IMG/VR virus record: IMGVR_UViG_3300043105_000137
DNA from: a virus
Taxonomy: Duplodnaviria > Heunggongvirae > Uroviricota > Caudoviricetes
DNA length: 64,000 nucleotides
Strand: one strand, 5' to 3'
How positions within the stretch are numbered: position 1 is the stretch's first letter; every line of letters begins with the position of its first letter. The notes under the pieces were generated by a model that worked only from the letters and a program-made list of their open reading frames with translations, had not been told where the DNA came from and did no database searches. A program made the translations under genes and the position numbers. Shown one piece after another: positions 1 through 64,000 of this stretch.

Positions 1-39
1 ACATCTCAATCATCTAAACAAGAAAGAACTTAATAGACT

Positions 40-121
40 GCTCATGTGGCGGAATTGGTAGACGCGACAGACTTAGGATCTGTTGTCAAAAGACGTATGG
101 GTTCGAGTCCCTTCATGAGCA
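40..121 (+). tRNA. tRNA-Leu (anticodon TAG), type II with long variable arm
   Basis: The acceptor stem gctcatg/catgagc pairs perfectly. The D-arm reads gcggaattggtagacgc and the anticodon stem-loop acaga-cuuagga-ucugu. A GGTTCGAGTCC T-loop is present. Confidence 0.8.
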
Positions 122-131
122 CCTAAACAAT

Positions 132-204
132 GTTGACGTACCCAAGTGGTTAAGGGACTGGTCTGCAAAACCATTATTCAGCGGTTCGACTCCGCTCGTC
201 AACT
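132..204 (+). tRNA. tRNA-Cys (anticodon GCA)
   Basis: The acceptor stem is gttgacg/cgtcaac. The anticodon stem-loop reads ctggt-cugcaaa-accat and the T-arm agcgg-ttcgact-ccgct. Confidence 0.8.
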
Positions 205-206
205 CT

Positions 207-800
207 ATGGATTGGACTGAGAACATTGACATATTAAAGAGATATATATTTGTAGATAAACTTTCTTATGAGGAAATTGGTCGTCTATTTGGATGTTCTG
301 GTAACAATATCAAGAAAGTAATGAGGAATAGAGGTTTTGAGTTACCTGTTCGGTCTAAAAACTCAGGAAAACAACCTGTCAATAAAGGTCAAGGTAAGAA
401 AACCTACTGTAAATATTGTGGAAAAGAAATAAAGTCCGGATGTAAATATTGTTCAAATAAATGTCAACAGGACTTTGAATATAAACAGTGGGTGGAACAT
501 TACAAATTAGATAACTCAATCGCTAAGTCAACAAAATGGGGACAATTACCTAAGCAATTACGACGTTATATATTTGAAAAGTTTGATTATAAATGTTGTG
601 AATGTGGTTGGTCAAAAGTAAACCCATATACAAACACTATTCCTTTAGAAATCGATCACATAGATGGAAACTCAGAAAATAACTCTGAGAATAATTTAAG
701 ATTGGTTTGTCCAAATTGTCACTCACTCACTTCTACATATAAAGGAGCGAATAGAGGTTTTGGTAGAAATATCACATGGACAATAAAAGACAAACATTAG
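207..800 (+). CDS. HNH homing endonuclease with an N-terminal HTH
   Basis: The protein carries the HNH core EIDHIDGN...LRLVCPNCHSL. It is inserted between tRNA genes, as is typical of phage homing endonucleases. Confidence 0.7.
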   Translation: MDWTENIDILKRYIFVDKLSYEEIGRLFGCSGNNIKKVMRNRGFELPVRSKNSGKQPVNKGQGKKTYCKYCGKEIKSGCKYCSNKCQQDFEYKQWVEHYKLDNSIAKSTKWGQLPKQLRRYIFEKFDYKCCECGWSKVNPYTNTIPLEIDHIDGNSENNSENNLRLVCPNCHSLTSTYKGANRGFGRNITWTIKDKH

Positions 801-804
801 GTTG

Positions 805-877
805 GGGTCCGTAGCTCAGATGGTAGAGCACCACACTTTTAATGTGGGGGTCGTGGGTTCGAGTCCCACCGGGCTCA
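805..877 (+). tRNA. tRNA-Lys (anticodon TTT)
   Basis: The D-arm is gctcagatggtagagc, the anticodon stem-loop ccaca-cuuuuaa-tgtgg, and the T-arm gtggg-ttcgagt-cccac. Confidence 0.8.
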
Positions 878-976
878 CAATTACATAAATATATTAGATG
901 AAGTAAAGATTCATACCGCAACTTTTTAGTACATAAATTTATATAGGTGGTTTTGATTTTGAATCTTGTTGATTAT

Positions 977-1061
977 GGAGAGTAAACTTTTGAGGTAAAA
1001 GGACGGTCTGCTAAACCGATTGTACGAGTAATCGTATGTGGTTCGTGTCCACTGCTCTCCG
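977..1061 (+). tRNA. tRNA-Ser (anticodon GCT), type II
   Basis: The acceptor stem is ggagagt/gctctcc and the anticodon loop cugcuaa. The variable arm is long. Confidence 0.7.
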
Positions 1062-1249
1062 CATTAATACTAACCTTAAAATTTTCTACCTATGCGATTT
1101 GAAGATGTTACTTTTGAAAAACAGTTGAGAAACTTTACTGACTACCAAATTCGTCAGATGTTAAATGAACCAAATGTAAGTGAAGAAAGAGATTTTAATA
1201 ATTTACATCCTTGGTTATTCTGACCATACACAATATGTAAAACAAACAA

Positions 1250-1810
1250 ATGACAACCAAAGCGAAACAAATTATTGACGCAACTTTAACTATTGAAGGT
1301 GGATATGCAAATGTAAAAGGAGATAGAGGTGGAGAAACTTACTGTGGTATTTCCAGAAAGAATTGGCCTAAGTGGTCTGGATGGAGTATTGTAGATAAGA
1401 ATAAACCTCTAAAATGGAATCAAAAAATAAACAATCTACAATTACAAACATTAGTAGAGGAATTTTATCTCACTAATTTTTATAACACTATGAAGATTGA
1501 TAGTTTTGATTCTTTATTAATCTCAGCTCATTTATATGATCATGCAGTAAATAGTGGTTGTGTAGGTTCAGTTAAATTATTACAACAAGCCATAAATAAA
1601 GTATGTAAGGTGAATATTGTTGTAGATGGTAAGATTGGACAAACAACAATTTCATATGCTAATGGAGTTCATAAAGATGAAATTGCGAAGGAATTAGGTA
1701 ATCAAAGAATCCAAAGATATAAGGATAATGTTGCTAAAAATCCTTCACAAAAACAATTCTTGACAGGTTGGTTAAATCGAGTTCAAGATACAATTAAAAA
1801 ATTTGGTTAA
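1250..1810 (+). CDS. GH108-family lysozyme-like protein with a PG_binding_3-like C-terminus
   Basis: The N-terminus EGGYANVKGDRGGETYCGIS matches the GH108 signature EGGYxNDxxDxGGxTxxGI. The C-terminus contains a VDGKIGQTTIS segment typical of PG_binding_3. Confidence 0.6.
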   Translation: MTTKAKQIIDATLTIEGGYANVKGDRGGETYCGISRKNWPKWSGWSIVDKNKPLKWNQKINNLQLQTLVEEFYLTNFYNTMKIDSFDSLLISAHLYDHAVNSGCVGSVKLLQQAINKVCKVNIVVDGKIGQTTISYANGVHKDEIAKELGNQRIQRYKDNVAKNPSQKQFLTGWLNRVQDTIKKFG

Positions 1811-1819
1811 ACAAATTTT

Positions 1820-1904
1820 GGAGAGGTGGCAGAGTGGTCGATTGCGGCGGTCTTGAAAACCGTTGGCCATTATTGGTCCGGGGGTTCGAATCCCTCCCTC
1901 TCCG
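1820..1904 (+). tRNA. tRNA-Ser (anticodon TGA), type II
   Basis: The acceptor stem ggagagg/cctctcc pairs perfectly. The anticodon stem-loop is gcggt-cuugaaa-accgt and the T-arm ggggg-ttcgaat-ccctc. Confidence 0.8.
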
Positions 1905-1909
1905 CCGAT

Positions 1910-2478
1910 AACCGAGGCTATCTGAAAGGCAATGGATGTGTGTTCTATTCGGACTCTTGGTGAACAAAGTCTGTAAAAAATCATCTTCTGGCAACCCACG
2001 ATGGTAAACAAGGAATTTGAGTTTTTATGAGATGAACAAAACTATAGGAGTACGTTGGTGTCAGCCATAATTTAGTTCACAAAATGAATGGAAAAGAAGG
2101 GGGCGAACCTTTGACTCCTACGGGAGTGGGGTGAGGGTGGAATGACCACCGGAGAAATAAGGTTCAGACCTTGGTTCACCTATTGGTAACAATAGGTCGG
2201 CCTCAAATGGTCTATACCGAATAAGGGGTGTCTTATAGTTGAAGGTATGTGGTCTCATATCAAGATATTTGAACACCTATCACATCTTGGGTTACTATTA
2301 CATGGCAGTACCCCATGATAGGACTAAGGTGTCAAAGGTATAGAAAATCCATTGGGGTTGGGTGCATGGGTGACTGTGTATCACAAGGTTCTCAGGTCTG
2401 TGTGTTTTGTCCCGCTGAGCCTCTCTAGCGTGTTCGAGAACGTTTCTATCAACCGGGCAGGTTATCTCCCATAAAGAC
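1910..2478 (+). ncRNA. Candidate structured non-coding RNA, class unknown
   Basis: About 570 nt contain no plausible + strand ORF. GC content is visibly higher than in the flanks and there are many local inverted repeats. The region ends in an intrinsic terminator. Confidence 0.3.
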
Positions 2479-2512
2479 TGGATTTAATTATCCGGTCTTT
2501 TTTTTGACGATT
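2479..2512 (+). terminator. Rho-independent terminator
   Basis: The stem CTGGAT/ATCCGG has one G-U pair and is followed by a run of eight T residues. Confidence 0.6.
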
Positions 2513-2542
2513 TTATTTCGTAATGTCCATTTTCATCCTTTT

Positions 2543-2563
2543 TTTGTTATGTTTAATATGTAA
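2543..2563 (+). promoter_or_regulatory. Class-2 conserved upstream motif (TTTGTTATGTTTAATATGTAA)
   Basis: This is one of at least 12 near-identical copies in the window. It sits just upstream of the likely true start at 2589. Confidence 0.5.
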
Positions 2564-2588
2564 TTTAATAATTAATACTTATAAAGAT

Positions 2589-3062
2589 ATGGATAATAAA
2601 TTTATAAAGCTCACTTTTGATGACACGAGTATTTCCAAAAAGACTGTAGAAAATCGGACTATTGTATCGGTATGGTCTGGTTTCAAATTCACAAAACTGG
2701 AAGCTGAGTTGGAAAATCTTGGTTTGAAAACACTTCCTGAACCCATTGCAACAATCCTGACTAAGTATGGGTATAAGAGAGATTTCAAGAAGAATATTTG
2801 GAAAGCTAAGTCAACAGGTGTGGCAACTCTTTCTCCTGATGATGAGAACAATGATGTCACAGGTTATCGTATCGCAATGAGTCGAGCTAAACGTAAGGCA
2901 TATATCAAGGCGACTAATTGTCTTAGAGAAATTAGTGGAATTTTTGATGAAGTAAGTGACCTATTCTACTTTTCATCATATCGTCTTGGTCAGTTTGAGA
3001 TTGAAGAAACAGAAGCCATTGAAGATGTAATCGATCATGGTTATTCTGGTGGTAAAAAGTAA
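2589..3062 (+). CDS. Hypothetical protein
   Basis: The track ORF starts at 2523, but that start would place the conserved promoter motif inside the coding sequence. The start was therefore moved to the ATG at 2589 (MDNKFIKL...). Confidence 0.45.
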   Translation: MDNKFIKLTFDDTSISKKTVENRTIVSVWSGFKFTKLEAELENLGLKTLPEPIATILTKYGYKRDFKKNIWKAKSTGVATLSPDDENNDVTGYRIAMSRAKRKAYIKATNCLREISGIFDEVSDLFYFSSYRLGQFEIEETEAIEDVIDHGYSGGKK

Positions 3063-3081
3063 ATCCTAAAATAAAATAAAA

Positions 3082-4224
3082 ATGCAGATATTAGAAAAAA
3101 CAGAGTTAGACTTTTCAGATGTTTTGATTAAGCCTCGTCGTTCCACTATCGCCAGTCGTAAAGATGCAGATATAACACGAGAGTATAAATTCAAATGGTG
3201 TCCTTATACGATTAAAGGAACTGGTATAATGCAGGCTAATATGGGTACAATCGGTAACTTTGATGTGACGAGGAAGATGTTAAAAGTTGGTTTGTTTGCC
3301 TGTCTGCATAAACACCATGAAGTTAATGACCTTATTGACTTCTTCAAGAGTTTGTCTGACGATGAACGAAAACGAACATTTATTTCTATTGGACTAAAAG
3401 ACAATGGTGTTGATAAACTGAAACAACTGAATGAAGAAGTTTTCAGTGGTAAAGACTATAGTATGTCCATTTGTATTGATGTCCCTAATGGTTATATTCC
3501 ACAGGTAAAACAACTGGTCATTGATATTCGTAAGGTATATCCTAATTGTCTTTTGATGGTTGGTAATGTTGTTACTGGTGATATTGTTGAAGACCTTATC
3601 CTTTCGGGAGCTGACATAATCAAAGCTGGAATTGGTGGTGGTGGACAATGTATCACGAGAAAACAAACTGGTGTAGGTCGCCCTCAATTATCAACTATCA
3701 TAGAATGTGCGGATGCGGCTCACCAAGTGGGGGGTATGTGTTGTTCTGATGGTGGAATTACTTGTCCGGGTGATATTGGTAAGGCTTTTGGAGCAGGTGC
3801 GGATTTTATCATGATTGGTAGTTTGTATGCTGGAACAACGGAAGCTGATGGAGAAATAGTTGAAAAGACATACCTCACAAATGAACGAACAACAGAGGTG
3901 GTTAATTATGTCATGGGTGTAGTTAATCATGAAAAAGTATATGAAACCAAAAAGTTCAAGTTGTTCTATGGTATGAGTTCATCACTGGCTCAGGAAAAAT
4001 TTGGTGATGGAAAACGTAAGTATCGAGCCAGTGAAGGCCGTGTTAGTTTGGTACCATATGTAGGTTCAGTTGATGATGTAAATGAGGAATTTCTTGGTGG
4101 ATTGAGAAGTACAATGACATATATAGGAGCAACAAAACTTAAAGATATACCTAAGTGTTGTGTGTTCTATAAAGTGAATAATCAGTTGAACCGTACATAT
4201 GAAGGTTCAACAATAGGATATTAA
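3082..4224 (+). CDS. guaC: GMP reductase (IMPDH/GuaC family)
   Basis: The N-terminus LDFSDVLIKPRRST, the GIGGGGQCITR motif and the segment CSDGGITCPGDIGKAFGAGADFIMIG all match GuaC signature regions. Confidence 0.8.
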   Translation: MQILEKTELDFSDVLIKPRRSTIASRKDADITREYKFKWCPYTIKGTGIMQANMGTIGNFDVTRKMLKVGLFACLHKHHEVNDLIDFFKSLSDDERKRTFISIGLKDNGVDKLKQLNEEVFSGKDYSMSICIDVPNGYIPQVKQLVIDIRKVYPNCLLMVGNVVTGDIVEDLILSGADIIKAGIGGGGQCITRKQTGVGRPQLSTIIECADAAHQVGGMCCSDGGITCPGDIGKAFGAGADFIMIGSLYAGTTEADGEIVEKTYLTNERTTEVVNYVMGVVNHEKVYETKKFKLFYGMSSSLAQEKFGDGKRKYRASEGRVSLVPYVGSVDDVNEEFLGGLRSTMTYIGATKLKDIPKCCVFYKVNNQLNRTYEGSTIGY

Positions 4225-4226
4225 TT

Positions 4227-4448
4227 ATGATGACTTTTGAATTAAACGACGAAGAAGAAAAGGAAGCGTTGGCCTTTATGGAGGAACATAAGAAAGTGTG
4301 TCCTCATTCCTTCGCTAATGGAAACCTCCCCGCAACAGGTGAACATTACTATTATAAGTTCATTCCCGGAGGTCTTGGTTCATCAGTCTTAATCGGATGT
4401 GTTTACTGTAATGTTGAAAAGGACATTACTGATGTTAGTTGTTGGTGA
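4227..4448 (+). CDS. Hypothetical small Cys-containing protein
   Basis: The ORF has an ATGA overlap with the guaC stop. Confidence 0.4.
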   Translation: MMTFELNDEEEKEALAFMEEHKKVCPHSFANGNLPATGEHYYYKFIPGGLGSSVLIGCVYCNVEKDITDVSCW

Positions 4449-4573
4449 TGTATACCTTAGTAAATGTTTATGGTTTAGGTAGTTTTGGGAAGTTTTATGA
4501 TTTAGAGTCAGCGGAGAACTACCTGTTTTCACTTGATGATTGGATTGACTGGATGGTTGAGAAAATTTAACAT

Positions 4574-4604
4574 GAGAGGGGTCGCATGACCTCTCTCTTT
4601 TTTG
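4574..4604 (+). terminator. Rho-independent terminator
   Basis: A GAGAGG...CCTCTC stem-loop is followed by TTTTTT. Confidence 0.55.
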
Positions 4605-4620
4605 TTATGTTTAGGTTATG
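4601..4620 (+). promoter_or_regulatory. Class-2 conserved upstream motif ending in a start codon
   Basis: The sequence TTTGTTATGTTTAGGTTATG has its terminal ATG coinciding with the start of the small ORF at 4618. Confidence 0.45.
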
Positions 4621-4782
4621 AAAAGATATAAGTACAAAATAGTTAGAACCAACAAGGAGGTTTCAGAAGCCCAGTTGAACACACTTGGTAGACAGGGGTG
4701 GGAACTGTGTGGAGTGACCTATGACAATGTATGGGGATTGACATATTACATTAAAAAAGAAATTGAAGAAACGAATGGGTAA
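4618..4782 (+). CDS. Small hypothetical protein (54 aa)
   Basis: The sequence is MKRYKYKIVRTNKEVSEAQLNTLGRQGWELCGVTYDNVWGLTYYIKKEIEETNG. It falls below the 60-aa cutoff of the track. A promoter motif lies immediately upstream. Confidence 0.4.
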   Translation: MKRYKYKIVRTNKEVSEAQLNTLGRQGWELCGVTYDNVWGLTYYIKKEIEETNG

Positions 4783-5362
4783 GATAGTATTTAATTATGG
4801 TTGTATGGGTTCAGGTAAGACATCTAAAATGTTAACCCAATTTGATTCATACAAACGACGAAGAAAAAATCCAATTATTGTAAAACCATGTGTTGACACC
4901 AGAGAAACAACTGGGAATGACACTAAATTCATTGGTTGGGGTGTAACGAAATCACGAATTACGAAAAATGAAGAACCCACATATTATTTTGAAGACCTTA
5001 GAGAATCCTTATCATTACTTGATTTTGGGGTTCTTTTTGTTGATGAAGCTCAGTTTTTGACAAGAGAAGATGTGTTAACTCTATGTGATATTGCCGACAT
5101 TAGAGGTATTGATGTCTTTTGTTATGGTCTAAAAACTGACATTAATGGTGAGTTATTTGAAGGGAGTAAACATTTATTGGCACTTGCTGATGAATTTATT
5201 GAGATTGATACCCCTTGTGAGATTGATAGATGTGATGGAAAAGCTATTTGTCATATTAGATTTGTCAATGGTGAAATCGAATATGGAGGTCCGAGTGTAG
5301 AAATCGAACAAGGTAATGTAACATATAAATCAGTTTGTAGAAAACACTGGCATCATTTGTAA
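4775..5362 (+). CDS. tdk: Thymidine kinase
   Basis: The P-loop is FNYGCMGSGKTS and Walker B is LFVDEAQFL. The C-terminal zinc-ribbon cysteines are present (VCRKHW). The track start at 4763 is a TTG, so the ATG at 4775 is preferred. Confidence 0.85.
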   Translation: MGKIVFNYGCMGSGKTSKMLTQFDSYKRRRKNPIIVKPCVDTRETTGNDTKFIGWGVTKSRITKNEEPTYYFEDLRESLSLLDFGVLFVDEAQFLTREDVLTLCDIADIRGIDVFCYGLKTDINGELFEGSKHLLALADEFIEIDTPCEIDRCDGKAICHIRFVNGEIEYGGPSVEIEQGNVTYKSVCRKHWHHL

Positions 5363-5363
5363 T

Positions 5364-6497
5364 ATGGAAAGAAGTACCGGACTATCACCTATAATTAAAT
5401 ATACTGGTGGTAAAGAAAAAGAATTACCATATATCATTCCCAACCTCCCTGAATTTGATAGATACTTTGAACCATTTGTGGGTGGAGGTTCTGTATTCAT
5501 GGGTGTAGAAGCCAATGAATACTATATCAATGACTTTTCGTGGGAATTGACAGACCTATATAAATGTATTAAAACCTCTGATAATCAATTCTTTGAGTAT
5601 GTTGGAGATATTATTAAGTCTTGGGGGTTAGTAAAACATTTATTTCTCACATCCAAAAAATACTTAGTTGATGGTATATACTCAATATTCTGGAAAGATG
5701 TCATTCGTGAGAGTAGAGTAAAAGATATGATTGATGCTTATTGTGAAGACTATAAAGATAATATTGATTGTATCTGTCCTGATTCATTTAAGAAAACTAA
5801 TTGGACTTTTATTCAAGAACTCAAAACGAATTTATTTCGCAAGATGAAACGAATGAAAAAGTTGGATGAGAATAATACTGAACTTGACCTAATGATGGCT
5901 GATGATAATATACAAACCGCCATTCACTCTGCTCTGTATATGACTTATCGAACTTTGTATAATGATGAGAAACTAACTAAACAAGATAGAACTCTCCACT
6001 GTGCCTTGTATTTTTTTATTAGGAACTATGCTTACTCAGGGATGTTTAGGTATAATGACAATGGTGAATTTAATGTACCCTATGGAGGAATGGGATATAA
6101 TAAAAAATCATTATCAAGTAAAACTAATTATTACAAGTCAGATGAGGTGATGGAACATTTCAATAAGACCTCTATATTCAATCTTGACTTTGAGGAATTT
6201 TTGAAGAAATGTAATCCAACCGAGAATGATTTTATATTCTTGGATCCTCCTTATGACAGTACCTTCTCCACTTATGCCCAGAATGAATTTACAAAGGATG
6301 ACCAAATTAGATTAGCGAACTATCTTATCAATGAATGTAAAGCTAAGTGGATGGTAGATATTAAATATACAGATTTCATTTATGACCTGTATAACAAACC
6401 CGGAATCAGGATTGTGACGTTTGACAAGAAATACCAAGTCAATTTTATGGGTAGAAATGACACGAACGTCACACACATAATGATAATGAATTACTAA
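5364..6497 (+). CDS. DNA N6-adenine methyltransferase (Dam-like, D12 class)
   Basis: The protein carries motif I FEPFVGGGSV and motif IV FLDPPY. No cognate restriction endonuclease gene is adjacent, so this is an orphan methyltransferase. Confidence 0.7.
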   Translation: MERSTGLSPIIKYTGGKEKELPYIIPNLPEFDRYFEPFVGGGSVFMGVEANEYYINDFSWELTDLYKCIKTSDNQFFEYVGDIIKSWGLVKHLFLTSKKYLVDGIYSIFWKDVIRESRVKDMIDAYCEDYKDNIDCICPDSFKKTNWTFIQELKTNLFRKMKRMKKLDENNTELDLMMADDNIQTAIHSALYMTYRTLYNDEKLTKQDRTLHCALYFFIRNYAYSGMFRYNDNGEFNVPYGGMGYNKKSLSSKTNYYKSDEVMEHFNKTSIFNLDFEEFLKKCNPTENDFIFLDPPYDSTFSTYAQNEFTKDDQIRLANYLINECKAKWMVDIKYTDFIYDLYNKPGIRIVTFDKKYQVNFMGRNDTNVTHIMIMNY

Positions 6498-6510
6498 AAA
6501 TTGTAAAAAC

Positions 6511-6540
6511 TCAGTCAATGTTAACTTAAACTTGGCTGAG
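6511..6540 (+). terminator. Hairpin terminator candidate
   Basis: The arms ctcagtcaa...ttggctgag form an imperfect 9-bp inverted repeat, followed by a T-rich tract. Confidence 0.35.
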
Positions 6541-6560
6541 TTTGTTATTTTTATAGTGAA
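6541..6560 (+). promoter_or_regulatory. Class-2 conserved upstream motif
   Basis: The sequence TTTGTTATTTTTATAGTGAA lies upstream of the Thg1-like gene. Confidence 0.45.
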
Positions 6561-6577
6561 ATTCAAAATTAATTGTT

Positions 6578-7351
6578 ATGATTTTCCGAACCCTAAAAGA
6601 AAAATGTGAGTATTACAGAAGTCTGACTGATTATCGACTTCTTCCAAATGGTTACATTATGGTTATGATTGATGGTAAGAATTTTTCCACATTAATCAAA
6701 AACAAATTTGAGAAACCATTTGATGAGCAGTTTATTGAGATGATGAATAAAACTGCGAAGTATCTATGTAAGAATATCCAAAATTGTGTAGGTGCTTTTG
6801 TTCAATCAGATGAAATTAGTCTTGTCATTCGAGACACTAATGAAACCTGTGTACCCTTTGATGGTAGAATGTGTAAACTTTTGTCCATCATTCCCTCTAT
6901 TGCAACATCATACTTCACAAAGTTGATGATTGAATATGAGTTGAAACTTGTCCCCAGATTTGACCACATCTTTGAAATGAAAGATTATGTGTTCGACTGT
7001 AAGGTATGGGTTGTTCCTAATGAGAATGATATGTTAGCTTGGTTCTTATACCGTCAGATAGATTGTATTAAGAACTCAAAGAATCAGTTTTGTCAGACAT
7101 ATCTCTCACACAACACCCTGAGAGGACACAATTCAGATGAACAAGTTAAGTTGTGTTTGGAACAGACTGGAAATGATTGGAATTTGGTTTCTGATGATAA
7201 AAAGTTTGGTCGTTTCATCTACAAATCACAAGTAGTTAAAGTAAACCCAGAAGGACAGGAATATACCAGAAGTGTATGGGATATTGTTTCTTATGAGATT
7301 GCTAACAAAGAAAACAGAGAAGACTTAAAAAATAAATGGTTAAATAAATGA
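6578..7351 (+). CDS. Thg1-like protein (tRNA-His guanylyltransferase / 3'-5' nucleotidyltransferase family)
   Basis: The segments MVMIDGKNFSTL and AFVQSDEISLVIRD align with the Thg1 regions VVRLDGRNFHRF and AYGQSDEYSFVF that contain the catalytic carboxylates. Confidence 0.6.
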   Translation: MIFRTLKEKCEYYRSLTDYRLLPNGYIMVMIDGKNFSTLIKNKFEKPFDEQFIEMMNKTAKYLCKNIQNCVGAFVQSDEISLVIRDTNETCVPFDGRMCKLLSIIPSIATSYFTKLMIEYELKLVPRFDHIFEMKDYVFDCKVWVVPNENDMLAWFLYRQIDCIKNSKNQFCQTYLSHNTLRGHNSDEQVKLCLEQTGNDWNLVSDDKKFGRFIYKSQVVKVNPEGQEYTRSVWDIVSYEIANKENREDLKNKWLNK

Positions 7352-7818
7352 AGACAATGCGAAAATTCATAGTTTGTCTATTGATGTCTTTTATTGGACT
7401 GACATCATGTGTGGTGGCTCAGAGTGTTGACAGTGATTATCGACCAGTTTATTATGATTATGTCATCACCGGACTTATCAATGACCCGGCCTTTGTGAAT
7501 GATGGGTTTTATTCATATCACATTGTGGGAACTATTCCAAGTAATGTGTATTGGGAACTTCTACCTTGTGGTATTGAGGTAGGTCTATATAATCAAAGTG
7601 GTATTTTTATTAGGAATTTTGTCCCAGTAAAGAGATGGATTTTCTACAATCATTCACGACACCATTATTATGATAGGCCTCGTGGATACCAACCTAAATA
7701 TAGAACACAACCTCGACACAACAACCGACCACAAGTTAGACAAAATAAATCTAACAACCGACCACAGGGGAAACCGAATACACAACAACATAATAACGGT
7801 GGTAGAGGCCGACGATAA
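7348..7818 (+). CDS. Secreted lipoprotein with a basic Pro/Gln/Asn/Arg-rich tail
   Basis: A signal peptide with lipobox (LTSC) is present. The C-terminus reads RPRGYQPKYRTQPRHNNRPQ...GGRGRR. Confidence 0.5.
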   Translation: MKTMRKFIVCLLMSFIGLTSCVVAQSVDSDYRPVYYDYVITGLINDPAFVNDGFYSYHIVGTIPSNVYWELLPCGIEVGLYNQSGIFIRNFVPVKRWIFYNHSRHHYYDRPRGYQPKYRTQPRHNNRPQVRQNKSNNRPQGKPNTQQHNNGGRGRR

Positions 7819-7871
7819 TACAATAGAAAGTTGAACTGAAAATGATTCAACTTTCTAATTTTTAAGAAGTT

Positions 7872-8231
7872 ATGAAAAGAAAACCGATAAGTAAAAAACT
7901 CAGGGAGGAAGTTTATAAAAAATACAACGGTCACTGTGCATATTGTGGATGTGAGTTGGAGATGAAAGATATGCAAGTTGACCATGTTGTTTCAGTATAT
8001 CGTTCATATTGGAAAAAAGAAGATATAGATTTGAATGATATAGACAACCTGATGCCTTCTTGTCGTCAATGTAACTATTATAAAGATGTACTGACAATAG
8101 AAGGGTTTAGGAACAAATTGAAAACCCTGATGTCAAGAGTTAAACAACCATTTATTTACCGTCTTGCTGAGAAATACAACATGGTAACAGAGTTGGAGTG
8201 GGATGGTTTATTTTATTTTGAGAAACAATGA
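7872..8231 (+). CDS. HNH endonuclease
   Basis: The motifs CAYCGCEL...VDHVV...CRQCNYYK are present. Confidence 0.7.
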   Translation: MKRKPISKKLREEVYKKYNGHCAYCGCELEMKDMQVDHVVSVYRSYWKKEDIDLNDIDNLMPSCRQCNYYKDVLTIEGFRNKLKTLMSRVKQPFIYRLAEKYNMVTELEWDGLFYFEKQ

Positions 8232-9673
8232 ACAAAACATATCTGAACACAATAGGAGATTTTTCCATTAAGTTACCTTTCAAATTAAATGACCAACAAT
8301 TAGATGCACTCGATGAGGTTGACAAATTCATAAAAGACAACAATCCTGATAATCGAGTGCTCACAATAATGGGATGGGCTGGAACAGGTAAAACGACTAT
8401 GATGGAAATTGTCTATGCTCGTTACTGGACATATCGACCTATCCTATTCGCGGCGACTACACACAAGGCGGCGGCGGTCTTAAAATCAAAAGTGGGTAAG
8501 AAAGTATATACAGTCAACTCTCTATTTGGTATTATGATTGAATATGACCTTGATGGTAATGAGTTTGACGCTTCCAAAAAGAAAAGAACATATGCTGACA
8601 AAGATGAAATCCGAGACCATAGTATTATAATTATTGATGAGGCGTCTATGTTGTCTGAAGATAATTATAAAGATGTCATTGAAAAAAGTGAAGCACATGG
8701 TTGTAAGATTATTTTCATTGGTGATCCTGCCCAGTTAGCTCCTGTGAATGAAGGTGATATTTCTATTGTATTTAGAGATAAGAATAAAAACATCGAACTC
8801 ACAAAAGTAGAGAGAACTGATGATGTCCCTATTTTGGAAGAAGCAACCAAAGTGAGAATAGAAGGAGAACTATCATATTCATCTAAGTATGAGGGAGATA
8901 AAGGTGTCAGATATATAACCACAGGAAATGAACTAATAGAAATTATTGATAAGTATATTGATGGACTAAAAACAGACCCTAATTATTTTAGAATTTTGAC
9001 ATACACAAATAATAATGTTGAAAAACTAAACTCAGTGATTAGAAAAAAACTTGGATATGGTCTAATTCCTGAACCGGGTGAACCATTAATGTCTTATAGT
9101 AATTGGGGTTATCACAATGGAACTTATCGTTTCCTTAACTCTGAAAGTTATACTGTTGATGAAATAATATCAGAACGTAAAGAAAGAGTAAAGGATTTAA
9201 TTCATTCATATTGTGGTGACTTGGAACTTACAATAACAGATATGTATATTTCAGATGCGATAGGAACACCTTTGGAAATACCTTATATAGATGTGAGAAA
9301 TAATCCTGTCAATTATGAGGCTTGTAAAATTGTATGTTATGAGAAAGTTGAACAGTGGCGAAGATATAAAGATTGTGAAACACCTATCCAAAAAGGAATG
9401 GTGTTGAAACGTATCAAAGCACTGGATGAGTTATTGTTTGTAAATGATAATATATATGACCAATATGGAAACCTATTACAAGCTAAGGTAGTTGATTTTG
9501 GTTATGTTCACACTATCCACAAATCACAAGGTTGTACTTTTGGAAATGTACTATTGAATGATATCGACATTTCAAATAAGTGTGGTGATGAAAAAATACA
9601 AAGACAACTAAGATATGTAGGTCTAACACGAGCGAAAGATTTCGTGGCAATTTTGACGAATCATATAAATTAA
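8228..9673 (+). CDS. Dda/RecD-like SF1 DNA helicase
   Basis: Walker A is GWAGTGKTT and Walker B IIIDEASML. The C-terminal motif VHTIHKSQGCTF is present. Confidence 0.75.
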   Translation: MNKTYLNTIGDFSIKLPFKLNDQQLDALDEVDKFIKDNNPDNRVLTIMGWAGTGKTTMMEIVYARYWTYRPILFAATTHKAAAVLKSKVGKKVYTVNSLFGIMIEYDLDGNEFDASKKKRTYADKDEIRDHSIIIIDEASMLSEDNYKDVIEKSEAHGCKIIFIGDPAQLAPVNEGDISIVFRDKNKNIELTKVERTDDVPILEEATKVRIEGELSYSSKYEGDKGVRYITTGNELIEIIDKYIDGLKTDPNYFRILTYTNNNVEKLNSVIRKKLGYGLIPEPGEPLMSYSNWGYHNGTYRFLNSESYTVDEIISERKERVKDLIHSYCGDLELTITDMYISDAIGTPLEIPYIDVRNNPVNYEACKIVCYEKVEQWRRYKDCETPIQKGMVLKRIKALDELLFVNDNIYDQYGNLLQAKVVDFGYVHTIHKSQGCTFGNVLLNDIDISNKCGDEKIQRQLRYVGLTRAKDFVAILTNHIN

Positions 9674-9688
9674 TAAAATAACATAGAT

Positions 9689-10051
9689 ATGGAAAAAGAG
9701 TTACCTAACCATTCACTACTAAGAATGGAAGTTCAAAATCTTCATCAGTTTACGATACAACATCTAAATCAATTCAATGATGAGTTGAACCAGATGATTT
9801 CTCAGGAACTTGATCGTTGGATTGAAACAGGATTGAACGAAGAAATTGTTTCAAGTCTGGATAAACATTTGAATGACATGATTAATCAATTAATTCAAGA
9901 ACAGGCTTACAGTTTAATCTCAACTAAAATTTCAGAGGGAGTGAAGAAATATGTTGATGATAAACTTCCGGAGGACAAAGTAAATGAGATTATTGCGAAT
10001 GTGATGGAAGTAAAGTTTCCTTACATTAGTCTAAACAACCAAAAACTTTAA
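9689..10051 (+). CDS. Hypothetical protein
   Basis: A 120-aa ORF in a compact gene array. Confidence 0.45.
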   Translation: MEKELPNHSLLRMEVQNLHQFTIQHLNQFNDELNQMISQELDRWIETGLNEEIVSSLDKHLNDMINQLIQEQAYSLISTKISEGVKKYVDDKLPEDKVNEIIANVMEVKFPYISLNNQKL

Positions 10052-10112
10052 CAAATTTTTAGCACTTAAAATTTGGAGGACTGAAAAAAAACCTGTATCT
10101 TTGTAGTGTAAT
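10048..10112 (+). promoter_or_regulatory. Class-1 promoter cassette (Bacteroidota sigma-A type)
   Basis: An upstream element TTAACAAATTTTTAGCACTTAAAATTTGG is followed by TTTG, a 20-nt spacer, TAtcTTTG, then tagtgtaa. Confidence 0.6.
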
Positions 10113-10130
10113 TAATAAACACCACTAAAA

Positions 10131-10433
10131 ATGGAAACTAAACAGGAACTTCGAGATGAAATCAGACGTCTAAACAATGAGATGACTGATTTGAAAACTG
10201 AAAATATTAAACTCATCCAAAAACTTGACCAGTTTGACACAGCATATGAAAACTGGAAAACATTAAACGGTCAGTTCTTGGATAGATACATCAAAGATTA
10301 TCTAAAAAATAATCTATCTATTGAAATGTCATATACTGGTGATTATGGTCAAGAATCACAATTATCTAATGTTAACATTTCAATAGATGATGTAAAAATC
10401 ATTTCAACAGACAATTATCCCAGTTATTTCTAA
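10131..10433 (+). CDS. Hypothetical coiled-coil protein
   Basis: A 100-aa ORF preceded by a promoter cassette. Confidence 0.5.
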   Translation: METKQELRDEIRRLNNEMTDLKTENIKLIQKLDQFDTAYENWKTLNGQFLDRYIKDYLKNNLSIEMSYTGDYGQESQLSNVNISIDDVKIISTDNYPSYF

Positions 10434-10445
10434 AACTTAAAGAAT

Positions 10446-11060
10446 ATGTTTAGTTACGACCACAACTACTTAGGTAAATTGTATATAGTTAAGGCCAAGT
10501 GTCTTAGTAAATATGCAAGAAAGTCCCTCCGTTCACCCCTATTCACTGTCCACAATAATGAGGAAGGTGATTTCATAGGACTCACCTCAGAATACTTGGG
10601 TGAAGAATATGATTGGGGTTTGGTAAAAATCACTGAAGATTTTGGTGATAAAGTAAAAGGCATGGTATATCTCCTTGATGTACATTGTTGTTACCAATAT
10701 GGAAATCTTGTCAGTGAAGAAATCATTGAGAAAGAAGACTTGGTTTTACTTAACTGGCCGATGGTTATGTATCTATATAATGTCCTTGGTTGGGATTGGT
10801 TGGTAGATAGTTACCTTCGTTATCTTGAAATCTTCTCAACTGGTCGTTCAGGTATCACATCAGACTGGGCGATTAGAGATTTCAAAACAGATAAGGTTCT
10901 CAAAGAGTTCAAAGACAGAGAGGATTATGATGAAAACTATGTTCCTTGGATGATTAAACAAGTTGAAACACAGATGAACATTAATCAAATCGAAACCGAG
11001 TTAGAAAACAAATTCCCTAAACTTTATAACAACAACTATCATGTATCAAGCCGAAGTTAA
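10446..11060 (+). CDS. Hypothetical protein
   Basis: A 204-aa ORF. Confidence 0.45.
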   Translation: MFSYDHNYLGKLYIVKAKCLSKYARKSLRSPLFTVHNNEEGDFIGLTSEYLGEEYDWGLVKITEDFGDKVKGMVYLLDVHCCYQYGNLVSEEIIEKEDLVLLNWPMVMYLYNVLGWDWLVDSYLRYLEIFSTGRSGITSDWAIRDFKTDKVLKEFKDREDYDENYVPWMIKQVETQMNINQIETELENKFPKLYNNNYHVSSRS

Positions 11061-11218
11061 AGAAGTCTTTAATGACACCCTTCTCAAACCCTCTTACTCA
11101 GGTAAAAAAATGACAAAGGATGACCTCGTTAAGTTTTGGGGTTTGAATGAACCGGACATTGAATGGTATAATCTCTATGAGGTTGACCAAAATGGTAATC
11201 GTAAAATGATGAAATAAA

Positions 11219-12493
11219 ATGAAACTAACATTCAAAGACATAGAAGATAAAGGACTTCTCTTATATCGTTACATAAGGGGTTCACAGGTCTATGGTACCA
11301 ATGTCGAAACAAGTGACGTTGATGAAGGTGGTATCTATATCGCTCCCTCAAATCAACTTCTTGACCTTGGTTTTGATTACCAGAATGAAATCTGTGATGA
11401 GAAACATGATACCTGTTGGTGGGAGATAGGTAAGTTCATGAGACTACTCCTATCATCTAACCCCACTGTATTGGAAGCCCTGTTCGTTCCTGATGATAAG
11501 GTCTTGTATGAACACCCCATCATTACGAATATCAAAAAGTATCGTGACCAATTCATCACCAAACAATGTTTCATGCCTTTTGGTGGTTATGCTGTGTCTC
11601 AGATTAAAAAGGCTCAGGGACAAGATAAGAAAATTCACTGGGACATTGAGAAGATGGTTAGAAAGACTCCCCTCGATTTTTGTTATACTTTTAAGGGACA
11701 GGGTAGTCAAAACATTCAAACTTGGCTCAGTGAACGAGGTCTTGACCAAAGTAACTGTGGATTGGTAAATGTGCCCAATATGCCTAATATGTTTGATGTG
11801 TTCTATGACTTTGGTCAACACATTGAACTAAATGGTATCACAAAAGAATTTTTCACCGACGAAAAAAATCGTAATGACAAATTCTTGAACTATGTATATA
11901 CAACTTTAACATCTAAATTTGACCAGACCGAAATGAAATGGTCTTGGGTAATGAAAAATCTTTATGAAAAAATTAAAACTCCTTTTGGTAAACACTGCGG
12001 TATCATTTCTAATGTGGGTTCAAGTAATGAAATCCGTTTTTCAGAAACATTAAAAGGTTCTACACCTATTTGTTATATGTCTTACAATGAAAATGGTTAT
12101 AGACAACATTGTAAGAAATATCGTGAGTATGAGGATTGGAAGAAAAACCGTAACAAAGCTCGGTATGAAAACAACCTTGAAGGACTCGAAAAAGAAAACT
12201 CAGCGAAGTTCTATGATGCTAAGAATATGTGTCACTGTTTCCGTCTGATTTCTATGGCGATTGAAGTAGCTAAGGGTGAAGGACTTAAACTTGACCGTAG
12301 AGGAATTGATGCTGATTTTCTCCTTGATGTTAGAAATAGAAAATATACTTATGATGAGTTGATGTCTAAACTAACAGAACTTAAATCTCAAATGGATGAA
12401 GAAATATCTAAATCTGTTATTCCTGATGAGATTTCTGTTGATATGGTAAATGACCTCCTGTTATATGCACGAAATAAATTCAACCAGAAATGA
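11219..12493 (+). CDS. Pol-beta-superfamily nucleotidyltransferase
   Basis: The N-terminus carries GSQVYGTNVETSDVDEGG, a match to the GS-x9-13-DxD nucleotidyltransferase signature. Confidence 0.5.
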   Translation: MKLTFKDIEDKGLLLYRYIRGSQVYGTNVETSDVDEGGIYIAPSNQLLDLGFDYQNEICDEKHDTCWWEIGKFMRLLLSSNPTVLEALFVPDDKVLYEHPIITNIKKYRDQFITKQCFMPFGGYAVSQIKKAQGQDKKIHWDIEKMVRKTPLDFCYTFKGQGSQNIQTWLSERGLDQSNCGLVNVPNMPNMFDVFYDFGQHIELNGITKEFFTDEKNRNDKFLNYVYTTLTSKFDQTEMKWSWVMKNLYEKIKTPFGKHCGIISNVGSSNEIRFSETLKGSTPICYMSYNENGYRQHCKKYREYEDWKKNRNKARYENNLEGLEKENSAKFYDAKNMCHCFRLISMAIEVAKGEGLKLDRRGIDADFLLDVRNRKYTYDELMSKLTELKSQMDEEISKSVIPDEISVDMVNDLLLYARNKFNQK

Positions 12494-12699
12494 TAGGATA
12501 TATTTTAGGTATTTTAGTAGCATATTGTCTTGGACTTTATACTATCCATATCATATTGAGTGATTACAAAAAATCATCTCTTAGGTTCAAAAACATACAA
12601 CGTGATTTGATATTTCACTTTATAATGTCACTCTTTTCTTGGGGATCCGTTGTAGTTTATATCATCTTAATAATTCAACTTCACATTTATAAAAATTGA
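12490..12699 (+). CDS. Small membrane protein
   Basis: Two predicted hydrophobic helices. Confidence 0.4.
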   Translation: MIGYILGILVAYCLGLYTIHIILSDYKKSSLRFKNIQRDLIFHFIMSLFSWGSVVVYIILIIQLHIYKN

Positions 12700-12929
12700 T
12701 TATGAGCACTTGGTTAATTATTTTTATCATCTATGTTCTTGGTTGTATAGTTAACTTCTGGTTGACTGGAAAAATCACAAAGAACTATTATAAAACTCGA
12801 CCTGTCCCCTCAAAAGAAACCCTCAGAAAAGACAGATTGATTGACCTTATCCTGTCAATTTCATCTTGGATCGGTGTCATGGCTCTGTTGTTCAGTTCTG
12901 TTTGTTACTATGCAGGAGATGAAGATTAA
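12696..12929 (+). CDS. Small membrane protein
   Basis: Two hydrophobic helices and an ATGA overlap with the upstream gene. Confidence 0.4.
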   Translation: MIMSTWLIIFIIYVLGCIVNFWLTGKITKNYYKTRPVPSKETLRKDRLIDLILSISSWIGVMALLFSSVCYYAGDED

Positions 12930-12942
12930 TAATAAGTAAGGT

Positions 12943-13095
12943 ATGTTTACAGGAATTCATGCTATCGTTTTGATGATTATGTGTTACTGTGCAGGTATTG
13001 GAGCCATTATCTTTGGACTCGAAATCATTATCTACGTTATAACCTACAGTATTCTCGATAGAAAAGAAAAACAATTAGAAAAATGGCGACACTAA
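12943..13095 (+). CDS. Small membrane protein (50 aa)
   Basis: The hydrophobic sequence MFTGIHAIVLMIMCYCAGIGAIIFGLEIIIYV.. falls below the track cutoff. Confidence 0.3.
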   Translation: MFTGIHAIVLMIMCYCAGIGAIIFGLEIIIYVITYSILDRKEKQLEKWRH

Positions 13096-13230
13096 CATTT
13101 TGTATATTATGTTTCTTTGTGGTTGTGGTTGCCTCTCTGTTTTGTTGGTTGATCATTAATGTTTACTTTGATATTTGTGAGAACATTAGGGATATTAAAA
13201 AAATAAACAAAAAATTAAACAAAGAAAAAT
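13081..13230 (+). CDS. Small membrane protein (49 aa)
   Basis: The hydrophobic sequence MATLTFCILCFFVVVVASLFCWLIINVYF.. falls below the track cutoff. Confidence 0.3.
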
Positions 13231-13600
13231 GAAAAAGTTTAAGACAGAAGAAGTCAAACAGAAAGCTCTGAACATTTTATATAATGACAACAATCTCTCT
13301 AAGAAAAATGTTGATAGTTATATAAATGGTTGGTTGGATGCTCAGAAAGAATGTGACCAACCAATGAAAGATGACATTACTGATTTTATAAAATACTTCT
13401 CAGATAAGACTGATAAAAATTCATTCTATCAAGAACTCCAACGACATTATGGATATAGTGGTTATACATCACTTCCCCAAAATGTAAATGTGATTATTGA
13501 TAAGTATGACAAGATATGTGATAAACTAAAAGAAGTTGTCACAATGCTTGATGAAGTCTATTCACTGAAATTACATTCTAAAGATTATGTCGGTCAATGA
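13229..13600 (+). CDS. Hypothetical protein
   Basis: A 123-aa ORF. Confidence 0.45.
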   Translation: MKKFKTEEVKQKALNILYNDNNLSKKNVDSYINGWLDAQKECDQPMKDDITDFIKYFSDKTDKNSFYQELQRHYGYSGYTSLPQNVNVIIDKYDKICDKLKEVVTMLDEVYSLKLHSKDYVGQ

Positions 13601-13677
13601 TATTCTATTAGTGATAGCCATGGCATTAGCTGTCGTGACTATCTGTCTTTTAATATATGTTTTTATAAAATTGTGGG

Positions 13678-14769
13678 ATGAATGATTTAATTAAAGACCT
13701 ATACTTTACGAAAAGTTTCGTCAGTTATTCACATGGTCTAAATAAATGTTTTGGTTGTAAGTATTGTCGAGCGATTGAAACTGACAAATTAAACTATGAC
13801 ATTTTACCAGAAGAAATCAATCCCATCTTCAAAAGTTTTCCGGTTGCGATTAATTTGATGTATGGAGATCCCCTTCTACAAGTTGATGATACTGTAAAGA
13901 AACTTAGGAGATTGGAAAGTGTTGGTCATACAGGCCCAGTTATCATAATCACCAAAGGAGATATATCAAAGTTTCCTATTTTGGAAACTTTTGACTTGAA
14001 CCTTCATTTTGGTTTATCTACTTTTGGTTATGATTCTCCTTATGATGGTAATACATTAAAACGGTTTATTCACAATCTCGATGTCATTTCTCAAAGTAAT
14101 TACAAGTATAACATTGAGTTCAGACCTATCATTCGTGATGTAAATGACTCTGATGATGTCTTTGACTTTGTATGTCGAACTGCTTCTGAATATAAAACAT
14201 CTATTGGGTATTCAGGATTACAGGTCAACCCCTCACTAAAACAATATTTAGAAAGTCAAGATATTCATTTCAAACCGTATGATGGACATGAGTTTGGGTT
14301 GAAGAAATTTATATCTGATGAGAGAGATAATAGACTGAGAGAAATTGCTAAGTCTTATGATGTCCCTATTTTTAGAAAGACTTCATGTTTAATTGCCCAT
14401 ACACATAATCTGGAAAGGGATCCAAATGCACATTATTATAGACCAAATGAGGTTGGTTGTTGGGATTGTCCTATGAGGGATAAATGTATGAGTTATAAGA
14501 AATCCCATGAAACAAAAACTAAACTTGATATTGAAATCCCCTTTAATTATGAGTTAATCCATGATGTAAAATACCAATGTGGTCTATTGAAAGCAGGTCT
14601 ATGTAAATTTCCATCTAATGATTGTTTGAATATATCCGGAACTGTGATTAAAATAGATGATGAGATTACGACGACAGATGTTCGTGCGATAAAATGGTTA
14701 ACCGGATATACAGTCCAAGCCAAATTTCAAGAATTACCCTACCTATCAAAAAACTGGTTAAAACAATGA
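13678..14769 (+). CDS. Hypothetical Cys-cluster protein, possibly a radical-SAM-like Fe-S enzyme
   Basis: An N-terminal CFGCKYC cluster (CxxCxxC) is followed by a Gly-rich MYGDPLL segment. This fit is weak because canonical radical SAM enzymes have CxxxCxxC. Confidence 0.3.
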   Translation: MNDLIKDLYFTKSFVSYSHGLNKCFGCKYCRAIETDKLNYDILPEEINPIFKSFPVAINLMYGDPLLQVDDTVKKLRRLESVGHTGPVIIITKGDISKFPILETFDLNLHFGLSTFGYDSPYDGNTLKRFIHNLDVISQSNYKYNIEFRPIIRDVNDSDDVFDFVCRTASEYKTSIGYSGLQVNPSLKQYLESQDIHFKPYDGHEFGLKKFISDERDNRLREIAKSYDVPIFRKTSCLIAHTHNLERDPNAHYYRPNEVGCWDCPMRDKCMSYKKSHETKTKLDIEIPFNYELIHDVKYQCGLLKAGLCKFPSNDCLNISGTVIKIDDEITTTDVRAIKWLTGYTVQAKFQELPYLSKNWLKQ

Positions 14770-15095
14770 AACCTCAAATTACTGCGAAAGAACTATTGAA
14801 TAATCCCAAATATTATGAGGAAATAGTTAATAAAGTGTACCAAATCATCCTAAAATCTTCAACTTTTGTTAATGTTTATTTAGAAGGACATGAAGTTGAA
14901 ATGATTGATGTAGATTTCAATGGTGAAGGAAGATTTAAGGAAGTTGAAGAATACTTTGAAGATTTCGCAATAGAATATAAATGGATTTGTCACATCTATG
15001 ATGATGCTATGGATATGATTCGTGATAATTATAGAGTTTATGGATATGACAATGACGAATTTTTCTCTTATAAAAAAGATGAATATTATGATTGA
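14766..15095 (+). CDS. Small acidic protein
   Basis: The start was moved to the ATG overlapping the upstream stop (ATGA). The protein is rich in D and E. Confidence 0.4.
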   Translation: MKPQITAKELLNNPKYYEEIVNKVYQIILKSSTFVNVYLEGHEVEMIDVDFNGEGRFKEVEEYFEDFAIEYKWICHIYDDAMDMIRDNYRVYGYDNDEFFSYKKDEYYD

Positions 15096-15339
15096 AAAGA
15101 AAGAAGATTTTACAATTAAAGAATTAAGAGAGTGGATAAGACATGACTTTTTAGATGCCTTGTCTTATGCAGTCAATAATGATGATGATTTATATCTCTG
15201 TCAAAAGTTTCAGAATTATTTTCTTTGGAGAGTAGGTCGAGTACATTGGGGGGGAGTGACAACTGAAACTGCACATTTTTTTAATGAACATAAAGAATTA
15301 ATTAATACAATAGTTGAATTAGTAAATGAAAAAGTATGA
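15088..15339 (+). CDS. Small hypothetical protein
   Basis: The start was chosen at the ATGATTGA overlap. The track ORF begins at 15022. Confidence 0.35.
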   Translation: MIEKKEDFTIKELREWIRHDFLDALSYAVNNDDDLYLCQKFQNYFLWRVGRVHWGGVTTETAHFFNEHKELINTIVELVNEKV

Positions 15340-15634
15340 TAATAGATATAGTGAGTCCGAACTATCATCAGCACGTGAGGATTGTGGAGAGATATGGGAT
15401 GAAGTAATCGCCGAAGTAGCTCAGTTAGTTGTTGATGAGTTTATCAGTTGTGAATCTTCTTGGGAGGTTGTTTCTGAAAAAATTGACAATGGTGGAATAA
15501 AGAAATTTGTATTTGAGTATTTTGACCAGTCGGATTTTGATGAAGATTTTGTTGATGGTATATATGGAAATGTGATGGATAATATTCTTGATGACATTTT
15601 TGATAGTTTGATAATAATGGGGATGGGGAAATAA
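15326..15634 (+). CDS. Small, very acidic protein
   Basis: The 102-aa protein is dominated by D, E, F and I residues. Confidence 0.45.
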   Translation: MKKYDNRYSESELSSAREDCGEIWDEVIAEVAQLVVDEFISCESSWEVVSEKIDNGGIKKFVFEYFDQSDFDEDFVDGIYGNVMDNILDDIFDSLIIMGMGK

Positions 15635-15637
15635 CTT

Positions 15638-15702
15638 TTAACAAATTTTTAGCACTTAAAATTTGGAGATGTTAGAAAAAACCTGTAACTTTGTAGTGTA
15701 AT
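15638..15702 (+). promoter_or_regulatory. Class-1 promoter cassette
   Basis: The sequence is TTTTAACAAATTTTTAGCACTTAAAATTTGG...TAacTTTGtagtgtaa. Confidence 0.6.
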
Positions 15703-15718
15703 TAAAAAACAAGATATA

Positions 15719-16339
15719 ATGACAGAACAAGATTACATAGAATATGCTGAACAAGCCTTCGACAATATAGTTGATGCTCTTGAACAGATTGAACTTGGAA
15801 AGGTAACAATCCTTACAGGTGACAATGGTTCAGGTAAGTCACTTATTAGAAAAGTCCTTGCTTCTGACCTCAAAAGAAAGAACAATGGTGAGAAGGTGAT
15901 TGTTGCGGATTCTTCTATGGATAAACGAACCGGACTTCATAGTGAAATGGGTGGTGGTGGTGTTTTCCTTCGTGACACATCTTGGGTAGCAACATCAAGT
16001 AACACAATGAATGGAATCAAAGGTTTGTTTAGTTGTTCAGATGACCGTTATATCGTACTTGATGAACCTGAAATTGGTATGAGTGCTTCTATGCAAATGT
16101 CATGGGGTAAATATATCAATGACTACTTGACTGAAAATAAGGACAAATACAAAGGTGTTCTTATCATTTCTCACTCAAAAACTCTGATTAATCAACTCAC
16201 AATCGCTGACAAATTCATTAATATCCAAAAGAAAACCAAAGAAGAATGGATGAATGAAGAACCAGAGATGATTGATATTGAAGAATTTGAGAAAAAATCA
16301 AATGCTCTTTATAAGGTGTTGTCAAATCACCTCAAATAA
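15719..16339 (+). CDS. P-loop ATPase (ABC/AAA_21-like)
   Basis: Walker A is GDNGSGKS and the Walker B / D-loop region reads VLDEPEIGMS. Confidence 0.55.
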   Translation: MTEQDYIEYAEQAFDNIVDALEQIELGKVTILTGDNGSGKSLIRKVLASDLKRKNNGEKVIVADSSMDKRTGLHSEMGGGGVFLRDTSWVATSSNTMNGIKGLFSCSDDRYIVLDEPEIGMSASMQMSWGKYINDYLTENKDKYKGVLIISHSKTLINQLTIADKFINIQKKTKEEWMNEEPEMIDIEEFEKKSNALYKVLSNHLK

Positions 16340-16363
16340 GTCTAACCTCTAATTTCAAATAAA

Positions 16364-16543
16364 ATGGACAAATACGACCTCAAAGAAAAATTGGTTCACC
16401 TACATGAAACAATAGATGCAAAACTTCGTGACCTCATGTATAGTGAATGTGATGAAGAAACAGGTGAGATTCGAGATAGAATTTACATCCGCCTCTCTAA
16501 TGAACTCTATAAACTTGAAGAAGAAATTTATAACATCTATTAA
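16364..16543 (+). CDS. Small hypothetical protein (59 aa)
   Basis: The sequence begins MDKYDLKEKLVHLHETIDAKL... and falls below the track cutoff. Confidence 0.3.
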   Translation: MDKYDLKEKLVHLHETIDAKLRDLMYSECDEETGEIRDRIYIRLSNELYKLEEEIYNIY

Positions 16544-16545
16544 TT

Positions 16546-17025
16546 ATGATTGCTGAAAATTATAAAACTCTCGAACAAGCTATCACCATCCTTGAAATTC
16601 TTGGTGTTCCTCACTATGACATGATGGTGTGTGGAAGTATCGCTCTTGATATTTGTGGTTTGTTCCCTGAAAATAGAGACGCCGCCACTGACATAGACAT
16701 TGTTATCCGAGTAAAACATGATGAAATAGAAGCTTATCGTCGACTTATTCTCTGGGTAAACAATATCCAAGAACGTGTAATGGGACAAGAAACATCACCC
16801 GGAAAACCCATGTCACTATATATGAAAGGTGATAAACACATTGATATATGGTTGGTGGACAAAGAAACTACCGACTTTGGAACAGATATTCAATTCCAAT
16901 CAAAGGATCCTGTTGTGACTGGTTTCTGGGTTGAACGACCTATCGACTGTATCAACAAAAAGAAAGAATACAATCGAACAAAAGACATTAAGGATATTCA
17001 ATCAATCGTAAAAAAAATATTATGA
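16546..17025 (+). CDS. Minimal nucleotidyltransferase (pol-beta fold)
   Basis: The segment CGSIALDICGL...DIDIVIRV matches the GS...DxD nucleotidyltransferase signature. Confidence 0.5.
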   Translation: MIAENYKTLEQAITILEILGVPHYDMMVCGSIALDICGLFPENRDAATDIDIVIRVKHDEIEAYRRLILWVNNIQERVMGQETSPGKPMSLYMKGDKHIDIWLVDKETTDFGTDIQFQSKDPVVTGFWVERPIDCINKKKEYNRTKDIKDIQSIVKKIL

Positions 17026-17285
17026 TAAATCTCGCTGATATACTAAGACATTGTAAAAAAGGTATCACACTCTACACTACAGTCTATGGTGAAGTAACAT
17101 TTAATGGTGTTTCTGAATTTGAGACCATTATGTTTTCGTGCGATATTAATGATGATGAGGTCTTTTGTGATGCAACTGATATGTATGGAAAGTTGTTCTC
17201 AAAAGGTGAGTGTATCATTTTCCCAAGCTATGACCGTCTCAAATGGAATGATGTTAAGGAAGTAAATGGTGAACTGTCATGGTAA
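17022..17285 (+). CDS. Hypothetical protein
   Basis: An 87-aa ORF with an ATGA overlap. Confidence 0.4.
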   Translation: MINLADILRHCKKGITLYTTVYGEVTFNGVSEFETIMFSCDINDDEVFCDATDMYGKLFSKGECIIFPSYDRLKWNDVKEVNGELSW

Positions 17286-17797
17286 ATCGAATAAGTGTTT
17301 TTTCACAAGCTGACTTCGACATTAAGATGTGGCGAATGAATATCAGCGATGAAAATGTGGAGAGAGAAACAGACAAGGCGTTCATCTCTATCATTGGAAC
17401 ACCGGATTGTCTTAACAACTATCTCCATGAAGAAACATATCACTGGTTCCAAAAAGATACAGATAATGTGTTGAATATGGAATTTGATGATGTGAATGAT
17501 GACCAATTCCTATACAAAGGGACAACGTTCTTAGGTATCAGTGAAGACCAAGCTAAGAAATGTGTAGAATTTATTGAACGAAATAAAGGTCGTAATTTCT
17601 ATATTCACTGTCGAGCTGGTAAATCAAGATCACAAGCCATCTGTCGTTTCATACTTGATATGTATGGTGAAGAATATGGATACACTGAAAAAGAATCATG
17701 TCTATCCAGTAACCCTCCCAAAACACCTAACATCAGGGTGTTGACTATGTTGAAAAGAGAATTTTATAAACTCCATAATATGTTTGAAGAAAAATGA
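17279..17797 (+). CDS. Protein tyrosine / dual-specificity phosphatase
   Basis: The CX5R catalytic loop IHCRAGKSRS is present. Confidence 0.6.
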   Translation: MVNRISVFSQADFDIKMWRMNISDENVERETDKAFISIIGTPDCLNNYLHEETYHWFQKDTDNVLNMEFDDVNDDQFLYKGTTFLGISEDQAKKCVEFIERNKGRNFYIHCRAGKSRSQAICRFILDMYGEEYGYTEKESCLSSNPPKTPNIRVLTMLKREFYKLHNMFEEK

Positions 17798-18210
17798 CAA
17801 CTATTTTTATTATAACAGGTCTTGTTTTTGTTATATTTCTATTACTATCGGAGATGTATTCTAACTACAAGACGAAAAGATTTCGTAAGTCTATGTTATT
17901 TGGGGCACTCAATCCCAAAGGATATATCGAAAAATGGGAACAAGAACCTGAGACACACCCTCTATCATCAATACAAATCTTGGAAGCATATGGAAGACCT
18001 GATTGTATTGAAATAATAGAAGAAACAGATGCTAAGGTAAGTTATCAAATAAAACCCAAATTTGTCTGGTTTTATAAAGGAAGTGTCAAAGTTTCTGGTC
18101 CGATGTTTGTAAGTTTTGACAGTCAATATCGTGTCATAAAGATAGATGATATGTCTTATACATCAATGGAGAAACCCAGTTACATTACAGATGTTCATGT
18201 AAAAAAGTAA
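17794..18210 (+). CDS. Membrane-anchored hypothetical protein
   Basis: An N-terminal transmembrane helix is predicted. Confidence 0.4.
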   Translation: MTTIFIITGLVFVIFLLLSEMYSNYKTKRFRKSMLFGALNPKGYIEKWEQEPETHPLSSIQILEAYGRPDCIEIIEETDAKVSYQIKPKFVWFYKGSVKVSGPMFVSFDSQYRVIKIDDMSYTSMEKPSYITDVHVKK

Positions 18211-18239
18211 ACAAAAGTTAATTAAATCTCAAATAAATT

Positions 18240-19061
18240 ATGTTTAAGAAGTTTCTATTTTTTGTCATGGCCATTGTTACCATGATGTCTATGTCCTCTT
18301 GTCATATGGTTACTCCTGATGCTGATGAGGAAGCGGTTCTTATTTACAAGCCTTGGTTTTTTGGTCATGGTGGTGTTGATGATACCCCTGTTCAAACTGG
18401 TCTGACTTGGTGTTGTGCATCTACAAGTTCAGAAACATTCAAAATCACACCCCAACGATATGATGTTGATTTTGATGATATTATGTCTAATGATAACACC
18501 CCTCTGGACTATGCGACATATATCACCCTCCAAATCACACCGGGTAAATCTCCTATTCTAATGAAGAACTATGGTGTTGATTGGTTCAAGAATAACATTG
18601 AAGTAGTATATCGTAATTTCGTTCGTGAGGAGATTTCAAAGTATAGTCCTTTTGACCTAATGTCTAACCGAGAAGTTTGTACACAGATTGATACCGCAGT
18701 AAAGAATAAACTGGTGACACATATTCAAAATCTGTCAAAGAAGAAAGAATTTCCTGTTGAAGTTCGAGAAGTCATCACAGGTCGAGCTAAACCTAATGAC
18801 AAACAACTGGCTGAGATGAATAACACCGCCGCCGCAATTCAAGCTCGTCAAACTCAACAACGACTGGCTGAAAAAGAGGAAGCCCGTAAGAAAGCTGAGA
18901 TCGCTCGTGCTGAGGCCGACAAGGCGTATATGAAAGAGATGAACCTATCCCCTGAACAGTTTATCATGTTGAAGATTGTAGATAAAGCCAATCCCAATGT
19001 TGATATTGTTTTGGGTGGTGGAACAAACTCAATGTGGAATATCCGTCGAGGTGATAAATAA
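18240..19061 (+). CDS. SPFH/band-7 domain lipoprotein
   Basis: A signal peptide with lipobox (SMSSC) is present. The C-terminus has the Ala/Glu/Lys/Arg-rich coiled coil QARQTQQRLAEKEEARKKAEIARAEADKA typical of the HflK/C prohibitin family. Confidence 0.45.
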   Translation: MFKKFLFFVMAIVTMMSMSSCHMVTPDADEEAVLIYKPWFFGHGGVDDTPVQTGLTWCCASTSSETFKITPQRYDVDFDDIMSNDNTPLDYATYITLQITPGKSPILMKNYGVDWFKNNIEVVYRNFVREEISKYSPFDLMSNREVCTQIDTAVKNKLVTHIQNLSKKKEFPVEVREVITGRAKPNDKQLAEMNNTAAAIQARQTQQRLAEKEEARKKAEIARAEADKAYMKEMNLSPEQFIMLKIVDKANPNVDIVLGGGTNSMWNIRRGDK

Positions 19062-19122
19062 AATCTGGGAAGGGGAGTGAAACAATCTCCCCAACCCAAT
19101 TAATCTTAAATCAAACAACAAG

Positions 19123-19335
19123 ATGATTATAAACTTTGGTACCTGTGAAGATAAGATTGACCTTTATGGCCGACCTATCAAAAAATATGGATTTCGTTTC
19201 AAGAGATTTAACTACCTTATTGTAAAGGGTTGGAAAAATTATGAGCTCTTTCAATACCCTCTCAAAAATAAAAAAATGATTAGAGGTCAATTCTTAAACT
19301 CAATAGAAATTAAATGGATATGGCAAACAAATTAA
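19123..19335 (+). CDS. Hypothetical protein
   Basis: A 70-aa basic ORF. Confidence 0.3.
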   Translation: MIINFGTCEDKIDLYGRPIKKYGFRFKRFNYLIVKGWKNYELFQYPLKNKKMIRGQFLNSIEIKWIWQTN

Positions 19336-19631
19336 CTCGTGATGAACTTGAACGTCACCTTCTGGAAGTAAACAAACAACTGGAACAAGAACGTATCGAA
19401 CATCAAAAAACTATTGACCAAATTAATGAAAACTATTCTCAGTTACAAAGAGACCGAGAGAATGAGGAATATTATCAATGGGTGGAGAAAAATGGTAAGT
19501 TCCTTAGTAGATTCATTACAGACTTTATCGAGGAAAACCTTCAGATTTCATATCAAAATGAAGATGGATATGCCCATGTAGGTCTTTATTTTGGAAATGT
19601 TGAGATTAGTTATGATAGTGATATAATTTAA
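19314..19631 (+). CDS. Hypothetical coiled-coil protein
   Basis: A 105-aa ORF. Confidence 0.4.
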   Translation: MDMANKLTRDELERHLLEVNKQLEQERIEHQKTIDQINENYSQLQRDRENEEYYQWVEKNGKFLSRFITDFIEENLQISYQNEDGYAHVGLYFGNVEISYDSDII

Positions 19632-19644
19632 TAATAGATTAACT

Positions 19645-19929
19645 ATGAGCACAAGTTGTAAAATAAAGATTATAGATTCAAGAAGTGAGAAACCTGTTGA
19701 GTTATATGTATCACAAGATGGTTATCCCCACTATATTGGACAGAAATTGAAACTCCTTCTTGACAAACCAAAATCCGGTAGAGATTATCTTTGGGAGTTG
19801 TTGTCATCAGGTTTTGAACCAGAATATGACCCTGGTTTTAGTGATGCAGACTTTAATTATATAGTCTATCCTGAAAATCAAAAAATTACATATCAAAAAT
19901 ATAAAAGTAACGAAATTAATGAGTTGTAA
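19645..19929 (+). CDS. Hypothetical protein
   Basis: A 94-aa ORF. Confidence 0.4.
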   Translation: MSTSCKIKIIDSRSEKPVELYVSQDGYPHYIGQKLKLLLDKPKSGRDYLWELLSSGFEPEYDPGFSDADFNYIVYPENQKITYQKYKSNEINEL

Positions 19930-19931
19930 TC

Positions 19932-20468
19932 ATGGCAAAATTAAGTGAAGAAATATTTAATGTAGAAAAATATATGGAGTTTAATTCTGAAGCCACCCTT
20001 GAAGAATATCTAAAACACCTCAAACGTATCGAAAAAGATCAAGACATTAAAACTTCATATGCTAATTGTTGGTATGGTAATTTGGTAGGTCGATATTTTG
20101 TTAAGGAAGATATGAAAACTCCTACTTTCCTGTATCGAGAAATATTCAAAGTTGACCATGTTGACTTGGAAAAACAAGAAGCCTACGCTCAAGAATGTTA
20201 CCAAGCTTGTGCTATCTATGACAAGTATGGACACCCCACTGAAGTACAAACAAATATCCAATATGACTGTGAGGAATGGTTGGAGATGTTTGATAATCCT
20301 TGGTTGGGTAATATCGAGAGAAAAAATGACCCTGACTCTGTGATATATGAAATCTCAAAAGATGATTATATTCGTTTGGTCAAGAAGTATTTTCAACCCT
20401 CTCAACTAAACACAATGGAGTTCTTAAATGAAGATATTGACGTAATTGATGAACAACAACATGATTAA
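19932..20468 (+). CDS. Paralog family A member 1
   Basis: Shares the motifs ATLEEYLKHL, NLVGRYFV, FDNPW and E-I-S-x-D-Y with 20811, 21284, 21771 and 22368. Confidence 0.5.
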   Translation: MAKLSEEIFNVEKYMEFNSEATLEEYLKHLKRIEKDQDIKTSYANCWYGNLVGRYFVKEDMKTPTFLYREIFKVDHVDLEKQEAYAQECYQACAIYDKYGHPTEVQTNIQYDCEEWLEMFDNPWLGNIERKNDPDSVIYEISKDDYIRLVKKYFQPSQLNTMEFLNEDIDVIDEQQHD

Positions 20469-20808
20469 AGTACAACATCAAATTTGGAAAGACCGAACCA
20501 CAGATTTGATTTTTGAAGAAGGTGGTACGGTTCACTTGGATATATATGATGAACCAATTTCTTTGATATATCCGGTTAAGTCTTATATCTATTGTTTGTA
20601 TGTAGACGAAGATAAACGTAAACAAGGTATTGCTACAAGACTTCTACAAAAGGCTGAACAGTTGGCTAAGGAAGCAGGTATGACAGAAGTATATCTTGAT
20701 TATAATAAGGTTGTCCCCAATGACATACTTGAATGGTATATTCGTAATGGGTATAAACCTCTGATGGAAAATAGTGATGATACAATAACTTTAGTAAAAC
20801 AATTATAA
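20446..20808 (+). CDS. GNAT-family N-acetyltransferase
   Basis: The acetyl-CoA binding motif reads VDEDKRKQGIATRLLQKAEQLAKEAGMTEVYL. Confidence 0.55.
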   Translation: MMNNNMIKVQHQIWKDRTTDLIFEEGGTVHLDIYDEPISLIYPVKSYIYCLYVDEDKRKQGIATRLLQKAEQLAKEAGMTEVYLDYNKVVPNDILEWYIRNGYKPLMENSDDTITLVKQL

Positions 20809-20810
20809 CA

Positions 20811-21281
20811 ATGGGTTCTGGATTACAAAAACTTAGAGATTTCCTACAAGATAATCCCAAGGCATCTCTACAAGAATATTATGATTACCTTCAGGAAGAA
20901 AAGAAGGAACGTAACATGAGAAAAATAAAATACAATGCTTGGTTTGAGGAACAAGTAGGTAAATGTTTCAAACTTACTATCCCTAATAAGTATTTGTGTT
21001 ATTTCTTGTTGTCTGCAGTTGACCTTGACACAAAACGAGGATTGACTAAAAAATTGTATGAAGTTCATTTTGACAACTATGATGAACAACAAAGTGTGAC
21101 CGTTACAAGACTGGATAATCACAACGTTCCATTCGATAAGTTTGATAATCCATATGCCCTTATTGAAGAAATGTCTCTTAATCCACACCGATATGTAGAA
21201 ATTTCATCTGATGAGTATATAAAAGCTATGAATGAAATACAAAAAATACAAGCATCATCTGATAAACTTTCACTGTTATAA
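20811..21281 (+). CDS. Paralog family A member 2
   Basis: Carries the motifs ASLQEYYDYL, FEEQVGKCF and FDNPY. Confidence 0.5.
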   Translation: MGSGLQKLRDFLQDNPKASLQEYYDYLQEEKKERNMRKIKYNAWFEEQVGKCFKLTIPNKYLCYFLLSAVDLDTKRGLTKKLYEVHFDNYDEQQSVTVTRLDNHNVPFDKFDNPYALIEEMSLNPHRYVEISSDEYIKAMNEIQKIQASSDKLSLL

Positions 21282-21283
21282 CT

Positions 21284-21784
21284 ATGGAAAAATATTTTAA
21301 GGAACTAAAACAATATCTTTTTATTCATCCAGACGCAACTCTTGAAGAATTTAAACAATACTATGTTAAAACTAAATTTTTTGAAGAACTGGATAACAAT
21401 AGTGAGTATGCCCAGTGGTTTAAGACATTGGTAGGAAAATATTTTGTGATTAAGATTAATGGAGACGCTGAAATTCTTTACTTTAAGGTTGACCATGTTT
21501 CAAATGACACCGCCAAAACTCACACAATATTTAAATTCATCAATCACACAAACCTTGATGGGGATTATCAACAGTCATTAAAGTTTGAATGGGACAAAGA
21601 AATCCCTCTATATATCTTTGACAATCCATATTCAACTGTCGATTTAGATTATGATGTTAATAAAATTGAAGTCTTTGAAATAAGTGAATTTGAGTATTCA
21701 CATATGAGAGAAGAAGTCAATGGTCTTTTGGATGTATTCAATCAAATTGAACATATAGAAACTAAACATATTGAAAATGAATGA
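21284..21784 (+). CDS. Paralog family A member 3
   Basis: Carries the motifs ATLEEFKQYY, LVGKYFV and FDNPY. Confidence 0.5.
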   Translation: MEKYFKELKQYLFIHPDATLEEFKQYYVKTKFFEELDNNSEYAQWFKTLVGKYFVIKINGDAEILYFKVDHVSNDTAKTHTIFKFINHTNLDGDYQQSLKFEWDKEIPLYIFDNPYSTVDLDYDVNKIEVFEISEFEYSHMREEVNGLLDVFNQIEHIETKHIENE

Positions 21785-22349
21785 GAATATTACAATGGAA
21801 GAATTGGCCTATGAGTCTCTAAAAAAACGAGAACCAGAAGAACCAAATTATGAAAACTACACAAATCCTTATCGAGATGAATTAAATGATGATGATGATG
21901 TTCCAGAGGTAATTCGTGAAAATGAACTAATGGAACTCTATCTAAAAGAACATCCCGAAGGTAATTACTCCGGTTTCCTTGAGTGGTCGGATTCATATAT
22001 GTTGGAACAGGATACCGAGAAGTTACATAAACTACGACCTTGGATTAGAGAGGATGATGAATACATAGATAAGTATTACAAACTTATTGATCACAAGAGT
22101 AATACGACTATGGTTTTCTATGTTCCTGAAATCCAAACCCAGAGTTATAAGATTGAAAATGTCTATATCCACTATGTTAATGAAAATGTATTCAAGTATA
22201 GTCCTTATGGTAAACTACGTTATCAAATCTTCCATAAAGAATCAAGAATTAAAGAAGAAGATTATGAAGGTTTGGAAGTTATTGAAATCACCAAAGAACA
22301 ATATAATGAGGTGATTAATGCATTCAACCAACTTGTCTATACTTTTTGA
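21771..22349 (+). CDS. Paralog family A member 4 (divergent)
   Basis: Shares the C-terminal E-I-T-x-E-Q-Y motif and its size with the family. Confidence 0.4.
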   Translation: MKMNENITMEELAYESLKKREPEEPNYENYTNPYRDELNDDDDVPEVIRENELMELYLKEHPEGNYSGFLEWSDSYMLEQDTEKLHKLRPWIREDDEYIDKYYKLIDHKSNTTMVFYVPEIQTQSYKIENVYIHYVNENVFKYSPYGKLRYQIFHKESRIKEEDYEGLEVIEITKEQYNEVINAFNQLVYTF

Positions 22350-22367
22350 CAACTAAAATTATAAACA

Positions 22368-22871
22368 ATGAGTTCACAAGAATTAAATGATGCGGCGGAT
22401 TATTTAGTAGACCACCCTGACGCAACTCTTCGAGATTATTTAGTATATCATCACAGTAAAGAGAAACAATTTAATCTCAGTGATAAAGAGAAACAATGTT
22501 TACAATTCTACAATAACTTAGTTGGTCGTTATTTCGTATTGGAAGACCTTAACAAAAAAGTCAAATCGGTTTTTCAAATAACAGATTATGACGAACCTGT
22601 TGGTGGTTTTTGGACGAAACGATTCTACGAAATTTCTGATGACATTTATATGGAGAATGGAATATTCATGTCAATTCAAACCGAAAGTTTTGTATCTGAA
22701 CAGTATATCGACAATCCTTATAGTGAGAATTTTAACCCTCACCCTAATGTAAAATGTACAGAAATCACAGAAACACAATATAATAGTGTGGTTGAGTTGT
22801 TTGATGAGATGGTAAGTATTCAAAGTAATGTTTATAAAGTTCTATCAAATCACGACAACAAAACTAAATAG
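22368..22871 (+). CDS. Paralog family A member 5
   Basis: Carries the motifs ATLRDYLVYH, NLVGRYFVLED and IDNPY. Confidence 0.5.
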   Translation: MSSQELNDAADYLVDHPDATLRDYLVYHHSKEKQFNLSDKEKQCLQFYNNLVGRYFVLEDLNKKVKSVFQITDYDEPVGGFWTKRFYEISDDIYMENGIFMSIQTESFVSEQYIDNPYSENFNPHPNVKCTEITETQYNSVVELFDEMVSIQSNVYKVLSNHDNKTK

Positions 22872-22895
22872 AATGTTTTTAATATTTTAACAGGA

Positions 22896-22945
22896 TTCAT
22901 TTGGAGAAACCAGATGAATCCTGTAACTTTGTATTGTAATTAAAA
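22896..22945 (+). promoter_or_regulatory. Class-1 promoter variant inside a hairpin
   Basis: The sequence is TTTGG...TAacTTTGtattgtaa. It is flanked by the 10-bp inverted repeat caggattcat/atgaatcctg. Confidence 0.4.
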
Positions 22946-22975
22946 AACAACATTACACAAGATGAAAGATAAAAG

Positions 22976-23042
22976 ATTTAACAAATTTTTAGCACTTAAA
23001 ATTTGGTCAGGTCAAAAAAATCAATTATCTTTGTAGTGTAAA
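22976..23042 (+). promoter_or_regulatory. Class-1 promoter cassette
   Basis: The full cassette is followed by a conserved leader AAAAGAAAACAAAAGTTTAACTCTCTAAA. Confidence 0.6.
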
Positions 23043-23078
23043 AAGAAAACAAAAGTTTAACTCTCTAAACAAAAAATT

Positions 23079-23345
23079 ATGGCAACGAAAACTAAATATC
23101 GTTTATACACAACTGGAAATTATGACTATGAAATCATTAAAATCCAAAAACGTAGATGGTGGGGATGGCAAACTATCAAGACTTATCCTCCATTCAGTTG
23201 GGTTGATGGTGAAGTAGATTTAACTACCAGAGATGGGAATCATCCAATTAGAGAACATGCTGAGAAACTACTCAATCTATTGGAAGATGATATATTGGTT
23301 AAATATCCACCCCAACGACCACTTCTTGAAAGAATCCTTTTTTAA
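23079..23345 (+). CDS. Hypothetical protein (88 aa)
   Basis: Sits behind a strong promoter cassette and the conserved leader. Confidence 0.5.
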   Translation: MATKTKYRLYTTGNYDYEIIKIQKRRWWGWQTIKTYPPFSWVDGEVDLTTRDGNHPIREHAEKLLNLLEDDILVKYPPQRPLLERILF

Positions 23346-23365
23346 TAGGATTACATAAGATAAAA

Positions 23366-23433
23366 GATTTAACAAATTTTTAGCACTTAAAATTTGGTCA
23401 GGTCAAAAAAATCAAGTATCTTTGTAGTGTAAA
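23366..23433 (+). promoter_or_regulatory. Class-1 promoter cassette
   Basis: Near-identical to the copy at 22976-23042, including the leader. Confidence 0.6.
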
Positions 23434-23470
23434 AAGAAAACAAAAGTTTAACTCTCTAAATAAAGAAATC

Positions 23471-23746
23471 ATGACAACCCTTCAACAACTCCGTAAAGCT
23501 CTCCAAACGTCAATCGTTACTTTCACCTACGTCAAAAAGAATGGTGAACTCCGAGAAGCTAAGGGTACCACAGACCCTGAATACATCTCCGAACAAAACT
23601 ACCGCCCACAAGGTGGTTATGGTCCGGGTGAATATGGTTTCAACTCTTACTGGGACATCGACCGTTGTGACTGGCGATGCTACCACCCAAGTTCAGTGGT
23701 GGAAATCAAATCTATTCAACCACTTGAAGAAGAAGCAGAAGTTTAA
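23471..23746 (+). CDS. Hypothetical protein (91 aa)
   Basis: Sits behind a promoter cassette and the conserved leader. Confidence 0.5.
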   Translation: MTTLQQLRKALQTSIVTFTYVKKNGELREAKGTTDPEYISEQNYRPQGGYGPGEYGFNSYWDIDRCDWRCYHPSSVVEIKSIQPLEEEAEV

Positions 23747-23852
23747 ACATTTTAGTCATATCGTTCATTCCCACAGGTGTAATAGTCCTGATCGGTAAAA
23801 GACCTGTGGGAATTTTTTCAAACAAAATCACTAACTATCTAAACAATAAATC

Positions 23853-24377
23853 ATGTCTACAACTTTTACCCAATATACAGTCAAGAAAACATTACCCATC
23901 TTTGGTGAAGACAAACCCCGAAAAGGTGACACATTCTTTTGGGATGACAATACGAAAAGTTATCGTACACGAGATGGTAAAGTTCTCCCAAGTTTTGTAA
24001 ATATAAATGACAAAACCAACTTTACCGAAACCGAACGAACTTATCCTTTTGAATCTGGTTCACACGTTATGTTCACCTACCGAGGGCACAACCAAACCGG
24101 AGTTATTCAAAACCCCATCACTCCTTTTGACACTTATATCAAAATAGATGGTAGTTATGACAATATAGTCCATGTCAAATTGGAGGACATCGAAAAACCT
24201 GTATCTGACTACAAATATTGGTACATCAGTTCGACAGGTCAAATCCGCTCAGCTATCATTGGAATACGTGAATCTGTAGATGAGTTCCGTAAACAATGTG
24301 GTAACTACTTTGACACAAAATCAGAAGCTGAGTATTATATTAAACATCTCCCAAACATTAAAAATTCCGAATCATGA
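23853..24377 (+). CDS. Hypothetical protein with a family-B-like C-terminal module
   Basis: The C-terminus YWYISSTGQIRS...NYFDTKSEAEYYIK resembles the YYYV..G.I....NYF.T.eEA..S.lY module of the 45-58 kb paralog family. Confidence 0.45.
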   Translation: MSTTFTQYTVKKTLPIFGEDKPRKGDTFFWDDNTKSYRTRDGKVLPSFVNINDKTNFTETERTYPFESGSHVMFTYRGHNQTGVIQNPITPFDTYIKIDGSYDNIVHVKLEDIEKPVSDYKYWYISSTGQIRSAIIGIRESVDEFRKQCGNYFDTKSEAEYYIKHLPNIKNSES

Positions 24378-24520
24378 AGGTATCTAAGTTAAAAGAAATT
24401 CTAAATAGTCTTCCTGATGAATGTGAAGATTATGATGTCATCTTTGGTGAATGTGTTATTGGTGACAAAATACGTTCTATCAAGGTTAAAGGAAAGAAAA
24501 TTGTAGTATCTTACGTCTAA
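24374..24520 (+). CDS. Small hypothetical protein (48 aa)
   Basis: An ATGA-overlapped ORF, MKVSKLKEILNSLPDECEDYDVIFGEC... Confidence 0.3.
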   Translation: MKVSKLKEILNSLPDECEDYDVIFGECVIGDKIRSIKVKGKKIVVSYV

Positions 24521-24532
24521 AAATCTGTCATT

Positions 24533-24901
24533 ATGCGAACTTATCAATTTATCAACTCAGTTCAAATCGTAGAAATCAGGTTATTTGGTTCAAAGGAATA
24601 TTCTCCTATTTGTTACCACACAAAACATCATCTCTTTGGTATCTCTTTTCTTCCAGTCATTGGTGGATACTACCATGATGTTTTAACTTCACAAAACATA
24701 CCGGAATCTGAAATAAAAGATTATATTGATGAAGACTTGTATATCCACCCTGACACTAAGTATGTCATGGAGTACCCCAGTGTTGAAATCCACCTCTCCA
24801 ATGATGATGTGATAACTCGACATTTCAAAACATATGAGAGAGCTGATAAGTTCACACATGCCCTTATCAATGAATCTGGAGCTCGATTTTATAAACTCTA
24901 A
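24533..24901 (+). CDS. Hypothetical protein
   Basis: A 122-aa ORF. Confidence 0.4.
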   Translation: MRTYQFINSVQIVEIRLFGSKEYSPICYHTKHHLFGISFLPVIGGYYHDVLTSQNIPESEIKDYIDEDLYIHPDTKYVMEYPSVEIHLSNDDVITRHFKTYERADKFTHALINESGARFYKL

Positions 24902-24947
24902 GTGAGAATCCTGACTGATAATTGGTTAGGATGAAAACCAAAAAAAA

Positions 24948-24967
24948 TTTGTTATATTTAATATGAA
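24948..24967 (+). promoter_or_regulatory. Class-2 conserved upstream motif overlapping a start codon
   Basis: In TTTGTTATATTTAATATGAAT the ATG is the start of the SLT gene. Confidence 0.45.
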
Positions 24968-25472
24968 TCTTCTGCGATTGCAAAGATTTCTATTTATTAT
25001 TTCCCTATTTTTTAATACCGTTTTCACTCTCTATTTTCTCCTTAGACCAACTAACCAAGAAAACACAGTGGAAACGGTTTCTTTAGGTCAAGAAAATAAT
25101 ATAAAGGAATCTGATGACCAAATGTCTGATTGGAATATGTTCACTATGGCTCTGATGAAGGTTGAAAGTGAATATGACTCAACACAGGTATCCTCAAAAG
25201 GTGCAAAAGGTTATTTTCAAATCACTCCAGTCTATGTTAATGAGGTAAATCGAGTTCACAATACAAATTACAGTATGAACGATGTCCTCAGTTTTGACTC
25301 AGCCTATGAAATATTTGACCTTATGCAGAAAGCCCACAACCCGGATTATTCAATGAAAACAGCCATCCAACTACACAATGGTAAATCTTATTGGTATCGG
25401 AAAAGGGTAATGAATGCTTATGAGGATATAAAAAAATATGAAAAATTACGGCGAAAAGTCGTACGAACATAA
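24963..25472 (+). CDS. Lytic transglycosylase (SLT domain), membrane-anchored
   Basis: An N-terminal transmembrane helix is predicted. The segment MKVESEYDSTQVSSKGAKGYFQITP matches the SLT catalytic motif (ES...G.GLMQI). Confidence 0.5.
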   Translation: MNLLRLQRFLFIISLFFNTVFTLYFLLRPTNQENTVETVSLGQENNIKESDDQMSDWNMFTMALMKVESEYDSTQVSSKGAKGYFQITPVYVNEVNRVHNTNYSMNDVLSFDSAYEIFDLMQKAHNPDYSMKTAIQLHNGKSYWYRKRVMNAYEDIKKYEKLRRKVVRT

Positions 25473-25473
25473 A

Positions 25474-25498
25474 TTTGTTTGTTATATTTAATATGTAA
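25474..25498 (+). promoter_or_regulatory. Class-2 conserved upstream motif
   Basis: The sequence TTTGTTTGTTATATTTAATATGTAA lies 58 nt upstream of the OmpA-like gene. Confidence 0.45.
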
Positions 25499-25555
25499 GT
25501 TTTTTAACCGTTAGTTCTTATTAAAACAAAATTTAATAAAAGGAAAAAAGATTTT

Positions 25556-26674
25556 ATGAAAAAAATTATTATGATGTTGGTGATGGTATTTGCCTCACTT
25601 TCAATGTTTGCCCAACAAACCACAGTTGAGGGTTCTAAATTCTTCGATAACACTTATGTTGGTGTTTCTGTTGGTGGACAAGTTGGTATGAATGATATTA
25701 TTGGTCATTCAAATTGGACAGTAGCTCCTGATGCTAATCTCTATCTTGGTAAATGGTTCACTCCTATCTTTGGTATGGAACTTAATGGTGAAGCAGTATT
25801 CCATGATGGTTTCTCTACACGAAACAAATTCGTAGACGCAAGTTATGTTGGACTGAACGCCCGTCTAAATCTCAACAATATCTTTCACAAATATCGTGGT
25901 GAAAGTGACCGAGTAGAAGTAATCCCCTTCGTTGGTGTTGGTTGGCTTCATGCTTATGGTAATGGTACAGTAGAAGATAAAGGTAATGTTCCTACCGTTC
26001 AAGCAGTTGGTCGTAATGCCTTCGCCACTAAAATGGGTATTGACTTGGCCTTCAATCTTGGTGAAACAAAAGCTTGGGTAATTGATGTTCGACCCACTGT
26101 AATGTATGCCCTTTCAGGTTCTAATTACACTGGTGAACCTTACTACAATGTAAACAAAGCACGTGTTGGTCTTGAAGTTGGTTTCACATATAAGTTTGGA
26201 CATAAAAATTCAAAGGGTGTAACAACTCACAACTTCACAAAAGCTTATACAGTTCGTGAATATGATGAAATGGTAGAACGTCTATCTAATGTAACTCCTG
26301 ATACTGTTGTAGTTACTAATGATGTTGTTCGTGAAGTTGTTCGTGAAGTACCCGTAACAAGTTATGTAGTATCATCTCCTTACTTTACAAAGGGTGAATA
26401 TACTTTGGATCCCACTTCAAATAAAGTCCTTGACACTCTCGCAACTCAAATTAAGAGTGACAACAAAGAATATGTAATCACTGGTTGGGCATCTATCGAA
26501 GGTGAGGAAACTTATAACTCAACACTCTCACTCCATCGTGCAGAAGCTGTTCGTAATGCACTTGTAGAACGTGGTGTACCTACTACTCGTCTGTCTGTGG
26601 TTGCTGGTGGTGCTACTCAGCAATTTGGTTCTGACTACGAAAGTAATCGTACGGTAACTGTTACAAGTAAATAA
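25556..26674 (+). CDS. OmpA-family outer-membrane protein
   Basis: A signal peptide is predicted. The N-terminal region looks beta-barrel-like. The C-terminus LSLHRAEAVRNALVERGVPTTRLSVVAGGATQ...NRTVTV matches the OmpA peptidoglycan-binding signature. Confidence 0.6.
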   Translation: MKKIIMMLVMVFASLSMFAQQTTVEGSKFFDNTYVGVSVGGQVGMNDIIGHSNWTVAPDANLYLGKWFTPIFGMELNGEAVFHDGFSTRNKFVDASYVGLNARLNLNNIFHKYRGESDRVEVIPFVGVGWLHAYGNGTVEDKGNVPTVQAVGRNAFATKMGIDLAFNLGETKAWVIDVRPTVMYALSGSNYTGEPYYNVNKARVGLEVGFTYKFGHKNSKGVTTHNFTKAYTVREYDEMVERLSNVTPDTVVVTNDVVREVVREVPVTSYVVSSPYFTKGEYTLDPTSNKVLDTLATQIKSDNKEYVITGWASIEGEETYNSTLSLHRAEAVRNALVERGVPTTRLSVVAGGATQQFGSDYESNRTVTVTSK

Positions 26675-26695
26675 ATTAATTAAACATAAATAACC

Positions 26696-26723
26696 TTGGT
26701 GGTGATGTAAAAGTCACCACCAA
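26696..26723 (+). terminator. Hairpin terminator
   Basis: A perfect 10-bp stem ttggtggtga/tcaccaccaa is followed by an A/T-rich tract. Confidence 0.5.
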
Positions 26724-26759
26724 TAAATAAAATAAAAATTCAATAATAACTAAAAAATC

Positions 26760-26939
26760 ATGAAGAAAATTCTTATCGCGATTGTTGCAGTGTTTGCTAT
26801 GTCATGTGTTGCTTGTACAAATGGTGCAGGTGCTGGTTCTGAAACCTCTACTGACTCTACCGAAGTCGTTGTTGACTCTCTTGGTGTAGATTCACTTGCT
26901 GTTGACACAGTAGCCGTTGATTCACTTGGTATCTAAAAC
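26760..26939 (+). CDS. Small secreted lipoprotein (59 aa)
   Basis: The sequence MKKILIAIVAVFAMSCVAC... has a lipobox, followed by repeated (V/A)DSL motifs. It falls below the track cutoff. Confidence 0.4.
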
Positions 26940-26977
26940 TTACAATACAGTTAATTAGTAAACAGAACTAAACGGTC

Positions 26978-27013
26978 GGGACAAAGTAATTTACTTTGCC
27001 CCATTTTTTTTTG
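26978..27013 (+). terminator. Rho-independent terminator
   Basis: The stem gggacaaagtaa/ttactttgcccc is followed by T9. Confidence 0.6.
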
Positions 27014-27033
27014 TTATTTTTTTTAGTAAAATA

Positions 27034-27073
27034 TTTGGTGGTTTCAATTTTTTCTTGTATCTTTGTAGTGTAA
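27034..27073 (+). promoter_or_regulatory. Class-1 promoter (core only)
   Basis: The core reads ATTTGG...TAtcTTTGtagtgtaa. Confidence 0.55.
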
Positions 27074-27090
27074 TTCAAAACAAACAATAT

Positions 27091-27537
27091 ATGAGAACAA
27101 GAAAAGACATAATCAAAGAAGTTGATGATTTGGTCAACTATTGGAAAGATAAACACGAACTCTTTCATGGTGGTTGTATGTTCGCCGCATCTGAAATCGC
27201 TCGTCATCTCGAAGAACTGGGTATCCCATATAACATTATTGTCTGGGCACCTCGTTTGAAATCAATCAAAACCTCAACACTTAGTGAAATCGTTTATGAT
27301 GGTCTTTGCTATCATGTTGGTATCTCTGTTCGTGTTGGTAATAAAAATGTCGTCATTGGTGGTGAAATAAAATACACTGTTATGTTTGGTCGAGGATTAG
27401 CCAGAATAAAAAGACAATCCACCGCCAAAGAACTACGAAAGGTATATCGTGATGGTGACTGGAATCAAAGTTGGAACACGAAATATAATCGTACGTTCAA
27501 AAAAGACTTGAATAAAATTTTTGAATCAAATATTTAA
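27091..27537 (+). CDS. Hypothetical protein, paralog of 31971-32429
   Basis: The start was moved to the ATG at 27091, downstream of the promoter. It shares the F(D/H)GGC, IIGG and W-N-x-x-W motifs with 31971. Confidence 0.5.
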   Translation: MRTRKDIIKEVDDLVNYWKDKHELFHGGCMFAASEIARHLEELGIPYNIIVWAPRLKSIKTSTLSEIVYDGLCYHVGISVRVGNKNVVIGGEIKYTVMFGRGLARIKRQSTAKELRKVYRDGDWNQSWNTKYNRTFKKDLNKIFESNI

Positions 27538-27543
27538 TTAACT

Positions 27544-28479
27544 ATGGGATGTTTTAATTCATCTGGGTGTATCTCACAAATCCCCATTCAAGAAGGTCAA
27601 AGGGTCGCTGGTATCCTGTGTAAAATTCAATCTGACCTTGACTTTAGTGACGCTATTCTCTGGAATGGTTGTTACTCACTAATACCTATGTGCCCAATTA
27701 TCTATGGTGTTTATAATGACTATGGTTATCTCACTCCTGATGAGGGTATTCTAACTGTTAAAATATTAGAACAGTTTTTTGATGAAGACATTGATGGTGT
27801 TCTATGTTACTTTAACAATCTCACTTATTTTGGTGGTGATGAATGGAAAAGTGAACCGAGTCCGGAAACACAAAAGATGATGAAACTTAGAGATAATGAT
27901 GAAATCCGTCACAAACGATTTTACAACATCCCCAAAAAAGTAAATCTAAACAACCCTTACAATCACTTCTGTCTTGTCTTGGAACATGAGGATGTAGTAA
28001 AAAAGATTATAGACTCTCAGGACTTCAATTACTTCGCTTGGAATTATGGTATCAAAAACAAAACCAAAGCGACATCTTGGAGTGAAATGTATGATGAACA
28101 ACTTGAAATATTTCGTGAGGATGGTCTTGATGACTTTTTCTCAGATGCCGAAAATGACGAAAGAGTTAACATCATAAGAATCCTTAGTTTAGGTTATCCT
28201 ATTTTCCCAGTTCGTCAACAATACCTCAATGTTGGTTTATATAATGATGTCAAAGGCCACCAATATTTTATGGATTTTTTGCGTCATTATCCATCTAATT
28301 TTTGTTATATTTTTGATGAGAGACTTAAAGATGAATACCTCGACACAATCAGGTTTTATCTCGGTCTGACCACTTATCAACTTAAAATGTATCTACGTCG
28401 TGATAGTGCTGGTCAAAATGATGACAGAGAGTTCTTCAAGTCACTCATCGAAACTTATTCAAAGATACTTAATAAATGA
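27544..28479 (+). CDS. Hypothetical protein
   Basis: A 311-aa ORF. Confidence 0.45.
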   Translation: MGCFNSSGCISQIPIQEGQRVAGILCKIQSDLDFSDAILWNGCYSLIPMCPIIYGVYNDYGYLTPDEGILTVKILEQFFDEDIDGVLCYFNNLTYFGGDEWKSEPSPETQKMMKLRDNDEIRHKRFYNIPKKVNLNNPYNHFCLVLEHEDVVKKIIDSQDFNYFAWNYGIKNKTKATSWSEMYDEQLEIFREDGLDDFFSDAENDERVNIIRILSLGYPIFPVRQQYLNVGLYNDVKGHQYFMDFLRHYPSNFCYIFDERLKDEYLDTIRFYLGLTTYQLKMYLRRDSAGQNDDREFFKSLIETYSKILNK

Positions 28480-28706
28480 CAGTATGGTTAATTCGTGGAT
28501 ACCATTACCCAGACGAACACATCGAATATGAGATGTGTCCTTATGACCTCTATGATATGTTAGTCGCCCTACATGGTCACACGATTTATGAAACAATTAG
28601 AAATAGATATAAATTCCTAAGTATTTGTTACTTTAGCGAACGTAAATGTAAAAGAATTGTAAACCAGTTAAATAGTATTACTTATGTTGACGAAAGAAGA
28701 AATTGA
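28476..28706 (+). CDS. Hypothetical protein
   Basis: A 76-aa ORF. Confidence 0.35.
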   Translation: MTVWLIRGYHYPDEHIEYEMCPYDLYDMLVALHGHTIYETIRNRYKFLSICYFSERKCKRIVNQLNSITYVDERRN

Positions 28707-28890
28707 ACTCGCAGATGAAGTTTTTGAACAAGACATCACTGACAACTATCTCGATTATCTTATTGCTGAGTTTGAACAGAATACTCACAACATCAACCTA
28801 ATGTGTGATATTCTAAGAGAAGCAAGACGTGTTGGATATGAGGGTGAACCAATCCCCTCAATTCAAAAATTCTTGGCAAATGGTGACTGA
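28684..28890 (+). CDS. Hypothetical acidic protein
   Basis: A 68-aa ORF. Confidence 0.35.
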   Translation: MLTKEEIELADEVFEQDITDNYLDYLIAEFEQNTHNINLMCDILREARRVGYEGEPIPSIQKFLANGD

Positions 28891-29149
28891 CCTATATCAT
28901 TACCTGTTCACTATCCAACCTGAATTTTATCTTCACCTCTTGGTTTCACTTATCTTGGTTTTATTAATCAGTAAGTTTTTCAAATCAATGGAGAAGATAA
29001 ACCAAGCATCCGTTTCATGTCTTATAACATTGTTCATCGGTCTATGTAAGGAACTCTACGATTATTTTTCGTATGGAGTTTTTGACCAAGTAGATATGTT
29101 ATTTGATGAAATCGGATGCTGGATTGGGTGGGTTTTGTTAATTTTTTAA
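28829..29149 (+). CDS. Membrane protein
   Basis: Two or three hydrophobic helices are predicted. Confidence 0.35.
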   Translation: MLDMRVNQSPQFKNSWQMVTDLYHYLFTIQPEFYLHLLVSLILVLLISKFFKSMEKINQASVSCLITLFIGLCKELYDYFSYGVFDQVDMLFDEIGCWIGWVLLIF

Positions 29150-29162
29150 TTTTATTGTTAAG

Positions 29163-29450
29163 ATGATTCAACATTCAATTTCTGAAGATAATGTGGAAGT
29201 TACAATATCTATCGAAGATTATTTACTTCTGAAAAAATATTACCACTTCTGTCGAAACTGGGCTCCATGTATTGATGTATGTCCCAAATGTGGAGCGTTC
29301 AATCCAAGAGGTTATGTCTGTATTCACTGTAACTATGGTGGTGAAGGTGATGATATAACTCTCGAAGAAAACAAAAAATTCACCGAACATTTTGAAGAAA
29401 GGATTATGGATACTGAAATCCTTGAACCAGAAGACATCGCATTTTGTTAA
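29163..29450 (+). CDS. Zinc-ribbon-containing hypothetical protein
   Basis: The cysteine pairs CPKCGAFNPRGYVCIHC are present. Confidence 0.4.
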   Translation: MIQHSISEDNVEVTISIEDYLLLKKYYHFCRNWAPCIDVCPKCGAFNPRGYVCIHCNYGGEGDDITLEENKKFTEHFEERIMDTEILEPEDIAFC

Positions 29451-30394
29451 TTATGAGACATTTAGATAACCTCACCAGAATGGCCTCCAAAAAAGAATGG
29501 ATAAAGGCTCTTATTAATGACCTTATTAGTGATCGTGGTCAAAATCCTGATACTCGATTTCAAGACCTTTACAATTTGAATTACAACTTTCAACTTCGTA
29601 AAGAGTATGAAATCATTGGTATTGTATTGGATATAGTCTATGATAATGTCGGTCCAAAACCATGTACCCATTTCATCAATCTAACTGTTGAAAAGGTAAA
29701 TAAAATTATCCTCAACCTTATTAAATGTCGTTATATCCTTGAAGATGCTTGGGGATTAACCACCACATTTGAAATCATTACCAAAAATTATTATGAGAAA
29801 TTAAGTGAAGATGAAAAACAAGATATGATGTATGTTGCTCTCACTATTGATTATCTCGTGGACTTGTTTGGTATGATGGATGTATGTGATGTCGTTGGTT
29901 ACAATATCTACCCGGACACATTAGATGGTAAACATATGGATGTACCTTCTATCTTGAAATCAAACTGGGAAAATTATATTGATAAACCATATGACCTGTT
30001 GGGAAACTACTATAAAGATTACTTCCCCGACTTGGTATATAATAAACTTCCATCAATCATTCCGGGTATCATGAAAGATATTGATGAGATGGATGAGATA
30101 AAAGAACAACAACGTATCAATGAAGAAGAGTTCAAACGTATAAGGAAAACAAGAATGAAGAAAGTTATTCCTTGTGATGAGAACCCTATTATTGGAAACC
30201 GCATAGTAAATGATAAAACTTTCGCCATTCGTTTACGTTCATTCCTTAAAGATGTAAATGTATGTGATGAGATGGGACAGGAAGAAAAAAATTACTTGAT
30301 GATGGTCGCTAATAAACTAATTAACTATCAGGCGGCCTCCGTTACTGAACCTGATGAAAAAGACTATTTAACAAGATGTAATATCGAAATATAA
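29444..30394 (+). CDS. Hypothetical protein
   Basis: A 316-aa ORF. Confidence 0.45.
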   Translation: MLIMRHLDNLTRMASKKEWIKALINDLISDRGQNPDTRFQDLYNLNYNFQLRKEYEIIGIVLDIVYDNVGPKPCTHFINLTVEKVNKIILNLIKCRYILEDAWGLTTTFEIITKNYYEKLSEDEKQDMMYVALTIDYLVDLFGMMDVCDVVGYNIYPDTLDGKHMDVPSILKSNWENYIDKPYDLLGNYYKDYFPDLVYNKLPSIIPGIMKDIDEMDEIKEQQRINEEEFKRIRKTRMKKVIPCDENPIIGNRIVNDKTFAIRLRSFLKDVNVCDEMGQEEKNYLMMVANKLINYQAASVTEPDEKDYLTRCNIEI

Positions 30395-30675
30395 TGACTT
30401 CACTTAAAATGACCCATGATTCACTTATTGGTCGATTAAACAACCTACCTATGAAAAGTATCGACCAAGTTTTTAATTTTCTTAATGAGAATTCAATCCC
30501 TGTCTATAATGTTCATAAGACATTAGATAAAGACCTCGGAAAGATGGGACAGGTTATGAAGGTTACTTTTGACCTCTCACAAGATGATTACAAGGGAACT
30601 ATAACTATCCGAGGTATTGAACATGAAAATAGATTTTGGTCTCCGGAAACACATGGTTTTGTCTTAGCTTACTGA
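30394..30675 (+). CDS. Hypothetical protein
   Basis: A 93-aa ORF. Confidence 0.4.
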   Translation: MTSLKMTHDSLIGRLNNLPMKSIDQVFNFLNENSIPVYNVHKTLDKDLGKMGQVMKVTFDLSQDDYKGTITIRGIEHENRFWSPETHGFVLAY

Positions 30676-30816
30676 CCTTTTGACATGGTTGTAACAAAAT
30701 TGTAAAATTGTTGTAAAAAATTTGACAAAATTTGTGAAATTTTTTTTCATAAATATCTACACAAAGATGATACAAATAGAAAAAATTTGAGTTCAATTTG
30801 ACAAAAATCTAACTTC

Positions 30817-30838
30817 TTTGTTATATTTAATATGTAAG
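30817..30838 (+). promoter_or_regulatory. Class-2 conserved motif with an ATG-TAA mini start-stop
   Basis: The sequence is TTTGTTATATTTAATATGTAA. Confidence 0.45.
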
Positions 30839-30880
30839 GTTTTTGAGAGAACAACAACTCAAAAACAATATTGAAAGATT

Positions 30881-30901
30881 TTTGTTATATTTAATATGTA
30901 T
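30881..30901 (+). promoter_or_regulatory. Class-2 conserved motif
   Basis: The sequence TTTGTTATATTTAATATGTAT faces an ORF-free 590-nt region. Confidence 0.45.
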
Positions 30902-31490
30902 CCAATTAAAGTGAATGAACTTTAAGAGTGTATACGATAGGTTGAAGTACCGCCGATTTTAAGCCTGTGGACTACCGAAAGTCAAGGTAGAATGAATCAG
31001 GAAGTTAATAGACAACACCTAAATTGTTTTCTTTTAACATACTATTTACTTGGGGAATGTGTCTTAACCTCAAGTTGGCTCGCGGAGAAATCTTATTGCA
31101 GTCTGTGATTGATAACTGAGGTTTTGAGGATGTGGGAAGTTGGAGGGGTATCCAACGAAAGACACAAATGGAAAAGATGAGACATAATACATCATCGTTG
31201 GGAAATGGGGATGTATTTATAATTTTGGGACTTCAAATTTAATTGTTGAAGTGAGGACTTTTTACTTATATTGATTGATTGATTAGATTATAGTTAATTT
31301 TTATTTTTTTTTTGAGAACGTAGAAATTCAATAAGTGAAGTCCCGAAAATCCTAAACAAGTTTTCACTTCACAACAAAAGGGGAAAATAGATGGTGATTA
31401 TTAATGGTTGTTGTGAAACAACCATTAATTTTTTTGAAAAAGCCGTTGGGAGAAACAATCCCAACACTACATATACAAAATAAACGTTAT
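30902..31490 (+). ncRNA. Candidate non-coding transcript, function unknown
   Basis: There is no ORF longer than 60 aa on the + strand. Two class-2 motifs lie just upstream and multiple hairpins (for example acttcaa...ttgaagt, gtgaagt...acttcac) are present. Confidence 0.25.
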
Positions 31491-31494
31491 TGTT

Positions 31495-31875
31495 ATGAAG
31501 AAATTTATGATGATATGTATGTTGTTGGTTTGCACCCTGATGTCGGGAATGGCAGAGACCACACCCACTCAGGTCGAACACGGAAAAGCAACTTACTATT
31601 CCCAAACTTGTAGGAATATTACAAGTAGTGGAGAAAGACTTCACCCTGAGAAACTAACCTGTGCTCACAAGGTGTTTCCATTTGGTACACTCCTTAAAGT
31701 GACCAACAAGAAGAATGGAAAATCTGTAGTGGTGAAAGTAAATGACAGGGGACCATTTGTAAAAGGTCGTATTGTCGATTTGTCTTGGTCAGCCGCCCGC
31801 GAACTTGATATGTTAAAAGCTGGTGTAGTTGATGTAGTCATCGAGGTTATTTCACTTGGTGATAAGAAAAGATGA
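31495..31875 (+). CDS. RlpA-like double-psi beta-barrel lytic transglycosylase, secreted
   Basis: A signal peptide is predicted. The segment ATYYSQTC...SGERL...LTCAHKVFPFGTLLKVTNKKNGKSVVVKVNDRGPFVKGRIVDLSWSAAREL closely matches the RlpA DPBB domain. Confidence 0.75.
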   Translation: MKKFMMICMLLVCTLMSGMAETTPTQVEHGKATYYSQTCRNITSSGERLHPEKLTCAHKVFPFGTLLKVTNKKNGKSVVVKVNDRGPFVKGRIVDLSWSAARELDMLKAGVVDVVIEVISLGDKKR

Positions 31876-31899
31876 AGTTTCTATTTTTTATAATAGAAC

Positions 31900-31932
31900 G
31901 AGATGTCAACAAAAATTGACATCTCTTTTTTT
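31900..31932 (+). terminator. Rho-independent terminator
   Basis: A 10-bp perfect stem gagatgtcaa/ttgacatctc is followed by T7. Confidence 0.7.
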
Positions 31933-31970
31933 GTTCATACCACCATAAATAAAATAAAACCTATTCAATC

Positions 31971-32429
31971 ATGACATTAGATGTTCAAGATAAATTTGTA
32001 AAAGAACTGGATGACACAACCCAACTATATGACAAAGAATATACAATTTTTGATGGAGGTTGTGCTTGGGTTGCTTATGTACTATCCTCTATTTTGGAAA
32101 GAGCGAAGGTACCTTATACGGTTACTCTATTTGTCCAACCTAAATACCGTCACTTAGATATGTTTAAGTTAGCCCAGAAAGATTTAATCGCACATATTGG
32201 TATCACTGTTGACTATAAAAACAGAAAACTTATCATTGGTGGTGACTTCACTGATACATATCGTCACTATGGTGTTGGTAGTTATGAAATCCCCAATATC
32301 ACATCAGAGGACTTAAAAAATCTATACGAAAACAATTCGTGGAATCCCGGATATGATAATGTGGAACAAGTGAACTCTGATTACAAAGATGATATGGAAA
32401 CTATCTTTATTGATTATTCCAATCTTTAA
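31971..32429 (+). CDS. Hypothetical protein, paralog of 27091-27537
   Basis: Shares the FDGGC, IIGG and WN motifs with 27091. Confidence 0.5.
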   Translation: MTLDVQDKFVKELDDTTQLYDKEYTIFDGGCAWVAYVLSSILERAKVPYTVTLFVQPKYRHLDMFKLAQKDLIAHIGITVDYKNRKLIIGGDFTDTYRHYGVGSYEIPNITSEDLKNLYENNSWNPGYDNVEQVNSDYKDDMETIFIDYSNL

Positions 32430-32431
32430 TT

Positions 32432-32453
32432 TTTGTTATCTTTATAGTAAATG
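32432..32453 (+). promoter_or_regulatory. Class-2 conserved motif ending at the start codon
   Basis: In TTTGTTATCTTTATAGTAAATG the ATG is the start of the ORF at 32451. Confidence 0.45.
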
Positions 32454-32744
32454 AAAAAAGAAGAATACATAGTTTGTTCTGCGATACGAAGACTGTCACC
32501 CAGAAATTGTAAACCCTACCACAACAATAATGATATTTGTGACATCGAGTTGGGCTTACGTCACCATGATATTTTTCAAAGATATATCGGTGAAGTTTCT
32601 AAAAGACCAAGTGATCAAGGTTTTTTCACATCACATGGTAGATTTGTTGGAAGAAAAGAGGCGTACATTATTGCTTACAACGCAGGACAGGTGACTGAGA
32701 AACCATCAGAAACAAGATTACTATTTTCAGAAGATTTATATTAA
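32451..32744 (+). CDS. Hypothetical protein
   Basis: A 97-aa ORF. Confidence 0.45.
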   Translation: MKKEEYIVCSAIRRLSPRNCKPYHNNNDICDIELGLRHHDIFQRYIGEVSKRPSDQGFFTSHGRFVGRKEAYIIAYNAGQVTEKPSETRLLFSEDLY

Positions 32745-32748
32745 AGAG

Positions 32749-33000
32749 ATGAGAAAAGAAAATTTTACAGATTTAGCAGATGTTGTCGAAAGAAATCAAG
32801 AATTTTTTGACAACATGATGACACAAGACACCCAACCTAAAAATATCGGTACATATACTCAAGAAGAACAAGGTGACGACCGTTCTGATTTAGATGCGAT
32901 GATTGATGTATATGACTATGAATACTTCCTCAAGCATGGATGTTTCATGAGTGGACAACAAAAAAGAAAAATGAAAAGACGACTTTCACGTCGAATGTGA
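32749..33000 (+). CDS. Hypothetical protein with a basic C-terminus
   Basis: An 83-aa ORF. Confidence 0.4.
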   Translation: MRKENFTDLADVVERNQEFFDNMMTQDTQPKNIGTYTQEEQGDDRSDLDAMIDVYDYEYFLKHGCFMSGQQKRKMKRRLSRRM

Positions 33001-33009
33001 TTATAATGA

Positions 33010-33033
33010 GCCGAGTTCTATTACTTGGCTCTT
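33010..33033 (+). terminator. Hairpin terminator candidate
   Basis: The arms gagccgagt...acttggctc form a 9-bp stem including one G-U pair. Confidence 0.35.
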
Positions 33034-33145
33034 GTTATATCTGTACGGCTTAAAATAACGAGTTCTGACGGACTTTACTGACTGAGATGAAGAAGTTACC
33101 ATCCGGACTGTTAAAGTGTCTTAAAATCAAAATAAATAAGTAAAT

Positions 33146-33505
33146 ATGAGAAATTACAAAGTAGAAAGGTTGAAGAAAGGTGAAACTATAATCTCCAGAG
33201 AACCGGGAAATTCGATGACACCAATTTTGAAATCCAGAGAACCAGTAATATTAGTTCCCGAAACCGACTGGAATCAATTTAAGAAAGGTGACATCGCTTA
33301 CATTAAAATTCATGGAAACTACTATACTCACTTGGTATATGCTGTTGATAAAGAAAAAGGACTTCAAATAGGAAATAATCATGGACATATACAAGGTTGG
33401 ACAAAGAAAGTTTTCGCACGAGCAATCTTAATCCCCCATGAGTGGACAAACAAAGCCGAAGAATACTTAGAGATATGGAAAACGACCATAAATACTGTAA
33501 ATTGA
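33146..33505 (+). CDS. S24/S26-like peptidase domain protein (LexA/UmuD/signal-peptidase fold)
   Basis: The segment REPGNSMTPIL...KKGDIAYIK matches the G(D/N)SMxP..L and GD core of S24/S26 peptidases. Confidence 0.45.
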   Translation: MRNYKVERLKKGETIISREPGNSMTPILKSREPVILVPETDWNQFKKGDIAYIKIHGNYYTHLVYAVDKEKGLQIGNNHGHIQGWTKKVFARAILIPHEWTNKAEEYLEIWKTTINTVN

Positions 33506-33520
33506 TCGTTGTAAAATATC

Positions 33521-35431
33521 ATGGCTTTTCTTCAAAACAAATTTATAGAAGATTATAAAACCGCCTGTCAAATACAAAAACTATATAAACAAATATATAG
33601 AATTTGTTATAAGATGGGCAACTATTATGTACCAAAAGGTAGTAGAATTGTTACTGTCACTTCAGATGATGGTACAACTCGACAAGTATATAGACCCGTA
33701 TATAACAATAGAATAATTGAGACTGATGGGTGGTATGATGGTAATGAAGATGTAAAAATTCACCCAAATGGTGTTAAATCAATATCTTTAACTCAAAATA
33801 CATATCTTACAATATCACAAATTGAAGATTTATATCTGTATAATAATATTATTCTTGCTAGTTATGATAGTACCACACAAAATGTTCCACAATATTTAAA
33901 AACAGGTGAGCTAAATGAGAAATTCAAATCTATATCTGTCGAAATACAATCATTATTATTCACATTGATTGATTCCGAAGCTCTAACGCCTTTTAGAACA
34001 TCATACACATATTATCCCGTAATGGATGCCAGATACCCCCATGTTCACTGGGCTTATGTTGCGATGAAAAATAATATGAATAAGTCACAAAGACGAATAT
34101 TCTATAACACTTGTATCGGTAAAACACTTCAAGAATATAAACGATTTACCACACACACATTTCCCAGAATATATAAACAACCTTGGGATAGTGGAACTTG
34201 GACACATACAGAGGATGAAACAAATTTGACCGATAGAGATAGAGTAAAAAAGAAAATGTATAAACAATGGTCAAGAACAGATTCAAGTGCTAACTATCTA
34301 ATTCTTAAAGCTGAGGAAGTATTAGAGAAATATGGTTGGCCTGAAGATGACCTTATTAAAACAAGTGAAGTCCCTGTTAGAATTGTTTTCTTTACAGGTG
34401 CGGGTATGAGTGAGGAAAATGGTATCTATACATATAAGAGTGAGGAAGAAGGTAATTTGTGGTATGAGAACCCTATTGATATGATAATGACAAAATCCGG
34501 GTGGAATTCTGACCCTGTTTTCTTGAATAGATTTTTTAATGAATTGAGAGCCAGTTACATTAATAAAAATACCATGCATCTTGGTTATCAAATTATAAAT
34601 AAATTCATTAATGATACTATTGGTGAAGGAACAAATAAACATAATACCTTTGATGTGAAAATCATTACTCAGAATATTGATGACCTACATGACAAAGCAT
34701 TATGTGACTATTTTTTTAGATATTATAACACGTCATATGAACCCCCGATATATGGAATTAGTGATAGTGGTTTTTATAAATATATGAAATTTACCAATAT
34801 TGGAAAATCTATGACAGCGAAAGAATTCATAGATGAACACCTTATACATCTTCATGGTAATTTAATGATTATGTGCAATGAAGATGATGTCGATAATACA
34901 AACTACCATGCTGACTTATCATATTGGACAAAAAGTGTTTCCGAAGATGATAACACAACAACAACAACATTGGCAGGAGTTTCAAAATATAAAAAAGTAA
35001 ATGGTAAGTATGTACAATCCGGAGTTGTAACAATAGACACAACAGAAAGTCATAAAGATTGTGGATTACCAACAGATGCTAAGGTTTGGACTTATTTCCC
35101 AAAAGTCAAACAGACATCAAATGGTAATGCAAAGATGAGACCTTGGATTACTCTATATCACGAAACCGTAAATAGAATGACAGAAGCTATCGAATTGGTT
35201 AGGTCTTGTGACATATTCGTAATGGTGGGAACTTCATTAGAAACTTTCCCCGCAGCCAATTTAATGACTTATGTTCCATCGACTACACCTATCATATATA
35301 TAGACCCAAATCCAAATACTGAAATGATAGAAAAACTAAAGATGACCAGTAGAACAGAAATAGTTAAAACATATGCACCAAATGGTCTTTCTCATGTGTT
35401 AGATGTATATCTTATGGGTTTGAAAATATAG
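33521..35431 (+). CDS. SIR2 (sirtuin-like) domain protein fused to an N-terminal domain of about 280 aa with no recognisable motifs
   Basis: Four sirtuin motifs appear in order: FFTGAGMSEENGI (GAGxS), TQNIDDLH (QNIDxLH), HLHGN (catalytic His) and VMVGTSLETFPAANL (GTSL..P). The canonical Zn-binding cysteine pairs are absent. Confidence 0.7.
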   Translation: MAFLQNKFIEDYKTACQIQKLYKQIYRICYKMGNYYVPKGSRIVTVTSDDGTTRQVYRPVYNNRIIETDGWYDGNEDVKIHPNGVKSISLTQNTYLTISQIEDLYLYNNIILASYDSTTQNVPQYLKTGELNEKFKSISVEIQSLLFTLIDSEALTPFRTSYTYYPVMDARYPHVHWAYVAMKNNMNKSQRRIFYNTCIGKTLQEYKRFTTHTFPRIYKQPWDSGTWTHTEDETNLTDRDRVKKKMYKQWSRTDSSANYLILKAEEVLEKYGWPEDDLIKTSEVPVRIVFFTGAGMSEENGIYTYKSEEEGNLWYENPIDMIMTKSGWNSDPVFLNRFFNELRASYINKNTMHLGYQIINKFINDTIGEGTNKHNTFDVKIITQNIDDLHDKALCDYFFRYYNTSYEPPIYGISDSGFYKYMKFTNIGKSMTAKEFIDEHLIHLHGNLMIMCNEDDVDNTNYHADLSYWTKSVSEDDNTTTTTLAGVSKYKKVNGKYVQSGVVTIDTTESHKDCGLPTDAKVWTYFPKVKQTSNGNAKMRPWITLYHETVNRMTEAIELVRSCDIFVMVGTSLETFPAANLMTYVPSTTPIIYIDPNPNTEMIEKLKMTSRTEIVKTYAPNGLSHVLDVYLMGLKI

Positions 35432-35461
35432 TAATTAACTAAATCTAAATATTTATCAATC

Positions 35462-35497
35462 AACCGAATAGAAGTAAAATCTATTCGGTTTTTTTAT
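35462..35497 (+). terminator. Rho-independent terminator
   Basis: An 11-bp stem aaccgaataga/tctattcggtt is followed by T7. Confidence 0.7.
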
Positions 35498-35608
35498 TTC
35501 ACCACCAGTAGACCGTTTGTTATATCATATAATATATACTCTATGAATACGGATGTTGATCAAATTTTTTTATATTTTAACAGTAAATTAGGGTGAATCA
35601 CTATTTAC

Positions 35609-35630
35609 TTTGTTATCTTTATCATGTAAT
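35609..35630 (+). promoter_or_regulatory. Class-2 conserved motif
   Basis: The sequence is TTTGTTATCTTTATCATGTAA. A related copy, TTTGTTATATCATATAATAT, lies at 35513-35538. Confidence 0.4.
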
Positions 35631-35645
35631 TAATTTAGAAACAAC

Positions 35646-36224
35646 ATGATATTAGGAAGTCATAAATCATTAAGTTATATCACACCTAAGAAATGGTGGA
35701 TGTGGTTTCTTACTCCAATGTATAAACACCAAAGTAAGGACTTAGGACAACAACTCAAAGAAGGTATTAGAGTTCTTGATATTAATGTCCGATTTGATGA
35801 TCATGGTAATGTATCTGTCTGTGATGGGATATATGAAACCAAAAGTTATAATCCCAGAGTATTCACACTACACACTATTAATAAGATAGACAACTTTGGT
35901 GATAAAGATACCGATTATTACATCATTCTCACCCTCGATACAAAAAAGGCGTCATTAATACAAGAAGTGGAATTCATTAAACTATGTAAGGAATTCACAA
36001 GTAGATATTTTAGAAATAATGTTCACTTGCTTGGTTGTAGACGTAAGTTTGATAATGAGAAGGTATATGTTGGTTCACCTGATTTCACTGATATGTCTAT
36101 TATCTCAGCAACAGACCAAAAAGATTCTCGATGGTATGAGAAACTTATCCCTTGGTTCTATGCGAAACGAAAAAACGAAACTATTGAACCCACCTCAAAT
36201 GTAACCCTTTTGGACTTCATTTGA
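35646..36224 (+). CDS. PI-PLC X-domain-like phosphodiesterase (tentative)
   Basis: The segments ILGSHKSLSY and IRVLDINVRFDDHGN resemble the His-containing catalytic segments of the PLC-like phosphodiesterase fold. Confidence 0.3.
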   Translation: MILGSHKSLSYITPKKWWMWFLTPMYKHQSKDLGQQLKEGIRVLDINVRFDDHGNVSVCDGIYETKSYNPRVFTLHTINKIDNFGDKDTDYYIILTLDTKKASLIQEVEFIKLCKEFTSRYFRNNVHLLGCRRKFDNEKVYVGSPDFTDMSIISATDQKDSRWYEKLIPWFYAKRKNETIEPTSNVTLLDFI

Positions 36225-36227
36225 TTT

Positions 36228-36292
36228 TTAACAAAGTTTTAGCACTTAAAATTTGGAGATGTTATAAAAAACCTGTAACTTTGTAGTGTAAA
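36228..36292 (+). promoter_or_regulatory. Class-1 promoter cassette, copy 1 of 3 in tandem
   Basis: The sequence is TTTTAACAAAGTTTTAGCACTTAAAATTTGG...TAacTTTGtagtgtaa. Confidence 0.6.
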
Positions 36293-36325
36293 ACAAAAAG
36301 AACATTGAAAAGATGATTGAAAAAA

Positions 36326-36394
36326 GATTTAACAAATTTTTAGCTCTTAAAATTTGGTCAAGTCAAAAAAATCAAGTATCTTTGTAGTGTAATT
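36326..36394 (+). promoter_or_regulatory. Class-1 promoter cassette, copy 2 of 3
   Basis: A near-identical cassette. Confidence 0.6.
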
Positions 36395-36423
36395 AAAAAC
36401 AACATTACACAAGATGATTGAAA

Positions 36424-36494
36424 AAAGATTTAACAAATTTTTAACACTTAAAATTTGGTCAGGTCGAAAAAATCAAGTATCTTTGTAATGTAAA
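36424..36494 (+). promoter_or_regulatory. Class-1 promoter cassette, copy 3 of 3, with the conserved leader
   Basis: The cassette plus the leader AAAACAAAAACAAAGTTTAACTCTCTAAA lie upstream of the ATG at 36531. Confidence 0.6.
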
Positions 36495-36530
36495 ACAAAA
36501 ACAAAGTTTAACTCTCTAAAACAAGAAACA

Positions 36531-36863
36531 ATGAAAGGTTCAGTAATCGTAAATGGTCAGGTAATGACACAAGAAAAATATAAACAAGCAGTCATTACTA
36601 CCCTCGAAGAAAACAATAACAAATGGATGACTTGTGACGAAATGGTCGAGTGGGCATCTCACCACAACTTATGTGAACGTAAGAACGCATATCGAAAGGC
36701 AATGTCTCACCCCCTCTGGAAAATCATCTCTAACATGATGGAGGAAAAAAATCCGGTCATCACTCGAATGTCAAACATCAACAATGTTTTCATCTACAAG
36801 TTGAAAGTATCCAATGTCTATATTGACAAAAATGGTCGTCGTTGGGTACGTCGTCAAAAATAG
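36531..36863 (+). CDS. Hypothetical protein, paralog of 37892-38233
   Basis: Shares VNGQ..T...Y..AV...L..N.N.WMT..E...WAS...L.E.KNA.R.A.SHPLWKIIS.MM with 37892. Confidence 0.5.
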   Translation: MKGSVIVNGQVMTQEKYKQAVITTLEENNNKWMTCDEMVEWASHHNLCERKNAYRKAMSHPLWKIISNMMEEKNPVITRMSNINNVFIYKLKVSNVYIDKNGRRWVRRQK

Positions 36864-37103
36864 AGTTTTTTGAATTTGTTATATATAAATTGTAAAGAAC
36901 CTCACCGCAATTCATATCAAGAATTTATAAATGAAGTGTAATTATCTTAGGTTCTTGTTAATACAAAAATTAAAAGGTTATGGTACACATTAGATCACCT
37001 TTTGGAAGAGACATTCCTTCAATCTGACCGAGCTCTAAGATTGAAGAACCCCAAAGAGACGTCTTTGGTCTGGGACTTTTTCGCGAATAGTCCCTTCATG
37101 GAG

Positions 37104-37188
37104 AACTCAGTAAGTCTCAGTTGGTCGAGCTATGTTGAATTTCTTTATTGAAACCCATGCGACGAGGGTTCGAGTCCCTCCTGAGTTC
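37104..37188 (+). tRNA. tRNA-like element, possibly a degenerate or insert-containing tRNA
   Basis: The acceptor stem aactcag/ctgagtt pairs perfectly over 7 bp and the T-arm gaggg-ttcgagt-ccctc is canonical. The D-region and anticodon region are irregular (33 nt between the D-arm and T-arm), so it may be a pseudo-tRNA. Confidence 0.3.
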
Positions 37189-37272
37189 CTAAGAATTTTG
37201 TTGAAATGCTTTTTTATTACATTTTTTTCATATTACTATATTTTTAATATTATATAAGTTTTTGATTTAATT

Positions 37273-37292
37273 ATCATGTCGTGAGACATGAC
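37273..37292 (+). repeat. GTGA-tetraloop hairpin repeat, copy a
   Basis: The structure is tcatgtc-GTGA-gacatga. Confidence 0.5.
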
Positions 37293-37351
37293 CATAACAA
37301 ATGAGTTTTAATTGATATTTTTAAAGTTGTTTAAAATTTACACATTAAATA

Positions 37352-37379
37352 ATCATCATGTCGTGAGATAGACTGATTA
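37352..37379 (+). repeat. GTGA-tetraloop hairpin repeat, copy b (degenerate 3' arm)
   Basis: The sequence taatcatcatgtc-GTGA-gatagactgatta abuts the 5' end of the tRNA at 37380. Confidence 0.45.
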
Positions 37380-37452
37380 AACTCCGTAGCTCAGTTGGTA
37401 GAGCGTCTGGTTAAACACTGGAAGGTCGTGGGTTCGAGTCCCATCGGAGTTA
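37380..37452 (+). tRNA. tRNA with a non-canonical anticodon loop UUAAACA (nominal anticodon AAA with C37)
   Basis: The acceptor stem aactccg/cggagtt, the D-arm gctcagttggtagagc and the T-arm gtggg-ttcgagt-cccat are all canonical. The anticodon stem tctgg/ctgga contains two G-U pairs. Confidence 0.55.
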
Positions 37453-37471
37453 CTTTTTCATTTGATGCTTT

Positions 37472-37487
37472 TATGTCGTGAGACATA
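37472..37487 (+). repeat. GTGA-tetraloop hairpin repeat, copy c
   Basis: The structure is tatgtc-GTGA-gacata. Confidence 0.5.
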
Positions 37488-37583
37488 ACCATAGTAAGTG
37501 TTTTTTTTTAGTACATTATTTTTTTTTCATTGTATATAAGTTTTTGATTTATAAATAAATTATTTATTAAGTGAGAGAGAGAA

Positions 37584-37612
37584 AATCATCATGTCGTGAG
37601 ACATGATTGATT
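37584..37612 (+). repeat. GTGA-tetraloop hairpin repeat, copy d
   Basis: The sequence aatcatcatgtc-GTGA-gacatgattgatt ends 1-2 nt before tRNA-Lys. Confidence 0.5.
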
Positions 37613-37613
37613 A

Positions 37614-37686
37614 GGCTTCGTAGCTCAGTTGGTAGAGCAACTGACTCTTAATCAGTGGGTCGTGGGTTCGAGCCCCACCGGAGTCA
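37614..37686 (+). tRNA. tRNA-Lys (anticodon CTT)
   Basis: The acceptor stem ggcttcg/cggagtc contains G-U pairs. The anticodon stem-loop is actga-cucuuaa-tcagt and the T-arm gtggg-ttcgagc-cccac. Confidence 0.75.
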
Positions 37687-37747
37687 CAGAGTTTTTTACT
37701 AATTTTTTTAAATTATTCTTATAGAATTTAAATTTTTACACACAAAT

Positions 37748-37776
37748 AATCATCATGTCGTGAGATAGCATTGATT
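37748..37776 (+). repeat. GTGA-tetraloop hairpin repeat, copy e
   Basis: The sequence aatcatcatgtc-GTGA-gatagcattgatt abuts the tRNA at 37777. Confidence 0.45.
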
Positions 37777-37851
37777 GACTTCGTACGTCTCAGCTGGTAG
37801 AGCGTCTGGTTAAACACTGGAAGGTCGTGGGTTCGATCCCCACCGAAGTCA
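37777..37851 (+). tRNA. Second tRNA with the UUAAACA anticodon loop, with an irregular D-arm
   Basis: The acceptor stem gacttcg/cgaagtc pairs perfectly. The anticodon arm is identical to the one at 37380. The D-region carries 3 extra nt (tacgtctcagctggtagagc) and the T-arm is gtggg-ttcgatc-cccac. Confidence 0.45.
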
Positions 37852-37891
37852 CAAATTAAATTTATTGTAAAATTTCTAAAACATTAAAATC

Positions 37892-38233
37892 ATGGCACGC
37901 AAAGGAAACGTGAAAGTAAATGGTCGTACTTTGACCACAACAGATTACTCAGACGCAGTTGTAGAAGCACTCCGTCACAATGGTAATAACTGGATGACCG
38001 TCAATCAAATCATTGCATGGGCATCTGACAACAAACTGGTTGAGAAGAAGAATGCTCCCCGTCAAGCAGTTTCTCACCCCCTCTGGAAAATCATCTCAAT
38101 GATGATGTATGACACCCAGTACAAAGGTGTTGACCACAATCTTGAACGTCGTGTTGTTCATGGTAAGTATGCCTACCGTTTGAAGAACGCAGACTATGCT
38201 TACATTAATGGTAATGAAATCATCGACCTTTAA
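37892..38233 (+). CDS. Hypothetical protein, paralog of 36531-36863
   Basis: Carries the shared SHPLWKIIS motif. Confidence 0.5.
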   Translation: MARKGNVKVNGRTLTTTDYSDAVVEALRHNGNNWMTVNQIIAWASDNKLVEKKNAPRQAVSHPLWKIISMMMYDTQYKGVDHNLERRVVHGKYAYRLKNADYAYINGNEIIDL

Positions 38234-38431
38234 TTATTAATATTTTATATAAGAACAATCCGGACTGAGTTCTTGCATTTCTTTGAAGTCCTTTATTTTC
38301 AACTATGACAAGACCTCCCCCTGTTTATAGAAAATTTATTGAGATAGGATTATATTTAGAGTATTGTCAAACCCCCAAACAAGTCCACGAAGATGGCACG
38401 AGCCTCCCCTTAATTACGAAATATTATCGTC

Positions 38432-38725
38432 ATGAAAAAAATTTTATTTATTATATCAATCCTTTTTATATCCCTAACCTCGTGTAAGGATGTTAACAAA
38501 CCTGTGGTAGAACATCAACGAGAAGTAGGTTATGAAGTTGTAGATAGAACCAAAATATATAATGTCCCTTTTGATGGGTTTGTTTCATCAATCACTTCAT
38601 TCAAATACAAAGGTCATTCATATATATACTTCGCCCATCAAAAAGGAGGTGGTCTGATACATGACCCAGATTGTCCATGTCACAAAGATCAACCGAAAGA
38701 AGTTGAAGAAATGACAGAATATTAA
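38432..38725 (+). CDS. Small lipoprotein
   Basis: The signal peptide and lipobox read MKKILFIISILFISLTSC. Confidence 0.45.
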   Translation: MKKILFIISILFISLTSCKDVNKPVVEHQREVGYEVVDRTKIYNVPFDGFVSSITSFKYKGHSYIYFAHQKGGGLIHDPDCPCHKDQPKEVEEMTEY

Positions 38726-38734
38726 AGAACTACA

Positions 38735-38797
38735 CAAACTCTAACCCATTAACAGATTCGGCAAGTTAGCTCAGTCACCTACTAAGTTAGAGTTTGT
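38735..38797 (+). repeat. Long hairpin (12-bp stem, 40-nt loop)
   Basis: The arms are acaaactctaac...gttagagtttgt. The 3' arm overlaps a class-2 motif. Confidence 0.45.
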
Positions 38798-38813
38798 TAT
38801 TTTTAGAGTATGA
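38793..38813 (+). promoter_or_regulatory. Class-2 conserved motif ending at the start codon
   Basis: In TTTGTTATTTTTAGAGTATG the ATG is the start of the ORF at 38810. Confidence 0.45.
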
Positions 38814-39448
38814 AAGATATAAATTTTAAGTTAGTCTTTTCAGGAAAGTTATCTTCTTGGACTGACGTTTTTAATATAATCGAACAAGCTGAAGATAACC
38901 ATGATGTTCGTTTCCTAATTAAAGTGGATGGAACAACATATAGTTATTTTTGGTGGAATGAATATACTAAATCTTGGAATATGTTTTTTTCGTATTTCAA
39001 GAATTATGAACTGAAATCAACAACAAAATGGCCTTATTATTGGTGGCCTGATGCCGTAGATGTTTATATGGTAACTGACCCGACGATTTTTATTCGTGAA
39101 CTTCAAAACGATTTACGACATGAGTCTTTCCAAAAATTAACTTATCCTGACTCTAAACTGAGTGTAATGGTGGATATGATTAAACCTATACTTGGCTCAG
39201 TGGTTGAAGTTAAAAATGAGAAAGTATTGTTGTTGGGATTGTCTTATACATTTGATGACTATTATTACTACTACCTGACACAAGATAATAAAATCGGTTT
39301 CACATCTTCGGTAGGAAAAATAGTTCAACATTATGACCAAACACGAGCTGAGTTATTGAAGGAGGACATTGAAACAAAACAACTTGTCCAGAACCTTAGA
39401 TGGGAACATTTCAAAGACGCTCCGGAAATAGAAATAATACACGTTTAA
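38810..39448 (+). CDS. Hypothetical protein
   Basis: A 212-aa Trp/Tyr-rich ORF. Confidence 0.45.
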   Translation: MKDINFKLVFSGKLSSWTDVFNIIEQAEDNHDVRFLIKVDGTTYSYFWWNEYTKSWNMFFSYFKNYELKSTTKWPYYWWPDAVDVYMVTDPTIFIRELQNDLRHESFQKLTYPDSKLSVMVDMIKPILGSVVEVKNEKVLLLGLSYTFDDYYYYYLTQDNKIGFTSSVGKIVQHYDQTRAELLKEDIETKQLVQNLRWEHFKDAPEIEIIHV

Positions 39449-39450
39449 TT

Positions 39451-40311
39451 ATGATAACATTTGTTTTAATTATCTTAGCAATTTTAATACTTCCTTATAT
39501 CCTTCATTTTTTGGGATTGGAAATATCAGAGTATTACAGAAAGAAATATAATGATCGTGAACTGGTCAAGGAATTCAAAAACTATCGAGGTTATATTGGA
39601 TTTTATAACAACCCCAGTCTTATGATTTATTATACACATCATGGAGTTTATACCGACTGTAAATGGGCTCACAAAATTCTAATCTATTTTGGTGGTTGTG
39701 TCTTGTGTTGGCAATGGGGTAATGACTTCAATGAGAATACAGGTCTTGACTATGCTTCTATTTCATACTCTTGGGGTTGGGATTCTATCAATGGTGAAAA
39801 ATGGTGGACTGATTTTAGATGGCGTAACCGTACTTTTTCTAACCCTTTCAAAGCAACCCACTATGATAACTCTTGGATAATCGACTTTAATAATAAGACG
39901 TTAGTTGAGAAAAGACAATTAGATGACATTAATGATTATCCTCTTGTTGATGTTAGATTGAATACCACCTACCGTATGAAGAATGACACAGTTCAAGATG
40001 TTTCCCGTATCCGTTGGTGGATTGAACAATGGGAATGGTCAGTGCCCTTCCTCAATAAAATAGGTCTTGGTAATTATTGTAAGAAAATAAATGTTGACCT
40101 CGAATTCCAATCTGACACTGAACTTGGCGTCAATCGGGATTCTTGGAAGGGTGGTGTAATGGGTGCCACTGTTAGAATTAGTGATGAACCCGAACTTCTC
40201 AAACTTTATCTCGACATCGTTAAACATCAGAAATTGGAGAAGATACCTCTACTCAGAACGGCTATCAAAAACCGTATCGACTATTTTATGAATGAAGAAA
40301 AAAAATATTGA
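39451..40311 (+). CDS. Membrane-anchored hypothetical protein
   Basis: The start was chosen at MITFVLIILAILILPYILHFLG, a transmembrane helix. The track start at 39400 overlaps the upstream gene. Confidence 0.4.
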   Translation: MITFVLIILAILILPYILHFLGLEISEYYRKKYNDRELVKEFKNYRGYIGFYNNPSLMIYYTHHGVYTDCKWAHKILIYFGGCVLCWQWGNDFNENTGLDYASISYSWGWDSINGEKWWTDFRWRNRTFSNPFKATHYDNSWIIDFNNKTLVEKRQLDDINDYPLVDVRLNTTYRMKNDTVQDVSRIRWWIEQWEWSVPFLNKIGLGNYCKKINVDLEFQSDTELGVNRDSWKGGVMGATVRISDEPELLKLYLDIVKHQKLEKIPLLRTAIKNRIDYFMNEEKKY

Positions 40312-40327
40312 TTTATTTGCGATTTAA

Positions 40328-40385
40328 GACACTTTGAGGTGACAGATGATAACTTCTCTATCCTGACACCTCAAAGTCCGTCAGA
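40328..40385 (+). terminator. Strong hairpin (about 15-bp stem), candidate terminator
   Basis: The arms are gacactttgaggtgacag...ctgacacctcaaagtc. Confidence 0.4.
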
Positions 40386-40446
40386 AGTCCTCTAATTAAC
40401 TCCTACGACCATCCTTAATATCTTTTAACAGTAATACGAAATTATC

Positions 40447-40466
40447 TTTGTTATGTTTATAGTAAA
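40447..40466 (+). promoter_or_regulatory. Class-2 conserved motif
   Basis: The sequence is TTTGTTATGTTTATAGTAAA. Confidence 0.45.
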
Positions 40467-40487
40467 CTCCTTAAAAATCATCATCAC

Positions 40488-40649
40488 ATGGACAATACTC
40501 AAGAAAAAATTAGCGACATCATAGACCAACTAATGAAAGAGATGGGTATTCATTCTCTTGAAAACTTGGCTAACACAGATTTCGCTGATAAACTATATGA
40601 CAGATTAATTGAAAAAAATATTATCCCTAAAACCGTTGATAAATTATGA
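40488..40649 (+). CDS. Small hypothetical protein (53 aa)
   Basis: The sequence begins MDNTQEKISDIIDQLMKEMG... and has an ATGA overlap with the ORF at 40646. Confidence 0.3.
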   Translation: MDNTQEKISDIIDQLMKEMGIHSLENLANTDFADKLYDRLIEKNIIPKTVDKL

Positions 40650-40975
40650 CACTCGATGATATGCTCCCGTTCTTATGTATGTTTGTAGCCCCCTTACTAC
40701 TATATTTTATTTGTCTTATAGTAGCTGAGTGGTGGGACTATGACCAAAAATTCAACCCAACGAAAGCTTGGATACATATTAACTTTGATGGTGATATCCA
40801 ACGTTTCCTTTTCCAGAACCAGACTATATTGGTTAGAGATAGGATGGGTGAATATGAAATAGGAACAAATTTTCAATTCGATGACAACAAGAAACTATAT
40901 TGTATGAAACGTCGAGATGGAACATACAAATATTTCTATGTTAACGACTCAATAGATGTAATAGTATTGGAATGA
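40646..40975 (+). CDS. Membrane-anchored hypothetical protein
   Basis: An N-terminal transmembrane helix is predicted. Confidence 0.4.
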   Translation: MTLDDMLPFLCMFVAPLLLYFICLIVAEWWDYDQKFNPTKAWIHINFDGDIQRFLFQNQTILVRDRMGEYEIGTNFQFDDNKKLYCMKRRDGTYKYFYVNDSIDVIVLE

Positions 40976-41229
40976 GAAAATATATATTGACATTTGAAAA
41001 GTATCCCAATGAACCTCTCACTATTCTTGATGATGAGTTGAATTGGGAAGTGACGGATAGTAACGAAACACAATATGGATGGAATAGACAATACTCAGCT
41101 CACTTTACATACAAAGATATTGAGTTGACCTTCCACCAATGGACTAATGAATTTGATTTCGTTGAGTCATATCCGGAGATTGATTGTGATGAACCTGTTA
41201 ATTTTAATGTAGAAGAATATGAAAACTAA
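40972..41229 (+). CDS. Hypothetical acidic protein
   Basis: An 85-aa ORF. Confidence 0.4.
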   Translation: MRKYILTFEKYPNEPLTILDDELNWEVTDSNETQYGWNRQYSAHFTYKDIELTFHQWTNEFDFVESYPEIDCDEPVNFNVEEYEN

Positions 41230-41830
41230 AAAGACTTATACTTATCGAATCAAAGTTACCTGTTATCCTGAGAAATGGAAATATAAAGGTGAACCCCAAC
41301 CATACGTATTCTATATAAATGATGATGACCTCACATTTGAAAAGACACGTGTGGATTTCAAAGATGGTAGTGAAGAATATACCGCTAAGATTGAACTGAA
41401 ACGACTATGGGATCAAGACATCACTATCAAAGTTTCTAAATGGATTGGTGGTAAAAATGAAAATTACTATTATCCCACAGTGTCAAGTAAGGATGCATTA
41501 GTTGAATATAGATGTTGTATTGGTAAATCTTGGATATCTAATAAAGAAATCAAATGTGTGTGTGAATATTGTGGGTACGAAAAAAATCGTCGGTATGACT
41601 TGGTTGATATTAACTGGGAAAATATTCACAAATACTCAGCTAACATTTGGGTTAATCCTCCAATACAAGAGTACAATGGTTGTCTAATATATAAATGTCA
41701 AAGATGTAACAAGACACACATCATTAATTTTTTCATGAACCCCTCAACTTGGACTGTAAAAAATTGTAAAAATGTGAAGGTACAAGATTTAGGTATTTGG
41801 AAATTTGGTGGTGGAGAAATAATGGAATGA
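41219..41830 (+). CDS. Hypothetical Cys-rich protein
   Basis: Contains the cysteine pairs CVCEYCGYEKN and CQRCNKTH. Confidence 0.45.
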   Translation: MKTKKTYTYRIKVTCYPEKWKYKGEPQPYVFYINDDDLTFEKTRVDFKDGSEEYTAKIELKRLWDQDITIKVSKWIGGKNENYYYPTVSSKDALVEYRCCIGKSWISNKEIKCVCEYCGYEKNRRYDLVDINWENIHKYSANIWVNPPIQEYNGCLIYKCQRCNKTHIINFFMNPSTWTVKNCKNVKVQDLGIWKFGGGEIME

Positions 41831-42294
41831 ACATGAAGGAATATATTAATGAGTTTATTGATTGGCTCAGTATCTACTACATTGATAGAGATGATGACCA
41901 AGGTTTTTTCGACATAGGTAGATGTTCAAATACTATACTGAATTGTTGGGTGTCTATTAAAATTCAGACCAACTGTTACAAGAAAACCGACACTTCAGTC
42001 CAAACATGGTGTGACATTTGTGATGCTGTTCTTGATTTTGATGAGGAAAAACCTTATGTGAGAAAATACAAGAACTATATCCAGAAACTAATTGATGAAC
42101 ATAAACTCCACCCAGATGTAGATTATGTTGATTCTACACTTGTCAAAACTGATGGAGGTGATAACTACTTAAAGATAGCTTCCTTACTTGACATACTTGA
42201 ATATAATTTCCAACATCCGGAGACAATGGTGGAGAAATTTAGAGTGGAATTAGTTGTCAAATATCGAGAAATATATGAAACTGTCGTACGATAA
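41827..42294 (+). CDS. Hypothetical protein
   Basis: The start is at the ATGA overlap. The track starts at 41797. Confidence 0.4.
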   Translation: MNMKEYINEFIDWLSIYYIDRDDDQGFFDIGRCSNTILNCWVSIKIQTNCYKKTDTSVQTWCDICDAVLDFDEEKPYVRKYKNYIQKLIDEHKLHPDVDYVDSTLVKTDGGDNYLKIASLLDILEYNFQHPETMVEKFRVELVVKYREIYETVVR

Positions 42295-42814
42295 ATTCAG
42301 TAAAGAAGTCAGGGATATAATTAATAGGATGCCTGATGAACTCGTAGGTGTAAATTTGTCCGCTGATGATAGATATGAACTCCCCACTAATTGTACATAT
42401 TACTTCTGGGTGCAAAGTTATGGTTTACCTAATGTTGAAGATGGTCGAACAGGAATAAACACTGGATGGATAATTGACCAACTCTTGACAACTTACCCAA
42501 ATACAATGAGTGACTGGGCTGATGATTTTATACGAGAGAGATTATTCAGAGACAGTGAAACATATGAGTTCGTCAGAGAAAGGATACCTGATGTGACCAA
42601 TGCTTATGAATATTATCTTTGGTTACTTAGTGTTGTGTTAGACGAAATACGAAAGTTAAGTTTTGAACAGGCTAATGACCTCGACATAAAGTGGGCTAAA
42701 CCTCACACTAAATTGGAGAAATATTTGATTATAGATTATGACCATAGAGTAAAACAAATAGAAGAAATACAAAATGACTTCACGAAACGATACAATCTTC
42801 AAATTACTCAATAA
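42254..42814 (+). CDS. Hypothetical protein
   Basis: A 186-aa ORF. The true start may be the internal Met at 42275. Confidence 0.4.
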   Translation: MSNIEKYMKLSYDKFSKEVRDIINRMPDELVGVNLSADDRYELPTNCTYYFWVQSYGLPNVEDGRTGINTGWIIDQLLTTYPNTMSDWADDFIRERLFRDSETYEFVRERIPDVTNAYEYYLWLLSVVLDEIRKLSFEQANDLDIKWAKPHTKLEKYLIIDYDHRVKQIEEIQNDFTKRYNLQITQ

Positions 42815-43202
42815 CAAATATTCATGTAAAGGTTCACTCCGAGATGACCTTTTGAAATACTCCACATTAGAACCTGAGAACAATCAAACTATCTTTATGG
42901 TAGCTGACATTATTGATGAGTTAACTGGTAAAGGACATAATGAGGAAATTAGAAAGACCATTGATGAGTATGAGGATGAACGTATTGGATTTTGTAGAAT
43001 TAAATATTGTCCGGTTAACCATTACAGAATTATAGACAGTTCAAAAATAATCAAGAAAGATAAGATGGTTTCAGTAATGGTAGCTAATGTAATTGATGAC
43101 ATTAGGGAAATCAAAACAATCTGGGAGAAAACAGATAGAAATGACATGCCGTTTATTTTGACCAGTAAATTTTATACGATGTTAAAAAATATTGTGATAT
43201 GA
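42774..43202 (+). CDS. Hypothetical protein
   Basis: A 142-aa ORF. Confidence 0.4.
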   Translation: MTSRNDTIFKLLNNKYSCKGSLRDDLLKYSTLEPENNQTIFMVADIIDELTGKGHNEEIRKTIDEYEDERIGFCRIKYCPVNHYRIIDSSKIIKKDKMVSVMVANVIDDIREIKTIWEKTDRNDMPFILTSKFYTMLKNIVI

Positions 43203-43618
43203 CTTTTGATGAATGTTCCGCTAAGTATGTGATTGACTTGGTGACTTATAATTTAGATGATAATAATACTTGTCGAGGTGTTGTGTTGGAGAAGAATGAT
43301 GATCCACTTTATCCCTCAGTAATAGGACAACAGTGGACAATCGCAGCTGATGTATTGGACACTATTTTGGAGATTAATACTGTGCCGTTGATAAAGAAAC
43401 ATATTGACCGACTACTTCAAGAGACACCTTCCGGAAAGAAATTCACTTCAAATGTATCCAGAAAGTCATTTAACAATCCAATATATGTAGTGGCTAATAT
43501 GATGGACACGATTGAACTATACCATGAGTTTATTAGTGGTGGTGGTTTTTGTCCCTCTATCTTTTCATTGATATTGTGTGATAAATGGGTTAATTGTTGG
43601 TTAAGTAAACGAAAATAA
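43199..43618 (+). CDS. Hypothetical protein
   Basis: A 139-aa ORF. Confidence 0.4.
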   Translation: MTFDECSAKYVIDLVTYNLDDNNTCRGVVLEKNDDPLYPSVIGQQWTIAADVLDTILEINTVPLIKKHIDRLLQETPSGKKFTSNVSRKSFNNPIYVVANMMDTIELYHEFISGGGFCPSIFSLILCDKWVNCWLSKRK

Positions 43619-43624
43619 ATCGTC

Positions 43625-44173
43625 ATGGAATTAGACAAAAGATATATCACACAGACTGAAATACGAGATGTGGTAAATGAAATCGACAGTCTTTATCAAC
43701 CGAGTGGAACTGTACTGGGTTTGACAGAAAAGGTTATAGAAAGACTCAAACAAAAATATGTCGGGGTTGGAGATGCAGAATTTAAAGGGATGGTTAATTA
43801 TGTCATTGAACTTATTCGTGTCTTTATTAATCCAGATGTAGAAGCCGACTTAAATGACAACATATATAATCTGATGATAAACAATTCAGACAAAAGGGAA
43901 TTGTCATTTAGAACAATCGAACCACAGATGTACACGAACTCAATATACCGTAACTTTTATTATGAGAATTTGGTCAGACTTCTTAATGTGGTAAATGATA
44001 TAGTGATTGACATATTGAAGGGAAGTTGGCACAGAACACCATTTTATCTTCGACTTTTAGACAGTTACCAGATGAGGATGACATATATTGAACATGGGCT
44101 TGTACAATTTCAAAGACATTTTACTATTACGACTGACGAAAAAAATCGTATCATAAAAAATCGAGAAGGTTAA
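43625..44173 (+). CDS. Hypothetical protein
   Basis: A 182-aa ORF. Confidence 0.45.
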   Translation: MELDKRYITQTEIRDVVNEIDSLYQPSGTVLGLTEKVIERLKQKYVGVGDAEFKGMVNYVIELIRVFINPDVEADLNDNIYNLMINNSDKRELSFRTIEPQMYTNSIYRNFYYENLVRLLNVVNDIVIDILKGSWHRTPFYLRLLDSYQMRMTYIEHGLVQFQRHFTITTDEKNRIIKNREG

Positions 44174-44177
44174 CAAT

Positions 44178-44232
44178 AATTAGCTGTTTTTATTTGGAGA
44201 GGTCGAGAAAAACCTGTAACTTTGTAGTGTAA
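44178..44232 (+). promoter_or_regulatory. Class-1 promoter, TTAGCTGTTTTTATTTGGAG subtype
   Basis: The sequence is tatTTGGag...TAacTTTGtagtgtaa. Confidence 0.55.
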
Positions 44233-44243
44233 TCAAAAAACAA

Positions 44244-44765
44244 ATGACAATGAACAAGTCACAAATATCAAACACCTTGGATGAGTTAATCACTAAGAAA
44301 CTCGTCGTCTATCAGGGTTATTCCTTTTCGAGAGTATGTACGGAGGAATTCTATCCAAAACATATCTTAGACTTAGCTCAGATTTTGGATATGATTTACA
44401 ATACTCACAAGGAGAAACAACATATCCTTGAGTATGACCCCGATTATTTCACTCTTTCTGAACATATCGCGGCTTCCTTAATCACACAAAAGTTAATCTA
44501 TAAACTCTGTTGTGATGAGGATAAAACCTACACATCATTGGTAGAACATGAAGTTGGTAAATTAATCCCAATGGACAATGATTATAACTTCAAAGATGTG
44601 AATGTAATGGACATCGCTAAGTTACTTGACCTAATGACAGCGAACAATTTCGTATCGTTTAGGGAAAGTTGGTCATGGGTTATTAAAGATATGAAACGTG
44701 ACCTCAACAAAATAGATGACCGAGATTATTTAGTTAACGACGTATTAAAAGGATTTTGGATATGA
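44244..44765 (+). CDS. Hypothetical protein
   Basis: A 173-aa ORF. Confidence 0.45.
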   Translation: MTMNKSQISNTLDELITKKLVVYQGYSFSRVCTEEFYPKHILDLAQILDMIYNTHKEKQHILEYDPDYFTLSEHIAASLITQKLIYKLCCDEDKTYTSLVEHEVGKLIPMDNDYNFKDVNVMDIAKLLDLMTANNFVSFRESWSWVIKDMKRDLNKIDDRDYLVNDVLKGFWI

Positions 44766-45283
44766 ATACTGTAAATAAAAAATTAATTGACTCTATCTTT
44801 GAGTTGGCTTCTAAAACTGACATGACATTCGCTACCTGTGTTAATAGTTGTTTATATGGTAGGAAACGTCAAGCTCAGGATGTGTCAATCATCAGTGGTG
44901 TGTTGTTGACATTTGAATGGGGTAATTTTGTCACCCGGTTCACACAGATTATCACCACCCTTATGAAAAGAAAAGCAGAGTTAGACACTACATATAAAAA
45001 TGTATATAAAGATGTGTTCGGTTCTGTTAAGGAAGGAATGTATCAAGACCTCAACCTCGAATGTGTTTGTGAGGTTCTTGATGAGTTTGAAGAAATTTAT
45101 CAGTCATTGGAAGTTCTACGTGTTCTTGGACTCCAGCATGATTTTGAAGGGATGAATGAAAACCTCGTGAGTGCTATTAAAAATTACACTTATTATCGTG
45201 ACTTAGCACATGCGAGAGTGATAGGATTTAATGTTGAATTTTATAACTTTCTGAAAAATGGAAATACAAGTAACCACGCCTGA
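44756..45283 (+). CDS. Hypothetical protein
   Basis: A 175-aa ORF. Confidence 0.45.
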   Translation: MDMNTVNKKLIDSIFELASKTDMTFATCVNSCLYGRKRQAQDVSIISGVLLTFEWGNFVTRFTQIITTLMKRKAELDTTYKNVYKDVFGSVKEGMYQDLNLECVCEVLDEFEEIYQSLEVLRVLGLQHDFEGMNENLVSAIKNYTYYRDLAHARVIGFNVEFYNFLKNGNTSNHA

Positions 45284-45665
45284 CCAATCTTCGATGTTGA
45301 TGGTCTTAGGTTTTGATCCCCGAACATCAGACTTCTACTATGATGGAAATGTATTAAACATCGGTAATATTTTCACAACAGATGAGGAAGGTTTGCCGAT
45401 TTATGATGAGTCGAAAGATGGAGATCAGCCTGCTTGGTCAGTTGGTGCCTTGATGAACCTCTACCCTAAAACAATCACTGACAAATATGATGAGGACAGT
45501 GCCGACATTTACATGAGTGTCGAGGTCGGAAAAGGAGTACCAGATGTCGTTATCTATTACCTAAACGGAAAAGAGTTCATCAGATTTCATTGCACAAAAG
45601 GTCTGGTAACTGGTTTGGTAGATTGTTTACATTACTTAGCTATTCATTATAATTTCGTACGATGA
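45258..45665 (+). CDS. Hypothetical protein
   Basis: A 135-aa ORF. Confidence 0.4.
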   Translation: MEIQVTTPDQSSMLMVLGFDPRTSDFYYDGNVLNIGNIFTTDEEGLPIYDESKDGDQPAWSVGALMNLYPKTITDKYDEDSADIYMSVEVGKGVPDVVIYYLNGKEFIRFHCTKGLVTGLVDCLHYLAIHYNFVR

Positions 45666-46174
45666 TGGAAAATGATTATCACTTTGGAGATAAATACGTG
45701 GTTGACTATCTTAATGAGTTCCCCGTTAGTGTTAGACATATGATACCTTTGTGGTGTGATGTGTATGGTGCCCTGAGATTTTATAGTATCGAATGTGAAG
45801 ATAGTCTCCGGACAACTGTTAAAATTATAAAATGTAAAACCGATGATGACAGAATCGTGAAGTTCAATTATCGAGGAATTGCCATGGTTGAGATAAGAGG
45901 CAAGAATTATGAACTGAGTGAAGATGTGTGTGGAGATGTGTCCCTCTATCCAAGTAAAGAGAAACTATCATGGTCGGAAGTATATAAACCACAAGACCGA
46001 GCTAAGAAAGGAAACAGGTATTTCTATATTAATGATTGTGGGTTAGTCCGTCAAGAAGAAGAACAACTCACCCCCACTGATTCCTGTCGTTGGCTTTTTG
46101 GAAATTACTTTATGACAGAAGGGGAAGCCGAGAAATCAAACATTTATTTTGCATACCATCCTAAACAAAAATAA
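45662..46174 (+). CDS. Paralog family B member (C-terminal module only)
   Basis: The C-terminus NRYFYINDCGLVRQ...GNYFMTEGEAEKSNIYFAY matches the family-B module. Confidence 0.45.
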   Translation: MMENDYHFGDKYVVDYLNEFPVSVRHMIPLWCDVYGALRFYSIECEDSLRTTVKIIKCKTDDDRIVKFNYRGIAMVEIRGKNYELSEDVCGDVSLYPSKEKLSWSEVYKPQDRAKKGNRYFYINDCGLVRQEEEQLTPTDSCRWLFGNYFMTEGEAEKSNIYFAYHPKQK

Positions 46175-46176
46175 AA

Positions 46177-48321
46177 ATGGCTGAGTATAAAGTAGGAGAT
46201 GTAGTAAGAATTAAGTCCAAGGAATGGTATGAACAACAAAAAGATAATAGTGGTGACATACCGTTTAAGTTTAATTCACAAAACAACAACCTTTATTTTC
46301 TTCGACCCATGAGTGAATATTGTGGGAAGAAAATGACAATCAGTGAAGTGCTAAATAATGGTCTATATCACTTAGCTGAGGATAATGGATATTTTTGTTG
46401 GATAGACCGATTTTTTGATGAATACGTAAAAGAGATGGAATATAAAAAAGGTCAAAAGGTGCGAATCAAATCTATTGAATGGTTCGCTAATCAACCCAAG
46501 GATATTGATGGGGATGTAGTAGCTTATGTTGGTGAAGAAGATGACCATGAGGTTTATTTCACCAAGAAGATGAGTGTGTATTGTGGACAAGTAATGACAA
46601 TTCAACAGGAAGCTGAAGATGGAGGTTATTATCTTAAGGAGGATATGTTGGATTTCATTTGGTCTCCCGCTTTCTTTGACTTAGCTGACGACACGAATTA
46701 CGAAAGATATAAAGTAGGAGATGTTGTCAAGGTAAAGTCCGAGGAATGGTTTGACTTGTTGCCCCACAATAATGAAGGTGATGTTGAGTTCGAGGATGAT
46801 GGAATTCAATATAAATTTCCGGAGAAGATGTATGATTACTGTGGACAAATAATGAAAATCAATGGAGTTAAGTCTGGTGTTTATACTCTTGATGGTGTTG
46901 ATGAGGATTACCTTTGGTCAGACAAGTTTTTTGATTCCGTTGGTGATAAGATTAAAGTGTGTGTAAAGGTAGCCAAGAAATACTCACCCGGTGATAAAGT
47001 AACTATTAAAGATTGGGATTGGTTTTCACGACAGACGAAAGATGAGTGTGGTGGATTTATCAAGGAACGAGGTGGACTAAAATTTTACTTCACCAAGGAC
47101 ATGGCTCAGTATTGTGGAAGGGAAATGACCATCCAAGAAGAAACATACTACACTGATGGAAACTACCGACTGAAGGAAGATGATCTTAATTATGACTGGG
47201 CACCTGATTTCTTTGAAGGGGGTGTTGAAGACATTATCGTTTACCCTCAGTTCAAAATCGGTGACAAGGTAAAGATACATGACAAGGAATGGTTCAATGA
47301 AATGTCCAAGGGAAAATTGTCAGGTTTAGGTGATGTTGTTGTTCCTACTAGAATTGGATATGCTTGTTTTACCCAAGAGATGAAGGAGTATTGTGACCAA
47401 GTAATGACCATCAAAGCAATCGACTGTAATGGTGATTATTTCATGGAGGAAGATAGTCAGTATTTCATTTGGTCTGATGAGTTCTTTGACTTAGTTGATG
47501 AGGATGAGGAAATATTTGATGATGTTGATGACATTGAAGTTGACTGTGATACTAACTCAGCCGTAGATAAACCGGAATTTGAGGTCAAGGAAGAAGTCAA
47601 ACCGAAACATAAAATTGGTGATGTTGTTCGAGTAAAATCCAAGGAATGGTATGATAAATCCGCTAAGACAGAAATAGGAGATATCGCCATCGATCAACCC
47701 TCCGGACATATTTGGTTCTGTAAAAAAATGACTCAGTATTGTGGACAAGAGTTAACAATTACGTCGGTCACAGAACAAGGTAATTATTTCACAAAGGAAG
47801 CCAATGATTATTTGTGGTGTGATGAGTTCTTTGAAGATGATGAAAATCCATTATTCTGGAAAACAACAGGCATCAACATTGCCAAGATATTGAATGGAAC
47901 ACCCAAGGGAACCAAGTTATATTCGCCCTGTTTTGGATATGTAAGATTTGGAAGTATCAGAAAAGTAACTAATGAAACAACCATATCAATCTTCACTAAT
48001 CCGAACATGGAACTGTCATCCAGATTGTTGTTAAATGAAGATGGTACACTCCAAGGATATGAAGATAATGAGTGTATCCTTTTCCCAAGTCACACAGAAC
48101 GAGATTGGTCTAAATATGTTTGTCCAAAGTGGCGAGCTTATGATGGAGAATTTTATTATGTAGATGCTGATGGAATAGTCAGAAGTGAACAAGACTATGG
48201 TGATGAGGAATATGATGTCAAACCAAGAGTAGAAAGACTATATAACTCTGGTAATTATTTCAAGACCGAAGAGGAAGCCAAGTCAAGTAAATTTTATAGA
48301 ATGTTTAACAACGAAAATTAA
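46177..48321 (+). CDS. Family B multi-repeat protein (714 aa)
   Basis: About seven tandem copies of a roughly 95-aa repeat (YKVGDVVRIKSKEWY...YCGxxMTI...G.Y.L.ED..W...FFD) are followed by the family-B C-terminal module (LYSPCFGYV...ECILFPS...DW...FYYVDADGIV...NYFKTEEEAKSSKFY). Confidence 0.55.
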   Translation: MAEYKVGDVVRIKSKEWYEQQKDNSGDIPFKFNSQNNNLYFLRPMSEYCGKKMTISEVLNNGLYHLAEDNGYFCWIDRFFDEYVKEMEYKKGQKVRIKSIEWFANQPKDIDGDVVAYVGEEDDHEVYFTKKMSVYCGQVMTIQQEAEDGGYYLKEDMLDFIWSPAFFDLADDTNYERYKVGDVVKVKSEEWFDLLPHNNEGDVEFEDDGIQYKFPEKMYDYCGQIMKINGVKSGVYTLDGVDEDYLWSDKFFDSVGDKIKVCVKVAKKYSPGDKVTIKDWDWFSRQTKDECGGFIKERGGLKFYFTKDMAQYCGREMTIQEETYYTDGNYRLKEDDLNYDWAPDFFEGGVEDIIVYPQFKIGDKVKIHDKEWFNEMSKGKLSGLGDVVVPTRIGYACFTQEMKEYCDQVMTIKAIDCNGDYFMEEDSQYFIWSDEFFDLVDEDEEIFDDVDDIEVDCDTNSAVDKPEFEVKEEVKPKHKIGDVVRVKSKEWYDKSAKTEIGDIAIDQPSGHIWFCKKMTQYCGQELTITSVTEQGNYFTKEANDYLWCDEFFEDDENPLFWKTTGINIAKILNGTPKGTKLYSPCFGYVRFGSIRKVTNETTISIFTNPNMELSSRLLLNEDGTLQGYEDNECILFPSHTERDWSKYVCPKWRAYDGEFYYVDADGIVRSEQDYGDEEYDVKPRVERLYNSGNYFKTEEEAKSSKFYRMFNNEN

Positions 48322-48328
48322 TCGTACG

Positions 48329-48820
48329 ATGAGTTTGAAATTACAAGTGAATAGTTTGGAAGCCCTCGAAAAGTTAATTGAAGGTGATGGGGAATTGGAA
48401 GTCCAGATAAAGGAAACAGTCCTCAACAAATTGGCGAACTCCTACATCAAGAAAATCGAAAATGAGGAAGTTGTCAATAAAGTGAAAGACATCATTGAAG
48501 GTTCTGTATATGATGAGAAACGATGGAATGGATATGTGAAAGACCATCTGGGAAAGGAAGTGGTCGAGAAGATTAGACAACAGACAAAAGATGAGGTTGA
48601 CCGTTTGATTGGGAATGAGATATATCAGATGCAAAACAATCTACTGTCTGTCATTAAGAAAGAATGTAAGAGATATGTTGACCAAATTTTCCCGATAGTG
48701 ATGGCTCAGGAATTTTCACGACAGGTTAGAAAGGCCGTAGATGGTGTTGTAAAGGAGGCCACTGAAAAAGCGAGGTCATCAGAAAACCCCAACGACAAAA
48801 ACATCCAGTTCTTTGAATGA
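48329..48820 (+). CDS. Hypothetical coiled-coil protein
   Basis: A 163-aa ORF. Confidence 0.45.
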   Translation: MSLKLQVNSLEALEKLIEGDGELEVQIKETVLNKLANSYIKKIENEEVVNKVKDIIEGSVYDEKRWNGYVKDHLGKEVVEKIRQQTKDEVDRLIGNEIYQMQNNLLSVIKKECKRYVDQIFPIVMAQEFSRQVRKAVDGVVKEATEKARSSENPNDKNIQFFE

Positions 48821-48835
48821 CGAAAATAAATCGTA

Positions 48836-48877
48836 GACTGTGCTAATGAAATTTTTAACATTTTTTTTAGCACAGTT
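48836..48877 (+). terminator. Perfect 10-bp hairpin overlapping the promoter -33 region
   Basis: The arms are actgtgctaa...ttagcacagt with a T-rich loop, followed by ttatttgg. Confidence 0.4.
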
Positions 48878-48920
48878 TATTTGGATATGTTGAAAAAAAC
48901 CAGTAACTTTGTAGTGTAAA
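48865..48920 (+). promoter_or_regulatory. Class-1 promoter
   Basis: The sequence is tatTTGGat...TAacTTTGtagtgtaa plus the leader AAAACAAAGTTAAACCCCAATAAAAC. Confidence 0.55.
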
Positions 48921-48960
48921 TAAAAAACAAAGTTAAACCCCAATAAAACAAAAAAAAATT

Positions 48961-49485
48961 ATGGTACTTTCACATTCTCAAATCGAAGGATTATTAAGTT
49001 GTATGATTGATGAAAAGGTCATATACCCCGGTGAATCATTCAAATCATTATCCAAAAAAAATGGTCGAAGTAATGCGGTCTTAAAACTATGTGAACTTCT
49101 GGACTATTTCTGGAGTGTTGATATGGATGAGGACAAAAGACTTACCGAAAATAATAAACACAAATGGATGGTTGAAAGGTTTCAGGCTGTGTCTGCTGAA
49201 TATGGAAATTTTATTAAGGCACATAAATGTTGGTGGCATGATAATTTTACATATACATACATAAATGACAACTTTTTTGTTCCATTTGACATATTCCCCT
49301 ACCAGACACGTTTAGATGATACGAAAAATATCGCTACATTGATTGATGTACTTTCCGAAGATCCTATTACCCAACCAATGTTTTGTGGTTCATCCAACAT
49401 TAAAAAATGGATGACTAACAAACTGGTTACTAATTTTAAAGAGAAGAAAAGATTTTGGGAAGTCGAAGGAGCTCGTGCAAACTAA
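48961..49485 (+). CDS. Hypothetical protein
   Basis: A 174-aa ORF. Confidence 0.45.
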   Translation: MVLSHSQIEGLLSCMIDEKVIYPGESFKSLSKKNGRSNAVLKLCELLDYFWSVDMDEDKRLTENNKHKWMVERFQAVSAEYGNFIKAHKCWWHDNFTYTYINDNFFVPFDIFPYQTRLDDTKNIATLIDVLSEDPITQPMFCGSSNIKKWMTNKLVTNFKEKKRFWEVEGARAN

Positions 49486-49503
49486 TTAAAGGTCAGTTCT
49501 GTT

Positions 49504-49716
49504 ATGAAAAATGATAAAACATTGTCTGGTGATGTGACAATGGACAGTATCAAAATTAAATTCCTGCAACTAAAAAACCCAAAATCCATTATTGACCGTC
49601 TGGGACATTATGACAAAGAGAAAAGTCACAGTAGGAATTGTCTCGATTTCCTTAATGAGATGGAGGACAACAATAGAATGGTTGAGTTGTTGGAAGAAAT
49701 AAAGAAAGCTGAGTGA
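49504..49716 (+). CDS. Hypothetical protein
   Basis: A 70-aa ORF. Confidence 0.35.
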   Translation: MKNDKTLSGDVTMDSIKIKFLQLKNPKSIIDRLGHYDKEKSHSRNCLDFLNEMEDNNRMVELLEEIKKAE

Positions 49717-49738
49717 CACAACTAAAATAAACAATCAA

Positions 49739-50389
49739 ATGAGCAATCAAGTAATGAAAAAGTTGGCCATAAGGATACTGAATAATTCTTTCTTTGGCAG
49801 TCAGGTTAATCTATATCGAGTAGACAAAGAGGGAATCGCTTGCTTTATCGCCAACACAATCAAACAAAAGGAATATGAAGAACAGACCATGACATTTGAA
49901 GAATATGGTCTGACATATGACTTCCGGAGACCGATACATGACTTAATGGTTGTGATTGATTTCATTGACAGTTTTGATGAGACATTGAGTATAGATGACA
50001 TTACCCACAAGAATGGTTTACCCAAGGCGGTGGAAGTATTTAGTTATCTTATGGAACTTCATTCTACTGAAAATGGTGTCCGAGGTGAAGTGAGCGAGAA
50101 TGATCCGTTGAGGTCGGAATGGCGAACTTTTGAAGATGAGTTACCTGAGTTGCTCGAGAAGCATCAAGGCAAGGAAACCGAATTAGTATCTGGTTGTTCA
50201 GTGATAAATTTCGCACGATTGATGGATTTATTGACAGAGGTTCAATTTGGTTTGACTAAGTTGAAATTCCATGATGAGGGTGTGAATGCTAAGATGAAAC
50301 ACTTGGCCAACAAATTCAACATCCTGAGAATAAAAACCGACAGGGACTATGCAACAATCCCACGTGAATTAATAGAAGGAACATTATAA
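49739..50389 (+). CDS. Hypothetical protein
   Basis: A 216-aa ORF. Confidence 0.45.
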   Translation: MSNQVMKKLAIRILNNSFFGSQVNLYRVDKEGIACFIANTIKQKEYEEQTMTFEEYGLTYDFRRPIHDLMVVIDFIDSFDETLSIDDITHKNGLPKAVEVFSYLMELHSTENGVRGEVSENDPLRSEWRTFEDELPELLEKHQGKETELVSGCSVINFARLMDLLTEVQFGLTKLKFHDEGVNAKMKHLANKFNILRIKTDRDYATIPRELIEGTL

Positions 50390-50401
50390 AAAATACAAGT
50401 T

Positions 50402-50860
50402 ATGAGAAATATACGTTTTCGTGGTAAGACAATGGACAAGCAGTGGGTTCATGGTTATCCCAGTAAAAATGTGTATCAAGACAAGACACAGATTATTGTA
50501 GGAAACCAGAATCACCTTGTTGATGAGAAAACAGTTGACCAATGGACTGGTTTGAATGACATCAATGGTGAGCCGATTTATGAGAATGACATCGTAGAGA
50601 GTATATTCAAATATGATGCTGTTTGTAATGGAGGTGTAATTCCAGATAATGATGCAACCGTCTGGGGTATTGTGAAATTTATAGATTTCAAGTTCGTTGT
50701 GATGATTATTAAGTCTGACAATCCTAAGTTGTTTGAAGATTTGGAATATTTGGACATAGTAGATTATGATGGGTGTTATGAGCCTGAGACATGGGAGGTA
50801 CTTGGAAACACGCATGATGACAATAAGATTTTAATTGAACTAAACGAAAATAAATCGTAA
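50402..50860 (+). CDS. YopX-family phage protein
   Basis: The segment RFRGK...QWTGLNDINGEPIYENDIV matches the YopX signature (FR.W......tGLkDknG.eIYEGDIv). Confidence 0.55.
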   Translation: MRNIRFRGKTMDKQWVHGYPSKNVYQDKTQIIVGNQNHLVDEKTVDQWTGLNDINGEPIYENDIVESIFKYDAVCNGGVIPDNDATVWGIVKFIDFKFVVMIIKSDNPKLFEDLEYLDIVDYDGCYEPETWEVLGNTHDDNKILIELNENKS

Positions 50861-50862
50861 TC

Positions 50863-50998
50863 ATGAAAAAAATCCGACTTGAAGATGCTCTGAAAGATGA
50901 GTATGGTGAAGATGACCTTTCAGATGTAATGGAAATCTTGAACCGTTTCGCTGATGATAAAATTGGCTCAGAAATCGACTTTGACTATGACCTTTAAC
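50863..50998 (+). CDS. Small acidic hypothetical protein (45 aa)
   Basis: The sequence begins MKKIRLEDALKDEYGEDDLSDVMEILNRFADDK... and falls below the track cutoff. Confidence 0.3.
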
Positions 50999-51008
50999 AA
51001 TTAGTGTC

Positions 51009-51725
51009 ATGAAATTTAACATTGGTGAGAAAGTTAGAGTAAAGTCCCACAAATGGTATGTTGAGATGTACCATAACAATATACTGAAATCGAAAGAGAA
51101 GTATATTGGTCAGGTTGTCACTATCGCACGAATTACCGACTGGGGTTATACTATTGTTGAAGATGAGGGTGTTAATGACTGGATGGAATGTGAGTTCGAC
51201 TTGTATGAGTTCGACCTGAGTGTTATCTTGGCTTATGCGAAAGGGACAATCTTGTGGTCTCCGGTCTTTGGGTATGTTGAACTCGTAGATGTACATAAGG
51301 ATACGATAGGTCTTCGTGTGGTGAATAAACAAACCATCATTGAAATTGACAAGTCTGGGCGGTGGCGAGATAACATACCCGGAGAGTGTATTCTGTGGCC
51401 AAGTGAAAAGTGCCGGGATTGGAGTGAGTTTGTGATTCCGAATAAACCTTGGAAAGCGAAGCGACATGACTTTTATTACTATGTGGATTCCGATGGTGAT
51501 ATTAAACATGACATTGAACAGGGAAAGAAATTGGAGTTCACACGTTGGAGGGTTCACAATTATTTTCCCACTATAGATGAAGCTCGGAAGTCAGACATTT
51601 ACAAGGGATTTCATGTCAATGCTCCCAATGATGAGGATTTGATTATAAAATACCAGACATCAATGGAATCACATCCGGGTTGTTTTGATGATTTGTTGTT
51701 TGGTTCTGACGATGACGAAAAATAA
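51009..51725 (+). CDS. Paralog family B member
   Basis: One N-terminal repeat (IGEKVRVKSHKWY...IGQVVTI) is followed by the C-terminal module (ILWSPVFGYVEL...GECILWPSEKCRDW...FYYYVDSDGDI...NYFPTIDEARKSDIY). Confidence 0.5.
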   Translation: MKFNIGEKVRVKSHKWYVEMYHNNILKSKEKYIGQVVTIARITDWGYTIVEDEGVNDWMECEFDLYEFDLSVILAYAKGTILWSPVFGYVELVDVHKDTIGLRVVNKQTIIEIDKSGRWRDNIPGECILWPSEKCRDWSEFVIPNKPWKAKRHDFYYYVDSDGDIKHDIEQGKKLEFTRWRVHNYFPTIDEARKSDIYKGFHVNAPNDEDLIIKYQTSMESHPGCFDDLLFGSDDDEK

Positions 51726-51759
51726 TCGTAAATCAGTAATCAGAAATTGTTAACATTAA

Positions 51760-51812
51760 TTAGCTGTTTTTATTTGGAGAAGTCAGAAAAAACCAGTAAC
51801 TTTGTAGTGTAA
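51760..51812 (+). promoter_or_regulatory. Class-1 promoter, TTAGCTGTTTTTATTTGGAG subtype
   Basis: The cassette is near-identical to 44178 and 58803 and carries the leader AAACAAAGTTAAACCCAATAAAAC. Confidence 0.55.
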
Positions 51813-51849
51813 ATAAAAAACAAAGTTAAACCCAATAAAACAAGAAACA

Positions 51850-52524
51850 ATGAAAAAAGTCAACAATCAATATAGAGTTAAATCCCTTCAGTGGTATGAC
51901 AGTCTCTACAATGGACAATTCAATGGACATATCTCTTTTGATGATGGTAATACGTTTTTCAGGGACATGCAACGGTACTGTGGTCAAATAGTCACTGTTC
52001 GAGAAACCTTTAAAGATGGCACATTTACAGTTGATGAGGATGGTGGATGTTATAGATGGACTGAGGAAATGATGGAAGATGAATTCCTCCCCGCTAACAT
52101 ATATGACATTCTAAAACATGCTAAGAAAGGTTATGTTCTCTATTGTCCTCTTTATGGTGGTAAGGTAAAACTGGAAAATGTGAATGAGGACAAAACCATC
52201 ACTGTTCTGACATCAGATGGAGAAGAAGCAACATTCAATGAGTATGGTCAAGTCACCTTCAATGGAAAAGTGATTGGAACTCAGCCTTGTTTATTCCCAG
52301 ACTCAAAAACAAACACTTGGGAGAATTTCCTTGGTTTCCACAGAAGTGAGCGATATGAAGAGGCAGAATATTACTTCATCGACCAGTACGGAACAATACA
52401 AGGAACAGTAGATAAAACAACAGAACGTGACATTCTCCGTTATGAGGCTTTCAATTATTTCTTCACGAGAGCTGAGGCCTTCCGTAGTGACATTTACCAA
52501 GCATACCATAAACTTCACTATTAA
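51850..52524 (+). CDS. Paralog family B member
   Basis: Carries the N-terminal repeat YRVKSLQWY...YCGQIVTV and the C-terminal module VLYCPLYGG...FYFIDQYGTI...NYFFTRAEAFRSDIY. Confidence 0.5.
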   Translation: MKKVNNQYRVKSLQWYDSLYNGQFNGHISFDDGNTFFRDMQRYCGQIVTVRETFKDGTFTVDEDGGCYRWTEEMMEDEFLPANIYDILKHAKKGYVLYCPLYGGKVKLENVNEDKTITVLTSDGEEATFNEYGQVTFNGKVIGTQPCLFPDSKTNTWENFLGFHRSERYEEAEYYFIDQYGTIQGTVDKTTERDILRYEAFNYFFTRAEAFRSDIYQAYHKLHY

Positions 52525-52564
52525 TTACGAAAACAAATCATCTAATCAGTAAAAAGAAAACGAT

Positions 52565-53242
52565 ATGAATTACAAAGTAGGTGATAGAGTAGTGGTCAAA
52601 TCAAAAAATTGGTATGACACTAAGAAATTCCTGAATGTAGGTGTCACTTGTGGTGCTTATATTTTCACTCCTGACATGGTTAAATTTTGTGACCAGACTG
52701 TAACTATCTCTGATGTGATTGATGACAGTTATTTGATTGATGAGGATGGGGGTGGAAATGTTTGGCGAGATGAGATGTTCGCTGGCTTTGAACCTGTTAA
52801 TATCTTCCAAACAATCTACCGAAACATCAAGGACTATGATTACTTGTGGTGTAATTTTCTTGGCACAGTTTACGTAGAAATGTTGAACCCGGATACTCAG
52901 ACCATACGAGTTCTCAAAAACATGCAGAGTTATGAGTTCAACAGATATGGACAGTTTAATTGTGAACCCAACCATGACAACACTCCACTTCATGTTCCCG
53001 TTTCACTTTTCCCTAATGAAGATGTGAAATCATGGAAAGAACTGGAAGTAGTTGATGAGTGGCCGAGAAAGGACTTTGGATTTTCATATTTCTTTGTTGA
53101 TGAGGTTGGACATATTCAAGTGACCAAGGATTTTCACACCGACGTAGATGACATGAGGTATAAAATCCACAACTATTTTATTAATGAACGAGATGCGAAA
53201 GGAAGTAAATTCTGGCGTATCTATCGAGAAAGGGAAAGTTAA
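52565..53242 (+). CDS. Paralog family B member
   Basis: Carries the N-terminal repeat YKVGDRVVVKSKNWY...FCDQTVTI and the C-terminal module ...FFVDEVGHI...NYFINERDAKGSKFW. Confidence 0.5.
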   Translation: MNYKVGDRVVVKSKNWYDTKKFLNVGVTCGAYIFTPDMVKFCDQTVTISDVIDDSYLIDEDGGGNVWRDEMFAGFEPVNIFQTIYRNIKDYDYLWCNFLGTVYVEMLNPDTQTIRVLKNMQSYEFNRYGQFNCEPNHDNTPLHVPVSLFPNEDVKSWKELEVVDEWPRKDFGFSYFFVDEVGHIQVTKDFHTDVDDMRYKIHNYFINERDAKGSKFWRIYRERES

Positions 53243-53244
53243 AG

Positions 53245-53877
53245 ATGGCTAAATATACGAAATACGATAAAGTTCGTGTGAGTCTCGGTCAGTTCAATTC
53301 ATCAGCTAAAATTATATCTGGAATGGAACAGTTCATAGATGAGGTCATGACTGTTTGTGATGTGAACCCAGATGGAAGTTACCAGATGTATGAAGATGAT
53401 GGAAGGTTCAAATGGTATGATGATTTCCTGATTGAAGAAAGCCGGGTGGACATAAACCACATCCTGAGATATTTCAAAGAAGGGACAATCTTGTATTCAC
53501 CAGCTTATGGATTTGTGGAACTAAAGAATGTAATGGACACTGGTGAGATTTTGGTTTGGGAGGTAGATTCCGAAATAGATATCCGAGCTCACATATTCGA
53601 CAGGTTTGGAAGACTCGACGGAAGTCCCGCTGGTGAATGTCTCCTGTTTCCAGATGCGTACCAGAGAGATTGGACAAAACTGAAAAACATCCCTACAGGT
53701 TGGCGTGCTGAGATAAATCAATCTTACTACTATGTGAATGATATTGGTGATATTGTTTATGTTCGAGATTGTGACAGTTACCAAGACCGACAGAGATATG
53801 TTATTCACAACTATTTTCGCACGAGAGAATTCGCAGAAGATAGTGAATTGTATAAACTATTAAATACGGAACAATGA
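53245..53877 (+). CDS. Paralog family B member
   Basis: Carries the C-terminal module ILYSPAYGFVEL...GECLLFPDAYQRDW...YYYVNDIGDI...NYFRTREFAEDSELY. Confidence 0.5.
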   Translation: MAKYTKYDKVRVSLGQFNSSAKIISGMEQFIDEVMTVCDVNPDGSYQMYEDDGRFKWYDDFLIEESRVDINHILRYFKEGTILYSPAYGFVELKNVMDTGEILVWEVDSEIDIRAHIFDRFGRLDGSPAGECLLFPDAYQRDWTKLKNIPTGWRAEINQSYYYVNDIGDIVYVRDCDSYQDRQRYVIHNYFRTREFAEDSELYKLLNTEQ

Positions 53878-54176
53878 GTATAGTGACCAATGTACCTCTT
53901 GGTGTCGGTCAAAGGCAGAATTACAACTATCAGATTTATGAGCTAATCAAATCCAACAGTGTGATTCAAAACCGAGCCGACGAAATCAAGACATTAATTG
54001 AAGAATACCCAAGTCAAAGGTTCGCTCAGTTAATCTGCAATTATATTTGTCCTGATTACCGTAGCCCTGAACCAAGTGTAGAAACCAAGTTAATCATGGA
54101 TGCTTTCTTTCCGGACTTCAGTGATCCGTTTTTTGAAGAAAGTTACCAGACCTATAATCGACTAAAACATGAGTAA
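53874..54176 (+). CDS. Hypothetical protein
   Basis: A 100-aa ORF. Confidence 0.4.
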   Translation: MSIVTNVPLGVGQRQNYNYQIYELIKSNSVIQNRADEIKTLIEEYPSQRFAQLICNYICPDYRSPEPSVETKLIMDAFFPDFSDPFFEESYQTYNRLKHE

Positions 54177-54645
54177 ATTCAATCTATTCGACACTTTACA
54201 TAGCCGAGATGAACTCCGGTGGTTTCCTACGTTGTTTTGGAGTCCTCTTTATGGTGATATGTACTTCCAGAGTTTTTTAGAGTACCGCCGGCTTCAGTTC
54301 AAGGTCTTAGATGGAGATGAGGTTGTCTTTGATGAATTTGGTCGACCTGTTGATTTTCCTAATAGTGAGCTGATGATATTTCCTAACAAGAGACAACAGG
54401 ATTGGTCAAAATGGTCAGACAAGATTCCTCTGAGGTGGCGAGGTGACGAAGGGGACACTTACTACTACATTGATGAGGTTGGAACGATTCGGGAGGACAC
54501 TGAGATGGACACTACTAAAGACCAAACTCGATGGATGATATGTAATTATTTCCAGACGAAAGAAATCGCACGGTCAACTCCACTATTCCAATCCTACCAA
54601 GTTTTATTATCTGCAATGGAACGACATCAAAAACCGGAAGAATGA
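54169..54645 (+). CDS. Paralog family B member (C-terminal module only)
   Basis: Carries ...MIFPNKRQQDW...TYYYIDEVGTI...NYFQTKEIARSTPLF. Confidence 0.45.
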   Translation: MSKFNLFDTLHSRDELRWFPTLFWSPLYGDMYFQSFLEYRRLQFKVLDGDEVVFDEFGRPVDFPNSELMIFPNKRQQDWSKWSDKIPLRWRGDEGDTYYYIDEVGTIREDTEMDTTKDQTRWMICNYFQTKEIARSTPLFQSYQVLLSAMERHQKPEE

Positions 54646-54875
54646 AATTTTATGTAGCTCGTGATGGAAATGATGTCCTTCACTTATTCAAATCAAAACC
54701 AGCTCGTCATAACCACTATAAAATCTGGTGTGGTCGAGGAGATGTGTTCCAAATTGACTCAGCACTTTGGCCAGATTTAAGATGGATAGATGAGGCACTA
54801 CCGATAGAGATAACTCAATTTCCTGATCCAACCAGAAAGGAATATCAAATTAAACCAAAATATGACATCGAATAA
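54642..54875 (+). CDS. Hypothetical protein
   Basis: A 77-aa ORF. Confidence 0.35.
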   Translation: MKFYVARDGNDVLHLFKSKPARHNHYKIWCGRGDVFQIDSALWPDLRWIDEALPIEITQFPDPTRKEYQIKPKYDIE

Positions 54876-55335
54876 AACAGTAACAACCATCAAACAGTCA
54901 TCAATTCTTCTCGACTGTGGAATTAATCCTGACTCAGCTGACCATCATTGGATATTCAAAGACATGGAGGGAAACTTCATTACGAAAAACGAATATGAAG
55001 AAAGATTTGAAAATAATGAGTATGGTCTACAACGTGAACTACTACCGAACTCAGACACGGATCCAGACATCATGTATCCTGCTTGGTCTCTCTGGTCACT
55101 GATAGATGCACTGAGAATCAACCCCAGTAAATATGAGTTGACCATAATCGTGTACCAAAATCATGAAGTTGACATTACTCTGACACTTAAAGAAACTCTG
55201 GAAGTCATTTTCCATAAATCTGGTGATCCTTTAGATGTTCTGGTTAAGTTAGTTGTCTTGGCCAAGTTTTCAACCTACTGTGAGGGACAACCCACTCTAC
55301 AGGAATTTGTTGATGGATGGGACTCAGCTCAGTAA
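54862..55335 (+). CDS. Hypothetical protein
   Basis: A 157-aa ORF. Confidence 0.45.
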   Translation: MTSNKTVTTIKQSSILLDCGINPDSADHHWIFKDMEGNFITKNEYEERFENNEYGLQRELLPNSDTDPDIMYPAWSLWSLIDALRINPSKYELTIIVYQNHEVDITLTLKETLEVIFHKSGDPLDVLVKLVVLAKFSTYCEGQPTLQEFVDGWDSAQ

Positions 55336-55372
55336 ACATAGATAGTTAAACAATATAAAAATTAGTTAAATT

Positions 55373-55627
55373 ATGATGCCTGATTTTATTACAATTTACC
55401 GTTACGACAAGAAAAAATACTACACCATCTCTATCTTCAAACATAAGGTAGGAGGTAAGTATTCATTCCTCAACATTACTAAGCAACATATCTGCCCTTG
55501 TGAGTTTGACACTTATGAGGATGCTATGAATGAGTTGAAAGAAAAGGAGCAGAAAGGTGAACTCAAAATCATGTCTACTTGGCAACCAGAAGTCCCAGTT
55601 GAAGATGGAATTGATAATGAATGGTAA
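55373..55627 (+). CDS. Hypothetical protein
   Basis: An 84-aa ORF. Confidence 0.4.
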   Translation: MMPDFITIYRYDKKKYYTISIFKHKVGGKYSFLNITKQHICPCEFDTYEDAMNELKEKEQKGELKIMSTWQPEVPVEDGIDNEW

Positions 55628-55880
55628 AACTCTACACCTTATCCTGAAATCCAAATGGTATGAGATGATTGAGTCAGGAGTGAAAAGGGAGGAATACCGA
55701 GATGTGAAACCCTATTGGACAAAACGGTTAGACGATACGAATTACGATACTGTTTGTTTCCATAAAGGTTACACATCAGAAACCTTGACTTTTCAGATCA
55801 CTGACATCTCCATCAGAACCGGAAATCCAGAATGGGGAGCTCAACCAGATGTCCAATATTATGTAATCAGTTTCCAATGA
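55617..55880 (+). CDS. ASCH/DUF3850-like small protein (tentative)
   Basis: The start is at the ATGA overlap. The segment HLILKSKWYEMIESGVKREEYRDVKPYW resembles the ASCH-like beta-barrel signature. Confidence 0.35.
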   Translation: MNGKTLHLILKSKWYEMIESGVKREEYRDVKPYWTKRLDDTNYDTVCFHKGYTSETLTFQITDISIRTGNPEWGAQPDVQYYVISFQ

Positions 55881-56380
55881 TTCCCAGTAAAGAAACCATC
55901 GACCGTCTGATAAATTCTGTCCCAGACTCAGCCATCGAAATATTTGGTGAACTTAATGACAACTATAATAAGATTTCCAGTTGTCGTTGTGCTGACTTCT
56001 TCCTTCGTGGATTTGAAGATGATGAGGTAGTAGATGCCAATGAATGGTTGGTCACTTGTGTGATTGACCGGATGATACTGAAATCTGATGAAGGGGTGGA
56101 ACGATGGATGGAACAGGTTATCAGGGAAAAACAGGACAAAGGTTATGGGGACTTCACATTCATCAGGAAACGCATGCGGAAATACATGGGGAATGAAAAG
56201 TTTTGGATTATTACTGTGATCCTGGACATTGTTTCTGAGATAACCGAACCACATGACTTCCCTAATGTATGCAGTTGGTTGTTATTCCTCAACTACTATA
56301 ATATCTTGGATAAAATTAACGACGAACGAAAGTACGAAAATGAAAACAACCATACTGAAACGACTGAGAAAGGAAGCTAA
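55832..56380 (+). CDS. Hypothetical protein
   Basis: A 182-aa ORF. Confidence 0.4.
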   Translation: MGSSTRCPILCNQFPMIPSKETIDRLINSVPDSAIEIFGELNDNYNKISSCRCADFFLRGFEDDEVVDANEWLVTCVIDRMILKSDEGVERWMEQVIREKQDKGYGDFTFIRKRMRKYMGNEKFWIITVILDIVSEITEPHDFPNVCSWLLFLNYYNILDKINDERKYENENNHTETTEKGS

Positions 56381-56669
56381 GAAAAATGTAAAGTTAGTTC
56401 CTATCTCCGGTAACATCTATGACCCTCAACCTCAGTTTTGTGTCCGGATAAGATATAAGAATAAGAAATATTACCTTTCCAAAGAAATGAAATGGACAAG
56501 GGACTGTTTCGACCGATTCGACTTCTTTGAAATAGGAGCGGCTGTATTTTTGAATGAAGGTCGGAGGTTATATATATTAGAGTATATTGAAGACCTACGT
56601 GACGAAAGACGAAATGAGGAAAACAAAAAAATAAGAAAAAATATTATCAAAAAGTTGACATCTCTCTAA
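56340..56669 (+). CDS. Hypothetical basic protein
   Basis: The start was moved to the internal ATG (MKTTILKRLRKEAKK) to reduce overlap. The track starts at 56253. Confidence 0.35.
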   Translation: MKTTILKRLRKEAKKNVKLVPISGNIYDPQPQFCVRIRYKNKKYYLSKEMKWTRDCFDRFDFFEIGAAVFLNEGRRLYILEYIEDLRDERRNEENKKIRKNIIKKLTSL

Positions 56670-56672
56670 TTT

Positions 56673-56693
56673 TTTGTTATTATTATAATGTAA
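56673..56693 (+). promoter_or_regulatory. Class-2 conserved motif
   Basis: The sequence is TTTGTTATTATTATAATGTAA. Confidence 0.4.
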
Positions 56694-56772
56694 GATAAAT
56701 TAAACGACATCTTACAAAATCAAATAATTTTTTAATTTTTAATTTTAATTTTTTTAAAAACGTTATAGTATT

Positions 56773-57885
56773 ATGACGAAAAATTTCATTGAATCTGCAC
56801 AAGCAGTACATGGTGACAAGTATGACTATTCTAAAGTCAATTTTGTAAACACTAAAACTAAAGTATGTATCATCTGCCCTGAACATGGTGAATTTTGGAT
56901 GACACCGCAGAACCACTTGGAAGGCCTTGGTTGTCCAGCATGTCGAGAAAATCAGATCAACCTCGACAACCAAAAGGAACACACTGAGTTTATTCGCAAG
57001 ACCGAGTTGGAAATGGACAAATCCCAACCTCGTTTCGCTGACAAGATGACAACAACTAAGTTCATTAACCAAGCTCGACAAGTACATGGTGACAAGTATG
57101 ACTATTCCTTGGTAGAGTATGTAAATTCAAAAACCAAGGTATGTATCATCTGCCCTGAACATGGTGAGTTCTGGATGAGCCCGATAAACCACTTGAAAGG
57201 ACTTGGTTGTCCGGACTGTTGGCATAATAAACACCAAATGACAACAGATGAGTTTATTGAAGAGGCACGACGACTGCATGGTAAAAAGTATGACTATTCT
57301 AAAACCAAGTACGTAAACGCAAGAACTAAGGTATGTATCATCTGTCCAAAACATGGTGAATTTTGGATGACACCTAAAGACCACCTCACTGGAAAAGGTT
57401 GTGCTGTATGTCGAAACGAGAAACACAAACTGACACAGGATGAGTTTATTCGCCGAGCCAAAGAAATTCATGGTGACAAATTCGACTACTCTAAGGTGAA
57501 ATATGTAAACTCAAACACCAAGGTATGTATCATCTGTCCAGAGAATGGTGCGTTCTGGTCAACCCCACGACACCACTTGAATGGTTACACTGGACAATCA
57601 GTATCAAACCGAGCAATCAAAAGGTTCATCAATAACGCTGAGAAAGACTTCGACGAGAAACAGTCAGATGAAAACCCCATCCAAGCTGAGCGAGATCGTA
57701 AAATAAGTCAAGAGTATTTCATCAACATGGCCAAAGAAATTCATGGTGACAAATATGACTACTCTAAGGTGAACTATGTAGACATGAAAACTGATGTATG
57801 TATTGTTGATGTCGAACATGGAGAATTTTATCAATCACCTAAAGACCACCTTATGGGGAAAACGATTTCATTCGCACGAAATTAA
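56773..57885 (+). CDS. Protein with six tandem zinc-ribbon (DUF4379-like) repeats
   Basis: The unit HGDKYDYSKV.YVN..TKVCIICPEHGEFW..P..HL.G.GCP.C recurs six times. Confidence 0.5.
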   Translation: MTKNFIESAQAVHGDKYDYSKVNFVNTKTKVCIICPEHGEFWMTPQNHLEGLGCPACRENQINLDNQKEHTEFIRKTELEMDKSQPRFADKMTTTKFINQARQVHGDKYDYSLVEYVNSKTKVCIICPEHGEFWMSPINHLKGLGCPDCWHNKHQMTTDEFIEEARRLHGKKYDYSKTKYVNARTKVCIICPKHGEFWMTPKDHLTGKGCAVCRNEKHKLTQDEFIRRAKEIHGDKFDYSKVKYVNSNTKVCIICPENGAFWSTPRHHLNGYTGQSVSNRAIKRFINNAEKDFDEKQSDENPIQAERDRKISQEYFINMAKEIHGDKYDYSKVNYVDMKTDVCIVDVEHGEFYQSPKDHLMGKTISFARN

Positions 57886-57930
57886 TAGAACTTACTGAAT
57901 GAATTTTTAATATATTTTGGCATGACTAAT

Positions 57931-57990
57931 TTGGAGAATTGAATTTTTTCTTGTACATTTGTAGAGTAAATAAAATTCAATTCTCCAAAT
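57931..57990 (+). promoter_or_regulatory. Class-1 promoter whose -7 element sits in the loop of a 17-bp perfect inverted repeat
   Basis: The arms ttggagaattgaatttt...aaaattcaattctccaa are perfect over 17 bp. The loop carries cttgtacaTTTGtagagtaa. Confidence 0.5.
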
Positions 57991-58011
57991 TTTTCACAAT
58001 CAAACAATCAT

Positions 58012-58761
58012 ATGAAATTAAATGTAGGTGATAAAGTAAGAGTCAAATCTCAACAGTGGTATTTAGAGAACAGAGATACAAACACCAAACAAATCTCGAT
58101 AGGTAAGATTGAACTCCCCTTCTATTTCAAAGAAGACATGAGTAATTTCTGTGACCAAATCGTGACCATTAAAGATAAAATAGACTCAACTTATTTTACC
58201 ATTGAGGAAGATAACAACGTCTGGACTTCCGGTTGTTTCTCAGCTCTCGTTAATTTAGATGGAACTGAAACCCCTATCCTCGACCTAATTCAAATCCTTG
58301 GTAAATGTGAAGAAAATCAAGTCTTCTACTGTCCGATGATTGGTGATGTAGTTGTGGATAGTATGTATGGTGATTGCATATTCCTGAGAAAACCAAAACT
58401 ACCCGGAGAAGAAACAATCCAGAAAAACAAATACTATATCAACAACGACCTGATACTTCATAAAGATGGCACGTTTGATGAGGATGGTGAAATCATGTTA
58501 TTCCCCTCTAAACATAAAAGAGATTGGAATGACTTTAATCCTATTCCTTGGAGGGCTCAACGTTATGGTGTTTATTTCTATGTAAATGAAATAGGCAATG
58601 TGGTCGCTAAGAATGACTATGGTGATGACTTTGATGAGAACCAGTATAAAATCGGTAACTATTTCAGAGTATATGAGTCGGCCTGTCAATCACTATTCTA
58701 CTTCATGAAACATCCAGAGATTGGTCATGAAGATACCACAGAACGACATTTGAAATATTGA
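58012..58761 (+). CDS. Paralog family B member
   Basis: Carries the N-terminal repeat LNVGDKVRVKSQQWY...FCDQIVTI and the C-terminal module ...IMLFPSKHKRDW...YFYVNEIGNV...NYFRVYESACQSLFY. Confidence 0.5.
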   Translation: MKLNVGDKVRVKSQQWYLENRDTNTKQISIGKIELPFYFKEDMSNFCDQIVTIKDKIDSTYFTIEEDNNVWTSGCFSALVNLDGTETPILDLIQILGKCEENQVFYCPMIGDVVVDSMYGDCIFLRKPKLPGEETIQKNKYYINNDLILHKDGTFDEDGEIMLFPSKHKRDWNDFNPIPWRAQRYGVYFYVNEIGNVVAKNDYGDDFDENQYKIGNYFRVYESACQSLFYFMKHPEIGHEDTTERHLKY

Positions 58762-58802
58762 CGAAAATAAATCGTAAATCAGTATTCAGATATTGTTAGC
58801 TT

Positions 58803-58858
58803 TATTTAGCGGTTTTTATTTGGAGATGTCGAGAAAAACTTGTATCTTTGTAATGTAA
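58803..58858 (+). promoter_or_regulatory. Class-1 promoter, TTAGCGGTTTTTATTTGGAG subtype
   Basis: The sequence is TTTGG...TAtcTTTGtaatgtaa. Confidence 0.55.
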
Positions 58859-58892
58859 AACAAAAGAACATTGAAAAGATGATTGATAAAAG

Positions 58893-58958
58893 ATTTAACA
58901 AATTTTTAGCACTTAAAATTTGGTCAAGTCAAAAAAATCAAGTATCTTTGTAATGTAA
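58893..58958 (+). promoter_or_regulatory. Class-1 promoter cassette with the conserved leader
   Basis: A full cassette identical in layout to 22976 and 23366. Confidence 0.6.
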
Positions 58959-58996
58959 AAAGAAAACAAGTTTAACTCTCTAAAAAACAAAAAACA

Positions 58997-59329
58997 ATGA
59001 AACGCATGTTCTTAGGTCTTTCAATGATGGCCGCTTATAATCAACATATCATCAACGGTAATCTTGGTATCGCAGTTCTCATCCTTGGTGGTTTCCTTTT
59101 CGTCATGGGTTTCAGAAAAGTCAGCGAAGCCTACCGTAAATTCAAAAGCAACAAAGACAACGTTGTTTATGAAAATGGTACTACTACCTACAACATCGGT
59201 CAAGACAACTACTACAATTTCATCGCTACTGGTAATGTCAAAATCAATGACAATGTATATACCGACTTTAATGTAGTTGAAACTCCCCTCGAAAACGGTA
59301 CAACCAAAGTGGAACTCTTCCGTAAATAA
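58997..59329 (+). CDS. Small membrane protein
   Basis: A hydrophobic N-terminal segment is present. The gene sits behind tandem promoters and the conserved leader. Confidence 0.5.
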   Translation: MKRMFLGLSMMAAYNQHIINGNLGIAVLILGGFLFVMGFRKVSEAYRKFKSNKDNVVYENGTTTYNIGQDNYYNFIATGNVKINDNVYTDFNVVETPLENGTTKVELFRK

Positions 59330-59360
59330 TCGTCACGAAAATCGTCTAAAAAAATAAACA

Positions 59361-59705
59361 ATGGACAGAACTAATAACCACTTCAAGGTCGGAGACAAAG
59401 TAAAAGTCAAAGACCTATCATCTCTCTCTAAAGTTTGTCCCGGATATGATGAACCTCTGATTATCTGTGACCCTGATGAAGAAGATGAATTATGGTATCC
59501 TCCTTACTCCGACTTCGCTGGTAAAACAGTTGAAATAATTGAAGCTCGGTGGATCAGTGGCGAATCCAGAGACAACAAAGGTAATCCACTCGAAGAAGGT
59601 TACTGGGTTTATCTAATCAATGAAGATGACGGTATCCTTAACTGGTATGACCCCTATTTTGAACAAGAAGTCGTTACGAAAAATAATCGCTCAAAAAAGA
59701 AATAA
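59361..59705 (+). CDS. Hypothetical protein
   Basis: A 114-aa ORF. Confidence 0.45.
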   Translation: MDRTNNHFKVGDKVKVKDLSSLSKVCPGYDEPLIICDPDEEDELWYPPYSDFAGKTVEIIEARWISGESRDNKGNPLEEGYWVYLINEDDGILNWYDPYFEQEVVTKNNRSKKK

Positions 59706-59707
59706 TC

Positions 59708-60070
59708 ATGAATAAAATAGCTACCTCAATTCAACAATCTGAGTTTCTCCTATCTAAAGGTGTCCCTGTTGAAACTGCTGATATGTTCTACTCAGTAACA
59801 GGTAAATATCTCTTGGCTAAACAGGATTACTCGATGGGACCTGATGATATTCCCGCTTGGTCTCTTTCCGCCCTGATGGAATTACACAACGGAATCAGTA
59901 TTTCTTCAGAACCGAATTGGGAACAAATTTATGAAGGTTATGTGGACTACAGTGACCCGAAAACCACTGACGCCGACTTCCAAAAATGTAACGGTCTGAA
60001 TTTCGTTGATGTCGTCTTTAACTGCATCCGTTATCTTCTCGACAATAACATCCCACTGTCCAACATTTAA
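59708..60070 (+). CDS. Hypothetical protein
   Basis: A 120-aa ORF. Confidence 0.45.
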   Translation: MNKIATSIQQSEFLLSKGVPVETADMFYSVTGKYLLAKQDYSMGPDDIPAWSLSALMELHNGISISSEPNWEQIYEGYVDYSDPKTTDADFQKCNGLNFVDVVFNCIRYLLDNNIPLSNI

Positions 60071-60081
60071 CTTTCAGTGAT

Positions 60082-60369
60082 ATGGAAAACATTGATATCT
60101 CTCCATCACTCGTAGAGGTAAATGGTCACAAGTTCTATCCATACGATACCAAATCATGTCCAATCTGTGGCAATGATATGGAACTAATGGATTGTTATGA
60201 TGAATGTCTGTCCGGCCCAAGGAATAGATTTCAAGGTACTTCTTCTCCTTGTCTAACGTCGGCCAAAGTAACTAACCAACCACTTTATCAATTTTTCACT
60301 TATCGTTGCCCTCATTGTGTATCAGAAATAAAATATAAACTAAATGGAAACAGCTTCTACGACATCTAA
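60082..60369 (+). CDS. Zinc-ribbon hypothetical protein
   Basis: The cysteine pairs CPICGN...CPHC are present. Confidence 0.4.
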   Translation: MENIDISPSLVEVNGHKFYPYDTKSCPICGNDMELMDCYDECLSGPRNRFQGTSSPCLTSAKVTNQPLYQFFTYRCPHCVSEIKYKLNGNSFYDI

Positions 60370-60799
60370 TTTTTCCAACACCCCTAAACAATTCGACCTC
60401 ATCATTACGAATACGAAAGGCGAACATGGGAAAATTATGAATGTTGTCACTAAAAGATATAAAGGAGGATACCTATTCCTTTATGAATGTGTCTTCCTCG
60501 ATAAGTTTGGGTTCACATATAATGACACCCTCAATTATAATCAATTCAGACTGTTCGACCCGTTCTTGGTTAACTTCTACTCCAAGGATAAATTCAAAAA
60601 ACTCGAACAGACTCTATATGAAAATGGTTTAGTATCTCTCGATGACTGCATACTGTTCAAACCATCCCCTATTACTACTTCTGCTTCTACCGACGATCCA
60701 GTAAATCTAACCCCGGAAACAGACGCATGTAATGAACCGGAAACTAATTCAGGCATCACGATTAATATCAACATCGAAAACCTGACCATCAACCTTTAG
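60344..60799 (+). CDS. Hypothetical protein
   Basis: A 151-aa ORF. Confidence 0.4.
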   Translation: METASTTSNFSNTPKQFDLIITNTKGEHGKIMNVVTKRYKGGYLFLYECVFLDKFGFTYNDTLNYNQFRLFDPFLVNFYSKDKFKKLEQTLYENGLVSLDDCILFKPSPITTSASTDDPVNLTPETDACNEPETNSGITININIENLTINL

Positions 60800-61099
60800 T
60801 TTCCATCTGTGGTCTTTTCTTCGCACGACTTTTCGCCAAGTTTATGACCACCCTTATTTTGACCATCATTACATATGCTGACATAATCAGACCTTAAACT
60901 AATCATTACACAGTATGCTATTATTGTAAAATGTGCTAACCTAACTTTCTGAATATGTCACACAATCCCTTGGATTTCTTCTGAGGGATTGTTTTTTTGT
61001 ATTCTGACATTTTGTTACTATTTCCTGATTTTTACTTTCATTTTGACACCTCCTGAAGAAAAACTCAGGGGATTTTTTATAAGCATGTAAGTAAATCCC

Positions 61100-61830
61100 C
61101 TCTTTTACTTTCATTTTGTCATCTTAACCCAGTCCCCAGACTCAGCTGACCAGAACTCAACCCATATAACTGTCCATCCCCCTTCCTCAACTTAGCCCTC
61201 TTTACCATTCCTCTCCCTTTCCCTCACGATACGAATGACGAAACTACTACTCATCCACCCCCATATCTACCATACCGGATATATTAACCCCCAGATATAC
61301 ACCCCAGACTTCCAGATACCAGATTCCTCAACCCAGTAAATAACCCCCAGATACATATTAACCCTATTTCCTCTATTTTACCCTTTTTACTATACGAACG
61401 ATTTTACGATTTTTTCCATTTTTACCCCTTTTTTACTTAGCTAATTTTAAGACACATTTTTTCACTATTTTCCATGTTTTTCCCCTTTCTTACTTTTTAC
61501 CTCTTTTTACACTTTTTACCTCTTTTTTACTTAGCTTATTTTATTCCCCCTTTTTACCATATTTTACACTTTTTTGGAATTCTTGGAAATATGTGGAAAT
61601 CTGTGAAAACTACATTTCCGGCCTGTCCTGAGTTGGAGGGGTGGTTTTTCAAAGGAGTAAAATAAGCTAATTTCTGAGGGGGTAAAATAAGCTAATTTTG
61701 GGGTATTTTTAGGATATGTAAAAAAGACTAATTTTGGGGTATTTTTGGCCTATTTTGGGAGGGGGGTAAAATTAGCTAAAATTAGGGTTTTTTAGGGGGT
61801 ATTCAGAATCACTCAAAGAAGGCTAGAACT
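61100..61830. repeat. Repeat-rich, strand-skew-switching non-coding region: candidate replication origin or genome terminus
   Basis: The left part is C/T-rich with repeated AACCCCCAGATA(c/t)A units. At least 12 TTTTTAC(C) iterons follow. After about 61560 the + strand becomes G-rich, with repeated GTAAAATAAGCTAATTT and CTAATTTTGGGGTATTTTT units. Confidence 0.4.
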
Positions 61831-62027
61831 TGGCTCAGTAAATAAAAATAAATAAAAAATAAATTAAAATAAATTAAAAATAAATCGAAACAAATCTGAC
61901 AAAAATGAGTTAAAAAATTGGGTATATATTTTTGAATTTAATTAGCTCAGTATAAATAGATTACAAAAAAATTCGATAATAAAATATATAGATAAAAAAG
62001 ACATAATTTTACATTAATATTACAGAA

Positions 62028-62762
62028 ATGTTAAAAAATAATATGGGAATAAAAAATTGGGTTGAAAAAAGTGGGGGGGATGTCCGTTTTTGTTATGTTT
62101 TAAGTATGAATAGATTTTATTTTGATTTAAGGAAGGAAAACATCTTGAAGGAAGTAAGGGATGTTTTGAGTGAATTAGATCCTCGTTGTTTTGATTTTTT
62201 AGAATTTGACAAGCATTTTCTTAGGATATTGGATATGAATTGGAAAGAAGAAACAGATGTCAAATATAATAAAGATAATGAGAGTTATGAAGATAGTTAT
62301 GGTAATATGTCAGGGTATGAATATTACTGTAAGAATGCACCCTATATTGTAATTGTTTTATACAGTTATTATGGGGGTAATTTTTATGATTGGGGATATG
62401 GACAACGAGATAGGGAATATACTGAATGTCCTGAGTTAGCTGAGTATAGGGAACACATGAATAGTGATTGGCGAAGTATAATAGGAGGACATTTAGGTGG
62501 AGACACTGGATGTAGAGATAGAAAGGGAGAATTGATAGAGGTTGGAGATTTGGTATTTGAATATAATGTCAATAAATTACATAGAGTAGATATAGGGTTA
62601 AATGGTGAGGTTGTCGCAATAGAGATGATGACTGATGATGACTTATACTTAACGGGAATATGTAGTGATTGTATTATAGTAAAGAAATGGGATGAAATAG
62701 GCCAAGTAAAGAACGCAAGAGTAGATGAAGAAAGTTGTGAAAAAATTAGAGCTGGAATTTAA
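62028..62762 (+). CDS. Hypothetical protein (C-depleted coding block)
   Basis: A 244-aa ORF. The + strand is strongly purine-rich with very little C. Confidence 0.45.
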   Translation: MLKNNMGIKNWVEKSGGDVRFCYVLSMNRFYFDLRKENILKEVRDVLSELDPRCFDFLEFDKHFLRILDMNWKEETDVKYNKDNESYEDSYGNMSGYEYYCKNAPYIVIVLYSYYGGNFYDWGYGQRDREYTECPELAEYREHMNSDWRSIIGGHLGGDTGCRDRKGELIEVGDLVFEYNVNKLHRVDIGLNGEVVAIEMMTDDDLYLTGICSDCIIVKKWDEIGQVKNARVDEESCEKIRAGI

Positions 62763-63471
62763 GAGGTGGGGAAATTTGATTCCGCAGTATCATAAGGAGT
62801 ATGGTACAGGATTTCATAGTGCCCCTGTTGAGTGGGGTATTTATGCTTTTCCTCATGGTTTTGTAGAGAGTTTTTTATTAGGTGGAGTTGGGAGTGGAAA
62901 TATTGTGAATGGTCGACGGAAGTTTCTGAAAGATGAGAATGGGAAGAAGTTAAAGATACGACAAGTTGATTTATTTCATGAGTGGTTTGATGATAAGAAT
63001 CAGTATCACAAGGAATGGCGAGGAAAGTACAAGAAGTTATTTAAGGGGATAGATCCATATGATGTTAGTAGGTTTTGTTTAGATGAAGATACACAAACCC
63101 TAGGATGGGAGATGGGGAAGTCTTATGTTGAGAGTAGTTGGGTAATAGAGAATGAGCCGAGGACATTTAAGTATAGTGGAAATATATGGTGTCATTTTGT
63201 TGAAGTGGCGAAGCGGAGTGAGATATTGGCTGAGAGTGGAGGATGGATATTAGTAGATATACGTACCTATAAGAAATTATTGAAGAAATATTGTGACCGG
63301 ATAAAGTATGACAGTCACATATCAATAAATTACAAGTGGTATCGAGAGGCTGGGGTAGAATACAAGCCGAGAGGAAGGATTGGAGGATATCCTTTAAGTA
63401 ATATCAGTAAGGATTGGTTTGAGGTATTCATAGAAGATGTAACGAATAATAAAAAAAGGAAAAAGAGATGA
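62725..63471 (+). CDS. Hypothetical protein
   Basis: A 248-aa ORF that overlaps the upstream gene by 38 nt. Confidence 0.4.
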   Translation: MKKVVKKLELEFKRWGNLIPQYHKEYGTGFHSAPVEWGIYAFPHGFVESFLLGGVGSGNIVNGRRKFLKDENGKKLKIRQVDLFHEWFDDKNQYHKEWRGKYKKLFKGIDPYDVSRFCLDEDTQTLGWEMGKSYVESSWVIENEPRTFKYSGNIWCHFVEVAKRSEILAESGGWILVDIRTYKKLLKKYCDRIKYDSHISINYKWYREAGVEYKPRGRIGGYPLSNISKDWFEVFIEDVTNNKKRKKR

Positions 63472-64000
63472 AGATAAAGATAAAGATAAAGGAAGATTTG
63501 CGAGTATTGAAAGGTGGAACTGAATATGAGTTTGATTTTGAAGGGAAGAGTGAGCCTTTCATATATATTACTGGAAAGAATGGGTGTGGAAAGAGTACGT
63601 TGATAAATTGTGTTCGAGTTCGTCAGTGTGATAATGAAGGAGAAGACAGGAGTGGTTGGGGAGCGAAGTTAAGTTATGGTGATTTGTTTTCTGAGGATTT
63701 TGAGGGGAAGTCGGAAGTAGAGACGGATTTTGAGAAGATATATTTCTTATCGAGTGAATTTGATGACACTAAGAGTTTGAATAACTGTGCGAGTGCTGAG
63801 AGTTATGTAGAGTATGGTGGATATATGAATCGGCACAAGAGTAATGGGGAGAGTGAGTTAAATTTGATAGGGAAATGGTTAGTGGACAACAGGGACAAAT
63901 TTAATGACAAGACTTTGATTATCTTTGATGAGATAGACAAAGGATTATCGTTAGAATGGACTGTTGGGGTAGTGAATATGATGAACAAGTTGCATGAGCA
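63468..64000 (+). CDS. P-loop ATPase (AAA_15/AAA_23 or SMC-N-like), 3' partial
   Basis: Walker A is ITGKNGCGKST and Walker B LIIFDEID. The ORF runs off the end of the window. Confidence 0.5.
   Translation, partial: MKIKIKIKEDLRVLKGGTEYEFDFEGKSEPFIYITGKNGCGKSTLINCVRVRQCDNEGEDRSGWGAKLSYGDLFSEDFEGKSEVETDFEKIYFLSSEFDDTKSLNNCASAESYVEYGGYMNRHKSNGESELNLIGKWLVDNRDKFNDKTLIIFDEIDKGLSLEWTVGVVNMMNKLHE

What the first reader, a model, noticed from the sequence alone, without database searches (positions are those of the whole stretch)
37380..37851. Two tRNA genes share an aberrant anticodon loop UUAAACA but have different acceptor stems
Both genes have canonical acceptor, D and T arms and an identical anticodon arm, gucugg-UUAAACA-cuggaa. 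With standard numbering this gives A34-A35-A36 and a pyrimidine at position 37, which is highly unusual for a decoding tRNA. The loop contains UUA and UAA triplets, so a one-register shift would give ochre-suppressor or Leu-like anticodons. Because the two acceptor stems differ, the two copies would carry different identity elements. These may be non-canonical decoders, suppressors used late in infection, or tRNA-like decoys for anticodon nucleases.
Basis: seen in the sequence. Interest (0 to 1): 0.7.

Follow-up and report, generated by a model that had tools for sequence, protein, structure and literature searches.

The report
Phage tRNA pair with odd AAA anticodon loop
A large phage that already has a normal phenylalanine tRNA also keeps two extra, well-preserved tRNA genes whose anticodon loop (UUAAACA: anticodon AAA followed by a C) breaks two near-universal tRNA rules; the same loop occurs in a few unrelated phages, and its function is unproven.

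Summary
Window 37380-37452 and 37777-37851 are tRNA genes (Rfam 58.8 and 39.8 bits). ARAGORN calls the first tRNA-Phe(AAA). Both share a 41-nt central block that includes the arm UCUGG-UUAAACA-CUGGA (A34, C37).

One correction: the second gene has a 2-nt insertion and a non-standard D arm.

The pair looks selected rather than decayed. Their acceptor stems differ by two fully compensatory pairs. In close strains the genes are conserved while the spacers carry indels.

Full tRNAs with this loop also occur in three other phage-like contexts (L003, L024, L050).

The same phage has a 20-tRNA main array with a canonical tRNA-Phe(GAA). The pair is therefore extra. It sits with tRNA-Lys(CUU) in a separate accessory cluster that has its own upstream hairpin motif.

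There is no sign of stop-codon recoding, so suppressor readings are rejected.

Best guess, at low confidence: an exact-match UUU reader. Its partner Lys(CUU) would serve AAG in the same way. C37 may limit misreading by A34.

A non-decoding tRNA-like decoy or bait in a conflict over tRNA is nearly as likely.

I rate it a new variant of a known kind, of moderate interest.

The parts
37380..37453 (+). tRNA gene 1: anticodon AAA, loop UUAAACA (A34, C37), canonical cloverleaf, A1-U72 first pair, A73, no encoded CCA
   Evidence: ARAGORN tRNA-Phe(aaa). Rfam RF00005 58.8 bits with alignment. The minimum-energy fold is the cloverleaf. Conserved in strains L010-L019, with only G57A in the L011 group.
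37777..37851 (+). tRNA gene 2: same anticodon arm and variable loop as gene 1, different acceptor stem (G1-C72, U5-A68), 2-nt insertion after position 9, extended or bulged D stem, A73
   Evidence: Rfam RF00005 39.8 bits; not called by ARAGORN. Fold. The acceptor differences from gene 1 are compensatory. The strain variant A68G keeps U5.G68 paired.
37614..37687 (+). canonical tRNA-Lys(CUU) lying between the two AAA genes
   Evidence: ARAGORN. Rfam 70.2 bits. The main tRNA array of the same phage has Lys(UUU) but no Lys(CUU).
37104..37188 (+). tRNA-like element 0: acceptor stem like gene 1 but 8 bp long, extended D stem with a bulged U like gene 2, canonical T arm, but a 27-nt AU-rich region in place of an anticodon arm. 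It is preceded by conserved hairpins from about 36990.
   Evidence: Read from the sequence. Repeat families D4 and D5. Only a weak tRNA-Sec-model match, 19.2 bits, E 0.3. 100% conserved across strains while the spacers vary.
37347..37378 (+). conserved upstream element of gene 1: stem AATCA/TGATT enclosing TCATGTCGTGAGA (inner hairpin with a GUGA loop), ending 1-2 nt before the tRNA
   Evidence: Motif ATGTCGTGAGA occurs 5 times, all within 37276-37765; shuffles give 1.27 on average and 0 of 100 shuffles reach 5. Repeat families D3 and D7. Folds. Absent from the 20-kb main tRNA array.
37584..37612 (+). the same upstream hairpin element in front of tRNA-Lys(CUU); the strongest copy, a 12-bp stem with one bulge and a GUGA loop
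37744..37775 (+). the same upstream hairpin element in front of gene 2; its 42 nt are 81% identical to the element in front of gene 1
   Evidence: (D7)
37269..37291 (+). a further copy of the hairpin motif, not next to a tRNA, followed by ACCATAAC
   Evidence: D3, D8
37466..37488 (+). a further copy of the hairpin motif, downstream of gene 1, followed by ACCATAGT and a T run
   Evidence: D3, D8
36531..36863 (+). 110-aa ORF, paralogue of 37892-38233, flanking the cluster upstream; winged-helix type
   Evidence: 46% identity to the downstream paralogue. AlphaFold model and Foldseek matches of the paralogue.
37892..38233 (+). 113-aa ORF flanking the cluster downstream; predicted winged-helix fold
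   Evidence: AlphaFold2 mean pLDDT 70.7. Best Foldseek PDB matches are forkhead, Fur and H1 winged helices, E about 0.07, prob 0.97-0.98. No Pfam or PHROG family.

Best explanation
The two genes are maintained, expressed-looking tRNAs of a rare phage-borne type with anticodon AAA and C37. They are additional to the phage's ordinary tRNA-Phe(GAA). I think they most likely work in translation as exact-match readers of UUU, the commoner Phe codon of this AT-rich phage. Their neighbour tRNA-Lys(CUU) is likewise the exact-match reader of AAG, which the main array serves only by wobble. A34 gives three Watson-Crick pairs with UUU. I infer that C37 removes the usual purine-37 stacking and i6A modification. 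That would leave the weak A-U triplet stable only on a perfect UUU, and so limit the misreading of UUC and of Leu UUA/UUG that unmodified A34 is known to cause. The altered loop would also make the tRNA independent of, or insensitive to, enzymes that recognise the canonical Phe loop. Shown: the gene structure, the loop, compensatory conservation, recurrence in other phages, the presence of a canonical Phe tRNA, and a separate cluster with its own upstream element. Inferred: transcription, charging (with Phe or anything else), decoding of UUU, and the role of C37.
For: tRNA 1 has the full tRNA architecture and the conserved tertiary nucleotides U8, A14, G18G19, U33 and the GUUCRA T loop. Selection for an intact acceptor helix: gene 1 against gene 2 shows A1-U72/G1-C72 and C5-G68/U5-A68, both double compensatory, plus G49.U65/G49-C65. 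In strains, A68G keeps a U.G pair and G57A keeps a purine. In strain alignments the tRNAs and about 50 nt upstream are invariant while the spacers carry indels of 18-40 nt. The window pair carries A35, A36, A73 and U20, which are PheRS identity elements in E. coli (own knowledge: Peterson & Uhlenbeck 1992). UUU is used at 29.3 per 1000 codons against UUC at 19.9. The main array of the same phage (L100) has Lys(UUU) and Phe(GAA) but no Lys(CUU), so the accessory cluster adds the two exact-match partners. Other phages use A34 tRNAs inside ordinary decoder arrays: tRNA-Phe(AAA) with the canonical loop UUAAAAA in a 16-tRNA array (L072) and in L090; Ile(AAU) in L007; Ser(AGA) and Leu(AAG) in L087. 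Complete tRNAs with the UUAAACA loop and 7-bp acceptor stems occur in three other phage-like contexts, with different anticodon-stem sequences: L003, L024 and L050.
Against: Purine 37 is nearly universal and matters for A36-U1 stability, so C37 should make a poor decoder (own knowledge). The phage already has tRNA-Phe(GAA), which reads UUU. The bodies of genes 1 and 2 are least like that Phe tRNA (43 and 42 identical positions). They are most like the Asn, Lys, Leu and Thr tRNAs (51-54 for gene 1; Thr is 47 for gene 2). Gene 2 has a non-standard D arm. Across the other lineages the discriminator is C, C and G rather than A, and first pairs differ, so a common Phe identity is unlikely. The cluster also holds a tRNA-like element with no anticodon loop. 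It lies in an accessory region next to Acb3-like and SIR2 genes. No expression, charging or decoding data exist. I found no paper describing such a tRNA.
Confidence: 0.38

Rival explanations
1. These are non-decoding tRNA-like RNAs: a decoy, bait, inhibitor or cofactor in a conflict over tRNA. The tRNA body provides stability and recognition. The loop UUAAACA is presented to a host or phage protein, such as an anticodon nuclease, a modification enzyme or a repair complex, rather than to a codon.
For: The loop breaks two decoding rules, at A34 and C37. The phage already has a complete decoder set including Phe(GAA). The pair sits in a separate accessory cluster with a private upstream motif, next to tRNA-like element 0, which has no anticodon loop, and near Acb3-like and SIR2 genes. 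The window encodes RNA-repair-type enzymes: a Thg1-like protein, an RlaP nucleotidyltransferase and a Band-7 protein. Discriminator bases and first pairs differ among lineages. In Lysobacteraceae, a tRNA-like RNA upstream of slipin(Band-7)-RtcB has a hypervariable anticodon arm, and one species carries exactly UUAAACA. Such 'band 7-associated tRNAs' were predicted as repair cofactors (Burroughs & Aravind 2016, as cited in bioRxiv 10.1101/312249).
Against: No natural tRNA has this loop, so it is unclear what it would mimic. No partner protein is shared among the loci: winged-helix ORFs in the window and L003, a CsrA-like ORF in L050, and others in L024. The Lysobacter RNA has only a 4-bp acceptor and its loop is just one of five different variants, so that match may be coincidence. 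The window's Band-7 gene is 19 kb away and not close to slipin. No RtcB is in the window. Full 7-bp acceptor stems kept by compensatory change are what an aminoacylated tRNA needs.
Confidence: 0.3
2. These are miscoding or frame-shifting tRNAs. On this reading they are charged with an amino acid other than Phe, because identity elements differ between copies and lineages. Alternatively, lacking purine 37, they are slippery on U-rich sequences and so alter the proteome or drive programmed frameshifts.
For: The acceptor stems and discriminators differ (A, A, C, C, G). L003 and L024 have G at -1 opposite C73, the bacterial HisRS determinant. The body is not Phe-like. Loss of the purine-37 modification is known to raise frameshifting (own knowledge).
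Against: No G3-U70, long variable arm or other anticodon-independent identity set is seen in the window pair. No slippery-site candidates were examined. Miscoding of a codon used at 29 per 1000 would damage the phage's own proteins.
Confidence: 0.1
3. These are decaying duplicates (pseudogenes) of a neighbouring tRNA. They share the odd loop only because one was copied from the other or was homogenised with it by gene conversion.
For: The cluster evolves by duplication and shuffling: shared D-arm variant, shared acceptor type, repeat families D2-D9. Gene 2 scores only 39.8 bits with an insertion. Two Logan assemblies hold a gene-1/gene-2 hybrid with acceptor mismatches. A 56%-identity relative lacks the genes. 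With about 10^8 tRNA genes searched, a few doubly mutated loops could arise by chance (my rough estimate).
Against: There are two fully compensatory acceptor pairs between the copies. There is no difference in the 20 nt private to the pair (position 26 to position 45), while the flanks differ at about 28%. The genes are invariant across strains whose spacers vary. Complete tRNAs with the same loop occur in three other phage contexts. The hybrids may be k=31 assembly chimeras across the 41-nt identical block.
Confidence: 0.12
4. These are ochre-suppressor or Leu-reading tRNAs that use a shifted anticodon register (UUA at 32-34 or UAA at 33-35).
For: The triplets are present in the loop.
Against: Both tools place a standard 7-nt loop with U33 and anticodon 34-36 = AAA. 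No alternative stem register pairs (read from the sequence; fold). About 85% of the window is coding under code 11. TAA is the main terminator (62 of 102). Only 5 of 101 neighbouring gene pairs are in frame across one stop.
Confidence: 0.02

Closest known systems
Canonical bacterial/phage tRNA-Phe(GAA), e.g. the phage's own copy at L100 6616-6689
   Same: Cloverleaf, 7-nt loop, U33, A35, A36 and A38. In the window pair also A73 and U20. It would pair with the UUU codon.
   Different: A34 instead of G34 and C37 instead of A37, so no i6A site. U32 against C32 in the phage's own Phe tRNA. The body is only about 43 of 73 positions identical to the phage's Phe tRNA. Two copies lie in a separate cluster.
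Phage tRNA-Phe(AAA) with canonical loop UUAAAAA (L072 in a 16-tRNA array of a 185-kb IMG/VR phage; L090)
   Same: Anticodon AAA with A34, phage-borne, G31-C39 closing pair, ordinary cloverleaf.
   Different: Those keep A37. In L072 it is the only Phe tRNA seen in the array, so it is plainly a decoder. The window pair has C37 and coexists with Phe(GAA).
Phage tRNAs proposed or shown to escape tRNA-targeting defences through changes in the anticodon arm (van den Berg et al. 2023, PMC10264068; T5 tRNA-Lys against PARIS, PMC11464382; T5 tRNA-Tyr against a retron effector, PMC11555353)
   Same: A phage-encoded extra tRNA whose anticodon arm departs from the canonical one, carried alongside RNA-repair and anti-defence genes.
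   Different: Those tRNAs keep a standard anticodon and purine 37. No nuclease aimed at tRNA-Phe is known to me. An AAA anticodon could not replace decoding of UUC. Nothing was tested here.
[quoted passage not shown]
   Same: A tRNA-shaped RNA with an anticodon-like loop that need not decode. The Lysobacter niastensis copy upstream of slipin-RtcB carries the very loop UUAAACA. The window phage has Band-7, RlaP and Thg1-like genes.
   Different: In the window the RNAs are not next to a Band-7 gene, and no RtcB is present. They have full 7-bp acceptor stems, against 4 bp. The Lysobacteraceae loop is hypervariable, with five different loops in five species. The 2016 paper itself could not be read here.
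Natural suppressor tRNAs of recoded phages
   Same: A phage-borne tRNA with a non-standard anticodon.
   Different: The anticodon is not complementary to a stop codon, and there is no recoding signal in the window.

Membership tests
tRNA (Rfam RF00005) | Cloverleaf matching the covariance model at or above the gathering score (29 bits) | tested here: met
   58.8 and 39.8 bits. The second gene needs a 2-nt insertion and has one non-standard D-stem pair.
tRNA (Rfam RF00005) | 7-nt anticodon loop with U33 | tested here: met
   Loop UUAAACA in both alignments and in ARAGORN's call for gene 1.
Decoding elongator tRNA | Purine at position 37 | tested here: not met
   C37 in both genes.
Decoding elongator tRNA | Transcribed, processed, aminoacylated and used on the ribosome | not testable with these tools
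   No expression or charging data. CCA is not encoded, as for most other tRNAs of this phage.
Bacterial tRNA-Phe | Anticodon G34-A35-A36 | tested here: not met
   A34-A35-A36.
Bacterial tRNA-Phe | A73 discriminator and U20 (E. coli PheRS identity set, own knowledge) | tested here: met
   Both window genes have A73 and a D loop AGYUGGUA with U20. The other lineages have C73, C73 and G73.
Bacterial tRNA-Phe | Body resembling the cognate Phe tRNA of the same genome | tested here: not met
   43 and 42 identical positions to the phage's Phe(GAA), near the lowest of 16 phage tRNAs compared. Asn, Lys, Leu and Thr are the closest.
Stop-codon suppressor tRNA | Anticodon at 34-36 complementary to UAA, UAG or UGA | tested here: not met
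   The anticodon is AAA.
Stop-codon suppressor tRNA | Genome shows in-frame stops or recoding | tested here: not met
   About 85% coding under code 11. 5 of 101 in-frame neighbour pairs.
b7a-tRNA / RtcB-operon tRNA-like RNA | Encoded next to a Band-7 (SPFH) gene and an RNA ligase | tested here: not met
   The Band_7 ORF is at 18240-19061, 19 kb away. No RtcB appears among the Pfam hits of 102 window ORFs. The window's Band-7 is not close to Lysobacter slipin.
b7a-tRNA / RtcB-operon tRNA-like RNA | Sequence features of the published b7a-tRNA | not tested
   The defining paper is not held. Only Lysobacteraceae examples found here could be compared. They have a 4-bp acceptor and variable loops.
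Nuclease-evading phage tRNA | Anticodon arm differs from the host's cognate tRNA at positions a host nuclease reads, while decoding is kept | not testable with these tools
   The host is unknown. The nearest helicase match is to crAss-like phages at 34% identity. No nuclease is identified.

The most novel reading that the evidence does not exclude
The UUAAACA-loop tRNAs are not decoders. They would be a phage counter-defence or regulatory RNA class: tRNA-shaped baits or inhibitors whose loop is aimed at a tRNA-directed nuclease or repair/sensor complex, related in principle to the hypervariable-loop tRNA-like RNAs of bacterial slipin-RtcB operons. Alternatively they are deliberately miscoding tRNAs, for example His-charged through G-1:C73 in L003 and L024.
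Probability: 0.3. Interest if true: 0.8.

Novelty: new variant of a known kind. Interest (0 to 1): 0.5.

Why it matters
Anticodon AAA is essentially unused in bacteria, and purine 37 is close to universal. A selected, recurrent tRNA that breaks both rules is therefore a natural experiment on decoding rules. If it decodes, it shows how a phage can add an exact-match UUU reader while containing the promiscuity of A34. If it does not decode, it adds a new tRNA-shaped player to the fast-growing field of tRNA-targeted phage defence and counter-defence. In either case it is directly testable by tRNA sequencing, charging assays and deletion.

Tried and rejected
(1) Alternative stem registers, 8- or 9-nt loops, and the reverse strand. 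None pairs. The T and D loops are canonical only on the + strand.

(2) Close relatives in INPHARED: none.

(3) The exact anticodon arm in IMG/VR gave only chance matches in coding DNA.

(4) Several pattern hits were false. One was a normal Asn loop, CUGUUAA, that overlaps the pattern. Others were variable arms of Ser/Leu tRNAs.

(5) The first metagenome and genome scans, with a D-arm anchor, found nothing.

(6) Relatives of the flanking ORF, of SIR2 and of Band-7 in IMG/VR gave none, none, and one locus (L091) that does not cover the cluster.

(7) A 56%-identity relative of the flanking ORF (L020) has tRNA-Lys(UUU) but no AAA tRNA.

(8) A complementary target for the loop elsewhere in the window: none beyond chance.

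(9) A tRNA or cytidine deaminase that might edit A34 or C37. A dCMP_cyt_deam_1 ORF lies near the L003 tRNA, but no deaminase motif occurs in the window's ORFs.

(10) A kissing interaction with the tRNA-Lys(UUU) loop. It gives only 5 A-U pairs, does not explain C37, and the other lineages have no Lys tRNA nearby. I dropped it.

(11) A b7a-tRNA link through Lysobacter. It is weakened by the hypervariable loop.

(12) Literature searches for the loop, for an AAA anticodon in phages and for Phe-AAA gave nothing relevant.

(13) Invariance of the loop among the other lineages is not independent evidence, because the search pattern fixed GGTTAAACAC.
Full report
1. What is there.

The window is AT-rich (33-38% GC), with all genes on the + strand and tightly packed. 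ARAGORN finds six tRNAs, among them tRNA-Phe(aaa) at 37380-37453 and tRNA-Lys(ctt) at 37614-37687. Rfam RF00005 finds those two and a seventh tRNA at 37777-37851. The scores are 58.8, 70.2 and 39.8 bits against a gathering score of 29.

In the Rfam alignments both odd genes have a standard 5-bp anticodon stem, UCUGG/CUGGA. The pairs are U-A, C-G, U.G, G.U and G-C. The 7-nt loop is UUAAACA, which gives U33, anticodon A34-A35-A36, C37 and A38. ViennaRNA returns the cloverleaf as the minimum-energy fold of both. No other register pairs.

Two corrections apply. The second gene has two extra nucleotides after position 9 (UA-CG-UCUC) and is not called by ARAGORN. Its best fold has an extended D stem, CG-(U)-CUC/GAG-CG, with a bulged U. 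A normal tRNA-Lys(CUU) also lies between the two genes.

2. The cluster.

The region 36864-37891 lies between two paralogous 110- and 113-aa ORFs that are 46% identical. These ORFs are predicted winged helices. The region holds four tRNA-type elements.

- Element 0 at 37104-37188 has an 8-bp acceptor like that of gene 1, the bulged D stem of gene 2 and a good T arm. In place of an anticodon arm it has a 27-nt AU-rich region.
- Gene 1 has anticodon AAA.
- tRNA-Lys(CUU) is canonical.
- Gene 2 has anticodon AAA.

Each of the last three is preceded by a conserved element: AATCA-TCATGTCGTGAGA...-TGATT, with an inner GUGA-capped hairpin. The core ATGTCGTGAGA occurs five times in the window, all within 37276-37765. 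Shuffles give 1.27 on average, and none of 100 reaches five. The core is absent from 20 kb of the phage's main tRNA array.

3. Are the two genes maintained or decaying?

Their centres are identical over 41 nt. The acceptor stems differ at A1-U72 against G1-C72 and at C5-G68 against U5-A68. Both differences are fully compensatory. G49.U65 against G49-C65 also differs.

The 20 nt private to the pair (positions 26-45) show no difference, while the flanks differ at about 28%. This is what selection or gene conversion would give.

Exact-protein look-ups found close strains of the same phage in many metagenomes (L010-L019). In these strains all four elements and about 50 nt upstream of each are invariant or change conservatively. 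The changes are G57A in gene 1 and A68G in gene 2, which keeps U5.G68 paired. The spacers carry substitutions and indels of 18-40 nt.

Two Logan assemblies hold a hybrid of the gene-1 5' half and the gene-2 3' half, with acceptor mismatches. This is either a real deletion or a k=31 chimera across the 41-nt repeat.

I conclude that the pair is under selection for a tRNA-like structure.

4. Does the loop occur elsewhere?

Pattern scans that fixed the loop, the closing pair and a T arm found complete tRNAs with UUAAACA in three other contexts.

- L003 is an IMG/VR phage contig of higher GC.
- L024 lies in a phage-type replication module of a 694-kb contig.
- L050 lies next to a YqaJ-type exonuclease and a CsrA-like ORF.

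Their anticodon-stem pairs 27-43, 28-42 and 29-41 differ from the window's and from one another, and mostly stay paired. Their acceptor stems are unrelated. Their discriminators are C, C and G.

The pattern fixed the loop, so its invariance among these hits is not evidence. Only their existence as complete tRNAs is.

As a control, the same scan of IMG/VR for the canonical-37 version (UUAAAAA) found two real tRNA-Phe(AAA). One is the only Phe tRNA seen in a 16-tRNA array of a 185-kb phage. Other phage arrays held here contain Ile(AAU), Ser(AGA) and Leu(AAG).

A34 is therefore a rare but real habit of phage tRNAs. C37 is about as common as A37 among AAA tRNAs in IMG/VR (1 against 2). Pyrimidine 37 is otherwise nearly absent. 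The numbers are small. With roughly 10^8 tRNA genes searched, I cannot exclude that some single-copy cases are mutational noise.

5. The phage's own decoder set.

The window begins inside a tRNA array. A strain contig that extends 10 kb upstream (L100) shows 20 tRNAs plus a permuted tmRNA. The array includes a canonical tRNA-Phe(GAA) with loop CUGAAAA, and Lys(UUU), but no Lys(CUU).

The AAA pair is therefore extra. Its body is among the least similar to that Phe tRNA (43 and 42 identical positions) and most similar to the Asn, Lys, Leu and Thr tRNAs.

UUU is the commoner Phe codon, at 29.3 against 19.9 per 1000. The accessory cluster thus supplies the Watson-Crick readers of the two codons, AAG and UUU, that the main array reads only by wobble.

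6. Recoding.

Under code 11, stop-to-stop segments of at least 100 codons cover about 85% of the window. TAA ends 62 of 102 ORFs. Only 5 of 101 neighbouring pairs are in frame across a single stop. Suppressor readings also require abandoning U33. I reject them.

7. The RNA-repair lead.

A scan of one genome per species gave a single tRNA-like hit with this loop, in Lysobacter niastensis. It lies directly upstream of a slipin (Band-7) gene and RtcB.

A bioRxiv paper on YrlA cites Burroughs & Aravind 2016 for a predicted 'band 7-associated tRNA' next to Band-7 and RtcB. That RNA has not been validated experimentally. The 2016 paper itself is not held.

Four further Lysobacteraceae loci carry the same tandem pair of tRNA-like RNAs. 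The first RNA has a GNRA tetraloop in place of an anticodon loop and an encoded ACCA. The second has only a 4-bp acceptor and a hypervariable anticodon arm. Its loops are UUAAACA, UCUCGAAAA, GUGUUAU, UUAUUAA and UUCCUAA.

So tRNA-shaped, probably non-decoding RNAs can display this loop. There, however, it is one variant among many.

The window does encode a Thg1-like protein (6578-7351, E 3e-29), an RlaP nucleotidyltransferase (11219-12493) and a Band-7 protein (18240-19061). The Band-7 gene is 19 kb from the cluster and not close to slipin. No RtcB is present in the window. The link is suggestive only.

8. Interpretation.

Function of some kind is likely, given the compensatory change, strain conservation and recurrence. 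Between decoding and non-decoding roles the evidence is nearly balanced.

For decoding:
- the complete tRNA architecture;
- PheRS-type elements A35, A36, A73 and U20 in the window pair;
- the pairing with Lys(CUU) as exact-match readers;
- the precedent of AAA tRNAs in decoder arrays.

Against decoding:
- C37;
- a body that is not Phe-like;
- the odd D arm of gene 2;
- heterogeneous discriminators elsewhere;
- a canonical Phe tRNA already present;
- the company of an anticodon-less tRNA-like element in an accessory region with Acb3-like and SIR2 genes.

I commit, at 0.38, to a specialised UUU reader in which C37 weakens stacking. On that view only a perfect UUU triplet is read, which contains the known promiscuity of unmodified A34. 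That last step is inference from general knowledge of decoding. A decoy or bait role stands at 0.30.

9. Novelty.

I found no description of such a tRNA in the searchable literature. It is a tRNA, so not a new kind of element. It is an unusual and apparently undescribed variant whose function can be tested directly.

Noticed in passing
window 36990-37190: This stretch is invariant across strains from about 37034 onward (one strain group differs at a hairpin loop near 37012-37015 and at one base near 37031), while neighbouring spacers vary. It holds several hairpins (e.g. CCAAAGA-GACG-TCTTTGG and GGGACT...AGTCCC), then tRNA-like element 0, which has an 8-bp acceptor, a bulged D stem and no anticodon loop. 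It may be one larger structured RNA. One hairpin keeps its stem GGAA/TTCC while its loop changes between strains.
   Followed up: partly
window 37269-37770; L093 469-485: The hairpin motif with core TCATGTCGTGAGA (GUGA loop) is private to the accessory tRNA cluster. The same 17-mer sits 24 nt upstream of a tRNA in an unrelated AT-rich IMG/VR phage (L093), inside a different outer stem (GCTTATCA/TGATAAGC). It could be a promoter, operator or processing signal.
   Followed up: partly
window 36227-36529: Three tandem 101-nt repeats (70-78% identity) lie upstream of ORF 36531. Each contains TA(A/T)CTTTG, which fits the Bacteroidota -7 promoter motif TAnnTTTG (consensus recalled from memory). The best helicase match in INPHARED is to crAss-like phages at 34% identity.
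   Followed up: partly
window 6578-7351, 11219-12493, 18240-19061: The window encodes a Thg1-like 3'-5' polymerase (Pfam E 3e-29), an RlaP RNA-repair nucleotidyltransferase (E 3e-19) and an SPFH/Band-7 protein (E 4e-15). Together they make up a tRNA/RNA repair kit in this phage.
   Followed up: partly
window 33521-36224 and 39400-40311: A 636-aa SIR2-domain protein, a PI-PLC-X-like ORF and an Acb3-like (CBASS inhibitor) ORF surround the tRNA cluster. The region looks like an accessory or counter-defence island.
   Followed up: no
window, all + strand ORFs: Codons TGC (1.1 per 1000 against TGT 18.0) and AGC (1.0 against AGT 15.1) are almost absent. The bias is far stronger than for TTC/TTT or AAC/AAT. 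The cause is unknown.
   Followed up: no
window about 975-1062: By eye there is a Ser-type tRNA-like sequence with loop CUGCUAA (anticodon GCU) and an off-consensus T loop (GGTTCGTGTCC). Neither ARAGORN nor Rfam calls it at the gathering score.
   Followed up: no
L056 2986-3126, L065 1962-2105, L068 about 2000-2140, L098 about 590-740, L099 about 580-740: Lysobacteraceae slipin(Band-7)-RtcB loci carry a tandem pair of tRNA-like RNAs. The first has a GNRA tetraloop (GCGA, GUGA or GCAA) in place of the anticodon loop and an encoded ACCA. The second has a 4-bp acceptor and an anticodon arm that differs in every species, while the rest is nearly invariant. The pattern looks like diversifying selection on a bait loop.
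   Followed up: partly
L100 3857-4047 (same phage, upstream of the window): A permuted tmRNA (Rfam RF04321, 60.7 bits; ARAGORN tag peptide GNNFSRPEKVMYAAA*) lies inside the phage's main 20-tRNA array.
   Followed up: no
L014 946-1019, L015 470-543: Two Logan assemblies hold a hybrid of the gene-1 5' half and the gene-2 3' half, with the 400 nt in between (including tRNA-Lys) missing. This is either a natural deletion by recombination across the 41-nt identical block or a k-mer assembly chimera.
   Followed up: partly
L003 2760-2836; L024 3510-3584: In both C73-bearing UUAAACA tRNAs the base at -1 is G. A G-1:C73 pair, the bacterial histidine identity mark, could therefore form. L003 also has a dCMP/cytidine-deaminase-family ORF at 4207-4566.
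   Followed up: no
L093 294-448: Two 75-76-nt tRNAs carry Leu anticodons UAA and UAG but lack the long variable arm of leucine tRNAs.
   Followed up: no
L038 4-392: A metagenome contig holds an array of near-identical tRNA-like genes with encoded CCA and 8-9-nt, mutually different anticodon loops. One loop is UUAAACACU.
   Followed up: no
L050 257-655: The ORF next to the UUAAACA tRNA has a C-terminal CsrA-like sequence (LTRSIGDTVTI...NAPESVKIVRTEL), recognised by eye only.
   Followed up: no

Follow-up and report, generated by a model that had tools for sequence, protein, structure and literature searches.

A mirror-symmetric, non-coding repeat site between two co-directional operons of an uncultured megaphage, a possible origin of replication

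The region at positions 60,800 to 62,027 of a 64,000-nt piece of viral DNA (the window, meaning the whole stretch that was analysed) is a dyad-symmetric hub of candidate protein-binding repeats between two co-directional operons. The T/C-rich repeats on the left and the G-rich repeats on the right are inverted copies of one motif set, mirrored about 61,607, a relation that the original prediction had overlooked. The site is tentatively read as an outward-firing lytic origin with binding-site arrays and an unwinding element, possibly assisted by transcription, that would also hold the control region of an early-type operon. The original prediction had proposed an origin or a genome end; the origin half stands as the best single reading, and the half that called for a genome end or assembly junction is not supported, as at least five assemblies run across the site. 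The main rival, nearly as likely, is a purely regulatory region, and the readings as a Rho trap, an inverton, or a non-coding RNA are minor.

Genome context and host

Exact-protein look-ups placed the window in an uncultured megaphage of the gut or rumen with a genome of ~352 kb. It is represented by metagenomic contigs, the longest of which, Ga0376472_0000002 with 351,598 bp, carries the site at about 299 to 303 kb. The window is a run of small plus-strand genes with ~34% GC, and all genes are co-directional over at least 84 kb. The recognisable genes in the window are those for a Dda-like helicase, an adenine methylase, a Thg1-like enzyme, Sir2, an Acb3-like anti-CBASS protein, and a GH108 lysozyme, together with 6 to 7 tRNAs. 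The window also holds 15 nearly identical canonical phage promoters, all on the plus strand and of the Bacteroidota type (TTTG, 17 to 23 nt, TAnnTTTG, with an extended consensus common to all), and a Shine-Dalgarno-like motif was found in only 2 of the 70 window ORFs. From the scarcity of Shine-Dalgarno motifs and the Bacteroidota-type promoters, we infer that the host is probably a member of the Bacteroidota. Counted on both sides of the site, the near-identical canonical promoters number 17, with none between 58,919 and 69,683.

Relatives were found in rumen sequencing runs. Among GenBank phages, there was no near-identity match to 60 to 64 kb and no protein match to ORF2 of the operon on the right, and the Dda-like helicase was at most 34% identical to those of crAss-like phages. 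Searches of IMG/VR with either flanking ORF as query returned no relatives. Two motif scans were discarded: a scan of metagenome DNA with TTTTACTTTCATTTTG gave 120 unrelated loci, the motif being too unspecific, and a scan of GTDB genomes with a 21-mer of the G-rich unit gave one chance match in a Spirosomataceae MAG, with no likeness beyond the pattern itself.

Repeats and dyad symmetry

The region at 60,800 to 62,027 is non-coding, as had been predicted, with no credible ORF, no Rfam match, and no tRNA. The small ORFs inside it, one of 57 aa on the minus strand and one of 63 aa on the plus strand, both lie in repeat DNA, and the latter has three non-synonymous changes between strains. Repeat counts were compared with 1,000 dinucleotide-preserving shuffles of the matching local interval, and every repeat that had been listed in the original prediction exceeded composition-matched chance. 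The repeats are essentially unique to the site within 73 kb.

The left arm (61,376 to 61,567, minus strand) consists of eleven GTAAAA(A) units, which read TTTTAC on the plus strand (11 copies against 3.7 +/- 1.5 in shuffles), and its T-tracts are phased at about 9.5 to 10 bp. The array of iterons that had been expected is thus real, and the number given for it, at least 12 TTTTTAC(C), was slightly too high, since only 8 of the 11 TTTTAC copies in this interval are TTTTTAC. Over the whole 1.2 kb, 14 copies of TTTTAC were counted where 2.6 +/- 1.5 were expected, and these 14 are among the 32 copies in the same orientation in 73 kb. The right arm (61,654 to 61,801, plus strand) holds four G-rich units, GGGGTAAAAT(A/T)AGCTAATTTTGGGGTATTTTT, with four copies of GTAAAA against 0.33 expected from shuffles. 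Within it, TAATTTTG matches the Bacteroidota -7 promoter box twice, at 61,693 and 61,729, with only imperfect -33 elements beside the two boxes; a full -33/-7 promoter was found in the site in neither direction. The repeat GTAAAATAAGCTAATTT has two copies along with degenerate ones, and CTAATTTTGGGGTATTTTT has two copies and no other in 73 kb.

Palindromic T(T/A)AGCTAA boxes occur five times in the site against 0.06 expected from shuffles, and five of the six boxes in 73 kb fall here. The outer left box, TTAGCTAA (61,437 to 61,444), pairs with the box at 61,772 to 61,779; their centres (61,440.5 and 61,775.5) mirror about 61,608, 1 bp off the midpoint of the central inverted repeat. The inner left box, TTAGCTTA (61,531 to 61,538), is the reverse complement of TAAGCTAA; on the right, boxes lie at 61,663 and 61,688 in addition to the outer one at 61,772, and the inner boxes mirror about 61,600 to 61,613. 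The dyad centre itself (61,584 to 61,619) is made of tandem TGGAAAT(A/C)TG and an inverted repeat, GGAAAT-N13-ATTTCC, centred on 61,607. The central hairpin was thermodynamically unexceptional in the fold test. Inverted pairs between left and right include stretches of 34 nt at 76%, 30 nt at 77%, 18 nt at 89%, and 13 nt at 100% complementarity. The whole dyad spans about 340 bp, and the strand that reads outward from the centre is purine- and G-rich on both sides.

Terminators and the strain-variable C-rich array

The plus-strand operon upstream ends at an intrinsic terminator (60,962 to 60,992, plus strand) with a 13-bp stem followed by a T7 tract. The terminator region at 60,950 to 61,085 has a fold with z = -3.3, and none of 200 shuffles folded as well. 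A second terminator (61,050 to 61,071) lies in a 126-nt repeat module (61,013 to 61,124, plus strand) that also holds two copies of TTTTACTTTCATTTTG. The C-rich, G-poor block that follows (61,100 to 61,380; 34 to 38 C and 6 to 8 G per 100 nt) is one unit of a mosaic array, with the modules CCAGACTCAGCTGACCAGAAC (61,136) and CACGATACGAATGACGAAAC (61,225 to 61,244), and two copies of TAACCCCCAGATA (61,285 and 61,341). CCCCAGA occurs four times in the region against 0.23 expected from shuffles.

Only two haplotypes were found. The second, from a sister strain (contigs L014, L015, and L016), is ~97% identical in the core and 0.83% divergent in the right flank, and its C-rich block is 2.15 kb longer than that of the window. 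The extra array (L014, 6,260 to 8,282; 37% C and 9% G) is a mosaic of about 6 to 8 shuffled units built of eight recurring modules, such as CACGATACGAATRACGAAAC, CCAGACTCAGCTGACCAGAAC, and a 40-nt element that contains a CCTGTT/AACAGG stem, and it has neither a coding signal nor an Rfam match. In the sister strain, the 126-nt module is present in two direct copies that flank the 2.15-kb array, and the window carries a recombinant whose crossover between copy 1 and copy 2 falls in GGGGATTTTT, at 61,068 to 61,077. The short array of the window may be a true deletion variant, or the assembler may have taken a shortcut. The strain differences in the right flank comprise 43 A/G and 22 C/T (two haplotypes, a small and unpolarised sample), which equals the ratio of G:C sites and so gives no sign of current C hypermutability.

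Duplex stability and GC skew

An AT-rich segment (61,843 to 62,042; 16 to 21% GC), which is also the leader of ORF1, adjoins the G-rich right array directly and is a candidate DNA-unwinding element. Its stability of -1.02 kcal/mol per bp lies 4.4 SD from the mean (-1.233, SD 0.048), making it the least stable duplex in all 64 kb, whether scored over 100 bp or over 200 bp. A (TAAATAAAAA)n tract runs from 61,839 to 61,885, and the segment has phased A-tracts.

The switch in skew from C > G to G > C, which had been predicted, was recovered, with values going from -0.67 to about +0.6 at ~61,600. Calculated over 200 nt, the skew is -0.67 to -0.69 at 61,100 to 61,499, crosses zero at about 61,600, reaches +0.55 at 61,600 to 61,799, and stays at +0.5 to +0.7 from 61,900 to 64,000. 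The sign change is located at the dyad centre (61,584 to 61,619), and part of the flip in the core follows automatically from the inverted repeat architecture. Nowhere else in the 64 kb does the 300-nt skew fall below -0.4 (window mean +0.12, SD 0.17). The order, C > G followed by G > C, is the sign expected at an origin as opposed to a replication terminus. The cumulative GC skew, which covered 84 kb of the ~352 kb, shows a local dip only, with a positive background on both sides.

The C-depleted operon

The operon to the right of the site (plus strand) begins with ORF1 at 62,028, fills the window to 64,000, and was read beyond it on a contig that extends the window. It runs to 69,676 (7.6 kb, at least 13 ORFs), and its part inside the window has a GC3 skew of +0.45 to +0.73. 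None of its ORFs could be assigned to a family except a stand-alone ABC-type ATPase, and the AlphaFold model of ORF2 has a pLDDT of 56.6. The change in codon composition that had been noted on the far side of the site is borne out by the first ORFs, where C makes up 5 to 12% at all three codon positions. Across the operon, C content is 9 to 10% at codon positions 1 and 2 and 6 to 9% at position 3; in two-fold codons, C/(C+T) is 0.15 to 0.21 against a background of 0.34, and G/(A+G) is 0.40 to 0.50 against 0.36. The next canonical promoter after the site is at 69,683, where the GC3 skew drops from 0.33 to 0.07.

ORF2 has a skew of 0.56 and a C3 of 0.05, and its homologues at 58% and 41% identity have an ordinary skew of 0.17 and C3 of 0.15 to 0.18, so the C depletion, to judge from these comparisons, is specific to this lineage and developed in place. 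On the outward-reading strand, the change resembles C to T together with A to G, a pattern that would be expected of a strand that is often single-stranded. This operon-wide, locally confined, extreme C depletion is the most unusual element of the region.

The genes directly left of the site have a GC3 skew of -0.36 to -0.76. An antisymmetric GC3 gradient across the site was considered and dropped, as the C/A-ending codon class of the left genes recurs at 23.4 to 28.5 kb; the antisymmetry in coding DNA may be coincidental.

Possible origin function

Two terminators, outward-facing phased arrays about a dyad, and an adjacent unwinding element together have the layout of a replication origin. 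Under the mechanism proposed here, the two terminators, and perhaps the C-rich array too, would halt incoming transcription, and a phage or host protein would bind the T(T/A)AGCTAA boxes and the phased GTAAAA units that face outward from 61,607. The bound protein would bend the DNA, and the adjoining 200-bp AT-rich segment would then melt. Transcripts that may start in the G-rich units and run towards ORF1 could help through an RNA-DNA hybrid (compare T4 oriF and oriG), and synthesis would go outward from the site.

The origin reading draws on the inverted arrays, their helical phasing, the least stable duplex adjoining them, and the order of the skew. It is further supported by the T-tract spacing of 9.5 to 10 bp, as in bent origin DNA; by the ~97% conservation of the core despite the 2.15-kb array indel between strains; by the insulation of the site by two strong terminators; by the excess of the repeats over local composition; by the purine- and G-rich outward-reading strands; and by the C depletion that the downstream operon acquired in place. 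Iteron origins have at least three phased repeats with an AT-rich unwinding element beside them; the site has eleven GTAAAA(A) units and five boxes, though inverted about the centre, and the segment at 61,843 to 62,042.

Several observations weaken the origin reading. The skew is local, and the background is positive on both sides. The step in GC3 skew at the 69,683 promoter fits a property of the transcription unit better than a gradient with distance from an origin. The flip in the core follows from the inverted repeats, and C hypermutability has left no current sign. The dyad and array architecture is missing near the ORF2 homologues of more distant relatives, and four distant homologue loci have no equivalent site. 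No gene for an initiator (Rep, O-like, or AAA+), primase, or helicase was found among the 5 adjacent ORFs on the left and the 13 on the right; the ORFans could hide a novel initiator. There was no DnaA box in 60,800 to 62,027 (match to TTATCCACA with at most one mismatch), and window-wide counts equalled chance.

Alternative readings

The site may instead be purely a transcriptional control region of a distinct, probably early, 7.6-kb ORFan operon, without origin function, a reading that is possible if doubtful. It would be assembled from upstream terminators, operator-like palindromes, bent DNA, and non-canonical promoters; the skew flip would be a by-product of inverted operator arrays, and the C-poor strand would reflect the codon and amino-acid class of the operon. 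The two terminators fit, as do the 17 canonical promoters around the site with none between 58,919 and 69,683, the two TAATTTTG -7-type boxes within the G-rich units, and the drop in GC3 skew at the next canonical promoter. A block of ORFans is as expected of early host-takeover genes, and discrete codon classes are also seen in other gene clusters of the window. However, a full -33/-7 promoter is lacking in either direction, and eleven phased GTAAAA units, a C-rich array of 0.3 to 2.4 kb, and a dyad of ~340 bp far exceed what is present at the other operon boundaries of the genome. There are no minus-strand genes on the left, so a control region would have nothing to control there, and a C content of only 9 to 10% at codon positions 1 and 2 shifts protein composition, which would be costly for a codon preference.

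The composition of the operon could also be explained by an origin with prolonged strand displacement (R-loop or D-loop) in both directions, or by a nearly C-free strand as an adaptation that confers immunity, and either is unlikely. With strand displacement, the outward strands would stay single-stranded and gain a mitochondrion-like deamination skew of +/-0.6 to 0.7, sufficient to alter which amino acids the proteins of a 7.6-kb operon contain. As an immunity adaptation, such a strand would shield the first-expressed transcripts or DNA from a C-requiring host activity, with the C-rich array as the counterpart trap. To our knowledge, neither has been described for a phage.

The site might also be where the genome physically ends, where it is packaged, or where a long terminal repeat has its inner edge, in the manner of the T5 injection stop; the C-poor ORFan operon would then be the first-entering, terminally redundant early region. 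Several contigs begin or stop between 60,863 and 61,135, at four different coordinates (nearby breaks include a start at 61,068, an end at 61,097, and a start at 61,135), and with co-directional genes over at least 84 kb, the gap from terminator to operon is a natural map start. The T5 injection-stop signal (iss), 1.66 kb at the boundary of the left terminal repeat, is of similar character (bioRxiv 10.1101/866236). However, the breaks lie precisely where the two copies of the 126-nt repeat cross over, and they are explained by this crossover and the array polymorphism. At least five assemblies from different samples, including the 351,598-bp contig, cross the site with the same flanks, which speaks against the assembly junction that had been suggested; contigs would read through a collapsed direct terminal repeat as well. 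Three contigs from three samples (69,576, 50,020, and 351,598 bp) end within ~90 bp of each other at the window equivalent of ~111,000 to 111,090, ~49 kb to the right, which makes that position a likelier place than the site for a real terminus or an unresolved repeat. T5 iss has eight paired DnaA boxes within large inverted repeats at the edge of a known terminal repeat, and here there are no DnaA boxes; no extreme skew has been reported for T5, unlike here. No terminase gene was found in the 84 kb examined. A terminus at the site is improbable.

A Rho-based insulator is less probable still. Rho prefers C-rich, G-poor RNA, and plus-strand RNA of the array (34 to 38% C and 6 to 9% G over 0.3 to 2.4 kb, right after two intrinsic terminators) would load it on read-through transcripts, while the G-rich, C-poor downstream operon (mRNA with 6 to 10% C) would be inherently resistant to Rho, or to RNases that depend on C. 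This would explain opposite compositions on one transcribed strand with no need for minus-strand transcription, but it leaves unexplained the dyad, the palindromic boxes, the phased repeats, and the conserved G-containing motifs of the array, and 2.4 kb far exceeds the need of a loading site.

An inverton (an invertible promoter segment), or an array acting as a minus-strand non-coding RNA or decoy, is very improbable: invertons are common in Bacteroidota and inverted repeats of 13 to 34 nt bound segments of 106 to 317 bp here, but there is no recombinase gene nearby and the central segment has one orientation in every covering contig, and the conserved modules of the array are set against the lack of an Rfam match on either strand of the window or L014 and of any minus-strand promoter found.

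Comparison with known systems

In T4, replication origins tend to fall where the strand composition shifts (PMC3016281). The likeness of the possible origin described here to T4 oriF and oriG is that the candidate -7 boxes at 61,693 and 61,729 precede the least stable duplex of the window. The T4 origins are ~100 bp long, lack both iteron arrays and a dyad, and rely on MotA-dependent promoters, whereas this site exceeds 900 bp, is mirror-symmetric, includes a strain-variable C-rich array, and has only candidate promoters. For a persistent RNA-DNA hybrid primer of the kind used at R-loop origins (T4 oriF and oriG, ColE1 type), what is favourable here is the composition, in that the outward strands are purine- and G-rich.

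Like the iteron origins of lambda (ori), P1 (oriR), and theta plasmids, the site has phased short repeats that would bend DNA beside an AT-rich region, the bending here being predicted from the phasing. Iteron origins have direct sites of 17 to 22 bp, usually within the initiator gene or next to it, and DnaA boxes often accompany them; in this site, the arrays are inverted, the unit is composite, and there is no adjacent initiator gene and no DnaA box. The lytic origins of herpesviruses (oriLyt) are repeat-rich, non-coding, and of kilobase scale, and RNA-DNA hybrids are needed for their initiation (PMC12599619). Those of EBV, HCMV, and KSHV resemble the site in their kilobase-scale non-coding DNA, direct and inverted repeats, and strand-asymmetric blocks; the likeness is by architecture only, the host domain and the proteins being different.

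If the site is an origin, it would unite a composite-repeat dyad and an unwinding element with a C-rich mosaic array that varies between strains, and it would lack a recognisable initiator. For uncultured Bacteroidota megaphages of this size, we know of no origin, terminus, or early-promoter class that experiments have defined. The site offers a compact candidate with defined motifs, a dyad centre, an unwinding element, a variable array, and an adjacent operon of extreme composition, and an origin here would anchor replication-rate estimates and genome maps for the phage group.

The skew of the operon can be set beside that of vertebrate mitochondria, which replicate by strand displacement: both reach 0.6 to 0.7 at synonymous sites, are graded along the DNA, and have a signature of C to T plus A to G on one strand. 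The phage skew differs in being limited to about 8 kb of 352 kb and in partly following the transcription unit. If the C depletion is adaptive or a mutational footprint, it would point to a local force of unusual strength acting on the composition of phage genomes.

In another part of the window, the C-poor ORFs at 15.0 to 15.6 kb are explained by their acidic composition.

Promoters, translation starts and codon classes

Near-identical promoters were found at 17 sites on the + strand, 15 of them in the window (10072, 15662, 22900, 23002, 23393, 27034, 36252, 36353, 36454, 44193, 48880, 51773, 57930, 58819, and 58919) and two in the contig that extends the window rightward (L001; 16959 and 19966 in its own coordinates), with the common 32-nt consensus TTTGG(A/T)..GT...AAAAA.C..GTA(A/T)CTTTG. 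The promoters are of the Bacteroidota -33/-7 type with a spacer that is also conserved, fall into two subclasses, and are frequently placed in tandem 100 nt apart. Their uniformity over 17 copies suggests a phage-specific factor. When all ORF starts in the window were considered, a Shine-Dalgarno-like motif was present at only 2 of the 70 ORFs, and the DNA upstream of the starts was A-rich; judged from sequence, these two features point to a Bacteroidota host.

Gene clusters sort into discrete codon classes, C/A-ending (23471-28479 and 58997-60799) versus T/G-ending and C-poor (62028-64000), and the classes track transcription units. AAA, an unusual anticodon, is carried by the tRNA-Phe at 37380-37453; at 37777-37851 the Rfam scan alone picked up one more tRNA, the seventh. 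Among the tRNAs of the phage, Phe(AAA) and Lys(CTT) fit the T/G-ending codon class of the C-poor operon.

Contig ends

Three contigs from three samples (69,576, 50,020, and 351,598 bp) share an end within about 90 bp, at window-equivalent positions ~111,000-111,090, beyond the window itself, and another contig of 351,880 bp is nearly equal in size to the longest of them. Together, these coinciding ends and the near-equal contig suggest that the genome truly ends at this position or that a repeat there defies resolution.

Probable cargo genes and further non-coding stretches

An Acb3-like anti-CBASS protein (39400-40311) and a 636-aa Sir2-domain protein (33521-35431) indicate counter-defence or NAD-related cargo in the window. 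The highest strain divergence left of the non-coding repeat region (60800-62027) was at 56773-57885, which encodes a 370-aa protein with hits to homing or HNH endonuclease PHROGs; five DUF723-type zinc-ribbon repeats make up this protein.

A non-coding stretch of about 550 nt (30900-31450), with a GC content above that of the neighbouring DNA, had no Rfam match and may be an undescribed RNA gene; TTTGTTATATTTAATATGTA occurs twice ahead of it. In an unrelated 170.7-kb phage-like contig (L137) whose host uses Shine-Dalgarno sites, a G-rich, C-poor non-coding block of about 700 nt (12900-13620; skew 0.69) lies directly past a terminator. Strand-asymmetric non-coding blocks may be recurrent in large phages.

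Follow-up and report, generated by a model that had tools for sequence, protein, structure and literature searches.

For the genome composition of phage T7, a transcription-induced strand bias has been proposed, and the GC-skewed regions that are prone to R-loops include ColE1 RNA II, T4 oriF and oriG, and the immunoglobulin switch regions. Rho favours RNA that is C-rich, G-poor, unstructured, and rich in YC dimers; to our knowledge, no operon-wide depletion of C has been described as Rho evasion. In vertebrate mitochondrial DNA, steep compositional gradients of the size described below are found where a strand is exposed during strand-displacement replication (PMC4182315, PMC3269012). GC skew predisposes DNA to R-loops (PMC3787257). 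Cytidine-rich rut sites are where Rho anchors (PMC6797219, PMC6144790), and this factor keeps expression from phage DNA limited (PMC3526286). The origins and early-transcription starts of uncultivated huge phages are essentially unknown and beyond the reach of homology.

Here, we describe a locus in a huge phage of the rumen (~350 kb). The window, namely the whole stretch of 64,000 nucleotides that was analysed, ends within the feature of interest, and the part beyond its end was read in an identical contig (L001, offset 52724); the sequence read comprises 73.5 kb of the 351.6-kb genome. The original prediction had pointed to a strongly cytosine-depleted coding block at 62028-64000. We find that this block is the right arm of a local antisymmetric switch in strand composition, mainly of G versus C and, near the centre, of purine versus pyrimidine. 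The switch is centred on a dyad of ~200 bp at ~61.6 kb, with inverted clusters of iterons and an A+T-rich stretch at its flanks. To the left as to the right, the strand running outward 5'->3' is G-rich and C-poor regardless of gene direction, and the effect fades over ~8 kb. The centre most likely marks DNA that is repeatedly opened, either as a replication origin, as a strong early promoter, or as both. As a cause, we tentatively favour an origin-like site of strand opening with strand-specific mutation, a reading that we consider quite possible, if somewhat short of probable. The right arm and its genes within the window are the following.

61580 to 64000, continuing to ~70.6 kb in L001, + strand: right arm, C-depleted and G-enriched, defined by composition and skew.
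62028 to 62762, + strand: gene 1, an open reading frame of 244 aa (C.060, G.260, skew +0.63).
62725 to 63471, + strand: gene 2, 248 aa, from a widespread uncharacterised phage protein family.
63468 to 64000 (end at 64199 in L001), + strand: gene 3, 243 aa, a minimal ABC/SMC-type P-loop ATPase according to profile matches.

The + strand of the block (62028-64000) consists of A.347, C.071, G.284, and T.298, against A.352, C.154, G.193, and T.302 in the reference bases 1-60000, and its GC skew is +0.60. Among 1973-nt windows drawn from 1-60000, C has a mean of.153 (sd.0148, minimum.120) and skew a mean of.115 (sd.078, maximum.308), which gives the block z-scores of -5.5 (C) and +6.2 (skew) and bears out the predicted depletion. 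The last two 1-kb windows reach +0.595 and +0.588, whereas the highest value elsewhere in the window is +0.366. As the G+C content of the block (35.5%) is nearly that of the background (34.7%), G has taken the place of C. The start given in the prediction needs correction, since the C-poor domain begins at ~61580, inside non-coding DNA. An assembly artefact can be set aside: the region is identical in five independent assemblies, and the + strand open reading frames are unbroken and closely packed even though C depletion raises the frequency of stop codons. A second C-poor patch occurs at 15040-15634, with neither iterons nor a mirror arm.

The bias touches all codon positions, fourfold sites, and non-coding DNA. 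Codon usage, for which a comparison with the rest of the DNA had been proposed, shifts throughout: from background to block, the CTN share of Leu codons falls from.57 to.18, the TCN share of Ser codons from.71 to.32, and NNC/NNY from.30 to.15, with NNG/NNR rising from.30 to.47. The proteins follow suit, with Pro, Thr, Ala, and Gln 0.57-0.68 times as frequent as in the background and a 1.4-1.5-fold rise in Glu, Gly, and Cys. A local nucleotide bias thus reshapes proteins, and it may help to explain the homologue-less look of such genes. Coding content is as had been anticipated, that is, uncharacterised proteins and a P-loop ATPase. Gene 1 has no match in Pfam, PHROGs, NCBIfam, or PADLOC. Gene 3 barely exceeds the Pfam cut-offs for AAA_21 and AAA_23, matches ABC_tran and SMC_N weakly, has ABC-type Walker A and signature regions, and gives weak matches to defence-system ATPases. 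Selection for unstructured mRNA was considered as a cause and rejected, the mean MFE per 150 nt being -24.7 in the block and -26.2 in the background.

The right arm decays smoothly. Across its 21 genes, whole-gene skew declines linearly going outward (slope -0.052 per kb, intercept +0.69; rho -0.95, p 8e-11), third-position skew does likewise (rho -0.83), and at fourfold sites the successive 2-kb bins outward give +0.68, +0.35, +0.38, +0.18, and -0.14. Skew is back at background near 70.6 kb, where the conserved genes SmpB and DUF2828 start. Internal terminators show no skew steps; the sole intergenic terminator-like site (68017-68052) is without one. Fourfold sites in the right arm are A.38, C.05, G.25, and T.32, against a background of about A.34, C.14, G.09, and T.42. 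At 62-64 kb, T thus stands at.32 vs ~.42 and A at.38 vs ~.34; farther out, at 64-70 kb, T is at.40-.48.

The prediction had also called the preceding 60 kb balanced, which holds for most of it and fails for the last ~2.5 kb; 60900-61580 mirrors the block with 6% G and 31% C. The left arm comprises the following features.

58997 to 60799, + strand: last five genes of the upstream operon, the left arm within coding DNA, defined by third-position skew.
60962-60992 and 61050-61071, + strand: two hairpins resembling intrinsic terminators (13 and 7 stem pairs, with a T run after each), closing the upstream operon.
61013-61051 and 61086-61124, + strand: direct repeat (D7), the junction of the array in the sister strain.
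61100 to 61580, no strand assigned: non-coding spacer depleted of G and rich in C and T (A.241, C.310, G.060, T.389).

Third-position GC skew in the five upstream genes is -0.76, -0.51, -0.36, -0.40, and -0.44, with third-position C as high as.39 and G as low as.05. Their mean of -0.49 is the lowest for any five consecutive genes in the window (the others have a minimum of -0.33, a mean of -0.05, and an sd of.14), and over 19 genes skew rises the farther a gene lies from the centre (rho +0.78, p 9e-5). As these genes also lie on the + strand, they run against what a bias tied to the coding strand predicts. Fourfold sites on this side are A.20, C.27, G.09, and T.44, so that the left and right compositions are complements of one another.

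The spacer, which has no ORF longer than 63 aa, holds one array unit ending CACGATACGAATGACGAAAC at 61225-61244 (8501-8520 in L001). At the 61013-61124 junction, the sister strain L010 carries an array of 2147 bp (2147 gap columns in the L001/L010 alignment) flanked by a 126-nt direct repeat (family D6 of L010), and the G-poor spacer, 0.7 kb here, measures 2.8 kb there at a skew of -0.6. The array has no ORF above 92 aa; we found neither sequence kinship between array and block nor paralogues inside the block. An Rfam search of spacer, array, and centre gave no match at E <= 1, with two chance microRNA matches elsewhere in the locus.

Between the two arms lies the centre, made up of the following elements.

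61420 to 61566, - strand: left iteron cluster, TAAAATWAGCTAA within TTTTAC repeats (inverted-repeat pairs I1, I2, and I13).
61557 to 61631, no strand assigned: skew sign change and dyad centre, a plateau of cumulative G-C with its minimum at 61569.
61654 to 61801, + strand: right iteron cluster, GGGGTAAAATAAGCTAATTT, with 36-nt repeats (repeat families D3, D6, and D8).
61820 to 62027, no strand assigned: A+T-rich stretch and leader of the first gene, with 10-11-nt tandem repeats (61839-61885) and TAnnTTTG at 61927.

Skew turns from minus to plus at the centre, a local minimum of cumulative G-C, and this sign change falls midway between inverted clusters of the repeat GGGGTAAAATAAGCTAA. The iteron TAAAATWAGCTAA is present in at least three copies per side in opposite orientations: matches on the - strand lie at 61437-61449, 61531-61543, and 61554-61566 on the left, and exact copies at 61658, 61683, and 61767 on the right. 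At 0-1 mismatch it is confined to this locus within the window, and its 16-mer form gave single chance matches only in IMG/VR. The segment 61560-61660 folds at z = -2.9 on the + strand, and 61580-62028 consists of A.412, C.082, G.192, and T.314. Each right iteron bears a match to the promoter-like consensus TAnnTTTG, so that the right-hand iterons could be tandem promoters or operators instead of initiator sites. On the + strand, this motif occurs at 61693, 61729, 61740, and 61927, and on the - strand it is absent from 60700-62100.

The locus thus shares with iteron-type origins its intergenic iterons, an adjacent A+T-rich region (61820-62020), and a minus-to-plus skew. What it lacks is an adjoining initiator or replication gene and a DnaA box: no box was found at the centre within 1 mismatch, and no replication family was recognised among 13 of the flanking block proteins, nor any initiator, primase, or helicase-loader gene beside the centre. 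An initiator of an unrecognised type may lie near the iterons. A minus-to-plus sign change fits replication origins, and a double-strand break with 5'->3' resection would give the opposite sign.

We infer that the centre is an origin and that single-strandedness is the cause of the bias, as well as any role of R-loops. The duplex would be repeatedly opened at the centre, leaving the outward 5'->3' strand single-stranded for longer than its partner, either as the displaced strand or as the lagging-strand template at a bidirectional replication origin, with firing by strand displacement or from a transcript (R-loop) primer. The exposed strand would lose C, largely to T, and gain G, largely from A. 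Such strand-specific substitution would scale with exposure time, and hence with distance, and would drive silent sites and non-coding DNA, as well as small proteins under weak constraint, to the extreme. The monotonic dependence of silent-site skew on distance agrees with single-strand exposure; the missing gain of T and loss of A at fourfold sites in 62-64 kb do not. The first cause named in the original prediction, a strand-specific process of replication or transcription, is the best-supported class, the bias being anchored, decaying, sign-flipping, and present at silent and non-coding sites. Its simple form, deamination of C, is insufficient, as fourfold sites of the first 2 kb hold less T and slightly more A than the background, which amounts to purine loading. 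A further argument against an origin is that a genome-wide origin should yield a step in skew, not a local spike. If a mirror-image gradient on inverted iterons does mark such a site, it would locate it from sequence alone, and it would also hint at the mode of firing, namely prolonged exposure of one strand, as at mitochondrial or transcript-primed origins.

Comparison with relatives shows that the bias arose within this lineage. The prediction had proposed looking for it in homologues from other phages, where it turned out to be missing: the orthologues of gene 2 in related phages are of normal composition, and across 962 kb of the DNA of such phages all 1-kb windows have a GC skew <= +0.44. 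The feature is thus not a general property of origins in this phage group. Among 50,697 GenBank phages there was no DNA match, the phage was not found in IMG/VR, and a metagenome scan returned relatives only (best identity 59%). Relative to the orthologue P0002, whose surroundings have a normal skew, net change amounts to A>G +36, C>T +18, C>G +9, and C>A +8. This net flux is pairwise and covers the one gene that is comparable; it replaces a three-taxon parsimony, which was confounded by third-position saturation. Twofold sites shift in the direction expected for an excess of A>G and C>T, and selection would take the same paths; as transitions would dominate under selection too, the net flux cannot separate mutation from selection. 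The two strains differ at 113 sites in 11.8 kb (within the block, 42 A/G and 20 C/T), differences that cannot be polarised and simply follow base composition.

The main rival to origin-like opening places the cause in the RNA. Selection on transcripts at a major operon boundary, through Rho avoidance and/or stable RNA:DNA hybrids, is possible, though on balance we think it unlikely. The first operon, with its small, probably early, host-takeover genes, would have been kept C-poor and G- or purine-rich, and the C-rich spacer or array after the two terminators would serve as a Rho trap against upstream read-through. Counts of YC dimers in + strand RNA agree with this, being 31-37 per kb in the block and 175 in the spacer against 81 in the background. 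With their C and G content and this YC density, spacer and array resemble rut regions, as a prediction; the + strand RNA of the array is nearly structure-free (MFE -1.2 kcal/mol for 84 nt), and, whichever strand is folded, its units do no better than shuffles. Within 52000-61200 (some 9 kb), terminator-like sites are limited to the two + strand hairpins directly preceding the spacer, and promoter-like repeats lie past the centre, all of them on the + strand. Like many early regions, the block is made up of small genes that lack homologues. GGG runs number 14.7 per kb in the block vs 4.5 in the background and GGGG runs 6.8 vs 0.9; together with the skew of about +0.60 and the promoter-like consensus motifs upstream, these G clusters predict an R-loop-prone region. 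G-quadruplex motifs are absent from the locus. Selection on transcripts, however, accounts neither for the steady gain in C that the translated upstream genes of the + strand show as the centre is approached nor for the inverted arrangement of the iterons around the switch point; a smooth fading along one operon without terminator steps is not easily reconciled with it, and related phages with the orthologous gene do without the bias. If the bias were nonetheless selected in RNA, it would be an unreported route to a Rho-resistant first phage operon.

Transcription could also act as a mutagen, with heavy transcription from the centre exposing the non-template strand, which would lose C and gain G to a degree that fades with polymerase density. 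The gradient indeed runs from a promoter-like cluster, the non-coding leader is biased from ~61580 on, and A>G and C>T lead the net flux. We nevertheless regard such a by-product as improbable: the left arm would need leftward antisense transcription through + strand genes, and neither a promoter-like motif nor a terminator was found there on the - strand; T is not enriched at fourfold sites near the centre; and a skew of +0.6 exceeds anything in ~1 Mb of related phage DNA, many operon starts included. Equally doubtful to us is a more elaborate version of the favoured reading, an architecture of origin plus early promoter not described before, in which the extreme load of G and purines on the outward strands has a function and reinforces itself. 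Replication would be primed by long R-loops that form on transcription from the centre, mutation would make the exposed strand still richer in G and poorer in C, and the C-rich array, which varies, would serve over kilobases as a Rho trap or insulator. If true, phages would have their own analogue of the transcript-primed origins of mitochondria or ColE1, one recognisable from sequence alone.

Two other causes named at the outset are disfavoured. A horizontally acquired module that keeps its donor's composition would suit the scarcity of homologues, since of the 19 genes called in 62028-70594, 17 lack one where related phages are syntenic, but it is very unlikely given the unchanged G+C content, the smooth gradient that includes the non-coding centre, the mirror-image left arm, the normal composition of the orthologues of the 248-aa gene (the copy in L008 also lies near SmpB), and the fact that neither att-like repeats at the flanks nor an integrase or transposase was seen. 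That the DNA expressed first was selected to avoid restriction, modification, or other short targets containing C is scarcely credible. GC-containing palindromes of 4 and 6 nt do occur ~22-26% less often in the block, but this drop (from 14.5 to 11.4 per kb for the 4-mers) is a base-frequency effect alone that gives little protection, GATC is commoner there (1.30 vs 0.76 per kb), no di- or trinucleotide context of C is purged, the remaining Cs are clustered (CC observed/expected 1.78), and the mirror-image arm is left unexplained.

How, then, does the locus compare with the described systems? Like rut regions (PMC6144790, PMC6797219), the spacer and array have far more C than G, dense YC dimers, and no secondary structure, with the block being the opposite; known rut regions span ~80 nt, whereas the spacer and array, whose rut function is predicted, extend over 0.7-2.8 kb. 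With T7, the locus shares co-oriented genes and a C deficit on the coding strand, but in T7 the bias is mild and genome-wide, and here it is extreme, local, and mirrored across a centre. Human CpG-island promoters (PMC3787257) likewise have a non-template strand that is G-rich from a promoter-like region and decays downstream, with G clusters; unlike R-loop-prone regions, the phage block is protein-coding throughout over 8 kb, and its ~28% G is well under that of switch regions.

Bacterial and plasmid origins resemble the locus in architecture: they too switch from minus to plus at the minimum of cumulative G-C, are intergenic, have iterons and an A+T-rich stretch, and show an effect that is independent of gene orientation. 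They differ in that their skew is constant over the whole replichore, whereas here it is local and gone within ~8 kb, at an amplitude (+/-0.6) several times the usual one, and the phage centre has neither DnaA boxes nor a recognisable initiator gene. Compared with vertebrate mitochondrial DNA, the phage locus differs in that fourfold sites near its centre gain purines (G up, T down) and not G+T, and the phage gradient is two-armed and takes up ~5% of the genome. What the two have in common is an extreme skew at silent sites, monotonic with distance from the origin, an altered amino-acid usage, and, as far as the one gene compared can indicate, net A>G and C>T on the putatively exposed strand.

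The strongly cytosine-depleted coding block that had been predicted at 62028-64000 is indeed present: it holds 7.1% C and 28.4% G (GC skew +0.60), compared with 15.4% and 19.3% in the stretch 1-60000. Tested against windows of equal size, C lies at z = -5.5 and skew at z = +6.2; the block's G+C is 35.5%, and A and T are nearly unchanged from background. Since its sequence is identical in five independent assemblies, the skew is not an artefact. The same bias, also sought in related huge phages, is absent from 80 loci (962 kb), where 1-kb GC skew averages 0.075 (sd 0.127) and never exceeds 0.44.

The bias acts at the nucleotide level throughout, reaching both codon choice and amino acid composition.

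Codon shares (background, then block)
CTN among Leu codons:.57,.18
TCN among Ser codons:.71,.32
CGN among Arg codons:.55,.35
NNC/(NNC+NNT):.30,.15
NNG/(NNG+NNA):.30,.47

The C-requiring amino acids (Pro, Thr, Ala, and Gln) fall to 0.57-0.68 of background, with Glu, Gly, and Cys up 1.36-1.52-fold. Among 65 family members, the 248-aa protein encoded at 62725-63471 has the third-lowest obligate-C content and the third-highest obligate-G content. Its orthologue P0002 (58% identical) and homologue P0003 (41% identical) both lie in normal-skew DNA (C 14.4-14.7%, G 20.4-20.7%), so the bias arose at this position and in this lineage and was not brought by the gene. With P0002 as the reference, net changes in the window gene come to A>G +36, C>T +18, C>G +9, C>A +8, and T>G +4.

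On the right arm, the bias declines gradually and forms no plateau, as can be followed on a contig (L001) that shares 11,276 identical bases with the window and reaches window-equivalent 73,471.

Per-gene GC skew, right arm (window-equivalent positions)
up to 64.6 kb: 0.52-0.66
up to 67.35 kb: 0.40-0.48
up to 69.7 kb: 0.24-0.40
past 69.7 kb: 0.07-0.25

Over 21 right-arm genes, skew declines with distance (Spearman rho -0.95, p 8e-11; straight-line slope -0.052 per kb, intercept +0.69) and is back to background at 70.6 kb, where genes conserved in related phages start (a 205-aa protein, SmpB, and DUF2828). In 62028-70594, 19 genes are called, and 17 of them have no homologue in the related phages' loci. 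The SmpB gene, shortly 3' of the block, is full-length (L001 18511-18960) and belongs with the candidate counter-defence or translation-related cargo listed below.

Across a non-coding dyad at ~61.6 kb (the centre), the composition is mirrored. The spacer at 61100-61580, directly upstream, holds 6.0% G and 31.0% C, and third-position skew runs from -0.76 to -0.36 in the last five genes upstream, despite their + strand orientation; its mean (-0.49) is below every other five-gene run (minimum -0.33). Skew increases with distance from the centre among the 19 left-side genes (rho +0.78, p 9e-5), and the fourfold-degenerate sites of the two arms are mutual complements. The next most C-rich coding stretch is a + strand gene run at 23471-24901 (overall skew -0.12 to -0.15, third-position skew -0.44 to -0.59).

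Base frequencies at fourfold-degenerate sites
right arm, 62-64 kb: A.38, C.05, G.25, T.32
left arm, 58-60 kb: A.20, C.27, G.09, T.44
background (approximate): A.34, C.14, G.09, T.42

In a sister strain (L010, about 1% divergent), the G-poor non-coding stretch spans 2.8 kb at skew -0.6. It carries an array of degenerate ~240-nt units, about nine in all, each ending in CACGATACGAATAACGAAAC, bounded by a 126-nt direct repeat with a terminator hairpin. The array has no ORF longer than 92 aa and no Rfam match, and it folds no better than shuffled sequence. Its 2147-bp indel separates the two strains (window junction 61071-61086; L010 6205-8350), and several assemblies (L002, L004, and L012) are interrupted there, at its edge or within it.

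The skew changes sign at the minimum of cumulative G-C (61557-61631), flanked by two oppositely oriented iteron clusters:
61437-61566, - strand, left cluster of (GGGG)TAAAATWAGCTAA
61658-61779, + strand, right cluster of (GGGG)TAAAATWAGCTAA

The motif occurs nowhere else in the window at 0-1 mismatch. Rightward from the centre come 36-nt repeats, an A+T-rich tandem-repeat stretch, and the first gene of the block. Each 36-nt repeat contains TAnnTTTG, the Bacteroidota -7 promoter consensus, a match that is no proof of promoter function here. Only two intrinsic-terminator-like hairpins are found in 52-61.2 kb, both on the + strand at 60962-61071, closing the upstream operon. The locus has no known Rfam family, G-quadruplex motif, or DnaA box. 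At the corresponding position, intergenic and upstream of the operon, the phage with the 58%-identical orthologue carries another set of iteron-like repeats (L006 6140-6460; about five direct repeats GGGKT...TTACAAAATG), without extreme skew. A second small C-poor patch in the window (15040-15634; two genes of 99 and 102 aa, C 7-9%, skew +0.38 and +0.58) has neither iterons nor a mirror-image arm.

Antisymmetry about the dyad, independence of gene orientation, and dependence on distance point to a process treating the strands oppositely on either side of a fixed point, and the sign of the switch is that of a replication origin. On these grounds we rank first, if tentatively, an origin-like site at the centre, with repeated duplex opening and strand-specific substitution. 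At each opening, the outward 5'->3' strand would remain single-stranded longest, either as a displaced strand or through delayed lagging-strand synthesis, with priming possibly by transcripts begun at the adjacent promoter-like repeats; substitution on this exposed strand would then yield the bias. From the original prediction's strand-specific deamination we retain the strand-specific process, but simple deamination does not suffice: it should bring a gain of T, whereas fourfold sites near the centre show purine loading. The latter also counts against an origin, as do the local spike in place of an expected genome-wide step (in DNA read to 73,471) and the lack of a recognisable initiator gene near the centre.

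The main rival, which we rate somewhat less likely, is selection on transcripts: the block would be a Rho-resistant and/or R-loop-prone early operon, and the spacer a C-rich, structure-free Rho trap behind the two terminators. YC dimers agree with this (31-37 per kb in the block vs 81 in background, and 175 in the structure-free spacer), and the boundary elements are well accounted for, but the C-rich translated upstream genes and the inverted iterons are left unexplained. A purely transcription-driven mutational bias is unlikely, as it requires a leftward transcript that is unsupported. The origin and transcript-selection models are compatible and would come together in a transcript-primed origin.

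Other explanations fall away. A horizontally acquired module, as once proposed, is contradicted by the unchanged G+C and by the normal composition of P0002 and P0003; likewise, selection against C-containing restriction or modification targets is rejected because no specific C context is purged. Unstructured mRNA was rejected as a cause, and a double-strand break with 5'->3' resection, as at packaging sites, would expose the opposite strands and predict the opposite sign. A physical genome end at the centre is unlikely because at least four independent assemblies run straight through it; contigs ending nearby do so at the array indel junction. Separately, the dinucleotide GC is strongly under-represented in 1-58000 (observed/expected 0.44; AGC 0.39, GCA 0.35, GCG 0.32), and these 58 kb lack GCGC altogether and contain hardly any CCWGG or CTAG, which suggests that GC-containing targets are avoided across the genome, independently of the C-poor block.

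The window (G+C 34.7%) has all its ORFs of at least 150 aa on the + strand but one, which overlaps a longer + strand ORF. The accessory and nucleotide-metabolism genes it carries are those commonly found in very large phages: a GMP reductase/IMPDH-like protein, thymidine kinase, Dam-type methyltransferase, Dda-like helicase, RlaP-family nucleotidyltransferase, GH108 lysozyme, six tRNA genes, and the following candidate counter-defence or translation-related cargo:
39400-40311, Acb3-like protein (E 3.5e-7; Pfam describes the family as CBASS inhibitor)
33521-35431, Sir2-domain protein, 636 aa
6578-7351, Thg1-like tRNA-His guanylyltransferase

A tRNA-Phe at 37380-37453 (ARAGORN), next to a tRNA-Lys(CTT), has the anticodon AAA, unusual among bacteria and phages; four further tRNAs lie at 40-1906. 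Divergence between the two strains peaks (51 differences per kb) at 56773-57885, encoding a 370-aa protein of repeated ~95-aa DUF723/treble-clef modules (KYDYSKV...VCIICPEHGEFW...) that matches PHROG endonuclease families. The window DNA matches none of 50,697 GenBank phages, and exact matches to its proteins occur on metagenome contigs from JGI and Logan, the longest 351,598 bp; the runs of more distant relatives (SRR094926) are presumably cow-rumen data. Shine-Dalgarno motifs are scarce (6% of genes vs 12% in background) and leaders are A-rich, which suggests a Bacteroidota-type host.

In open-access papers we found no phage locus of this kind described, and its interest would grow if read depth or transcripts marked a transcript-primed origin. 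With bacterial origins it shares a strand-asymmetry switch, as also on record for the mitochondrial exposure gradient (PMC3269012, PMC4182315) and GC-skewed R-loop promoters (PMC3787257); unlike in these systems, the asymmetry here is extreme, local, and two-armed, and lies within protein-coding phage DNA.
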